DNA from: Candidatus Woesearchaeota archaeon
GTDB taxonomy: Archaea > Nanobdellota > Nanobdellia > Pacearchaeales > GW2011-AR1
Direction: 5' to 3'
Assembly (NCBI GenBank): GCA_964530955.1
Contig: CAZHCL010000009.1
Location: forward strand, 1-36,018
DNA length: 36,018 nucleotides
Within the stretch, counting starts at the first letter, position 1; every line of letters starts with the position of its first letter. This document shows positions 1 to 36,018 of the stretch, in pieces. A program made the translations under genes and the position numbers. The notes under the pieces were generated by a model. That model saw nothing but the letters and a program-made list of their open reading frames with translations. It was not told where the DNA came from and ran no database searches.

Positions 1-293
1 TTTTTTAAGTATTCTTTTCTAAAAGCAATTACCTCTTGTATCCTCTCAGCAGTTATTGGCTCAAATTCATCAGGTCTGGGAGTTGAATCACTCCATAATA
101 CCAATCTTTTTTTAGTGCCATTTGAATATTTTACAGTTTTCGATTTGGTGTTAATGAAAACAATCTGATTGTAATGAGGGAATCTACCTACGATGGGCTC
201 TCCTTCTTCTTCACGTTGGACATAAAAACCATCTCTTAAAGGATTTCCTAGTCCATCTTTGTAATCTGTTTGAGATTCCAATGTTTGATTCAT
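1..293 (-). CDS. Hypothetical protein, 3' end truncated by the window edge (MNQTLESQTDYKDGLGNPLRDGFYVQREE...)
   Basis: Manual translation: ATG at 293, 97 stop-free codons to position 1; AAGGTTTAAA promoter-like motif 24 nt upstream. Not in the ORF track. Confidence 0.7.
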   Translation of the reverse strand, partial: MNQTLESQTDYKDGLGNPLRDGFYVQREEEGEPIVGRFPHYNQIVFINTKSKTVKYSNGTKKRLVLWSDSTPRPDEFEPITAERIQEVIAFRKEYLK

Positions 294-316
294 ATTCTAT
301 CTAAAAAACACAAATA

Positions 317-326
317 TTTAAACCTT
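317..326 (-). promoter_or_regulatory. BRE/TATA-like promoter motif AAGGTTTAAA
   Basis: The same AAGGTTTAWA motif recurs about 22-35 nt upstream of several genes (2765, 3173, 5057, 21901, 22021). Confidence 0.6.
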
Positions 327-358
327 TCTATTTGTTACTATTTTATAGTTATAAATAA

Positions 359-528
359 TGCTCCTGCCGGGATTTGAACCCGGGTTCTGGCCGTTCTCCA
401 CTGCCCTGATAAAATCAGGGCGTATTGTGAAAAGCGCTTGTCTGAGAGCAGACAGAGATTTCAATCTCGACGATTCAAATCTCAGCAATCCGAGAGGGCC
501 ATGTCCTTGACCTCTAGACTACAGGAGC
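359..528 (-). tRNA. tRNA-Glu(CTC) with a 97-nt intron at 37/38 (intron 394..490)
   Basis: Exons match the intronless tRNA-Glu(TTC) at 21923-21995 except at position 34. Complete BHB: central helix CUCU/GGAG, bulges CG^G and AA^C, outer helix AUUGC/GCAGU. Confidence 0.95.
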
Positions 529-576
529 TTGGAATTAGAGGCTAAAATTAATTTATAAATCTACCCTATCAGTAAA

Positions 577-1020
577 TTACTGAAGACGTTTTGGCAATGC
601 ATAAAATATCCAGTCTTCATTGGCTATATGCTCTCTTATCTTTTTTATTAAGTCAATTCCATCTCTTTTAAGAGACTCTTTTACGTTGAACTCACTTCCT
701 GTTCTGACTGATGAAATTATGTTATCCATATCTCTTTTTAGTCTTCCGTGTTCAAAAACTATTTTCTTAATAGGTATTGTAAACCCTTTCTTATGGAGTT
801 CATTAAAGTATAATTCCTCTTTTACTTCATGTTCGTCCCAGAAAGACTTGATTTTCTTAACAACGTGGAATAAATTTGGATAATTTATTACTTCAGAATT
901 CATTATGGTTTCTAATTCTATAAGCTCTCTTTCAATTTGTTCGTGCTCTTTTATGAATTCACTGGCTTTTCCAACCATTTTTTTACTAGTATATTCTATT
1001 ATAAATAAATGTTGATTCAT
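577..1020 (-). CDS. Hemerythrin/HHE cation-binding domain protein (true start may be the Met of MVGKASE)
   Basis: Repeated helical metal-ligand pattern: EHEQI, EHEVKEE, EHGRL, EHIANED. Confidence 0.75.
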   Translation of the reverse strand: MNQHLFIIEYTSKKMVGKASEFIKEHEQIERELIELETIMNSEVINYPNLFHVVKKIKSFWDEHEVKEELYFNELHKKGFTIPIKKIVFEHGRLKRDMDNIISSVRTGSEFNVKESLKRDGIDLIKKIREHIANEDWIFYALPKRLQ

Positions 1021-1068
1021 CTTGTTTTGTATAATAAAGCTTTAATACTTAACTTACAGCAATATTTT

Positions 1069-1218
1069 ATGGATTTTTCACAAAAATGCCCTAAATGTAA
1101 CGGTACTAAAAGGGTAAAGGAAAAAGATGGTACAATCAGGCCTTGTTGGGATTGCTTGTCAAAAGGAGATATGGATCAGCATAATAAAAACCCTAAGGAT
1201 TCCGGAGTCGTAATTTAA
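1069..1218 (+). CDS. Small zinc-ribbon protein, 49 aa (CPKC...CWDC)
   Basis: ATG at 1069 inside the listed 1009..1218 ORF; two CxxC motifs with DnaJ-type zinc-finger-like spacing (CPKCNGT). Confidence 0.65.
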   Translation: MDFSQKCPKCNGTKRVKEKDGTIRPCWDCLSKGDMDQHNKNPKDSGVVI

Positions 1219-1222
1219 AAAA

Positions 1223-1295
1223 TAGCCCCACCAGGATTCGAACCTGGGTCCAAGCCTCCAGAGGGCTCGATCATTGACCACTAGACCATGGGGCT
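1223..1295 (-). tRNA. tRNA-Gln(CTG)
   Basis: Cloverleaf AGCCCCA/TGGGGCT with the archaeal Gln A1-U72 pair, anticodon loop CT-CTG-GA, T-loop TTCGAAT. Confidence 0.95.
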
Positions 1296-1390
1296 ACAAT
1301 CTTATGTCTTGAAATGGGTTTAAAATGTTATCTATAGGAACATTTTTATATTTAATATCCTTGAGCTATTAATAAAAGAGGTATGATAAA

Positions 1391-1696
1391 ATGATTTGGA
1401 CATGGATCGGTATTGCACTGGTGATTGTTGTTCTGCTTGTAGCTTTCAAATTTAAGGAGATAAGGCATAAGTTTAGCTTGATAGTTATTGCTCTAGTATT
1501 GATATTTCTCATATTTTCCTTTACACAAATATACCAAACAAACAAAGTTGACCTAACTACTTTTGATGGAGTTGTAAAAGTAGGTCAGCTTTATTTTACT
1601 TGGCTTGGCGGTTTGTTTAGCAACATAGGAAAAGTAGGAGCTTATGCAATTCATCAGGATTGGGGACTAAACGCGACAAATAGTACCTTGAAATGA
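1391..1696 (+). CDS. Small membrane protein (2 TM segments plus amphipathic C-terminal segment)
   Basis: Hydrophobic N-terminal segments; GAGGT SD upstream; ATGA overlap with the next gene. Confidence 0.75.
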   Translation: MIWTWIGIALVIVVLLVAFKFKEIRHKFSLIVIALVLIFLIFSFTQIYQTNKVDLTTFDGVVKVGQLYFTWLGGLFSNIGKVGAYAIHQDWGLNATNSTLK

Positions 1697-1920
1697 AGAT
1701 ATATTTAATCATTCTTTTGTTTCTTTTTATCGGTGCTTTGGTTATAGTCAGTAACGATAACCTTCATTTGAAAAGCGCTGATGAAGCAAAGAAGTTTGCT
1801 TCTCTTTATTATTCCTGGCTTCTTGATACTGGGTCTAATATGATTAAGACGACGGGATACATAGTCAAGTTTGAATGGTTGCCCAGAGACAACAGCACAA
1901 TCGTGAATAGTACAAAATAG
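1693..1920 (+). CDS. Small membrane protein, probable paralog of 1391..1696
   Basis: One N-terminal TM; shares LYxxWL...SNxxK...Y...[DE]W...NST with the upstream gene. Confidence 0.7.
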   Translation: MKIYLIILLFLFIGALVIVSNDNLHLKSADEAKKFASLYYSWLLDTGSNMIKTTGYIVKFEWLPRDNSTIVNSTK

Positions 1921-1956
1921 TTATTTTTTTATAGCCTCTTTCTCTAGCAAAAGCAA

Positions 1957-2029
1957 GCCTCTATAGCTCAGCGGTTAGAGCGCAGCATTGGTAATGCTGA
2001 GGTCCCGGGTTCAAATCCCGGTAGAGGCT
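1957..2029 (+). tRNA. tRNA-Thr(GGT)
   Basis: Acceptor GCCTCTA/TAGAGGC, anticodon arm CAGCA-TTGGTAA-TGCTG, T-loop TTCAAAT. Confidence 0.96.
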
Positions 2030-2048
2030 TTTTGGAATAGGCCTACTT

Positions 2049-2645
2049 TTATTCAACCAATCTTGCGACATTAGGTAAAGAGCTTTTACGAATTAACAGC
2101 TGTATTCCGTTTAACATATCAAAATTCCATTCATTTGAATCTAATCCATAAAAGTCATGGGTTCTGACTATTACTCCATTTCTTTCTACCTCTGAGTTTA
2201 ATCTTATATCTCTTAAATGTCGCGGTTTCAATATGCAATAATGGTTATCTCCATTTTTTCTCTGTGCCTTAGAATGTCTTTGCTCCTTAGCAAAAAACTT
2301 TTCTATTAGTAGATTTTCAATTAGACAGAATTCTTTAAATTCCATCTGAGCCACATTTCTTACGACAACTGCTTTCCTCATTTTTGATAATCCTTTTTGT
2401 GAATGCCAACCATATATGTAAAAAACTGGCTCTTTAAGAGTCTTAAAACTTTCAATTTGATAGGGCTTTATTCTGCCTCCATAATAGGCGCACTGGCCTT
2501 TAACTTCTAAATGGAATTCATTACATGAGAAATCTGGAAGATTTGAACCTTTTTGATTCCAGTCTAAAAAAGGATATTTATGGTGAATTAAATATTCAAA
2601 TCTATAGCCTATGAGATCAGCTAAGGTATTTCCTCTAGATATCAT
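2049..2645 (-). CDS. Putative PD-(D/E)xK restriction-endonuclease-like protein
   Basis: GYRFE helix followed by LPDFSCNEFHLEVKG, matching the E...PD-(x7)-ExK catalytic layout. Confidence 0.55.
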   Translation of the reverse strand: MISRGNTLADLIGYRFEYLIHHKYPFLDWNQKGSNLPDFSCNEFHLEVKGQCAYYGGRIKPYQIESFKTLKEPVFYIYGWHSQKGLSKMRKAVVVRNVAQMEFKEFCLIENLLIEKFFAKEQRHSKAQRKNGDNHYCILKPRHLRDIRLNSEVERNGVIVRTHDFYGLDSNEWNFDMLNGIQLLIRKSSLPNVARLVE

Positions 2646-2764
2646 AGATATTTTTTAATACCTTATTTTAAATAGATATATAGCTCGAGATATATATCAT
2701 TATTTTATCTATTTCCTATTTGGTAGCATGTTATTAATATATAGAACATAGATTATTTTATCCA

Positions 2765-2774
2765 AAGGTTTAAA
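2765..2774 (+). promoter_or_regulatory. BRE/TATA-like motif AAGGTTTAAA upstream of 2798
   Basis: Recurrent motif 24 nt before the ATG. Confidence 0.6.
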
Positions 2775-2797
2775 AGTATTTTATAATTCGACTTTTT

Positions 2798-3142
2798 ATG
2801 GATGTAAGTAATGTAAGCAAAAATGTCATGAGGCAATTAGCAGAGGAAGCGTATGCTTCATTGGCTGGAGAGGGAGATACTAGATTTGAAGATTTATATG
2901 ATTCTGCTAGAGTTTTCTATTCAGAAGTAGCCAAATGGCATCTCGAGCATTCTGACTTATTAGGAGATATAGAATATATTGCCTCTAAACTATTTGAGAG
3001 AGTTATGATTTATGAGCAAAAAAGAAGATTGGAGAATAGGCCTATTCAGAATGGTGGATTGATTATTATGAACTGGGCAGTAAAAGATAATTACTATGAA
3101 CTTGCTAAATGGCATATTGAACTTGCTGGAGAAGCAAGGTAG
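2798..3142 (+). CDS. Hypothetical helical protein with an internal repeat (YxExAKWHxE twice)
   Basis: ORF with upstream promoter motif; FYSEVAKWHLE and YYELAKWHIE. Confidence 0.65.
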   Translation: MDVSNVSKNVMRQLAEEAYASLAGEGDTRFEDLYDSARVFYSEVAKWHLEHSDLLGDIEYIASKLFERVMIYEQKRRLENRPIQNGGLIIMNWAVKDNYYELAKWHIELAGEAR

Positions 3143-3160
3143 AATATCTTTTTTCATCGA

Positions 3161-3182
3161 TTAAACCTTCTGAAGGTTTAAA
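3161..3182. promoter_or_regulatory. Perfect inverted repeat TTAAACCTTC-T-GAAGGTTTAA overlapping the ABC operon promoter motif
   Basis: 10-bp arms with a 1-nt spacer; the right arm is the AAGGTTTAAA motif about 35 nt before the ATG at 3217. Confidence 0.6.
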
Positions 3183-3216
3183 AAGCACTTTTGCTTTTAG
3201 TTTATTAGGTGGTTTA

Positions 3217-4020
3217 ATGGCTGACAATATAATAATTGATGTTAATGGGTTGACTAAGAAATTTAAGAAGATTACTGCTGTAGATAATGTATCTTTCCAG
3301 GTTAAAAAGGGAGAAATATTTGCATTTCTTGGGCCTAATGGCGCTGGGAAGACAACTACAATTAAAATATTAACTACTTTGTTGCAGCCGACATCTGGAA
3401 GAATTAATGTAAATGGCTTTGATCCATTGCATCAGCAGGCTGATGTAAGAAAATCTTTTGGAATTGTTTTTCAGGATTCAAGTCTTGATGATGATTTAAC
3501 TGCCTATGAGAATATGGAGTTTCATGCGGTTTTTTATAGTGTTCCAAGAGATTTGCGTAAAAAGAGAATTGAATATCTTTTGAAATTTGTTGATCTTTGG
3601 GATAGAAAAGATGATTTTGTTAAGACCTTTTCTGGAGGAATGAAAAGAAGGCTTGAAATAGCCCGTGCTTTGACTCATCATCCTAAAATTTTATTCCTTG
3701 ATGAGCCAACTCTTGGTTTGGACCCGCAGACAAGAAACCATCTTTGGGAATATGTAATGAAATTGAATAAAGATGAGGGGATGACTGTTTTTCTTACAAC
3801 TCATTACATGGAAGAAGCTGATAAAATATGTGATAGGGTTGCTATTATTGATCATGGAAAGATTATCAAACAGGGGAGTTCTAGGGAATTGAAGCAGGCT
3901 ACAAATACAAAGACTCTTGAGCAGGCTTTTTTGAAATTGACCGGTTATTCTATAAGAGATGAGAGCGCTTCTTCAACTGACATTATGAGACAGCAAGGCA
4001 AAGCATGGGGGAGAAAATAA
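3217..4020 (+). CDS. ABC-2 exporter ATP-binding subunit (DrrA/multidrug-like)
   Basis: Walker A GPNGAGKT, Q-loop, signature FSGGMKRR, Walker B LFLDE, H-loop TTHYM. Confidence 0.95.
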   Translation: MADNIIIDVNGLTKKFKKITAVDNVSFQVKKGEIFAFLGPNGAGKTTTIKILTTLLQPTSGRINVNGFDPLHQQADVRKSFGIVFQDSSLDDDLTAYENMEFHAVFYSVPRDLRKKRIEYLLKFVDLWDRKDDFVKTFSGGMKRRLEIARALTHHPKILFLDEPTLGLDPQTRNHLWEYVMKLNKDEGMTVFLTTHYMEEADKICDRVAIIDHGKIIKQGSSRELKQATNTKTLEQAFLKLTGYSIRDESASSTDIMRQQGKAWGRK

Positions 4021-4766
4021 TGGGTGCAATTTATATCATGTGGTTGAGACAGATAAAGAAATATTGGCGTTCAAAGGCAAGAATTATTAGTTCGCTTGCA
4101 CAGCCTATTCTGTTTTTAGTTGCTTTAGGAGTGGGTCTAGGTCCAGTATTCCAGAAAGCAGGTGATGGAAATTATATTCAATTCCTTGCTCCAGGAATAA
4201 TTGCAATGGCTATATTGTTTACTGCAATGTTTACTGGAATAGAAGTGATTTGGGACAGGCAGTTTGGATTTTTGAAAGAGACTTTAGTTGCTCCTGTGGC
4301 AAGAACAAAAATAATGCTTGGAAGGACTTTGGGAGGAGCAACGGTTGCAACATTACAAGGAGTAGTAGTATTACTAATTAGTTTGTTGATAGGATTTCAT
4401 GTTTCTAATTGGGCTTACTTCCCTCTTGCTCTTGTTTTTATGTTTGCAATAGCTTTGTTCTTTACTGCTTTAGGAACTACTATAGGTTCAGGATTTAGAG
4501 ACATGCAGGCTTTTCCATTAGTTATAAATTTCATAATAATGCCTCTTTTCTTTTTATCTGGAGCATTGTTTCCTCTTAACGACTTACCTGGAGGGATAGT
4601 TGCAGTCACAGAAGTTAATCCATTAACTTATGGAGTAGATGGATTAAGATATTGCTTGACTGGGCTTGGACATTTCAGTGTTATTGCTGATATTTTAGTA
4701 ATAGTAATTGTTGCCATAATTATGAATGTAATTGGAAGTTATGCTTTTTCAAAGATTCAGGTATAG
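4020..4766 (+). CDS. ABC-2 exporter permease (start at ATG 4020 in a TAATG overlap)
   Basis: Six hydrophobic segments, DRQFGFLKETLVAP and NPLTYGVDGLR motifs typical of ABC-2 permeases; coupled to the ATPase. Confidence 0.93.
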   Translation: MGAIYIMWLRQIKKYWRSKARIISSLAQPILFLVALGVGLGPVFQKAGDGNYIQFLAPGIIAMAILFTAMFTGIEVIWDRQFGFLKETLVAPVARTKIMLGRTLGGATVATLQGVVVLLISLLIGFHVSNWAYFPLALVFMFAIALFFTALGTTIGSGFRDMQAFPLVINFIIMPLFFLSGALFPLNDLPGGIVAVTEVNPLTYGVDGLRYCLTGLGHFSVIADILVIVIVAIIMNVIGSYAFSKIQV

Positions 4767-5033
4767 TTATCCAATTACTCTTACGGGAATTCCAGTAACT
4801 TTGTAAGTCAAAGTAAATCCTAGGAATGTTGTATCTGGAACTACTTTTACTTCTGTCAATCCATCATATCCTTGAGCTATGAGCTCAAGTTTAGCATCTG
4901 ATTCTACACATGATCTTAAGGGGGAAGGAAGACTTTCAAAACTTTCTGCAGCTTTTTCGTATCTTTTTGCCTTAAAAAAATTTAACTGGTCTACATTTCC
5001 ACGATAATATTCGATTGTTTCTAGGTTTGCCAT
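4767..5033 (-). CDS. Hypothetical protein; C-terminal half weakly resembles a YbjQ/heavy-metal-binding-like fold
   Basis: Promoter motif AAGGTTTAAA at 5057-5066; AKLELIAQGYDGLTEVKV...VTGIPV pattern. Confidence 0.55.
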   Translation of the reverse strand: MANLETIEYYRGNVDQLNFFKAKRYEKAAESFESLPSPLRSCVESDAKLELIAQGYDGLTEVKVVPDTTFLGFTLTYKVTGIPVRVIG

Positions 5034-5112
5034 ATTTTTACTCAGAATAGAGGATATTTAAACCTTTGTATTGTGTTGTCACTATATAGTAATATAAATA
5101 ATTAACTAATTG

Positions 5113-6741
5113 TTATTTGCTAATTTCTAGATAGTCTTTGTTATTAACATTCAAAGAAAATGACAAAATTCCATCTTTTTGTTCAAGCACAGTGCAGGTA
5201 TTCGAATTACATTCTTTTCCATCGTACATAGTATTATATGTAATATTATTTTCTGGCATTTGTATTGTTAGGTTGGTGATTCCGCTTCCTCCTAAAATTA
5301 TTGATGCGTTTTTCGCTTCTTTACTTTTCATTGTAGCTGAGAGAATGACTATGTTTTTATTGGTTTTTTCTAAAACTGCAGGTGTTGAGGAATAAATATA
5401 TGTAAATTGGGCAGTGTCTGGATTTTGAGGGTCAACAAGTAGGTTTGGATTTCCTCCAAGGGCTGATAGCTTTAGAGCTTGCCAATACCATTCCCAGGAA
5501 TAATCCATGGGCCAATCAGTATCAAAACTAAAACTTTGTTTTGTTTCATTTCCATATGTTTGATTAATATTTACTGATTGATCAGTTTGGTCGTCATAGG
5601 TTATAAATCTTTGAACTCCTACTGAACTTTTTTCTGCAGTTTCATTGTAAGTAAGAGAAAAATTAATTTGTTTGACTATTCCCAATAGATACTTTGGCTC
5701 TTCATCAGGTGATATTTGGAACCAATCAGTACAACTTCTTGTTTCGATGCTTTCTGGTTTTTCAAATAACAATGAACCGGAATCTGCTTTGAAAGCTCCA
5801 AGAGAATGGGCTTGCCCGTGGGTAGGGTCAATACCTCGTACGTAGAACTTATCATTAGTAGTATTTGTTGTATTAACAAGGAAAACATATTTTGATTTTT
5901 GTATATTGTTATTTTGGTCTTTAATTTCAAGGTTTATTGAGTGGATTCCAATACTTGTTGGAGTAAATTCGCCAAAAACAATTCCATTATTGTTTGTTAA
6001 GGAAAGATTATCACTTGAAGGACTTAATTCTATATCATAATTGCATCTTGAACAGCCCCAGATACTTGATAAATCGACTGAAAAATTGATAGGGATATTG
6101 ATGTAACCTTCGGAAGTACTTTTATCTAACTCTACTGGAGAAAAGATATTATTGTAATAATTGTTTGATTCAAAGATGTTATTTTGACTATCCACAAAGT
6201 AGAATGGATGTAAATTGAAGTTAATGTTATTATTTGCTATTTCGTTTCCTTCGCTTCTTACTACGGTAAGTCCAATATTGGCGCTATTCTTTATTAGATT
6301 ATCTTTTACTTGACTTCTAGTTACATTATTGTATAGTAATATGCCCTGCAAATCTTTTGTCAAAGTATTATTTATTACTGAGATATCATTTGATGACTGC
6401 AAAAATATTCCTACTTCGTAATTGTCAATTGTAAAGTTCTCAATGGTTACATTGCTTATATCTGACAGATATATTCCTGCTAGGTCATTGTTTTTAGTTG
6501 CTGAAAGAGTATGCGTGTTTCCATCTAAAATTACATTATTTGCGTTGATTATTATGCATTGCGGGGAAGTTGCTTGTATGTCATTAGATATAAAGTAATT
6601 TCCTGGTGAAGTTATGTTTTGGCAATTTGATATGGCTATTTCTTTGCTACCGCCTGCTTCTTTTTTTGGCAATGAAAGGAAAAGAAAGATTATCAGGATT
6701 ACGACAACTATTCCTGCAATAACGAACTGAATTTTCCTCAT
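5113..6741 (-). CDS. Membrane-anchored right-handed beta-helix (NosD/CASH, pectin-lyase-like) surface protein
   Basis: N-terminal TM; CQNITSPGNYFISNDI...CIIINANNVILDGN start and GIYL/GIFL/GILL NN-repeats; many NxS/T sequons. Confidence 0.85.
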   Translation of the reverse strand: MRKIQFVIAGIVVVILIIFLFLSLPKKEAGGSKEIAISNCQNITSPGNYFISNDIQATSPQCIIINANNVILDGNTHTLSATKNNDLAGIYLSDISNVTIENFTIDNYEVGIFLQSSNDISVINNTLTKDLQGILLYNNVTRSQVKDNLIKNSANIGLTVVRSEGNEIANNNINFNLHPFYFVDSQNNIFESNNYYNNIFSPVELDKSTSEGYINIPINFSVDLSSIWGCSRCNYDIELSPSSDNLSLTNNNGIVFGEFTPTSIGIHSINLEIKDQNNNIQKSKYVFLVNTTNTTNDKFYVRGIDPTHGQAHSLGAFKADSGSLLFEKPESIETRSCTDWFQISPDEEPKYLLGIVKQINFSLTYNETAEKSSVGVQRFITYDDQTDQSVNINQTYGNETKQSFSFDTDWPMDYSWEWYWQALKLSALGGNPNLLVDPQNPDTAQFTYIYSSTPAVLEKTNKNIVILSATMKSKEAKNASIILGGSGITNLTIQMPENNITYNTMYDGKECNSNTCTVLEQKDGILSFSLNVNNKDYLEISK

Positions 6742-6805
6742 TTTCTCTCAAAACAACTATCTATGGATTATTTATAAATATTCGGTAAGATTGGTAGAAG
6801 ATAAA

Positions 6806-6877
6806 AGCGGAAGGAGGGAGTCGAACCCTCGTCTACAGCGCCACAAGCTGACATTCTACCGTTAAACTACATCCGCC
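6806..6877 (-). tRNA. tRNA-His(GTG) copy 1, encoded G-1, U73
   Basis: GCGGATG/CTTCCGC acceptor (U6-U67 mismatch), loop TT-GTG-GC (U27-U43 mismatch), canonical TTCGACT T-loop. Confidence 0.85.
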
Positions 6878-6946
6878 ATGCATTTAGTGATGTAAATTGA
6901 TTTAAAAATCTAATGAAAACAATGGAATTGACATTAAATTATGCTC

Positions 6947-7096
6947 TTAGAAATCATCGTCATCGTCTTCATCAACTTCTTCTGCGAAAAGAGCTGTGCT
7001 GATATTCTCAAGCTGGTTTGAAATTTCTCCGAGCCTTACATCTATCATTCTTGACATTTCTCTTAATTCTTTGACTATTTCTCTTATATCATCCAT
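6947..7096 (-). CDS. 49-aa coiled-coil protein with acidic tail (MDDIREIVKELREMSRMIDVRLGEISNQLENISTALFAEEVDEDDDDDF)
   Basis: Manual translation; ATG 7096 to TAA 6947; fills the gap between two tRNA genes. Not in the ORF track. Confidence 0.65.
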   Translation of the reverse strand: MDDIREIVKELREMSRMIDVRLGEISNQLENISTALFAEEVDEDDDDDF

Positions 7097-7149
7097 TGTT
7101 AAGTTATATTTGTGAGTGATTTAAATATCTTATCTTTTGTTTTCTGAAA

Positions 7150-7260
7150 CGCCCACGCCCGGAATCGAACCGGGAGATCCCGAAGGAAACCGGTTTGCTT
7201 TTGAATCAATATACTTTTGTTCAGCTCAAGACCGGCGGAGTACCATTGTCCCACGTGGGC
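7150..7260 (-). tRNA. tRNA-Ser(TGA) with a 29-nt intron at 37/38 (intron 7196..7224)
   Basis: GCCCACG/CGTGGGC acceptor, G73, long variable arm with UUCG loop, relaxed BHB (CUUG/AAAG, UGAA/UUCA). Confidence 0.92.
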
Positions 7261-7388
7261 ATTCGAAACTAAAATAAGAAATGTACTTATAAATCTAATT
7301 GTTAATAACAAAAAGGTATTCTATTTCGAATAGAAAAGCGTCAGAACTAGCTAGGCTAGATAGTGCAATGTTTTTGGATAAAATGGAT

Positions 7389-7670
7389 TTATCCGAACAA
7401 TGCGCTAAGTCCAGCTGCTGATTCAGAAGCTTTTTCTTCCTTCTTCTCTTCCTTCGCTGCAGGTGCTGCACTTGCTGCTGGAGCTGCTGCCATTGCTGAT
7501 GCATTGGCTAACTCTGCTGCTAGGTCAACGCCTTGTAGGGCTGCAATCAGTGTCTTAACTTTTGCTTCATCTGCAGGTACTCCTGCTGCGGCTATGACCT
7601 TTGAAAGGTTTTCAGCTGTTACAGGTTGTCCAAGCTTATGCAAAAGCAAAGCGCCGTATATGTATTCCAT
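7389..7670 (-). CDS. rpl12: Archaeal ribosomal stalk protein P1 (L12)
   Basis: MEYIYGALLLH N-terminus, Ala-rich hinge, GLSALFG C-terminus. Confidence 0.97.
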   Translation of the reverse strand: MEYIYGALLLHKLGQPVTAENLSKVIAAAGVPADEAKVKTLIAALQGVDLAAELANASAMAAAPAASAAPAAKEEKKEEKASESAAGLSALFG

Positions 7671-7671
7671 T

Positions 7672-8502
7672 TTATCCTCCTTGTGGTTGATTATTTTTAT
7701 CGACTAATGCCTGGATTGCTTTTTCCTGCAGTCCTGCTTTACCGATTATGAATTTGATTGTTTCATTAGTTGCATAGCCTAGGTTGACTGCGAATCCAAA
7801 TGACTTGCCGATTGAGATTCTGAGATCTTCAAGAACTGCTTTCTTATCTATTCTTATTCCAACATAAACTTTTTCTTCTTTTCTGTCGAATGCTGCAACT
7901 GGTTCAAACCCTACTTTCATAGGAGTTATGTTAAGTTTAGCCATAACACTTGCAACATTTTCCTTTATAGATTCTCCCTGCTTAACTATTACATGGGGAA
8001 GTTTGACTGCTAATTTTCCGCCTTCAACTGATACCTTAAGTCCTACTGCGGACAATTCGGATATTGCTGGACCTGGAACTAAATCTGTTGGTCCTGGTTC
8101 TACTTTAATATCTTCTGGAGCAATATCTCCTGCTCTTGCTTTCGTTGGGCTTTGATTGTCTGCAAGAATTCCCGAAAGAACAAAAGGGTCTTCATTTGAG
8201 AAAAATAATGCTATATCTGCTCCTACCTGAGGTTTCATAGAATCCAGCGCTGAGCTTTTCACTTCATCAAATGCTCTTAATACAAGATTTTTTTTGACTA
8301 CTTTTACTTCTGCTTTTCCTCTAAGATTCTTTTTTATTTCATGAAACTGAGAGCTTGGAAGTCCTTTTGTTGAAGCAATTAATAATGTTCTATGACTTTT
8401 TATTTTTGAAGCTATTTCCGATACTAGCTTAATTTTATATTCAGGTATTTCTTTTTCTCTTGCCTTTGGTTTTTCAGGCTTTGCTGTCTTGGATTTGGCC
8501 AT
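7672..8502 (-). CDS. rpl10: Ribosomal protein uL10/P0
   Basis: KARAGDIAPEDIKVEPGPTDLVPGPAISEL archaeal insertion domain; operon position; short C-terminus. Confidence 0.95.
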   Translation of the reverse strand: MAKSKTAKPEKPKAREKEIPEYKIKLVSEIASKIKSHRTLLIASTKGLPSSQFHEIKKNLRGKAEVKVVKKNLVLRAFDEVKSSALDSMKPQVGADIALFFSNEDPFVLSGILADNQSPTKARAGDIAPEDIKVEPGPTDLVPGPAISELSAVGLKVSVEGGKLAVKLPHVIVKQGESIKENVASVMAKLNITPMKVGFEPVAAFDRKEEKVYVGIRIDKKAVLEDLRISIGKSFGFAVNLGYATNETIKFIIGKAGLQEKAIQALVDKNNQPQGG

Positions 8503-9119
8503 TATTTCATCTCCACTCTCACAGGAGAGCTCATTGTTAGCTTAAGCATTACTGACTTGATATTTTCTTTTTTAGTTGGAAGTGCGTTAACTAATCCTTG
8601 ATAAAACGCTTCCGCATTCTCTAGAATTTGATTATCAGGCATGCTTTGCTTTCCAATACTTACTTTGACACTTGCTTCTTTTACTCTAACTTTGATTGAA
8701 AGATTGATTTTTTCAATTAACTGTTTGATTGCAACGTCATCTTCTTTCATCAAAACTCCAAGTTGAGGAGAAGGCATTTTTCCTGTTGGACCGAGAGCTT
8801 TACCGAAAGTGGTAGCTACAGAGGGCATGAGCGGAGCGGCTGCAATGAAGAAGTCATGACTTTTTACAAGTTCTTTAAGGGCTTTTTTATCCTTATATTT
8901 CTGGAATTCCGGTTGAGTTACTGAATTAACAAGACCTGATTTTTTTGTAAGAAATCCAAACACTTTCTTATCTTTTATCTTATGGGGGATAGATATAATT
9001 GTGGCTATGTTATCTTTTTTGACGTCAATTCCTTTAAGATTTACGACTAGGTCTATGCTTTGGTCAAATTTCTTCTTCTCTAGTTTTCTTAATTCTGTTA
9101 TTGCTTCTTTGAGTTGCAT
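8502..9119 (-). CDS. rpl1: Ribosomal protein uL1
   Basis: KKKFDQSIDLVVNLK, GKALGPTGKMP, LKLTMS motifs. Confidence 0.96.
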   Translation of the reverse strand: MQLKEAITELRKLEKKKFDQSIDLVVNLKGIDVKKDNIATIISIPHKIKDKKVFGFLTKKSGLVNSVTQPEFQKYKDKKALKELVKSHDFFIAAAPLMPSVATTFGKALGPTGKMPSPQLGVLMKEDDVAIKQLIEKINLSIKVRVKEASVKVSIGKQSMPDNQILENAEAFYQGLVNALPTKKENIKSVMLKLTMSSPVRVEMK

Positions 9120-9128
9120 TGTGACCTC

Positions 9129-9174
9129 CTACATTATGACCCTTATCCATAGAATCTATGACGAGGATATGTAG
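9129..9174 (-). promoter_or_regulatory. Three-stem hairpin in the rpl1 5' leader that overlaps the SD (candidate translational operator)
   Basis: Nested pairings CUACAU/AUGUAG, AUCCU/AGGGU and CAUAG/CUAUG directly before GAGGUCACA-AUG. Confidence 0.45.
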
Positions 9175-9209
9175 TTAAACGATCTAGAATTTGATGAAAA
9201 AGGGTATTT

Positions 9210-9626
9210 TTAAATGTTTTCGTTGTCTATCTGCTCTAGGTTTCCATTAATGACTATTGGATTAATTCCTTGAATTTCATCTTTCAACATATTATTAGGT
9301 ATGGGGTTATAAAGAAATATCTTCTTTCCTAGTTCCCATGCTTTAAACATTTCAAGAAGCACGGAGCCGCCGATATAATTTTCCTGTTCATCCTTTCTGA
9401 AATTTAAAACTAATAATGCATCATTTTCCTCAACTTTCTTGTTTTGCAATCTGAACATTTTTGCCTTCCATATATCATGATTTCCCTCATTTCTCATTTT
9501 TTCTTCCATAAGAGGCTCTTCATAACTGTTTGGTAAGGTTATTCTATGCCCTTTCTTTTCTAATTCTTTCTTTATTTCTTCTACCTTATGGTAAAAATGT
9601 TTGCTGCTGCAGATGAATATTTTCAT
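9210..9626 (-). CDS. Nucleoside 2-deoxyribosyltransferase-like protein
   Basis: MKIFICSS start, DALLVLN...NYIGGSVLLEMFKAWELGKKIF pattern; promoter motif 25 nt upstream supports ATG 9626. Confidence 0.65.
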   Translation of the reverse strand: MKIFICSSKHFYHKVEEIKKELEKKGHRITLPNSYEEPLMEEKMRNEGNHDIWKAKMFRLQNKKVEENDALLVLNFRKDEQENYIGGSVLLEMFKAWELGKKIFLYNPIPNNMLKDEIQGINPIVINGNLEQIDNENI

Positions 9627-9664
9627 TGCTTTTAGAAGGGAGGACACTTTTTAACCTTTATTTT

Positions 9665-9901
9665 TTATCCTTTAAATAAAATAACTATATCTGCAATAAT
9701 GAAACCTAGAAGACCGAGAGCAAGAATCCCTATTGCCGATATTTTTGCTATTGACTTGAATTCTTCATTACTTGGCTTTCTTAGAATATGCCAGACTCTT
9801 TTGGATTGAATGAAGAATGATTTGAATTTCGTTCCAAGACTGGGTTTGAAATCCTGTGCCTGAGAATTTTTCTGTTGATTACTTTGCTGTTGATTGTCCA
9901 T
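9665..9901 (-). CDS. secE: Protein translocase subunit SecE/Sec61-gamma
   Basis: KRVWHILRKPSNEEF followed by one TM; conserved position downstream of ftsZ. Confidence 0.93.
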   Translation of the reverse strand: MDNQQQSNQQKNSQAQDFKPSLGTKFKSFFIQSKRVWHILRKPSNEEFKSIAKISAIGILALGLLGFIIADIVILFKG

Positions 9902-9925
9902 ATATTCAAAAGAAAAAAAGAGTTT

Positions 9926-10453
9926 TTAAACGTTGTTCTTATTTAAAATAAAATCATTAAGATTCATTATCTCAATTTCTTCTCTTGTTGCTTTTAAGTC
10001 TTTAAGAGTGAAATCATGAGTTTCTTTATCAAACGCTGTGCAACAATCAGAAATAATTTGTATTTTAAAGTCTCTATCATAAGCATCCTGCGCCAGACTT
10101 CTGACACACAAATTTGTTAAAATTCCAGAAATTACTATCTTATCTATTCCCTTCAATTCTTTTTCAAGGTTTGTTTTGTAAAAAGGGCTTATTTTGTTCT
10201 TTTTTATTAATAAATCAGAATCTTCTTTGTGAATTTCTTTTATTATCTTTACATTATTTGAATTCTCGGCAAAGATTGAATCAGAATCTCTTTCTATGTG
10301 TGTAATGAATATTATTTTATAACCTTCTTTTCTGCAGAAGTCAATTAATTTATTTGTTTTACTTATAACTTCAGAAATATCTCCAACATAGTAATCTGAT
10401 TTTTTATCAATCCATTCATTCTCAAAATCCACTAAAATCAGAGCTTTTCCCAT
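9926..10453 (-). CDS. Isochorismatase/cysteine hydrolase family protein
   Basis: Asp-Lys-Cys triad motifs LILVDFEN, IKKNKISPF, GILTNLCV. Confidence 0.9.
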   Translation of the reverse strand: MGKALILVDFENEWIDKKSDYYVGDISEVISKTNKLIDFCRKEGYKIIFITHIERDSDSIFAENSNNVKIIKEIHKEDSDLLIKKNKISPFYKTNLEKELKGIDKIVISGILTNLCVRSLAQDAYDRDFKIQIISDCCTAFDKETHDFTLKDLKATREEIEIMNLNDFILNKNNV

Positions 10454-10461
10454 TTTATTTA

Positions 10462-11547
10462 TCAGTTTTCTAGGAAATCAATGCCTAATTCTGATTGAAG
10501 GTCAGATTTTTGCTTATTAGTTAATTCTTCACTCGCACCCAGAATTTGGGAACTCTTTACTCCAGTTACAATAAGAAGGACCTTGATTGTCTTGTCCATG
10601 TCTGGAGAAATTTGAGCTCCCGATATTATCTTTGCTTCCTGAGAAACTTTAGTGCTTATTATCTCCATTATTTTTCTGTATTCGTCGAGGGACATGTCAT
10701 TTCCACCGACAATATTTACAAGAGCTCCTGTTGCGTTGGTTATATCTACATCGAGTAGGGGGTTAGCTATCGCTCTCTCGACAGCTTCCTTTGCTCTGTC
10801 CTTTGAATCTGATTCTCCTATCCCTATAAGAGAGACTCCTCCGTTTGACATTACTGCTTTTACATCTGCAAAATCAAGATTTACAAGACCTGCTTTTGTT
10901 ATTAATTCGGTTATTCCTTTTACAGAATTTGTAAGTATTTCGTCGGCAACTTTGAACGCAGTGTGTATCGGCAATTCGGGAGCAATTTCAAGAAGCTTAT
11001 CATTCGGAATAACTATTAATGTATCTGTGACGCTTATTAATCTGTCAAGTCCGTATTGTGCATTTTCAATTCTTTTCTGGCCTTCAACAGTAAATGGGAG
11101 CGTTACAACACCTATTGTCAATGCTCCTCCCTTTTTTGCTATTTCAGCGACCACTGGGGCAGCTCCCGTTCCTGTTCCTCCTCCCAGTCCGCAGGTTATG
11201 AAGACCATATCTGCTTCTCCTATTTTTTTCTTTATTTCCTGTTCTGATTCTCTTGCGGCTTGCTCTCCTATTTTTGGGTTGCTTCCTGCGCCAAGTCCGT
11301 GAGTCAGTTCTCTTCCAATTAGTATCTTATGGTCAGCATTTGAATAAAGCAAATCTTGTGCATCAGTGTTTACAGTAATTATTTCACATCCCTTGATACC
11401 TATTTCTTTCATTCTTTATACGGAATTTCCACCTCCTCCTACGCATCCGACAACTTTTATTCTTGATCCTTGCTTCTTAAGAATTTCTTCAAGCTCTCTG
11501 TCAATATCATTATCCTGCATTACTTCTTTTTCAATTATCAAGCTCAT
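10462..11547 (-). pseudogene. ftsZ: Cell division protein FtsZ (361 codons) interrupted by an in-frame TAA at 11416-11418; either a real lesion or a sequence error
   Basis: Tubulin signature GGGTGTG and NLDFAD; the upstream frame reads MSLIIEKEVMQDNDID...RIKVVGCVGGGGNSV*RMKEIG. The ORF track shows only the part after the stop. Confidence 0.85.
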
Positions 11548-11619
11548 GAATTATTCATGCATGATGGATTTATAAGTATTGTTGTTCTAATTTAGAAATA
11601 ATTATTTGATTTTATTAAA

Positions 11620-12282
11620 TTATTTTTTGCTTTCTTCCTTCTGGTTTTTCTCTTCTTTCTTTTCCTCAAACTTCGCTTCTTTTCCTATTATCTCTTTTAT
11701 CTTGTCCTTGAATGCATTTACAAAATATTCTATTTCTTTTCTTCCTTTCACTACTATTTCATTGCCTTTTATTTCAAATTCAGGTAGGAATCTGAAAAGA
11801 CTCTCAAGAAGTGCTGAAGATTTTTCTTTTTCATCACTCACTATTCTTGCTATTTTGTATTTGTAAACAAGTTCTTTGCCTGCCAGAGGATTGTTAAGGT
11901 CAGTTATTACTCTTGCTCCTGAAACGGTGACTATTTTTGCTAGCATATCATCAAGTGCAAGAACCATTCCTGGCTGAGGATTAATATTTTTCTCAGTGAA
12001 TACTTTTAAGGGGATTGTTTTTAACAAATTTCTGTCTCTTTCACCGAAACCTTCTTTTGGGGAGAGTTTTATTTCATATTCTTTTCCAACTTCCTTGTTT
12101 TCTAGAGCCTTATCAAGTCCCGGAACAACCATTCCTTCCCCTATAACTATTATTGTCTTTCTTGGTCCTGCTTTTGGGTCCAGTTTCTTTAAATCTTCAG
12201 GAACATTAGAGTCAAAGACATTCCCATTTGAATAGCCCGTATAAATCAAATCTATGAAATCTTTCTTCTTTGCGGTTTCCAT
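11620..12282 (-). CDS. FKBP-type peptidyl-prolyl isomerase (SlyD-like, long archaeal type)
   Basis: YTGYSNGNVFDS, GEGMVVPGLDKAL, DLNNPLAGKELVY motifs. Confidence 0.92.
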   Translation of the reverse strand: METAKKKDFIDLIYTGYSNGNVFDSNVPEDLKKLDPKAGPRKTIIVIGEGMVVPGLDKALENKEVGKEYEIKLSPKEGFGERDRNLLKTIPLKVFTEKNINPQPGMVLALDDMLAKIVTVSGARVITDLNNPLAGKELVYKYKIARIVSDEKEKSSALLESLFRFLPEFEIKGNEIVVKGRKEIEYFVNAFKDKIKEIIGKEAKFEEKKEEKNQKEESKK

Positions 12283-12379
12283 GTTTTTTATTGCAGAGGT
12301 GCTTTTATAAACTTTTGTTAAACAACCATTCTTTAATCCTTGCGCAAAGATTTATAAATTGAATTTTCTGCATTCATTG

Positions 12380-12766
12380 ATGTTAAGACTAATCAACGCT
12401 ACTGAAGCAAAGCCAGGAACAACAATTATGGTTGATGGACAGGCAGTTACTGTCAGAACTAACGATATTAGCAAGACTGGAAAGCATGGTGCTAGTAAGT
12501 GCAGAATGGAATGCGTTGAAATATTTTCTGGGAAAAAGAAGATTGTTGCTGTTCCAGGTCATGAGAGATTTGAAGTTCCAATGGTTGAGAAGAAGAGAGC
12601 CCAAGTTCTTAGTGTTGGTGACACTACTGCTTCCGTAATGGATCTTGAGAGCTATGAGACAACTGATATGACCTTCATGGAAGAAATAAAACCAGAGCTT
12701 GCCCCTGAGAAACAGGTAGAATATTGGGATATTGAAGGAAAGAAAGTAATAATGAGGGTCTTCTAA
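12380..12766 (+). CDS. eif5a: Translation factor aIF-5A (likely start ATG 12380)
   Basis: Hypusination motif SKTGKHGASK. Confidence 0.96.
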   Translation: MLRLINATEAKPGTTIMVDGQAVTVRTNDISKTGKHGASKCRMECVEIFSGKKKIVAVPGHERFEVPMVEKKRAQVLSVGDTTASVMDLESYETTDMTFMEEIKPELAPEKQVEYWDIEGKKVIMRVF

Positions 12767-12930
12767 TGGCAACAAAATTACCTATTGCGCAGACAAGAAT
12801 GTTCCATAATGTCTTTGTATGCAGAGATTGTAATAGGAAGATAAGGACTCAGGCAGTAAGAGTAATAGCCAGAAAAGTCAAATGTCCTGGATGCGGTGGG
12901 CACATTTTTAGACCTATAAGGAAGAAATGA
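12766..12930 (+). CDS. rpl40e: Ribosomal protein eL40, 54 aa (MATKLPIAQTRMFHNVFVCRDC...KCPGCGGHIFRPIRKK)
   Basis: Manual translation; C4 zinc ribbon and RPxxK tail; TAATG overlap with eif5a. Not in the ORF track. Confidence 0.85.
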   Translation: MATKLPIAQTRMFHNVFVCRDCNRKIRTQAVRVIARKVKCPGCGGHIFRPIRKK

Positions 12931-12961
12931 GCGAATTAAATAAATTGAATGAGGTGAATAA

Positions 12962-14362
12962 ATGAGTTTTGTTGTTTATGACTTGATATTATTGGTAGTA
13001 TTTACTTTAGCAGTTGTTTTATTTCTTTATACAAAAAGGGCAAACCTTAAGCGTGAAGGTCTGATTTACCTTTATAGGACGAGTATCGGATTAAAGCTTA
13101 TTGACTGGTTTGGAGAGAAACATAAAAACTGGCTCAAGCCACTACAATATGTAGTTATTGCTTCTGGTTATGCTTTGATGGCTTCTATTGTCTATTTGCT
13201 GGCTAAGCTTTCATATACATACATAACCTCCCCTTATATTGCAAAAGCTTTGAAAGTACCGGTTATCTTTCCGTTGATTCCTTACTTACCTCAGATATTC
13301 AAAATTGATTTTCTTCCTCCATTTTATTTCACCTATTGGATAATTATAATTGCAATAATTGCTGTTCCTCATGAATTTGCTCATGGTATTTTCGCAAAAC
13401 TTAATAAAATAAGAATAAAATCAACAGGGTTTGGATTTTTAGGACCATTTTTAGCAGCCTTTGTTGAACAAGATGATAATCAGATGCAGAAAGCTCCCAA
13501 GTTTGCTCAGCTTTCAATTCTTGCTGCAGGAACATTTGCTAATGTTCTTACTGCAATACTTTTTGGTTTACTTCTTTGGGGATTTTTTGCAGGGACATTT
13601 GCTCCGGCAGGTGTTAATTTCAGCAGCTATGCTACGTCCGCAGTAAATGTCAGCAATATAGATTTTATTAATGGCGTTCCATTGGGGATATTTAATTTAA
13701 GCATGATCAATTCTAATCAGACTTTGATAAATTTCACGGCAGATAATCTAACTTATTATACAACTGGGGATGCAATTAGGCAGACTCTTGTAGACAATTC
13801 ATCTATTCTGATAGGTTATGATGATTCTCCAGCTTTTGATGCAAAGTTGTCTGGAGCGATTCATATCTTTGATGGAGAAAAAATAAATTCTTATCCTCAA
13901 TTGAAAGAAGCCATATTAGCTCATAAACCTGGAGATATGATTGAAGTAGATACAAATAGTCCTTCAGGTAATAATAGCTATGAAATAAAATTGGGAAATA
14001 AGGATGGGAAGGCTTTCCTAGGGATAGGAGTAGTTCCCGTTCAGAGTTCGGGTGTTTCAGGATGGTTGTATTCTTTGCTTTCTAAAATAAAAGATCCCTA
14101 TGTTTATTATATTTCAACCTGGGGAGAGTTTGGAATTTTTATTTACAATCTCCTTTGGTGGATAGTTATTATTTGCATAAGCGTTGCATTGACAAACATG
14201 CTTCCTATGGGGATGTTTGACGGAGGAAAGTTTTTCATGCTCACTGTTTGGGGAATAACTGGAAGTAAGAAAGCAGGAGAAAGGGCATTTAAGTGGGCTA
14301 CCTGGATAATCCTTATACTTGTGGCTGCCTTAATGGTGAAATGGATTTTTACTCTTTTTTAA
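12962..14362 (+). CDS. Site-2 protease (M50) with PDZ-like insert
   Basis: HEFAH, GAFVE-like AAFVE, AGTFAN and NMLPMGMFDGG motifs; multiple TMs. Confidence 0.93.
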   Translation: MSFVVYDLILLVVFTLAVVLFLYTKRANLKREGLIYLYRTSIGLKLIDWFGEKHKNWLKPLQYVVIASGYALMASIVYLLAKLSYTYITSPYIAKALKVPVIFPLIPYLPQIFKIDFLPPFYFTYWIIIIAIIAVPHEFAHGIFAKLNKIRIKSTGFGFLGPFLAAFVEQDDNQMQKAPKFAQLSILAAGTFANVLTAILFGLLLWGFFAGTFAPAGVNFSSYATSAVNVSNIDFINGVPLGIFNLSMINSNQTLINFTADNLTYYTTGDAIRQTLVDNSSILIGYDDSPAFDAKLSGAIHIFDGEKINSYPQLKEAILAHKPGDMIEVDTNSPSGNNSYEIKLGNKDGKAFLGIGVVPVQSSGVSGWLYSLLSKIKDPYVYYISTWGEFGIFIYNLLWWIVIICISVALTNMLPMGMFDGGKFFMLTVWGITGSKKAGERAFKWATWIILILVAALMVKWIFTLF

Positions 14363-14369
14363 CTTTATT

Positions 14370-15596
14370 TTAATCTGAGAATCTTGCTATCAATTGTTTT
14401 TCAGTGAGTAGTTCTTCTTTTCCCGTTTTCATATTCTTTATTTTTAATTTACCCTTTTCAATTTCTTCTTCACCTAAGAAAATAACGTAGGGTATGGAAT
14501 ATGCGTTTGCATATTCCATAGACTTTCCTATTTTATCTTTGCTTACTATGCATGAAATGTTTTCTTTTCTTAATTTTCTGGCCAACTTTATCGATTCTGA
14601 TTCTTTGTCTATCGATATAATACTTATCCTAGGTATCGGATTAAAGCTGATGTTTGCTAGAATTGTTGTTCTTTCAAGACCAAAGGATATTCCTACAGCA
14701 GGAATTTCTCGGTTTATGAATTTTCCAACCATTTTATCATACCTGCCTCCTGCTGCTATTGTGCTTTTTCCTTTTTCTTTCACTTCAAATATATTTCCAG
14801 TGTAATATCCAAGACCTCTTGCTAGACAGGGATTAAATTTTGGTTTTAGGCCATACTTATTGCATAAGGTATTTAGTTCAAGCAGTTCCGAAGCTCCATC
14901 AAATGCGTTGTCTTCGAAAAATTGAATATCTTTCTCCAGCAATTTGAAAAGAGTCAATATTTTGTTTGAGTCAGCATATTTTCTCAAATTCGTTTTTACT
15001 GTGTCTTCTCCTATTTTTTCTATTTTATCAATTTCTTTAATTACTTCTTTAGAATTAGATATTTCACAGCTTTCAATTATTGCTGAAAGAAGTTTTCTAT
15101 TATTTATCTGTATTTCTGATTCTATTTTTAATTCTTTTAGAATATCAGATACCAAAGCAAGACATTCTGCATCCGCGTTTATTGAAGAATCTCCTAAAAT
15201 GTCTGCGTCACACTGGACAAACTGTCTGAATCTATCATTAGCTATTGGCTCGTCCCTGAAAACTGGGCCTACTTGATATCTCCTGAAAGGTAGTTTTATG
15301 TTAGGGTTTTGTCTAAATATACGAGATAGTTGGAAAGTGAATTCATATCTTAATCCTAGGTTTCTTCCTGCTCTGTCTTTTAATTTGAATCTGTCTGAAA
15401 CTGCTTCGTCTTCTAATTCATTTGGAAGGCTGGTTGGTTTCATTAATTCATCATGCTCTATTATCGGAGTTTCCACTGGGGAAAAGCCGTACAATTTGAA
15501 ATGCTTTTCAATTATTTCTCTAACTTTTTCACGTTTTAAGGATTCGGGAGGCAGAAAGTCTCTAAAACCCTTAACTGTATCTATTTCTATTTGCAT
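14370..15596 (-). CDS. hisS: Histidine-tRNA ligase, full length with anticodon-binding domain
   Basis: VKGFRDF, motif 2 FRDEP..DRFRQFVQCDAD, ARGLGYYTG, motif 3 GGRYD...GLER, and a C-terminal class IIa anticodon-binding domain. Confidence 0.93.
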   Translation of the reverse strand: MQIEIDTVKGFRDFLPPESLKREKVREIIEKHFKLYGFSPVETPIIEHDELMKPTSLPNELEDEAVSDRFKLKDRAGRNLGLRYEFTFQLSRIFRQNPNIKLPFRRYQVGPVFRDEPIANDRFRQFVQCDADILGDSSINADAECLALVSDILKELKIESEIQINNRKLLSAIIESCEISNSKEVIKEIDKIEKIGEDTVKTNLRKYADSNKILTLFKLLEKDIQFFEDNAFDGASELLELNTLCNKYGLKPKFNPCLARGLGYYTGNIFEVKEKGKSTIAAGGRYDKMVGKFINREIPAVGISFGLERTTILANISFNPIPRISIISIDKESESIKLARKLRKENISCIVSKDKIGKSMEYANAYSIPYVIFLGEEEIEKGKLKIKNMKTGKEELLTEKQLIARFSD

Positions 15597-15620
15597 ATTT
15601 TTCTATCTACTCCTGAGCTT

Positions 15621-16496
15621 TTAATCTTTTCTTTCATCTTTTTTTCGGTCCCTCCTTTCATTTTCCTTTTCTATATCTTCAATGCTTACTCCTTCTTTTG
15701 CCATAATAACGAAGAGAAAATATATCAAGTCGGCAGCCTCCCAGATTAATTGTTCCCTATTTTTGGCAGTTATTACCTCTGCAGCTTCTTCTACAAGCTT
15801 TCTTTTTAAGAGTAGTTCGTCTTTAACAATAGAAGAAGTATAGGAACTGGGACTGTTTGAGTCTATTCTTTCTTTTATTTTCATAAAAAGGCTGTTAAGG
15901 TCAAAGAAATTCTTCTTATTCTTTCCAATTAGTACTATATCTGACTCGAAAAGTTCGTCATAGATTGTCAGGCCAGCAACATCTGCTGATTTACCAGTCA
16001 CCACTATATCTATCACCATATCAGCCAGCCCTTTTGAGAAAAATTCTTCAGTCGCTCCATAGGCATAGGTCTTATCAATTAGGTATCCCTTATTTTCCAA
16101 AAGATTTGTGCAATATTTTTTTGCGAGCTCTTTGTATTTTGTGTTTATGCAAATTTTTATCTTCCTCGGCATTTCCTCCATCTTCTTATTTTTTGGTCCG
16201 AGTAGACATAGAACGGGCTTGCTAAATAACGAGTCTGAGTTCCATGGTTCTCTCTTAATAATTGATAACTTACTATTCCGTACTTTGAGGGTGAATTCCT
16301 TAAATAGGTCTTCTCCCGTTATTCCTATCGCAGTTTTACCTTCTAAAATCAGTTTTTCAGTAAACAAAGGTACATCTTCTCCTCTTACTTCTTCTATTAT
16401 AGAGGATGGACCTTTGATGCTTATCGCTAATTCCCTGCATTTTTTTAATCCAGTGTTTTTAGGAATGATTATGTAATCAACATTCTTAGTTTCCAT
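15621..16496 (-). CDS. hisG: Fusion of short-form ATP phosphoribosyltransferase (HisG) with phosphoribosyl-ATP pyrophosphatase (HisE), 291 aa
   Basis: HisG motifs RGEDVP, GITGED, NTKY, GATE, GLADMVIDIVVTG; HisE motifs SYTSS, KLVEEAAEV, EAADLIY. GGAGGT SD supports ATG 16496. Confidence 0.9.
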   Translation of the reverse strand: METKNVDYIIIPKNTGLKKCRELAISIKGPSSIIEEVRGEDVPLFTEKLILEGKTAIGITGEDLFKEFTLKVRNSKLSIIKREPWNSDSLFSKPVLCLLGPKNKKMEEMPRKIKICINTKYKELAKKYCTNLLENKGYLIDKTYAYGATEEFFSKGLADMVIDIVVTGKSADVAGLTIYDELFESDIVLIGKNKKNFFDLNSLFMKIKERIDSNSPSSYTSSIVKDELLLKRKLVEEAAEVITAKNREQLIWEAADLIYFLFVIMAKEGVSIEDIEKENERRDRKKDERKD

Positions 16497-16518
16497 AAAT
16501 GACCTCCAAGAATATGGA

Positions 16519-16590
16519 AGCGGCAGACGAGAATCGGACTCGCTTCTTCGGCTCCACAAGCCGACATTCTGCCATTAAACTACTGCCGCC
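16519..16590 (-). tRNA. tRNA-His(GTG) copy 2, atypical (T-loop TCCGATT; 3' end ...GC-T-T-CCA)
   Basis: Perfect GCGGCAG/CTGCCGC acceptor, TCGGC-TTGTGGA-GCCGA anticodon arm, encoded G-1; ends about 10 nt before the hisG SD. Confidence 0.82.
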
Positions 16591-16836
16591 TATGATAGAT
16601 AATATTTTAGAAATAATGAAAACAATCAGCACAAAGAGTGCCTTTCGCTCCAAAAATTAAACTATTAGAAATAAAGCTTATGCTAGGAATACTACTTTGC
16701 ACAATGCCGAAAACTCCTTGAGGTTTTCATAGAAACAGGAAATTTCTTTACTATTTATATTTATCTATTCTATCTAGTTTCTCACTATAAAATACAGAAG
16801 AAGAATGTTTATAAATCATAAAAATCCACCAGATAG

Positions 16837-17211
16837 ATGGCTCTCAAAAGTTCGTATAATGCTACAAGAGGTTTGGCTTTGTCATTGCTATCATTAGGTT
16901 TTGTTAGTCAGACTCTCGAGAGTAAAGCTCAGGATGCTTTCTCTATCAATATTTCAAAAGTTGAAAATCCCAGAGCGATGAAAATAGATGTTCCAGTTAC
17001 TCAGATAGGAATGACCTATACCTTGGAACAAAAGACAAACTTAATACCTAATGGTAATGTCGGTCATTATTGGATTCCTGTTGCTTCGCAGTATTCGGCC
17101 AGCACAAATGCTCTTTCTTTCCTTGTCCCATATAATGATAGTCAAAGCTTTTACAGGGTGGGAGCATCAAATACTGTATCAAATATAAATTTAAATAAGC
17201 TAAAACCTTAG
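16837..17211 (+). CDS. Secreted small beta-sandwich-like hypothetical protein
   Basis: Signal-peptide-like N-terminus; TYTLEQKTNL...W...SFYRV pattern. Confidence 0.7.
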   Translation: MALKSSYNATRGLALSLLSLGFVSQTLESKAQDAFSINISKVENPRAMKIDVPVTQIGMTYTLEQKTNLIPNGNVGHYWIPVASQYSASTNALSFLVPYNDSQSFYRVGASNTVSNINLNKLKP

Positions 17212-17218
17212 AGGTAGA

Positions 17219-20200
17219 ATGAGTAAGGTACTTTTCTCACTTAGCATTTTGATTTTTTTATTTTTTATAGCTGGTGCTTATGCTTCTACTCCTGGTGACA
17301 TAAATTCCTGTCAGATTCTTGATTCTCCTGGAGTTTATACTTTAAATCAGGATATTGTTAATTATAGTGGAACTTGTTTTACAATAAGTTCCGATGATGT
17401 TGTTCTTGATGGGCAAGGGCATTCAGTTGGTGGAGTTTGGGATTCTAATAATGCTTATTGGGGAATAAGTGTATCGGATGTAAATAACGCGACAATAAAA
17501 AATATCAATATTATGTCTTTGGGAGATTTTCACCTTCTTGGTGTCTCTGATGGAGGGGGAATATATTTTTCTGCAAGTAATTCATTAATAGACAATGTGA
17601 ATTTAAGTTTCAATTATTATGGTCTTTTTCTTGATTCTGCTCAGAACAATATTGTTTCGAATATTCAGTCAAATTCTAATGCCGCCGATGGAATATATCT
17701 CACACATTCTAGTGATAATTCATTTTCAAATATAAACTCTAATAATAATGGCTACATGGGAATTGAATTAAATGGATTTCCAATTTTATCAGGAAATACT
17801 TTCAATAACGTAAATGCTTCTTCGAATAATCAATATGGTATTTACTTACACTCGCATGCTAGTAGCGACTTTTCTAATATAAACGCAAGTTCAAATGGCG
17901 CGGACGGTATTTCACTTGGGACTTTTTGTTCTGGAACTTTTACAAACATAACCTCTTCTTATAATAATGGTAATGGAATATCTTCCGCAGGTGGAGGAAT
18001 TATTGTAGAATCAGCAACCACAAATTCAAATGGAAATAATGGAATTTCTATAGGTTATGGAGGAATTCATAGTTTATCATCTATAACTGCCAATTCTAAT
18101 GCAAATGCAGGATTATATCTTTCAACCATCCTTTCAGGCTCATTCGAGAATATAACAACATTAAATAATACTGGCAATGGACTTTATTTAATCTCGAGTT
18201 CTGGCAATATATTCAATAACATTGTCTCGGGTTCAAGTGCGGGTGAGGGGATTTATCTTACCGGAAGTTCAAGTAATAGTTTTTCCTCAGTGATTTCATC
18301 TGGTTCTTCTGATGGGATTGTTTTTGCTCTGAACAGTAATTCAAACACTCTAACTAATATAACCTCAATCTCAAACACATTTTCTGGCATCACTTTTTCT
18401 GCAAGTAACTTTAATACCTTAAATAATATCAATGCAAGTCTTAATTCGCAAGACGGAATTGATATAATCAATGGGACATATAATTATTTATTAAATATTA
18501 ATGCTAATTCAAATTCTTTAAACGGATTAAAACTAAGTACATCAAATAATACTCTTCTTTCCCATATAACTCTTAGTTCAAATCAGGGCAATGGATTAGT
18601 TTTATCTATGTCTAGCAACAATAATATTTCTTATTTAAGCTCGATTTTTAATCTCGGAGATGGAATTGATTTTATAGTTTTTAGCTCAAACAATAATTTG
18701 AATTATGTAATCTCATCTAAAAATGTTGGGAGAGGATTATTCTTTTCCTTTGTTTCAGGCACGAATAATACCTTTGATAATACTTTCTCTGCAAACAATG
18801 TTGCCCAAGATTTTTATTCAAATAGTTTGGGTCTTTTCGGAAACAATTATTTTATTGACTCGAGAATTTATAGGTATTTTATCTCATCTGTTAGCACCAG
18901 TAGGTACTATTTTATTAATAGTTCTTTTGGTCAGATAGGATTCTTGATGGGGATAGGCGGTTCAGGCAATACTTTGTTTGCAGATTCTTTGTCACCAGTC
19001 ATCCCAGCATATTCTGATATAAGAATATCAAATGATTCTATCTTTGTAAATATCAGCCAAGTCGGATTTAACAGGGGCGCAAATTTAACGTTATATAATC
19101 TTCCAACAAACATGGTAAATCCTAAAATATATAAGGATAATGTTTTGTGTGCTGCCTGTTATAATTTCACTTCTTTAAATGCTGGAACTGTAATTTTCAA
19201 TGTTAGCTCGGAGGGTAGTGTTTATTCTGTTAATCCTTCTTCTCTTTCTCCATCGGTTTCTTTTGCCGATTCAACAACAGGAGATAATCAAATAGTTCCT
19301 GGAATAATTAGTTATAATATTAGCGCAAATTCAGTAAGCGCTGGTGATGTTTCTTCTATTACGGCATACTTACTAGACTCTTCGAACAATCTTTTACAAG
19401 CAAACACAATATCTTCTTCTCTTAACTCTCATGGAAAGTTTTCAGGCTTGGTAGAGGGTAATTATAGTTTCTATGGCCAGCTGGATTTGAAGAATGGAAC
19501 CAAGCTTTTGACTGAAACAAGAAACATTGCTGTTTCTCTTAGTCTTTCAGTATTATTTGGAGACCCTACTCCTGCAAATAATACTTTAATTAACATGTTT
19601 AATAATAATCTTCAAATTGATGCTTTAACTACTACTTCTCCTTCTAATTTGAGCATATTTTTGCTAAATCAGACTGGGATAATTAAAATGTCTTCATTTG
19701 GATCTGTAACCGAAGCTATAATGAACTTTTCTAATTTATCTGACGGTAATTATAGTTTCTATTCTTTTGCAGTACCATTAAACTCAAGCAATCCAAATAT
19801 GACAAGTGAAGTTAGAAGTTTTGTAGTTGATGCGACTCCCCCAGTATTGTCTAATGTTTCCTTATTTCCTTCATTTGACCAGAACTTTGGAGCAATCGGT
19901 CACAATTTTACATTTGCTTCTTCAAAACCTTCTATTGTGAATCTAGTCTTGAAAGTTTACAATGGGAGTAACAATTTAGTAAATGGATCTCTTATTTTTG
20001 GTCCGATTAATCTAGAAGGTTCAAATTATACTTCTTTAAATCAGGCTTTTTCATTTGGTTCTTCTAATTTTACTTTTGGTATTCCTTCTTATAACTATGA
20101 GGTAGATTTGGTAGCAACTGATAGCTCAGGCAATATTGCAATTTACTCCCTAGGTAACTTTACAAATAATGCTCAGGTAATCTCTTCATCAAATTCAGGT

Positions 20201-20503
20201 GCTGGCTCTGGAGGCGGTTCTTCTGGTGGTTCAAGTTCAGAGAGTAGGACGAATAATGCAAATTCAGGTGCTGGTTCTGCTGGAATTGGAAGTTCTGGCT
20301 CGAATGGCGATTTAAATGTTAATTCAAGGAATCAGACCAATATAACTTCTTCAACAAGTCTAGCTTCTCATATATCCGGAATAATTAATGGAGTTTTTGC
20401 AAAGCCAAGTTCTTTGACTATTGCAGTCCTTATTTTACTTTTGATTATAGTTGCCGCTTTCATCCTAGTTAAGAATCTTATGAATGGTCGAATAGTTAAT
20501 TAA
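17219..20503 (+). CDS. 1,094-aa surface glycoprotein: beta-helix (NosD/PbH1 repeats), Ig-like domains, Gly/Ser linker, C-terminal TM anchor
   Basis: Signal peptide, SCQILDSPGVYTLNQDI start, about 23-aa N..dGI.l repeats, DATPPVLSNV, GS-rich stretch, terminal TM. Confidence 0.9.
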   Translation: MSKVLFSLSILIFLFFIAGAYASTPGDINSCQILDSPGVYTLNQDIVNYSGTCFTISSDDVVLDGQGHSVGGVWDSNNAYWGISVSDVNNATIKNINIMSLGDFHLLGVSDGGGIYFSASNSLIDNVNLSFNYYGLFLDSAQNNIVSNIQSNSNAADGIYLTHSSDNSFSNINSNNNGYMGIELNGFPILSGNTFNNVNASSNNQYGIYLHSHASSDFSNINASSNGADGISLGTFCSGTFTNITSSYNNGNGISSAGGGIIVESATTNSNGNNGISIGYGGIHSLSSITANSNANAGLYLSTILSGSFENITTLNNTGNGLYLISSSGNIFNNIVSGSSAGEGIYLTGSSSNSFSSVISSGSSDGIVFALNSNSNTLTNITSISNTFSGITFSASNFNTLNNINASLNSQDGIDIINGTYNYLLNINANSNSLNGLKLSTSNNTLLSHITLSSNQGNGLVLSMSSNNNISYLSSIFNLGDGIDFIVFSSNNNLNYVISSKNVGRGLFFSFVSGTNNTFDNTFSANNVAQDFYSNSLGLFGNNYFIDSRIYRYFISSVSTSRYYFINSSFGQIGFLMGIGGSGNTLFADSLSPVIPAYSDIRISNDSIFVNISQVGFNRGANLTLYNLPTNMVNPKIYKDNVLCAACYNFTSLNAGTVIFNVSSEGSVYSVNPSSLSPSVSFADSTTGDNQIVPGIISYNISANSVSAGDVSSITAYLLDSSNNLLQANTISSSLNSHGKFSGLVEGNYSFYGQLDLKNGTKLLTETRNIAVSLSLSVLFGDPTPANNTLINMFNNNLQIDALTTTSPSNLSIFLLNQTGIIKMSSFGSVTEAIMNFSNLSDGNYSFYSFAVPLNSSNPNMTSEVRSFVVDATPPVLSNVSLFPSFDQNFGAIGHNFTFASSKPSIVNLVLKVYNGSNNLVNGSLIFGPINLEGSNYTSLNQAFSFGSSNFTFGIPSYNYEVDLVATDSSGNIAIYSLGNFTNNAQVISSSNSGAGSGGGSSGGSSSESRTNNANSGAGSAGIGSSGSNGDLNVNSRNQTNITSSTSLASHISGIINGVFAKPSSLTIAVLILLLIIVAAFILVKNLMNGRIVN

Positions 20504-20505
20504 TA

Positions 20506-21129
20506 ATGAAATTCAGATTTTACGCTTTACAAATTACCATTCTTTGTTTATTGGTTTTTATTGTGCAATTGATTATTCCTAGGCTGACTGATTTATTTAT
20601 ACTTGATTCAAGGGCTTATCATGAAATCTGGAGATTTTTGACTTCTATATTTTTACATGCTAGCGTTGCTCATCTTCTTTACAATGCTTTCGCTTTAGTT
20701 TTATTTGGTTCAATACTTGAATTAATGATTGGCGGAAAAAGGTTTCTTGCAGTTTTTTTTATTTCAGGTATTTTGGCAAATTTGGTTGCAGTTAATTTTT
20801 ACTCAAGTTCTTTAGGGGCTTCTGGAGCAATATATGGTGTTTTAGGGGCATTAATACTTATAAGACCGTTTCTTTTTGTGTGGGCTTTTGGACTACCTAT
20901 GCCTATGATTGTTGCTGGAGCTTTATGGGTTACTGGAGATATAATCGGAATTTTTGCTCCGAGCGGTGTTGCAAATATAGCTCATCTGGCAGGTATTTTT
21001 ATTGGTTTGATACTTGGAGCTTTTTTTAGACCATATTATAAGAAATTGTTTGGGGAAGGAGATAAATCGAGACCTTTTATTTTAGATGAGGATAGGGTGA
21101 GGGCTTGGGAAGATTATTATCTTAGGTAG
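20506..21129 (+). CDS. Rhomboid intramembrane serine protease
   Basis: WRFLTSIFLH, HLLYN, GASG (catalytic Ser), AHLAG (catalytic His). Confidence 0.95.
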   Translation: MKFRFYALQITILCLLVFIVQLIIPRLTDLFILDSRAYHEIWRFLTSIFLHASVAHLLYNAFALVLFGSILELMIGGKRFLAVFFISGILANLVAVNFYSSSLGASGAIYGVLGALILIRPFLFVWAFGLPMPMIVAGALWVTGDIIGIFAPSGVANIAHLAGIFIGLILGAFFRPYYKKLFGEGDKSRPFILDEDRVRAWEDYYLR

Positions 21130-21877
21130 TTTGAAAAGGTTTCTTCTTTTTTTCACTGAATAAGATATCTATTCCAGATGATTCTTGATTTGAAGAAGAG
21201 CTTTGTTCTTCCATTTCTTCTTTAGGTTCTTCAGATGACGGTTTTACTGGCAATATCTCATTTTTAAGAAGTTGGCTTATGCTTGGACTTTCTTCCTTAG
21301 ATGAATTTACCTCATTCTCCGTTTTAATATTATCGTCTGAGGAGATGACAGTTATCGGTTCAAGTTCTTCCTGTTTATCTTTTTTTTGCCAAATAGCTTC
21401 TTTTATACTGGAGAAAAAACCTTTTTTCTCTTCTTGAGGTTTTATTTCCCTAGGTTCTATTTTTTCAGGTAATTTAATCTCTTCTTTATTACTTTCAGTT
21501 TGTTGCTGGATTTTTGGTTCTGTCCTAATAGCTTCTTTCTTCTGCTTAATTTCTTCAACGGGCTTAATAGTTTTTTTAATTTTAATAAAATTAGTTATTT
21601 TTGACCAGAAACTTTCTTTTTTAACTTCAAGAATCTTGTGTGCTTTTGGTTTGCTCTTCCTCGATTGACCTTTTCTTATTTTTTTTCTTTTTTTAACTGG
21701 AAGTTCAGCTTCTTGACTAGAAGGATTCCTTGTGAATCCTCTTTCTTGGAGCTTTTTGATGAGTTCTTCATCTATGAACTGTTTCTCTTCATCAGTTTTT
21801 TTGGCATTTTTCTTTTTACTTTTCTTAGGAGAATTATTTTTTCTCTTCTTTAATTTACTCATCTCTTTTTCAAACAT
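21122..21877 (-). CDS. Lys/Glu-rich low-complexity hypothetical protein
   Basis: 251-codon ORF with AAGGTTTATA promoter motif at 21901-21910; repeated FW/FF-S-x-I-K amphipathic motifs. Confidence 0.65.
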   Translation of the reverse strand: MFEKEMSKLKKRKNNSPKKSKKKNAKKTDEEKQFIDEELIKKLQERGFTRNPSSQEAELPVKKRKKIRKGQSRKSKPKAHKILEVKKESFWSKITNFIKIKKTIKPVEEIKQKKEAIRTEPKIQQQTESNKEEIKLPEKIEPREIKPQEEKKGFFSSIKEAIWQKKDKQEELEPITVISSDDNIKTENEVNSSKEESPSISQLLKNEILPVKPSSEEPKEEMEEQSSSSNQESSGIDILFSEKKKKPFQTT

Positions 21878-21922
21878 CTTATTATGTGTTGGATATTGTA
21901 TATAAACCTTATTTTGGATTAG

Positions 21923-21995
21923 TGCTCCTGCCGGGATTTGAACCCGGGTTCTGGCCGCGAAAGGGCCATGTCCTTGACCTCTAGACTACAGGAGC
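21923..21995 (-). tRNA. tRNA-Glu(TTC), intronless
   Basis: GCTCCTG/CAGGAGC acceptor, TGGCC-CTTTCGC-GGCCA arm; promoter motif at 22021-22030. Confidence 0.95.
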
Positions 21996-22123
21996 TTGGA
22001 TAGAGAAACTGAAAATCACTTTTAAACCTTGCTATTTCTGTGACAATTGATTAGTAATGATTTGGAAAAATCTGCTAAAAATCAAAAGCAAAAGGAATAA
22101 AAAGGCAAATTCTTCCTATTATC

Positions 22124-23083
22124 ATGCAGGTTAATGATTTAATCTTCAAGGAGTTGATTAAAAGAGGCTATTCACTTGAAGGTAAAACAAGAGTCTGGAA
22201 TATAGCTGATTCTAAGTTGTGGTATCTGACTCCGGATCAGTCTCAAGGCTATCTTGATTTAGATGCGGATAATACCTATAAAAAGAATACTGGGCAACTT
22301 CTGGCTGAAAATCTTATGAGAGATAATATAAGTGTTATCATTTCTGCTATAGGTAATACTCCTTCAAATATTGTAGATCTTGGCTGTGGGGATGGCAAGA
22401 AAGCTGCCGAGTTATTCCGTGAATTAAAAGAAAAAGCTCCGAATTTAAAAATTAGGTATTGTCCTATTGATATCAGTGGATATATGGTTGAGAAAGCAAT
22501 AGATACTTTCTCTCATCTTGATGTTGATGAAATAATAGAATTTCAGTATAATATTTCTGACTTTGAGAATCTTGAAAATGTTACTCCATTGCTTAGAAAA
22601 GGCAAGTACAAAAAGAATATTATTCTGCTTTTAGGAAACACACTTGGCAATTTTGAAGTTAATGATTTATTGTATGCCATAAGGAGTAGCATGAAAAAAG
22701 GAGATGTATTCATAGTTGATACTGCCGTTGATGACCACAAACAGGAGGAGCGTGCTGAGGCGTATAGGAAGAATAAAAGAGTTAATGATTGGTTAATTCA
22801 CATACCTACGCAGTTGGGGCTATCTAAGGATGATGTTGAATTTGGAGTCAGATTTAGAAACAGTAGAATTGAGGCCTTTTACGTTATTAAGAATGATAAA
22901 AAGGTCACTTTTCAAGACAAGACTGTTTACTTTAATAAGGGTGATCAGATAATAACTGTAGTGGCATATAAACACGATAAAGATGATTTGAAGACTTTTC
23001 TTAATTTGCATTTTGATTCAGTTTCTGTAAAGATTTCAAAAGATAATTCTAAAGCTATTGCTATATGTGAAAAGAAATCTTAA
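22124..23083 (+). CDS. EgtD-like (histidine N-alpha-methyltransferase family) SAM-dependent methyltransferase
   Basis: VDLGCGDGKK, YCPIDIS and LLGNTLGNFE motifs characteristic of the EgtD/Methyltransf_33 family. Confidence 0.8.
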   Translation: MQVNDLIFKELIKRGYSLEGKTRVWNIADSKLWYLTPDQSQGYLDLDADNTYKKNTGQLLAENLMRDNISVIISAIGNTPSNIVDLGCGDGKKAAELFRELKEKAPNLKIRYCPIDISGYMVEKAIDTFSHLDVDEIIEFQYNISDFENLENVTPLLRKGKYKKNIILLLGNTLGNFEVNDLLYAIRSSMKKGDVFIVDTAVDDHKQEERAEAYRKNKRVNDWLIHIPTQLGLSKDDVEFGVRFRNSRIEAFYVIKNDKKVTFQDKTVYFNKGDQIITVVAYKHDKDDLKTFLNLHFDSVSVKISKDNSKAIAICEKKS

Positions 23084-23123
23084 GCTTCATAAGTCTTATA
23101 TAATCAGTTACTGATGTTTTTCT

Positions 23124-23816
23124 ATGGAAATAAAGGATAAGGTGATAATAGTTACTGGTGCTTCTCAGGGAATAGGGCTTGCAGTTGCCAAACATCTGTC
23201 ATCTTTAGGAGCTAAGGTTGTTTTGGCAGCGCGTTCTACAGATAAGATAAAACAACTTGAAAAAGAGCTTCCTAATTCTCTTTCTATGACTACTGATATG
23301 AGAAACGTAGAAGATATTAAGAATTTGATAAAAAAGACTATAAGTAAATATGGACGAGTTGATATTTTGATAAATAACGCTGGGCAGGGTATGCTTGGAA
23401 GTGTTGAAGAGATGGACATTGAAAAATATAAAAGTATTATGGAACTGAATGTTTATGGTGTTATCAGGGCAATGCAAGAAGCCATTCCATACATGAAAAA
23501 ACAGGGCAGGGGTATGATTGTGAATATAAGTTCAGGAGTCACTAAAATGTATATATCAAATCTTTCTGCCTACTCATCGACAAAATATGCTTTAAATGCA
23601 ATATCTCTTATTGCGAGACAGGAACTTCAAAAGAATAATATTATTGTAAGCTTAGTACACCCGAATATGACCGAGACTAATTTCATGAAGAATGCAATAG
23701 GAAGCAATACTAATTGGGCTTCTGGCAGACAGCTTCCTAAAATAGATTCTGCTGAAAAAGTTGCTGAAAAAGTTGTAGAGATAATTAAGTCTGAAGAAGC
23801 GGAGTTGAGAGTTTAG
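23124..23816 (+). CDS. Short-chain dehydrogenase/reductase
   Basis: TGASQGIG, NNAG, NISS, YSSTK. Confidence 0.94.
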   Translation: MEIKDKVIIVTGASQGIGLAVAKHLSSLGAKVVLAARSTDKIKQLEKELPNSLSMTTDMRNVEDIKNLIKKTISKYGRVDILINNAGQGMLGSVEEMDIEKYKSIMELNVYGVIRAMQEAIPYMKKQGRGMIVNISSGVTKMYISNLSAYSSTKYALNAISLIARQELQKNNIIVSLVHPNMTETNFMKNAIGSNTNWASGRQLPKIDSAEKVAEKVVEIIKSEEAELRV

Positions 23817-23844
23817 TCTTAAGAAAATTAAGAGCCTCTTTTGA

Positions 23845-24564
23845 TTATTTTGAAGCAACCAGAACTGCCTGCATATGCTTTCTCCAGACTATATTTGGGT
23901 TATTGAACCCAATGCTTAACATATTTTCTATAGACTTTCCTTCAGTCATTATCACTCCTTCTTTTTCATCCTCTACTATATGCATAATCCACTTGTAACA
24001 ATGATCGTACCTTTTCATTTTAGAGTAGATTTTGAGAAGCTGCCTAACAGACCAGTAGAATTCTTTATATCTTTTGTTTAGGTCATCTAGGGCGTAATTG
24101 TCTCCGTTGATGAAAACTCCTTTGTTTTTAAGTACGCGGAGAATCTCTTTTAGGACATTATTTCTATATTCATCGTTGAAATTATGAATAGTCCAACCTG
24201 AGACTATGGCATCAAATTTGGTATCTTCAGACGATTTCAGAAAAGAGAGAGCATCTGAATTAACAAATTCTACCCTATTTTTGTATTTTTTTAAGCCCTG
24301 CATTGCTTGGCTAATCATTTTTTCTTCATTATCAATACAAATGAGTTTTATTTTTGGGTTTGCTTCTAATAGTCTAATTGAAGTAGGTCCAGGGCCGCAT
24401 CCAATTTCAAGCACGAGCCATTCTTTTTTATCACATTTTTGAGCAAGTTCATTTGCAATTTTTTCTTGAAAAGCATTAAAGTGAGGGTATACTGATTCAA
24501 AAAGAGAGTATTCTTCGCCAAGTTCTTCAGAAAATCTTTTTTTAAGCGCAAAGTCGTTGTTCAT
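23845..24564 (-). CDS. Class I SAM-dependent methyltransferase
   Basis: LEIGCGPG, IDNEEKMI, FDAIVSGWTIHNF, LKNKGVFI. Confidence 0.9.
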   Translation of the reverse strand: MNNDFALKKRFSEELGEEYSLFESVYPHFNAFQEKIANELAQKCDKKEWLVLEIGCGPGPTSIRLLEANPKIKLICIDNEEKMISQAMQGLKKYKNRVEFVNSDALSFLKSSEDTKFDAIVSGWTIHNFNDEYRNNVLKEILRVLKNKGVFINGDNYALDDLNKRYKEFYWSVRQLLKIYSKMKRYDHCYKWIMHIVEDEKEGVIMTEGKSIENMLSIGFNNPNIVWRKHMQAVLVASK

Positions 24565-24628
24565 ACATTTAGGAATTTCGCTTTTTATTTAAATCTGATG
24601 GTTTATTAGGTCTTTATTGAATGAATAA

Positions 24629-24755
24629 TGATCCCGCGGAGATTTGAACTCCGGACCCCTGCCTTTCCTAGCTTTCAAGAAAGCCTTGAAAATAAACTTC
24701 TAGCGAAGCTTACTCCTATAAGAGCAGTGCTCTGAACCAGCTGAGCTACGGGATC
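24629..24755 (-). tRNA. tRNA-Ile(TAT) with a 52-nt intron at 37/38 (intron 24665..24716)
   Basis: GATCCCG/CGGGATC acceptor, A73, loop CT-TAT-A^A, BHB central helix CUUA/UAGG. Confidence 0.9.
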
Positions 24756-24787
24756 GAAGATAGAAGGAAATGATGCATATTTAAAGT

Positions 24788-25507
24788 TTAGTTTTGGGCT
24801 ATAGCTTCTCTTTGAACCCAAGGTTGTTGTCTTATTAAAAAAGAGTATGCTCTTCTACTAAAATCTTGTCTTTGTTCTTCCTCTGGTTTTGTCACGTCTA
24901 AAATTGAATATTCTATGTTAGATTCTGCTAATTTTCTCTTTATTAACTCGCGATTGAAGAAATGATGGTAGTTCGTCACGAAAGCAAATGCTGGAATTTG
25001 ATTATGGGGCATATTTATACTCTCGGATGTAAAATCAGCTAAGGAGGATACATCGATTGACTTTTTTATTCCTTCTCTTTTGCCTAGTGGCAATACTGTT
25101 CTTAAACGGACTTTTCTTAGCATTCTTTCAATAATTCTATATGCGGGGTAAACACTTTCTGATCCAAAATACGGCTCAGCTAGAATAACAAAAGGTATGT
25201 CTTGATGAGACTGCATATATCTCAACGTAAGGTAAGCTCCGTAGCAGGCACCCATAAACCCTATTTGTGACCTAGGTATACTCTCTCCCTCTAACTTTCT
25301 TACTAATAAATCAATACTTTTAAGGTCTTCCTCAAATCCAGTTATTAATTGACCTTTATGGCTTGGATAATCACAATCAACTATTTTTGCGTGTATTCCT
25401 AATTTGCCTAAATCTTCTGCTGATTTCATGAATCTCTTCTTAGATCTGCCTTTTGTTGCTAAACTAGGCAAATAAATAATTGTAGGCTCTGGAATTAATG
25501 TTTCCAT
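24788..25507 (-). CDS. Alpha/beta hydrolase-fold protein with Cys at the nucleophile elbow
   Basis: IYLPSL oxyanion region and IGFMGACYGAY (G-x-C-x-G). Confidence 0.6.
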   Translation of the reverse strand: METLIPEPTIIYLPSLATKGRSKKRFMKSAEDLGKLGIHAKIVDCDYPSHKGQLITGFEEDLKSIDLLVRKLEGESIPRSQIGFMGACYGAYLTLRYMQSHQDIPFVILAEPYFGSESVYPAYRIIERMLRKVRLRTVLPLGKREGIKKSIDVSSLADFTSESINMPHNQIPAFAFVTNYHHFFNRELIKRKLAESNIEYSILDVTKPEEEQRQDFSRRAYSFLIRQQPWVQREAIAQN

Positions 25508-25608
25508 TAGAAAATACTTCTTATTTTTGTTTTTAAAACTATTGTTTTGTTAAATTGTATAAGAAAATGGTAACACATATTTTTATACTTCCTTCTTTCT
25601 GGACAGAG

Positions 25609-26163
25609 ATGATTATAGGTGTTACTGGGCTCGTAGGCTCTGGGAAAGGAGCTGTTAGCGATATATTAGTTGGAAAGGGGTTCTTCAAGCTAGGTCATTC
25701 GGGTATAATTGATGAAGAACTAAGGAGGAGAGGTATTTCTACTATAAGAGATAATCAGGTTGCAGTTGCGAATGAGATGCGTCTTAAAATGGGGCCAGAA
25801 TATTGGGCTAAAAAGTTAATTGAGAGAATAGAGCCTGGAAAGAATTATGTTGTTGAGGGATTCAGAAATACTGCTGAAGTCTCAGAATTTAAGAAAATTT
25901 CTGGATTTTTTCTTGCTGGTGTTGCCGCTGGAAAGAAAAGAAGGTTTGAATGGCTTTTGAAAAGGGCCAGACCTGGCGATCCTAAAAATATGGTTGAGTT
26001 TGAAAAGAATGAGGGCAGAGACTTTTTACAGGTTGGATTGAGCAATGGGCAGCAGAATGCTCTTTGCTTTTCGATGGCTGATTATTTTGTATCTAATGAG
26101 GGCACACTGGATGATCTTTCAAGACAGGTCGAATTATTGCTTTCTCAGTTAGATTTTAAGTAA
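25609..26163 (+). CDS. P-loop nucleoside monophosphate kinase-like protein (dephospho-CoA kinase-like/UPF0200)
   Basis: MIIGVTGLVGSGKG, VVEGFRNTAEV, ADYFVSNEGTLDDL. Confidence 0.85.
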   Translation: MIIGVTGLVGSGKGAVSDILVGKGFFKLGHSGIIDEELRRRGISTIRDNQVAVANEMRLKMGPEYWAKKLIERIEPGKNYVVEGFRNTAEVSEFKKISGFFLAGVAAGKKRRFEWLLKRARPGDPKNMVEFEKNEGRDFLQVGLSNGQQNALCFSMADYFVSNEGTLDDLSRQVELLLSQLDFK

Positions 26164-26193
26164 GTTTATAAAATAAGAAATCGAGGTTTTTTC

Positions 26194-27369
26194 ATGTTAG
26201 TAGGAATTGTTGGAAGACCGAACAGCGGCAAGAGCACTTTTTTCAAGGCTGCTACTTTGATAGATGTTCTTATTGCAAATTATCCTTTTGCTACAATAAA
26301 GCCAAATAGAGGAATTGCTTATGTTAAGATTAAAGATCTTGCCCGTGAATTTGGAAAGGTAAGCAATCCCAGGGAGGGGTATGTTAAGGGAGAATCTCGA
26401 TTTGTTCCTTTTGAACTGATGGATGTTGCAGGTCTTGTTGAAGGCGCATCCCAGGGAAGGGGATTAGGAAATGAGTTTTTGAATGATTTATCAACAGCAG
26501 ACGCTTTTATTCATGTTGTTGATATGTCTGGAGAATATGACGGAGAGGGAAAGCCTGCTTCGGGTTATTATCCTGGAAATGACATTAGAATTATTGAAAA
26601 AGAATTAGACTTATGGTATTCTGCCTTGCTTAGAAAGATATGGGGTGCTTTTGCAAGAACTCTTGAAATGCAGAAACAGAAGTTTGAGCAGGCAATAGCT
26701 AGACAGTTTTCAGGACTTAAGGTAACTGAAGATGATGTTAGACATGTGGTAATAAAAGGAAAATTTAATACGGATAAGCCAAGCGCTTGGAGCGATGATG
26801 AGTTGTTTAGGTTTGCTCAGGCCTTACGTAAATATACTAAGCCCATGATTATTGCTGCCAATAAAATTGATACTTTACATGGAAAGGAAAATTTCGAAAG
26901 AGTAAGCAAGGAGTTTAATTATCCTATCGTTCCATGTTTTGCTGAAGGAGAGCTTGCATTGAGAGAGGCTGATAAGGTGGGAATTATAAATTATATTCCT
27001 GGTGAGAAGAGTTTTGAGGTAAAAAAGGAATTAAATGAAAAGCAGAAGAACGCGATTGATAACATTAAGAAAATAATGGATGAATTTGGAGGCACAGGAA
27101 TACAGGAAGTTTTGAATAGGGTTGTTTTTGATGTTTTGCAATACATTTGTATATATCCTGCAGGAGCTAAGTTAAGCGATAGTAAAGGTAATATTTTACC
27201 TGACTGCTTCCTAATGCGCAAGGGAAGCACTGCTCTTGATTTTGCATACAGATTACATACTGATATTGGAAAGAACTTTGTAAAAGCTATAGATATTCGC
27301 ACAAAACAAGCAGTGGGAAAAGATTATATCCTAAAGAATTGTGATGGTTTGGAAATAATGACCAAATAG
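26194..27369 (+). CDS. ychF: Archaeal YchF/Ygr210-type OBG-family GTPase with TGS domain
   Basis: GRPNSGKST, NYPFATI, DVAGLV, NKID, GSTALDFAYRLHTD. Confidence 0.92.
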   Translation: MLVGIVGRPNSGKSTFFKAATLIDVLIANYPFATIKPNRGIAYVKIKDLAREFGKVSNPREGYVKGESRFVPFELMDVAGLVEGASQGRGLGNEFLNDLSTADAFIHVVDMSGEYDGEGKPASGYYPGNDIRIIEKELDLWYSALLRKIWGAFARTLEMQKQKFEQAIARQFSGLKVTEDDVRHVVIKGKFNTDKPSAWSDDELFRFAQALRKYTKPMIIAANKIDTLHGKENFERVSKEFNYPIVPCFAEGELALREADKVGIINYIPGEKSFEVKKELNEKQKNAIDNIKKIMDEFGGTGIQEVLNRVVFDVLQYICIYPAGAKLSDSKGNILPDCFLMRKGSTALDFAYRLHTDIGKNFVKAIDIRTKQAVGKDYILKNCDGLEIMTK

Positions 27370-27370
27370 A

Positions 27371-27715
27371 ATGGCAGTTCATTTAACTCCAGACAGAGTG
27401 TTAGATTATCCTTTTGAATTATTCTTTAGCAGAAATGAAATAAACAGGGGCCTTGCAGAACGAACGAGATATCTTGTTAAATTATCTCTTTTTTCGGATA
27501 ATTCAGACAGAAGAGATATAGCATTAAGTACTTTGAGGGGGATGTGGGGACAAGAAACAAAAGTTGAATCTTTTAGTTATGGCTCTGTGATTTGCGAGTA
27601 TATTTCATCTGGAAAACCTCCTTGCTTTTTCTTGGTTGATAGGTATGATTTTAATTCTTCCCGTTCAGAGAAACTTCCAAGTGCTATAGAATTTGCTTTG
27701 TGGAGCAAGAAATAG
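27371..27715 (+). CDS. Hypothetical protein
   Basis: 114-codon ORF packed between ychF and DUF167 with 1-nt gaps. Confidence 0.65.
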   Translation: MAVHLTPDRVLDYPFELFFSRNEINRGLAERTRYLVKLSLFSDNSDRRDIALSTLRGMWGQETKVESFSYGSVICEYISSGKPPCFFLVDRYDFNSSRSEKLPSAIEFALWSKK

Positions 27716-27716
27716 C

Positions 27717-27950
27717 ATGATAATTTATATCTCTGTCAAGCCTAATTCTAAAGAGCAGAAGGTTGAAAAGATTAATGAAAAAGAATATAAAATATCTCTG
27801 AAGGAAAAGCCCATAGAGGGTAAAGCAAATATTGCATTGATTAAGATTTTATCAAGAGAATTTAATGTCGGCTATAAAAAAATAAAGATATTGAATCCTA
27901 GTTCAAGGAAGAAGATAGTCGAGATAGATACTGAAAGTGTTAAAGTTTAA
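27717..27950 (+). CDS. DUF167/YggU family protein
   Basis: VKPNSKE...PIEGKANIALI...SSRKKIVEI. Confidence 0.88.
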   Translation: MIIYISVKPNSKEQKVEKINEKEYKISLKEKPIEGKANIALIKILSREFNVGYKKIKILNPSSRKKIVEIDTESVKV

Positions 27951-27973
27951 ATATTATTGTTATATGAATTAAT

Positions 27974-28189
27974 ATGGAAATACTTGTCAAGATAAGATTT
28001 GGTGCTTCAAAAGAAAAGTTTGAAACTTATGGTGGAAATAGGTATTTGATTTATCTTCCATTTGAAGAGGATTCCGATTCAAAAAGAATAATCGTTTCTC
28101 TTATTTCCAGGCATGTTGGGGTACATCCAAACAAAATAATTTTTAAGCAAAAGGATGCAATGGGAAATTGGCTCTTTGAATTAAGTTGA
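27974..28189 (+). CDS. Divergent DUF167-like paralog
   Basis: Same size and secondary-structure pattern (VKIRFGASKE...IISRHVGV) but lacks the GKAN motif. Confidence 0.55.
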   Translation: MEILVKIRFGASKEKFETYGGNRYLIYLPFEEDSDSKRIIVSLISRHVGVHPNKIIFKQKDAMGNWLFELS

Positions 28190-28264
28190 CTCTGTTTTGC
28201 AGATATTTTTTGCCACTTTTTTATTAGGACAAGAGATTATAAAGCCGCTTTGAATATTCTTATC

Positions 28265-28657
28265 ATGAAATATGAATTTGCCCCTGATTTGCAAAGCAGA
28301 ATGGAGGAAATGGTTCTTCTTCTTAATCTTGGTCATATAGACGTTAGTCGAGTAAGGTGTTTTAGGAGTTCTGGTTCAAGTACTAGGAGGACAATTGCCA
28401 GATGCCATACTATAGGCAAATTAATGCAAAAAGCTATGAATGCTCCGGCTCATTATGCCATAGAGTTTTTGGAAATATTTGAGAAAATGAAGAAAGATGA
28501 GCAGGATAAAGTAATAATTCATGAGTTATTGCACATTCCTAAGACTTTTGGGGGAGGGTTCAGACAGCATGACTTTGTGTGCGAAAAGAACATAGATATC
28601 ATGCATTCTAGGTTTGTTCAATTAAAGAACCAAAGAATTGGTTCTTATAATTACTAA
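28265..28657 (+). CDS. Putative zincin-like metallopeptidase
   Basis: IIHELLHIP (HExxH) with a downstream FRQH; TIARCH motif. Confidence 0.8.
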   Translation: MKYEFAPDLQSRMEEMVLLLNLGHIDVSRVRCFRSSGSSTRRTIARCHTIGKLMQKAMNAPAHYAIEFLEIFEKMKKDEQDKVIIHELLHIPKTFGGGFRQHDFVCEKNIDIMHSRFVQLKNQRIGSYNY

Positions 28658-28659
28658 AA

Positions 28660-29319
28660 ATGAGAAAAATAATCTGGATGATTGGCCTGTTTTTTATCTT
28701 TGTTTTCTTAATTTCATTTGGATTGGCTGAGCCAAATTCTTCTTTAAATTGTCAAGAAAACTCTTTATGTGGGAATTGGGGCTCCTGCCAAAATGTTAAT
28801 CAGGCTTATTTAAATGGGATAATTGGTAGGGAGCAATATGCTATGTTTAGTCTTAATTGCACATTGGGAAGTTTAGATGAGTCTCTTTGCGGCTTTCAAA
28901 CTAGGCGATGTTCTGTTCCATTATCCTGCCAAAATGTCAGTTTTTCTCAATCTCAGGTTTGTCAGTATATCCAGAACCCCACATGTTTTGACAAAGTCCA
29001 AGATTGTCATGATAATAGCTGTGAAACTGGATTAGACTGTGGAGGTCCTTGCAATCCCTGTGAGAGTTGTTTTGATGGCGTTCAAAATCAGGGAGAGAAA
29101 GGAATAGATTGCGGCGGTCCCTGCCAAGTGGCTTGTTTGGTTATTTCTCCTAAATCTGAGCATACAATTAGCCCTTTGTTGGAGAAGAATATTTCTTTTT
29201 CAATATATATTACTTTGATACTTATCTTGCTTTTTATTCTTGTGAAAAACTTAATAAGAATTTTTAGCTTATTAAGTCAAATGAGAAAAGATGAATATGC
29301 TTGGTATAAATTCGTGTAG
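28660..29319 (+). CDS. Cys-rich surface protein with two CFDxxQ..E.G.DCGGPC repeats and a C-terminal TM
   Basis: Signal peptide, CFDKVQ...DCGGPC and CFDGVQNQGEKGIDCGGPC. Confidence 0.82.
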   Translation: MRKIIWMIGLFFIFVFLISFGLAEPNSSLNCQENSLCGNWGSCQNVNQAYLNGIIGREQYAMFSLNCTLGSLDESLCGFQTRRCSVPLSCQNVSFSQSQVCQYIQNPTCFDKVQDCHDNSCETGLDCGGPCNPCESCFDGVQNQGEKGIDCGGPCQVACLVISPKSEHTISPLLEKNISFSIYITLILILLFILVKNLIRIFSLLSQMRKDEYAWYKFV

Positions 29320-29393
29320 GGCAAATGATTATCGACCAGAGAAATGATTATAAACTCCTTTTTTATTAATATTTCAGAGGTTATTATACAAAA

Positions 29394-32300
29394 GTGGTGC
29401 ATAAGAAGTATAGATATGTTAATGGGAAGAGATATGGTCCATACTTATATGAAAACAGCCGTGTAGGAGAAAAGGTAGTTACGCATTATTTAGGTAAGGA
29501 AAAAAACCATTCTAGCAGTAATTTTGTTGTTTTTGTTCTTATTGCTTTGGTCTTGGTTATTGCTTCTTTTATATTAGTATCTCAATTTATTTCTCCTACA
29601 GGGAAAGCAGTTCTTGATATAAGCCAAACTTATATTTCTGGTCAGAATATTTCAGGCAATTTTAGCCTTGTCTTAAAATCGGGAGAATTGCTTCCTGCTT
29701 CTACTTTAGTTAATGTTTCTTTAGCTGGACAAAGTCAGGAGTACCTTCTTTCTGATTTATTACCTCAAGAAACATCTTCTGGAAATTTCTTTTCAGAGGG
29801 GGCTAATCTCAGTGGACAAGGCGATGGCTATGGAATTGTGGGGCAAAAGGTAACTTACCCAGACATAGACTTTTCTTTGTTAATTCAAAACTCTGCTAAT
29901 CAAAATGAAAGCCAATCTGGAACCAGCGGAACCGATACAGGGGGCAGTATAAGTAATCAAAGTCAGAGTAGTTCTTTTGATAATGTAAATACATCTGAAA
30001 ATTCTAGTTCTCAACAACTCTCTCAAGGTCAAGATAATCAGAGCCAGCAAGAACAACAAAGTCAAGAATCTAATCCAGTTCAGTCTACCGCAGATCAATC
30101 GTCTTCTTCAAGCTCTGATTCACAAAGCTCTAGTTCTGACGCGTCAACTACTGTTGATAGTACAGATAGTTCATCTGGTTCAGACGGCTCTGGAAGTTCT
30201 CTTACAGGAGCAGTAATAAATGATTTTTCTCAGGGAAATGTGATAAATGGAAAGACAGGTAAGGATAATCCTTTTATTTATTCTCTTTCTGATGGAGAGA
30301 GTGCTTCTCTTGTTTCTGGAAGCGTTAGATTTAATGGAACTTCCATAGATGATGGCAATGTAAATGTTCAAACTAATTCTTCATCTGTCTTTGTTTCAAC
30401 AAACTTTTCTCAATTTGAGAATGGATTTGGACAGGATTATCTAGGAAATGATACTTCTAGCATTTCTATAGACTTATCTAAACTAAATATTTCTGCCTCT
30501 GAGGGCGTTCTTTCAATTTCTTTGTCTTACAATGGGGAGAATATTGTTTCTGTTGAAAAACAAATTTCTTTGGAAAATAATGCTAACAGTTCAGTCCCTG
30601 TTGAGAATAGCACTTCTATTGCTAATGAAAGCAAGCTTATTCTTGTACAACTAATCCCTGCAATAAGAATTCCTATAGATGGTAGTTATTCTTTGAATCT
30701 CAATGATTACTTTTCTGGAGCAGAGAACTATTCTATTCAACCAATATTAAATATAACTTCATCTATTGCTGGCTCAGAGCTTAGCCTGACTCCTGACCTT
30801 GATTTTAAGGGGGCAAGACAAGCTAAGATAACCTCCTATTCAGGTAATGAAAGCCTCGAGAGTAATACTTTCAATATTATTGTTTCTTCAAGCACAATAA
30901 ATATTCAGACAGTTCACTCTCCTATTAGATTGAACGAGCCAGTAAAGTGGACTAAGAATATAACTTTAGATTCTCCTGATAATGTATCTATTGAACTACC
31001 TGGAATGGCTGAAAATATTTCTGTAAAGAAAATTGAGACTCAGTCAGAAGAAAATGCGTCAGTCAATATAACAACAATATTGACTGGAAATGTTATTTCT
31101 TCTATGAGTAATAGTAAAGGTTCAATATATGCATTTTTGTCTAATATGATAAGTTATATTACTGGCAGGGTAAGCGCAGATATTAACACCGGTGAACAGA
31201 ATAATGCTAGCAGCGATAGTTCCAAACAGGTTATGTTGCAGGACAATGCAACTCAATATACTATTCAATATACTACTCCTGCTCCTGTTTCTGCTGAGCA
31301 GAATATCTCTAATGGAAAGCAAGTTACTATCTCTGATCCTAACAACTTAAATTACACTGAAATACTTTCTTTCACAAATATTCCTGAACTATATAATGTT
31401 GGTCAGGAAGGCAGAATTAAAATTTATTGGGTTGAAAATAAAAGTTATATGCCTTTTGATGCCTATGACTTAGATGGGAACGGAAAGTTGGACTATGTTG
31501 AATGGATAACACCTCACTTGAGCAATCAGACATTCGATATAATCCTTATATCCTCTGCGGAGCATTTAGATGGTAATAGAACTTATTTGGAAGATGTTTC
31601 AGGTTATGTAAATACAAGAGATTACAATTATACTACTATCCCAGAAAATGATTATTTAAGAGTCACTTTCCAGCAAAACTTAACCAATAAAAATGATATT
31701 ACTTTATACGCGAAGAGCGAAAATGGGTCAATAATTGAAGTATATGAGAAGAATGATAGCTTACCTCTCGCTGTTTTTGATAATATAACCCGAGATCAGG
31801 AATACAAGATTTATCTTACTAATTTAACGCATTCGCAGGATACTTTTGATTTGCTAGTTTTGAATAATTCAGTTGATTTTGATTATGTTGTAGACCCTAC
31901 CTTGCTTTTGAATCAATCATCTCAATTATCTTCGGGTGTAACAACTGAGCCTACAAACATCACTAGGTTAAATATTAATTCAACAGGTATTCCTTCACAG
32001 AATCTTGTAGCATATTATTCCTTTGATAGCGATGCAAACTCAACTTATTTTGATTGGAGTGGAAATGGATATAATGGAACTTGCTATAACAACCAATGTC
32101 CCATATTAAATCAAACTTCAAAGTATGGAGTGGGAGCAACCTTTAATGGCAGCATGCTAATTAATATAACAAGTAATGTCAGCAACTGGCCTTTAGGAAG
32201 TTCAAATAGAACGGTAAACGTATGGGTAGAATCAAACGATTCAGGTTCAGCAGGAGGAGCAGATCATTACTTCTTTGCCTATGGAGGACCTTCAAATAAT

Positions 32301-35300
32301 CAGGCATTCATCATGGGAACATACCAAGGACACTTCATATTTACCCAGATAGGCGGAAACATTCAGTCTAATACGCCAGTCTTAGACGGAAAATGGAGAA
32401 TGTTTACTGTTACGATAAATAGCTCGGGAGCAAACATGTGGGTGAACGGGGTTCTTGAAACAGTAGGATTGGGAGGATTAATTAATACAAATACCTATCA
32501 AGCAATGCTGGGAGTTAGCAATCAGTATGCTGTAGGTTCTCAGAGTTTCAACGGAACAATAGATGATTTAATGATATTCAATTCTTCTCTTAACTCATCT
32601 CAAATAATGGATTTGTATAATAATCAATCTCAAAGGTTTTATCCCACCGGACAAAGCAATTCAAAGAATACAACAGACCTAGCTGGAACATGGACAAATG
32701 TAAATGTAAGTTTAGATAATTTCAATGAAATGATGGGAACAAATATAAGCTTGGCTATAGGTTATAATAATTTAACTGGAAACTTTATAACTCCTCCCCA
32801 AAATATCTCTCAGAAAAATGTTAATTATACTTATAATGTTTCAGGAGCAACAAATATAACTCTTAATTTTACTTTAATCTCAGATTCTAAAAATATGTGG
32901 TCTCCATTAATCTATGGAAATGTGACTATAAGTCCTTTCAATATTACGGCAAGTGCTGCAACCTTGAGTATATCATTTGTCTCTCCAACTCCCTCACCCG
33001 GATTAGCTACCAGTAACAATAATTTGATTGTAAACGTAACAGCTACTGCTTCTTTAGGACTAAATAATATCACTATATACCTATTCAATTCAACAAACAA
33101 TCAAATTAATTCAAGCAATTCTTCGACATCACCATTTGCCTATACTTTCTTGGGACTTCCAGATGGAATATATTATTATAATGCTTCGGTATATGATCTC
33201 TCTGGAAATGCTAACTTTACAGGAACGCAGAATATAACAATTAATTCAACCCTTCCTCCAAGTGCTCCTTCAATTAACTTTACCAATCCTACTCCTGCAA
33301 ACGGAACATATCAGTCTGCGGATAGTATTTTTGTGAATATCTCTTCTAATGACACAAATGACATTTATACTTTGCTTGACTTTGATAACACTCTTTCTGC
33401 TTGGTATAGATTCAATAATGAATCTGGAGAGAATTCAACTAAATATAATGACTGGAGTTCTTATGGAAATAATGGAACTTGTTATACTGGATTCTGTCCA
33501 TCGGCAGTTCTTTCAGCAAGGTTTGGAAAAGGAGTAAATTTCAACGGTTCGCAATTCATAAATATTACACAGTTTGATAATTGGCCTTATGGCACAACAA
33601 ACAGGACTTTTAATGCTTGGATTAAATATAATGGGAGTGTTGATTCGCAAGACAGATACTTCTTTTCCTATGGAACTCTAGCAGGTAGTCAGTTTTTTGG
33701 AGTAGGCACAATTTCAGGAAAAGTCATATTTACTCAGGTTGGGAGTAATATACAATCTACTTCACAGATATCAGATAATAAATGGTATATGGTTACTGTT
33801 AATTATAATGGAACAGCTCAGCTTTTCGTTAATGGAGTTCAGCAAGCTTCAGGGCTCTCATCTTCCGTTAATACAATTAAAGGACAGGCTCATTTTGGAG
33901 ATTCATTCTCTGTTGGGACTCAGTCTTGGAATGGAACTCTCGATGATGCGATTATATTTAATAGGTCATTAAGTCCTACTGAAATTCTATCTTTATATAA
34001 CTCTTCGACTACTCAGTATAACAATAACTTTACTTCTCTTGCTCAGGGAAGTCATACTTTTACAGGTTATGCAGTAAACTCTCTGGGTTCAAAAAATCAA
34101 ACTGAAACCAGGACCGTAGCGATAGACTCAATTTCTCCTTCAATTAATTTCACTAATCCTACTCCTGCGAATGGGTTATTTGTGACTAATAATAATCTAA
34201 CAATAAATTTAACTGCTGCAGACTCTTCTGGCATTAAAAATATAACTCTTTTCTTATTTAATTCAACAAATAATCAGATTAATTCAAGCAATTCTTCGAC
34301 ATCACCATTTGCCTATACTTTCTTGGGACTTCCAGATGGAATATATTATTATAATGCTTCGGTATATGATCTCTCTGGAAATGCTAACTTTACAGGAACG
34401 CAGAATATAACAATTAATTCAACCCTTCCTCCAAGTGCTCCTTCAATTAACTTTACCAATCCTACTCCTGCAAACGGAACATATCAGTCTGCGGATAGTA
34501 TTTTTGTGAATATCTCTTCTAATGACACAAATGACATTTATACTTTGCTTGACTTTGATAACACTCTTTCTGCTTGGTATAGATTCAATAATGAATCTGG
34601 AGAGAATTCAACTAAATATAATGACTGGAGTTCTTATGGAAATAATGGAACTTGTTATACTGGATTCTGTCCATCGGCAGTTCTTTCAGCAAGGTTTGGA
34701 AAAGGAGTAAATTTCAACGGTTCGCAATTCATAAATATTACACAGTTTGATAATTGGCCTTATGGCACAACAAACAGGACTTTTAATGCTTGGATTAAAT
34801 ATAATGGGAGTGTTGATTCGCAAGACAGATACTTCTTTTCCTATGGAACTCTAGCAGGTAGTCAGTTTTTTGGAGTAGGCACAATTTCAGGAAAAGTCAT
34901 ATTTACTCAGGTTGGGAGTAATATACAATCTACTTCACAGATATCAGATAATAAATGGTATATGGTTACTGTTAATTATAATGGAACAGCTCAGCTTTTC
35001 GTTAATGGAGTTCAGCAAGCTTCAGGGCTCTCATCTTCCGTTAATACAATTAAAGGACAGGCTCATTTTGGAGATTCATTCTCTGTTGGGACTCAGTCTT
35101 GGAATGGAACTCTCGATGATGCGATTATATTTAATAGGTCATTAAGTCCTACTGAAATTCTATCTTTATATAACTCTTCGACTACTCAGTATAACAATAA
35201 CTTTACTTCTCTTGCTCAGGGAAGTCATACTTTTACAGGTTATGCAGTAAACTCTCTGGGTTCAAAAAATCAAACTGAAACCAGGACCGTAGCGATAGAC

Positions 35301-36018
35301 TCAATTTCTCCTTCAATTAATTTCACTAATCCTACTCCTGCAAATGGGTTGTTTACTCAGAACAATAATCTAACAATAAACATAACTGCTGCAGACTCTT
35401 CTGGCATTAAAAATATAACTCTTTTCTTGTTTGATTCGACTCAAACACAGATAAATTCAAGTAATTCGTCACTCTCTCCTTTCAGCTATACTTTCTTGGG
35501 ACTTCCGGATGGTTTATATTATTACAATGCCTCGGTGTATGACTTGGCTGGGAACGTCAATTTTACCTCTACTCAGAGTATTTTTATAGATTCAATCTCT
35601 CCATCAATTAACTTCACTAATCCTACACCTGCAAACGGAACATTTCAGTTAACCAACAGTATCTTTGTGAATATCAGTAGCAGTAGCACAAAAGATCATT
35701 ATACTCTCCTTGATTTTGATAAATCATTAATACTTTGGATGAGATTGAACAATGAATCAAGCGAAAATCCTACCTTGTTTAGAGATTGGAGTTCTTATGG
35801 TAACAATGGAACATGTTACGGAACAGCCTGTCCTACTTTAAATGTTACTGGGAAATTCGGCCATGCTTATTCTTTTGCTGGGCAGTACATAAATATAACT
35901 ACCAATGTAAGTAATTTCCCAAGTGGAAATTCTGCAAGAACGATGGGTGCATGGATAAATGTAAATTCGACCTTCCTAGGAAGTGGCGATGCAGAATTTG
36001 TCTCTTATGGAACAACTG
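29394..36018 (+). CDS. Giant surface protein (>2,200 aa, runs off the window): basic N-terminal domain, TM, Ser/Gln-rich linker, EF-hand-like DLDGNGKLD, at least 4 LamG/ConA-like domains alternating with Ig-like domains
   Basis: Manual translation from GTG 29394 found no stop to 36018; LamG motifs NLVAYYSFD, D[W]SG/SYGNNG, NGTIDDLMIFN, WYMVTV. Absent from the ORF track because it has no stop codon. Confidence 0.9.
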   Translation, partial: MVHKKYRYVNGKRYGPYLYENSRVGEKVVTHYLGKEKNHSSSNFVVFVLIALVLVIASFILVSQFISPTGKAVLDISQTYISGQNISGNFSLVLKSGELLPASTLVNVSLAGQSQEYLLSDLLPQETSSGNFFSEGANLSGQGDGYGIVGQKVTYPDIDFSLLIQNSANQNESQSGTSGTDTGGSISNQSQSSSFDNVNTSENSSSQQLSQGQDNQSQQEQQSQESNPVQSTADQSSSSSSDSQSSSSDASTTVDSTDSSSGSDGSGSSLTGAVINDFSQGNVINGKTGKDNPFIYSLSDGESASLVSGSVRFNGTSIDDGNVNVQTNSSSVFVSTNFSQFENGFGQDYLGNDTSSISIDLSKLNISASEGVLSISLSYNGENIVSVEKQISLENNANSSVPVENSTSIANESKLILVQLIPAIRIPIDGSYSLNLNDYFSGAENYSIQPILNITSSIAGSELSLTPDLDFKGARQAKITSYSGNESLESNTFNIIVSSSTINIQTVHSPIRLNEPVKWTKNITLDSPDNVSIELPGMAENISVKKIETQSEENASVNITTILTGNVISSMSNSKGSIYAFLSNMISYITGRVSADINTGEQNNASSDSSKQVMLQDNATQYTIQYTTPAPVSAEQNISNGKQVTISDPNNLNYTEILSFTNIPELYNVGQEGRIKIYWVENKSYMPFDAYDLDGNGKLDYVEWITPHLSNQTFDIILISSAEHLDGNRTYLEDVSGYVNTRDYNYTTIPENDYLRVTFQQNLTNKNDITLYAKSENGSIIEVYEKNDSLPLAVFDNITRDQEYKIYLTNLTHSQDTFDLLVLNNSVDFDYVVDPTLLLNQSSQLSSGVTTEPTNITRLNINSTGIPSQNLVAYYSFDSDANSTYFDWSGNGYNGTCYNNQCPILNQTSKYGVGATFNGSMLINITSNVSNWPLGSSNRTVNVWVESNDSGSAGGADHYFFAYGGPSNNQAFIMGTYQGHFIFTQIGGNIQSNTPVLDGKWRMFTVTINSSGANMWVNGVLETVGLGGLINTNTYQAMLGVSNQYAVGSQSFNGTIDDLMIFNSSLNSSQIMDLYNNQSQRFYPTGQSNSKNTTDLAGTWTNVNVSLDNFNEMMGTNISLAIGYNNLTGNFITPPQNISQKNVNYTYNVSGATNITLNFTLISDSKNMWSPLIYGNVTISPFNITASAATLSISFVSPTPSPGLATSNNNLIVNVTATASLGLNNITIYLFNSTNNQINSSNSSTSPFAYTFLGLPDGIYYYNASVYDLSGNANFTGTQNITINSTLPPSAPSINFTNPTPANGTYQSADSIFVNISSNDTNDIYTLLDFDNTLSAWYRFNNESGENSTKYNDWSSYGNNGTCYTGFCPSAVLSARFGKGVNFNGSQFINITQFDNWPYGTTNRTFNAWIKYNGSVDSQDRYFFSYGTLAGSQFFGVGTISGKVIFTQVGSNIQSTSQISDNKWYMVTVNYNGTAQLFVNGVQQASGLSSSVNTIKGQAHFGDSFSVGTQSWNGTLDDAIIFNRSLSPTEILSLYNSSTTQYNNNFTSLAQGSHTFTGYAVNSLGSKNQTETRTVAIDSISPSINFTNPTPANGLFVTNNNLTINLTAADSSGIKNITLFLFNSTNNQINSSNSSTSPFAYTFLGLPDGIYYYNASVYDLSGNANFTGTQNITINSTLPPSAPSINFTNPTPANGTYQSADSIFVNISSNDTNDIYTLLDFDNTLSAWYRFNNESGENSTKYNDWSSYGNNGTCYTGFCPSAVLSARFGKGVNFNGSQFINITQFDNWPYGTTNRTFNAWIKYNGSVDSQDRYFFSYGTLAGSQFFGVGTISGKVIFTQVGSNIQSTSQISDNKWYMVTVNYNGTAQLFVNGVQQASGLSSSVNTIKGQAHFGDSFSVGTQSWNGTLDDAIIFNRSLSPTEILSLYNSSTTQYNNNFTSLAQGSHTFTGYAVNSLGSKNQTETRTVAIDSISPSINFTNPTPANGLFTQNNNLTINITAADSSGIKNITLFLFDSTQTQINSSNSSLSPFSYTFLGLPDGLYYYNASVYDLAGNVNFTSTQSIFIDSISPSINFTNPTPANGTFQLTNSIFVNISSSSTKDHYTLLDFDKSLILWMRLNNESSENPTLFRDWSSYGNNGTCYGTACPTLNVTGKFGHAYSFAGQYINITTNVSNFPSGNSARTMGAWINVNSTFLGSGDAEFVSYGTT
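33105..35341 (+). repeat. Tandem duplication, period 1,173 nt (391 aa): 33105..34168 appears identical to 34278..35341
   Basis: Visual alignment; the alternative-frame ORFs 33349/34522 and 33739/34912 are identical and offset by exactly 1,173 nt; a diverged third unit follows. Confidence 0.92.

Follow-up and report, generated by a model that had tools for sequence, protein, structure and literature searches.

A tRNA-His-led hisG-hisE–hisS module as a probable end-state of histidine operon erosion in DPANN archaea

The DNA analysed here, referred to below as the window, is the whole 36,018-nucleotide stretch of contig CAZHCL010000009.1 from a Candidatus Woesearchaeota archaeon (GenBank assembly GCA_964530955.1, 761 kb, 82.7% complete). 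Its minus strand carries a compact module that reads, 5′ to 3′, tRNA-His(GUG) at 16590-16515, a hisG-hisE fusion at 16496-15621 and hisS at 15596-14370. The features are as follows.

16515..16590, minus strand: tRNA-His(GUG), isodecoder A (ARAGORN; Rfam RF00005, 61.7 bits)
16497..16514, minus strand: 18-nt spacer with the Shine-Dalgarno sequence GGAGGT (sequence)
15621..16496, minus strand: short hisG fused to hisE, protein P0001, 291 aa (Pfam and NCBIfam, AF2, Foldseek)
15597..15620, minus strand: intergenic gap of 24 nt from the hisG-E stop to the hisS start (sequence)
14370..15596, minus strand: hisS, protein P0002, 408 aa (TIGR00442, HGTP_anticodon, sole PF13393 match)
6805..6877, minus strand: another tRNA-His(GUG), isodecoder B, lying apart from the module (ARAGORN; Rfam at 6806-6876, 62.6 bits)

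A preliminary description of this DNA, made from the sequence, had reported three tightly packed, co-oriented genes, and ARAGORN together with the ORF and domain calls confirms this arrangement. Its finer measurements also hold: the GGAGGT, placed about 10 nt from the tRNA 3′ end, lies 7-11 nt past it and 5 nt ahead of the hisG-E ATG, and the gap ahead of hisS is indeed 24 nt. The spacer between the tRNA and the fusion reads TATTCTTGGAGGTCATTT-ATG, and its 18 nt are too few for a leader ORF. The 22 tRNA-hisG spacers that we read in relatives are mostly 14-50 nt long, with seven of 126-467 nt, and typically hold a GGAGG-type Shine-Dalgarno sequence. No His-rich ORF was found in the spacer of the window or in those of the 22 relatives, the longer gaps included. 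The tRNA-His of the module (isodecoder A) has an encoded G-1 and the discriminator U73; it is the first element of the module and probably its promoter-proximal unit. A foreign origin of the module was considered and rejected, as GC content is flat at 33-35% over the module and its flanks.

The fusion protein consists of an ATP phosphoribosyltransferase core (about residues 1-195) and a PR-ATP pyrophosphohydrolase (about 200-285). Pfam places HisG (PF01634) at 49-211 with 68.5 bits against a cut-off of 25.5, and PRA-PH (PF01503) at 206-282 with 60.2 bits. On the NCBIfam model for HisE (TIGR03188) the protein scores 70.4 bits, over a cut-off of 42.7, and on the hisG model (TIGR00070) 57.5 bits, under the cut-off of 75.75, from which we take the HisG clade of P0001 to be divergent. 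No match to the HisG_C regulatory domain was obtained with Pfam or NCBIfam; residues 200-285 are PRA-PH, which the AF2 model (pLDDT 93.8) shows as a bundle of helices. The earlier reading of a short, catalytic-core HisG with HisE in place of the C-terminal regulatory domain is therefore upheld. The top Foldseek matches to the model are the HisG structures 1o63, 1usy_E, 2vd3 and 6fu7, with a TM of about 0.7 by target. Residues R38-G-E-D41, E150 and D163-x-x-x-T-G168-K-S170 align with Thermotoga maritima HisG, and the HisE part carries the metal-binding EExxE...ExxD motif (E236, E237, E240, E253, D256). Across 59 G-E proteins, conservation is at least 95% at R38, G39, E40, D41, E150, D163 and G168 and 90-95% at S170, and in the HisE part of these fusions S218, Y219 and all five motif residues reach at least 95%. 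As part of the best overall explanation given below, and with similar confidence, P0001 is a putative bifunctional short-form ATP phosphoribosyltransferase / PR-ATP pyrophosphohydrolase.

The downstream gene encodes a genuine histidyl-tRNA synthetase. P0002 scores 327.9 bits on the hisS model TIGR00442 (cut-off 286.75) and 170.6 bits on the hisZ model TIGR00443 (cut-off 271.65), holds HGTP_anticodon (PF03129) at 329-406 and contains GGRYD. No variation occurs among 53 orthologues at R260, G261, Y264 and Y265, and conservation is at least 90% at R83, R124 and Q128. The class II motifs and the anticodon-binding domain that had been read from the sequence are thus both kept in a full-length protein, and so is the histidine loop. 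P0002 is also the single PF13393 gene, and the sole histidyl-tRNA synthetase, of the whole 82.7% complete assembly, so that the absence of hisZ, first noticed in the window, extends to the assembly. The same pattern is found in relatives: 28 of 29 HisG-bearing GTDB genomes have exactly one PF13393 gene, seven HisG-linked HisS-like copies that we tested score far higher as hisS than as hisZ, and hisZ was not found in any of 28 DPANN genomes with a short HisG (HisG_S), including that of G223, the only relative with a whole histidine pathway.

Other histidine genes, reported as missing from the window, are missing from the assembly as well: it has no match to PF01502 (hisI), PF00977 (hisA/F), PF00475 (hisB) or PF00815 (hisD), although the same searches were positive in 14 of 14 control genomes. 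As the families of HisC and HisH are not specific, the search covered the four families just named. Relatives are also poor in this pathway. Of the 29 HisG-bearing genomes, four have a genuine HisA/F (one interrupted by stops), four have HisD, eight have HisI and just one has IGPD. All of the genomes compared are MAGs of 78-91% completeness.

Several known systems resemble parts of this module. The HisG_S and HisZ pairs of Lactococcus lactis, T. maritima (1USY), Psychrobacter arcticus and Acinetobacter baumannii have the same two-domain core of about 195 aa without a regulatory domain, and share with P0001 the fold, the PRPP loop and the catalytic Arg, Glu and Asp. Unlike them, P0001 is fused to HisE, falls under the TIGR00070 cut-off and is encoded beside a genuine HisRS in a genome that lacks both hisZ and the remaining pathway. 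HisIE proteins, such as plant HISN2, share the PRA-PH domain with its EExxE...ExxD site and the logic of fusing consecutive steps, but there HisE is joined to step 3 and here to step 1; DPANN relatives show the order G-I-E and full DPANN operons A-I-E. In Geobacteraceae a HisZ with an anticodon-binding domain, likewise a full-length HisS-like protein, accompanies a short hisG (PMC2923632), but those genomes have two HisS-like genes, a true HisRS and HisZ, whereas here there is one, scoring as hisS. We found no description of a tRNA-His–hisG-E–hisS module in the literature that we searched.

The linkage itself is conserved, so that the lack of such linkage in relatives, named in the preliminary description as a ground for refuting its proposal, is not what is seen. 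In a set of 31 DPANN loci (29 from GTDB species genomes and two from metagenome contigs), 22 have tRNA-His immediately 5′ of hisG, and 27 have HisRS after hisG on the same strand, most of the others lying at contig ends. The fusion is nevertheless dispensable, with a match in only 8 of 201 genomes sampled from the order, one of them weak (27% identity), and it is absent from two of four congeners. A profile HMM search of six-frame pieces from 30 loci, aimed at hisG-E remnants in HisG-less hisS loci, recovered nothing beyond the three known carriers, and in a synteny comparison with HisG-less congeners, made for the boundary of an insertion or deletion, hisS alone aligns. In addition, tRNA-His lies upstream of hisS in 15 of 27 loci from HisG-less relatives. 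The pairing of these two genes is a family-wide trait and is therefore not peculiar to the HisG-E system.

The gene content of these loci forms a graded series. At one end stands a full operon, G-D-C/HAD-B-H-F-[A-I-E]...hisS, followed by G-E, I, H, F, A, S; by G + A-I-E + S; by G-I-E + S, with or without D; by G, E, D, S; by G-E + S, to which the present window belongs; and by G + S. Broken intermediates can also be found, e.g. a protein with HisG fused to a truncated HisI (P0096) and a locus with a broken HisA/F remnant adjoining hisG (G228). On a tree of the HisG domain the architectures (G, G-E, G-I-E, G+A-I-E and G-D) are interspersed, and its well-supported branches require no fewer than eight changes for G-E.

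A good example of such a change is found within one species. The loci L020 and L085 have flanks that are 98.2% identical over 9 kb on each side, but L085 holds hisG + hisA-I-E + hisS and L020 holds hisG-E + hisS. Over its E part, L020 matches the E domain of the L085 hisAIE with 98% identity. Judging from these alignments, the strains differ by the loss of the A and I domains, which brought hisG and hisE together. The hisG segments are merely 76% identical, which indicates that a recombination tract was involved and not a simple deletion. Taken with the interleaved architectures, this case makes the fusion appear a recurrent product of operon erosion, and it looks like the outcome of erosion between the promoter of tRNA-His and the essential hisS.

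Operon erosion was not among the readings offered in the preliminary description, and it is the explanation best supported here. We propose, with a probability of roughly 60%, that the tRNA-His-led operon of a bifunctional HisG_S-HisE and the sole genuine HisRS represents a conserved end-state that has been reached repeatedly through reductive erosion of a DPANN his operon. The ancestral operon would have been bracketed by tRNA-His on its 5′ side and hisS on its 3′ side; as the middle genes were lost, hisG would have been joined in frame to its next neighbour, be it I-E, E or D. The three remaining genes would be co-transcribed from the tRNA promoter, and the fusion would catalyse ATP + PRPP -> PR-ATP -> PR-AMP + PPi, the genome itself encoding a PRPP synthetase. 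HisG_S by itself is catalytically competent, if slow and insensitive to histidine (PMC10795190), and the fusion may likewise be active without HisZ, weakly and with no histidine feedback. HisE may clear the inhibitory PR-ATP and so pull the reaction forward, and the PR-AMP would be used outside canonical histidine synthesis.

Against the erosion reading stand the dispensability of hisG-E and the purifying selection on a dead-end pathway, which lacks an explanation. Over one set of 13 genomes, pairwise identity averages 51.0% among the G-E proteins and 51.6% among the HisRS proteins, so that G-E diverges no faster. Even the closest pairs to hand share only about 65-70% protein identity, at which synonymous sites would be saturated. 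With divergence that matches HisRS and with catalytic residues at least 95% conserved, the fusion appears to be still under selection. The puzzle is that two dead-end enzymes appear to be selected as strongly as HisRS.

One answer would be that many DPANN archaea keep a short HisG without HisZ, in most cases as a HisE fusion, for a role independent of making histidine. It could be a partner of the sole HisRS that couples ATP/PRPP or histidine status to the charging of tRNA-His, an analogue of the state before HisZ, or it could supply PR-AMP as a symbiosis-related metabolite. We regard this general proposal as tentative and less probable than not.

The first of these roles is close to a suggestion of the preliminary description, that the true HisRS may double as the HisZ-type subunit, much as in the ancestral state of HisZ. 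The sole, catalytically intact HisRS would then bind and activate HisG_S and relay the status of histidine, or of tRNA-His charging, to PR-ATP synthesis. Organisms with hisG_S are expected to harbour hisZ (PMC8305728), and the 28 DPANN genomes that depart from this expectation, with G223 and its complete pathway among them, would be accounted for if HisRS filled the role. The presence of hisS next to or near hisG in 27 of the 31 loci and the Geobacteraceae HisZ with an anticodon domain are in agreement with such a role. So is the correlation between the pairwise identities of G-E and HisRS (r = 0.65), for which shared descent also accounts. However, no alignment column separates HisG-linked from HisG-less HisRS, congeners without hisG-E keep an ordinary HisRS orthologue (64-70% identical), and the longer proteins include HisG fusions to D, C/HAD and I-E but none to HisRS. 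Adjacency has a simpler cause in the tRNA-His–hisS pairing, which is widespread in the family even where hisG is absent, HisZ is not strictly required for HisG_S activity (PMC10795190), and where the pathway is missing it is hard to see what feedback on PR-ATP synthesis would serve. The suggestion thus finds no support in these comparisons and we consider it doubtful. A complex prediction for two copies of the HisRS catalytic domain (1-320) with the HisG core (1-197) gave a score of 0.02 against a mark of 0.32, and is counted neither way.

An improbable alternative, in our estimate, raised in the preliminary description for PR-AMP as an end product or signal, is that these symbionts make PR-AMP (or PR-ATP) for its own sake, whether as a signal, as a metabolite handed to their host or to feed an unrecognised enzyme, which would make HisG-HisE a complete two-step pathway. 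The reading fits the purifying selection on the fusion. Strict conservation extends to both active sites where steps 3-9 are absent; G-E has been derived repeatedly from G-I-E or G+A-I-E with the E domain intact and I lost or truncated; and the source genome encodes a PRPP synthetase. Some operons carry additional enzymes in the interval from G-E to hisS: L053 has a HAD phosphatase with a nucleoside hydrolase there, and L086 a racemase, a GNAT acetyltransferase and HisD. Against this, no conserved candidate consumer lies beside the module and most of the family does without the gene. Phosphorylated intermediates are poorly suited to exchange across membranes, which counts against PR-AMP being handed to a host. 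Going by their gene content, relatives are predicted to stop elsewhere, at PR-ATP, ProFAR, PRFAR, or AICAR + IGP. This is awkward for a specific PR-AMP role, as these differing end intermediates resemble stages of decay and not one chosen product.

It is highly improbable that hisG-E is a functionless relic, kept only by its position between the promoter with its tRNA and the essential hisS, where in-frame, non-polar variants survive: the graded series, the frequent complete loss, the broken HisA/F and the truncated HisI would all fit, but position would keep an open frame and not the residues, while the catalytic residues of both domains are conserved, G-E diverges no more than HisRS and the junctions retain whole domains, not random pieces.

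With erosion as the preferred reading, the module offers a clear, multi-stage view of how ultra-small symbionts lose a biosynthetic operon from around an essential gene, including a within-species example in which the loss of two domains yields a new fusion enzyme. It also shows that the accepted rule by which a short hisG implies hisZ is broken by a whole clade of DPANN HisG_S, in genomes with and without the complete pathway. Why HisG-E is kept matters for the origin of HisZ from HisRS and for the exchange of metabolites between DPANN archaea and their hosts.

A further observation concerns the second tRNA-His of the window, isodecoder B, which the preliminary description had overlooked. The two copies score alike on Rfam, and the genus carries two tRNA-His genes; the genome G151 has the same pair.

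The histidine module of the window consists of three co-oriented genes:

16590-16515, minus strand: tRNA-His(GUG), called by ARAGORN and by Rfam (61.7 bits)
16496-15621, minus strand: reading frame of P0001, a 291-aa HisG-HisE fusion, with an 18-nt spacer containing GGAGGT between it and the tRNA
15596-14370, minus strand: hisS, encoding the 408-aa HisRS P0002, 24 nt beyond the P0001 frame

The module shows no shift in GC content. In P0001 a short HisG core (Pfam HisG, residues 49-211) runs straight into an entire HisE domain (PRA-PH, 206-282; TIGR03188 70.4 bits, cut-off 42.7), and Pfam and NCBIfam domain searches found no HisG_C domain. It scores 57.5 against the hisG equivalog model, under the cut-off of 75.75, which points to a divergent clade. 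AlphaFold2 models the protein with high confidence (pLDDT 93.8), and the closest structural matches of the model are ATP phosphoribosyltransferases of both the short and the long form. P0002 carries the anticodon-binding domain, exceeds the hisS equivalog cut-off (327.9 vs 286.75) and fails the hisZ model (170.6 vs 271.65). The anatomy given in the preliminary description, a tRNA-His followed by a short HisG-HisE fusion and a full-length HisRS, therefore holds in all its details by annotation and domain scores. We did not find a published description of this arrangement in the literature.

The fusion of hisG and hisE (G-E) appears to arise repeatedly when the genes that lie between them are lost. 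The contexts in related genomes can be arranged as a series. It starts from a full operon, hisG-D-C/HAD-B-H-F-[A-I-E], which hisS follows at a distance of 3.5 kb, and continues with the Iainarchaeum cluster of L076 described below; hisG with hisA-I-E and hisS; G-I-E with hisS, with or without HisD; G, E, (racemase), HisD, (GNAT) and hisS; G-E with hisS, as in the window; and G with hisS. In longer relatives HisG is fused to HisD, to HisC and HAD, or to I-E and HAD, and in one protein a truncated HisI is attached to HisG. These architectures interleave in a HisG-domain tree from a quick IQ-TREE search, where the well-supported branches require a minimum of eight changes for G-E.

The most direct example is the pair of loci L020 and L085, which come from strains of one species in one sample and share 9 kb of flanking sequence on either side at 98.2% identity. 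L085 has hisG, hisA-I-E and hisS, and L020 has hisG-E and hisS. HisE in the L020 fusion matches the E domain of the L085 hisAIE at 98% identity, and 983 nt for A and I are absent from L020. The differing tract of about 1.3 kb (L020 9214-10553 vs L085 9682-11535, between flanks 98% identical) adds a 116-aa ORF, replaces the tRNA-His/hisG segment by one of only 76% identity and lacks the HisA-HisI domains, giving the hisG-E fusion. Since hisG identity falls to 76% there, recombination of a tract accompanied the change. We put the probability that the module is the end-state of such erosion, with the enzyme retained for a dispensable function, at roughly 60%.

L076, from an Iainarchaeum MAG, hosts tRNA-His, hisG-E, hisI, hisH, hisF, hisA and hisS at 9662-14428, and HisB and HisD were not found in its genome. 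Judged from gene content its pathway would end at IGP and AICAR, and the cluster might be an ATP-to-AICAR (purine interconversion) shunt. Unrelated enzymes are inserted between hisG-E and hisS in L053 (10836-13017: a 139-aa unknown, a Hydrolase_3 HAD phosphatase and an inosine-uridine nucleoside hydrolase) and in L086 (10841-13214: an Asp/Glu racemase, HisD and a GNAT acetyltransferase).

The module occurs widely across DPANN. A protein search gave 319 relatives, and those with a named source are from Pacearchaeota, Nanoarchaeota or unclassified archaea. The main forms are G-E (about 290 aa), a triple fusion (about 390 aa, ordered HisG-HisI-HisE by Pfam) and a stand-alone short HisG. We inspected 31 loci, 29 from GTDB species genomes and two from metagenome contigs. 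The tRNA-His is immediately 5′ of hisG in 22 of these, and 27 have a same-strand HisRS gene downstream, mostly within 60 nt or overlapping, sometimes with one to four genes between; most of the remainder are at contig ends. When the 29 GTDB genomes were searched in full by family, genuine HisA/F was identified in four (one broken by stop codons), HisD in four, IGPD in one and HisI in eight; G223 is the only genome of the set that looks able to make histidine. The source assembly (761 kb, 26 contigs, 82.7% complete) has no match to HisA/F, HisI, HisD or IGPD, with 14/14 control genomes positive in each search. It encodes a PRPP synthetase, so both HisG substrates are available.

Only 8 of 201 genomes sampled from the same order have a hisG-E match (weak in G152, at 27% identity), and hisG-E is absent from two of four congeners. 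HisRS is matched in 185 genomes, nearly always once. A co-oriented tRNA-His is found upstream of hisS in 17 of the 30 closest hisS loci, and 15 of the 17 belong to hisG-less genomes, where a profile search detected no hisG-E remnant. The tRNA-His-hisS pairing is thus a family trait, with hisG-E only occasionally lying between the two genes.

The window has two distinct tRNA-His(GUG) isodecoders (6805-6877 and 16515-16590, both minus strand), each of which encodes G-1 and has U73 as discriminator. The same pair, also with U73, is found in G151 of the same genus, and the tRNA-His upstream of hisG in L002, L017 and L018 has C73; U73 may be a genus-level change in a HisRS identity element. The tRNA-His-hisG spacer of L021 (9773-9986) contains a unit of about 95 nt, duplicated in tandem, whose end repeats the tRNA 3′ end (...CTCCTTTCGCTT), as do the spacers of L065 and L071. 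The unit resembles a partly duplicated tRNA or a repeat element. No histidine-codon leader was found in the tRNA-His-hisG spacers of the window and of 22 relatives.

Organisms with hisG_S, the short form, are expected to harbour hisZ (PMC8305728), and HisZ is stated to be confined to bacteria (PMC9437257). Exactly one PF13393 gene was found in 28 of the 29 genomes, the P0002 gene is the single HisS-like gene of the source assembly, and all seven hisG-linked HisS-like proteins scored on NCBIfam have much higher scores for hisS than for hisZ. In this DPANN clade a short HisG is therefore as a rule not accompanied by HisZ, even where the operon is complete, a departure from both published positions. 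The preliminary description had proposed that HisRS may itself act as the HisZ-like partner of HisG. We consider this unlikely, as the HisRS alignment has no column that tells HisG-linked copies from HisG-less ones and the longer relatives include no HisG-HisRS fusion. The interpretation given there is partly supported: the mechanistic claim is not, and erosion explains the arrangement. HisG_S on its own has low activity and is insensitive to histidine (PMC10795190), hence a fusion of the P0001 type could plausibly make PR-AMP without any HisZ, while the fused HisE would remove inhibitory PR-ATP.

Mean pairwise identity among 13 genomes with a one-piece G-E and HisRS is 51.0% for G-E and 51.6% for HisRS. 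Across 59 G-E proteins conservation is at least 95% at the HisG site (R38, E40, D41, E150, D163, G168), at the HisE metal site (E236, E237, E240, E253, D256) and at S218 and Y219, and whole domains are kept at the fusion junctions. From this residue conservation, HisRS-like divergence and domain integrity we conclude that the G-E fusion is probably functional and not decaying. PR-AMP as the end product is consistent with these selection data, but relatives stop, by gene content, at differing intermediates (PR-ATP, ProFAR, PRFAR, or AICAR and IGP), making this a rather improbable explanation. That the module is a pure relic is very hard to credit: constraint on the frame alone, for hisS expression, would not yield conserved sites and whole-domain junctions. 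A retained, selected dead-end enzyme and a clade without HisZ are genuine, testable puzzles.

Rfam identified two further tRNA genes that ARAGORN missed, both on the minus strand (24629-24755, 53.1 bits; 359-528, 48.0 bits), and their lengths of 127 and 170 nt suggest introns. A 319-aa protein at 22124-23083 (plus strand), 5.5 kb from the histidine module, matches Pfam Methyltransf_33 (EgtD-type histidine-specific SAM methyltransferase, 88.5 bits), a surprising find for a DPANN genome poor in biosynthesis. The genes at 17219-20503 (plus), 5113-6741 (minus) and 29394-36017 (plus) encode large proteins, secreted or located at the surface, that have right-handed beta-helix/NosD repeats and are typical of DPANN cell-surface repertoires; one exceeds 2208 aa and extends past the window edge.

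Follow-up and report, generated by a model that had tools for sequence, protein, structure and literature searches.

A probable operon-linked tRNA-His at the head of a hisGE–hisS unit in a DPANN archaeon

In Escherichia coli, the thrU-tyrU-glyT-thrT-tufB operon is transcribed as a tRNA–mRNA co-transcript. The thrS operator of the same species and T-box leaders are partial mimics that overlap the ribosome-binding site, or riboswitches that bind tRNA. In plant mitochondria, tRNA-like structures known as t-elements abut mRNA (PMC1920247). Canonical prokaryotic tRNA-His has a genome-encoded G-1 paired with C73, which extends the acceptor helix to 8 bp (PMC3245924), and in E. coli HisRS a Gln of the motif-2 loop reads C73 (PMC10100707). 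The HisRS of Nanoarchaeum equitans, a member of DPANN, requires G-1 but is nearly indifferent to N73; this organism keeps C73 and the motif-2 Gln, encodes CCA and lacks RNase P, and its tRNA promoters are rigidly placed, so that transcripts begin at the mature 5' end or close to it (PMC10100707). A partial literature search returned no account of tRNAs with C55 or of archaeal tRNA-His–hisS operons.

The window, a stretch of 36,018 nt, is contig C9 of a 761-kb genome (G000; 26 contigs, 34.5% G+C) that is 83% complete, so that all gene absences reported here are provisional. The closest relatives of its HisRS are from Pacearchaeota/Woesearchaeota MAGs, and the host is therefore a DPANN archaeon. 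There are two tRNA-His genes in the window, of which copy 1 is free-standing and copy 2 lies immediately upstream of a hisG-hisE fusion gene (hisGE) and hisS (Table 1). It is likely that copy 2 is a genuine operon-linked tRNA-His, the first element of a tRNA-His–hisGE–hisS unit, co-transcribed with the genes behind it and then freed through cleavage by RNase P and RNase Z, and that the tRNA itself is no dedicated sensor.

Table 1. Features of the window and of related loci. Plain numbers are window positions; C and L prefixes denote contigs of G000 and loci of relatives.
Feature	Position	Strand	Evidence or remark
tRNA-His(GUG) copy 2, type 2, operon-linked	16515..16590	-	ARAGORN; Rfam; cloverleaf is minimum-energy fold; 7-genome alignment
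Spacer of 18 nt, CCA to start codon, with GGAGGT Shine-Dalgarno (SD) at 16502-16507	16497..16514	-	sequence
HisG-HisE fusion, 291 aa, first ORF past the tRNA, in frame	15621..16496	-	Pfam HisG 68.5 bits, PRA-PH 60.2 bits
HisRS, 408 aa	14370..15596	-	Pfam tRNA-synt_His 158 bits plus anticodon-binding domain
13-mer ATTGTTTTCATTA, candidate non-canonical promoter of copy 2	16614..16626	-	exact repeats; related motif in relatives
13-mer upstream of copy 1	6911..6923	-	exact repeat
13-mer in an ORF near the contig start	152..164	-	exact repeat
tRNA-His copy 1, type 1, free-standing	6805..6877	-	ARAGORN; Rfam; same form in 15/17 genus genomes
tRNA with intron, ARAGORN label Ser(tga)	24629..24755	-	
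Second tRNA with intron	359..528	-	
C55 tRNAs Asp, Gly-GCC, Val-CAC of G000	C8:10495-10566, C14:10005-10075, C14:14039-14109		
RNase P RNA	C19:5412-5730		114 bits, archaeal
TruB/Cbf5-type synthase	C1:112174-112515		
Tiny ORF MNADx[IF]HC behind type 2 tRNA-His	L101:375-401; L120; L121:1603-1640		
HisG with +1 leader, G012	L097:1156-1260		
HisG with +1 leader, Iainarchaeum	L031:1340-1440		

Two tRNA-His genes and the type 2 paralogues

Copy 2 is called tRNA-His(GTG) by ARAGORN and scores 61.7 bits against Rfam RF00005 (E 3.4e-11, over 16519-16589; gathering threshold 29), with zero non-standard pairs flagged, and the cloverleaf is its minimum-energy fold. The stems are of 7, 4, 5 and 5 bp, the 7-bp acceptor stem is fully paired and the anticodon is GUG (16557-16555). 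On the minus strand the 5' side reads A-2 (16591), G-1 (16590), G1 (16589), and the 3' side C72 (16520), U73 (16519), U (16518) and CCA (16517-16515). The encoded G-1, the GUG anticodon, the eighth acceptor pair, the standard cloverleaf and the tertiary bases are those of canonical prokaryotic tRNA-His. Copy 2 differs from that type at two positions, and both differences recur in the lineage. U73 leaves a G.U wobble where the Watson-Crick pair G-1:C73 would be expected, and C55 (16537, in the T-loop UCCGAUU) replaces U55 in an elbow set (G18, G19, U54, U55, C56, A58) that is otherwise complete.

Copy 1 reaches 62.6 bits with the same model. It has a normal T-loop (UUCGACU), G-1, U73 and an oligo-T/U-rich trailer without CCA, and the Rfam scan flags two mismatches, U6.U67 and U27.U43. 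Every point that an earlier first-pass annotation of the window had listed for the two copies is borne out by the sequence, including the CCA of copy 2, which is one base out of register behind C72-U-U, the G-1:U73 and A-2:U74 pairs available there, and the U73 opposite G-1 in both genes; the covariance-model scores given above are a check that it had proposed.

The U6.U67 mismatch, often with a second at 5:68, is standard in the lineage: it is present in 15/15 genus genes of the copy 1 form that were printed and in 22 of the 29 order-level tRNA-His genes, and the pairs adjoining 6:67 covary in the tRNA-His of the order. The mismatch looks like a selected trait of tRNA-His in this order; it is copy 2, with its full pairing, that is unusual.

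These counts, and the tRNA-His counts across genus and order that follow, come from a tRNA-His covariance model run on 17 genus and 60 order genomes; a BLAST survey with a tRNA query missed most orthologues. The form represented by copy 1 (type 1) is present in 15 of the 17 genus genomes. Copy 2 represents a second form (type 2), found in seven of them behind a conserved TCATAG|G 5' flank and not found by the covariance model in the other 10. When the seven type 2 genes are aligned, 95.9% of stem cells are paired, with two-sided changes in 11 of the 21 pairs. None of 500 shuffles matches this pairing, and slid controls are 37–58% paired. G-1, U8, A14, G18, G19, the anticodon loop, G53, U54, C56, A58 and C61 are invariant. 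Cloverleaf, anticodon and tertiary bases are thus maintained through compensatory evolution, the signature of a constrained tRNA competent in decoding.

The type 2 genes have their nearest neighbours among themselves and among the type 1 genes of the genus, and are therefore in-genus paralogues. Mean identity is 74.6% among type 2 genes as against 81.7% among type 1 genes, so type 2 is diverging faster. This, together with the 10 genomes in which type 2 was not found, suggests that its product may be redundant and drifting.

Discriminator base, position 55 and CCA in the lineage

U73 is the norm in the genus, where it occurs in 21 of 22 tRNA-His genes (15/15 of type 1 and 6/7 of type 2). Among the 29 order-level genes it is found in eight, which belong to a single family. 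All 29, like all genus genes, encode G-1. The Gln that would read C73 is missing from the HisRS motif-2 loop across the whole order, the loop being RDEP-x4-R[FL]RQF in C73 and U73 lineages alike. Covariation between N73 and this loop was considered and rejected on these grounds; the absence of the Gln from both kinds of lineage fits weak selection on N73. At this motif-2 site (HisRS residues ~106-127), the genus has RDEPIGPGRFRQF-like loops that resemble the PGPG loop of Caulobacter-type HisRS, and the best bacterial matches of the window HisRS are of this type.

Pyrimidine 55 is almost universally U or pseudouridine (PMC7912444). The UCCGAUU loop is present in four of 41 parsed tRNAs of the genome, namely copy 2, Asp(GUC), Gly(GCC) and Val(CAC), and each of the last three is the sole gene found for its anticodon. 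C55 also occurs in the sole tRNA-His found in each of G054, G058 and G037, two of which have it directly upstream of hisS, and relatives also carry it in tRNAs for Ser, Val and Asp (His/Ser/Val/Asp loci L159, L160, L162, L164, L173). Among the seven type 2 genes it is confined to this genome. The genome-wide count of the string GTCCGAWTC is no higher than that of a reversed control, and the evidence used here consists of hits inside tRNAs (5 of 30 sampled loci) and of coordinate matches to covariance-model hits. A TruB/Cbf5-type synthase is encoded (Table 1); Pus10 was not found in the genome.

CCA is in register in none of the 41 genome tRNAs and is missing from all six orthologues of copy 2. 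A-2 can pair with N74 in three of the seven type 2 genes, and CCA follows only in the window. Three further trailers, those of Leu-CAA, Thr-CGT and Glu-TTC, contain a chance CCA within 8 nt of the discriminator. The proposal that copy 2 has an extended, 9-bp acceptor, with its CCA brought into register by the A-2:U74 pair, was rejected on this distribution.

C55, U73 and the displaced CCA had been put forward as marks of a special role. U73 has proved to be normal for the lineage and C55 largely so, an outcome that the first-pass annotation itself had named as telling against its regulatory reading, and the CCA is not conserved. Most likely C55 and U73 are tolerated variants, whether lineage habits or chance; in copy 2, C55 could be mildly deleterious. 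A false lead is thereby removed, as neither base nor a nearby CCA marks a regulatory RNA in this lineage.

Operon position, promoters and processing

Copy 2 physically leads the hisGE–hisS unit, as had been noted previously. From U73 to the HisGE start codon (ATG at 16496) there are 22 nt, which include the GGAGGT SD and contain no oligo-T; the gap between hisGE and hisS is 24 nt. The same tRNA–SD–ATG layout is repeated in G011, G005, G003, G009 and G006, and in the annotated loci (G016, G000, G005, G011, G003) every type 2 gene heads a hisS operon. The genes in between vary. In G016, hisS follows directly after a 51-nt gap; in G000, G005 and G011, hisGE is interposed; and in G003 (L101:379-3079) the intervening genes encode a GNAT acetyltransferase and an AstE/AspA-like deacylase. 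G009 and G006 share the same first-ORF start only, to which is added a HisRS match on the short contig of G009.

The linkage extends beyond the genus. In 18 of the 29 order loci, the 1.5 kb of downstream sequence fetched with tRNA-His contains hisS on the same strand, usually with its start 11–75 nt past the tRNA and in a few loci farther away. A canonical BRE/TATA, in register with G-1 and some 27 nt upstream of it, is present at most of these hisS-linked tRNA genes. Gaps of 11–21 nt are too short for an archaeal promoter, and hisS would therefore be read from the tRNA promoter. This order-wide linkage marks the tRNA-His–hisS unit as ancestral in the order, with the hisGE or GNAT genes as exchangeable cargo inserted into it.

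Proximity as such is not distinctive here. A same-strand ORF lies within 120 nt of 22 of the 42 genome tRNAs, and within 30 nt of five or six. Among the close-spaced ORFs checked by Pfam (six and the window's own), no other pair of tRNA and cognate synthetase was found. Tight tRNA–ORF spacing is common in the genome; the cognate pairing is specific.

At copy 2 the tRNA abuts a same-strand ORF and leaves no room for a promoter or terminator, an arrangement that is conserved in the orthologues and is expected of co-transcribed genes. In this it resembles the known tRNA–mRNA co-transcripts and the t-elements, and cleavage by RNase P and RNase Z would likewise make an mRNA end. It is unlike the t-elements and the E. 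coli tufB operon in that the downstream genes include the cognate synthetase, that the association is order-wide in archaea, and that processing is here a prediction.

Most tRNA genes of G000 have TTTAAAA or TTTATAA centred at -27.5 or -26.5 from the mature 5' end, and such rigid placing implies that the tRNA transcripts would be nearly leaderless. Copy 1 conforms, with a canonical TATA centred at about -27 from G-1 and in register. Copy 2 has no canonical box at -27; only TTTTCATTAT is there, as part of the 13-mer ATTGTTTTCATTA. This 13-mer has three exact copies in the genome, all of them in the window and all on the minus strand. One is 24 nt upstream of the G-1 of copy 2, at the location of a TATA box; another is 34 nt upstream of copy 1; the third has no adjoining tRNA. 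Short divergent ORFs that start in the 13-mer are not conserved. A related motif, CTGATT..TTCATTG, is present upstream of the type 2 genes of relatives. Copy 2 probably has a weaker and different promoter.

RNase P RNA, RNase Z (325 bits) and an archaeal CCA-adding enzyme (108 bits) are all encoded; Thg1 was not found in the genome. The comparison with N. equitans is accordingly mixed. Most tRNAs of G000, copy 1 included, have the rigidly placed promoter of that species, whereas G000 differs from it in possessing RNase P RNA and in lacking encoded CCA and the motif-2 Gln, and copy 2 differs further in lacking the rigid promoter.

From gene identity, conserved structure, synteny, lineage frequencies and the enzymes present, we infer co-transcription, processing sites and charging as follows. 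Transcription of copy 2 would start slightly upstream of G-1, from the non-canonical promoter. It would be expected to continue past the tRNA into hisGE and hisS, since there is neither an oligo-T nor room for a second promoter. RNase P would cut 5' of G-1, aided by the G-1.U73 wobble, and RNase Z after U73, which would free the tRNA body and leave an mRNA with a short, SD-bearing leader. CCA would be supplied by the CCA-adding enzyme, and the genomic U-CCA would be a discarded trailer. The supply of tRNA-His would in this way be coupled to expression of its synthetase.

An order-wide operon of a tRNA and its cognate synthetase, together with a relaxed N73, tolerated C55 and conserved mismatches in the acceptor stem, suggests that the rules of tRNA-His identity and the expression of tRNA have shifted in genome-reduced DPANN archaea. 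The natural tRNA-His variants of this lineage could be used in biochemical tests of HisRS recognition.

Alternative roles of copy 2 and histidine leaders in relatives

An alternative that is unlikely, but that several features would suit, holds copy 2 to be mainly a tRNA-shaped processing or promoter module. In such a t-element, cleavage by RNase P and RNase Z would set and stabilize the 5' end of the mRNA, and decoding would be left to copy 1, whose canonical promoter and oligo-T trailer fit it for that role. The lack of a canonical promoter at copy 2 and the 10 genus genomes in which type 2 was not found are in keeping with this division of labour, as are the greater divergence of type 2 genes, the scattered mismatches in those of G006, G011 and G016, and the restriction of C55, within type 2, to this genome. 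A pure processing signal would have no need of the anticodon loop, G37, G-1 and the tertiary bases, all of which save position 55 are invariant in the seven genes. Moreover, the hisS-linked gene is the sole tRNA-His found in most of the order, and there it must therefore decode.

The HisG-HisE fusion contains zero histidine in five orthologues of 288–299 aa, compared with a genome-wide His content of 1.36%. HisA/F, HisI and HisD were not found in the 83%-complete genome, which makes HisGE an orphan. In G012 and in the Iainarchaeum locus L031, only a +1 shift, at AUU-CAU-U and CUU-CAU-C, respectively, gives access to the HisG frame; in L031 a tRNA-His of 57.3 bits (Rfam) lies just upstream. In G003, G009 and G006, an SD-led tiny ORF, MNADx[IF]HC, overlaps the main (GNAT) ORF in the +1 frame, and in G006 the main frame has no start codon of its own. 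G012, L031 and G006 thus have a His-codon +1 leader, and G003 and G009 may have one. In G012, moreover, a HisI-like domain is inserted into the fusion (383 aa). No such leader was found in the window, where HisGE is read in frame from its ATG and has zero His codons, and in G011 and G005, too, HisGE starts in frame at an ordinary ATG and has no His codon. The His-codon +1 frameshift leaders of DPANN his/hisS operons thus belong to the same operon family, which is probably histidine-responsive, and their mechanism is absent from the window, G011 and G005.

A broader version of the regulatory idea, which we consider improbable, is that the tRNA-His at the head of his/hisS operons in DPANN archaea acts within a leader for histidine homeostasis. 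Folding, processing or charging of the tRNA, or binding of HisRS to the nascent tRNA, would then set the amount of transcript or translation that hisGE and hisS receive. The window would be a variant that has lost the His-codon frameshift gate and retained the tRNA-dependent step.

Very unlikely, too, is the specific proposal of the first-pass annotation, that copy 2 senses the state of aminoacylation. As a sensor of histidine or charging, or as a binding site for HisRS, it would control hisGE and hisS in the manner of the thrS operator or of a reversed T-box. The likeness is conceptual, in that a tRNA-shaped leader is tied to the cognate synthetase gene, and the position of the tRNA directly upstream of hisS is conserved across the order; the histidine-free HisGE and the His-codon leaders that stand right behind the tRNA in relatives also speak for some response to histidine. 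In those relatives, though, it is the leader ORF rather than the tRNA that would do the sensing, and the window lacks such an ORF. Unlike the thrS operator and the T-box leaders, copy 2 is a complete tRNA without T-box features, and 10 nt separate its end from the SD, which it does not overlap; in an Rfam scan of the window at gathering thresholds only tRNAs were returned, and no regulatory family, T-box included. A hairpin in which the trailer would pair with codons 3-6, enclosing SD and AUG and sequestering the SD, was considered and rejected. It is weak (z -1.75 in the window and -1.67 in G005, by mononucleotide shuffles), absent from G011 and different in G003. Tight spacing is moreover ordinary in so compact a genome, and no evidence of sensing by the tRNA itself was found.

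It is highly improbable that horizontal transfer brought in copy 2 along with a hisGE(-hisS) module, as had also been suggested: HisGE is patchy (in 5/17 genus and 0/24 other-genus genomes, 41 being searched with a protein query), G054, of another family, pairs its C55 tRNA-His with a downstream HisG-like stretch (tblastn), and copy 2 has the same acceptor stem as the tRNA-His of G049, also of another family, but the nearest relatives of type 2 genes are in-genus tRNA-His genes, the tRNA–hisS linkage is ancestral in the order with hisGE or GNAT as the inserted part, and the window HisRS, the only one found in the whole genome by tblastn, is 63–75% identical to its genus orthologues.

Two further tRNA genes in the window are of a different kind. 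The one labelled Ser(tga) by ARAGORN shows a CUUAUA anticodon loop in the Rfam alignment, and its identity is doubtful; this gene and the second one (Table 1) contain introns, of 53 nt and ~97 nt, respectively.
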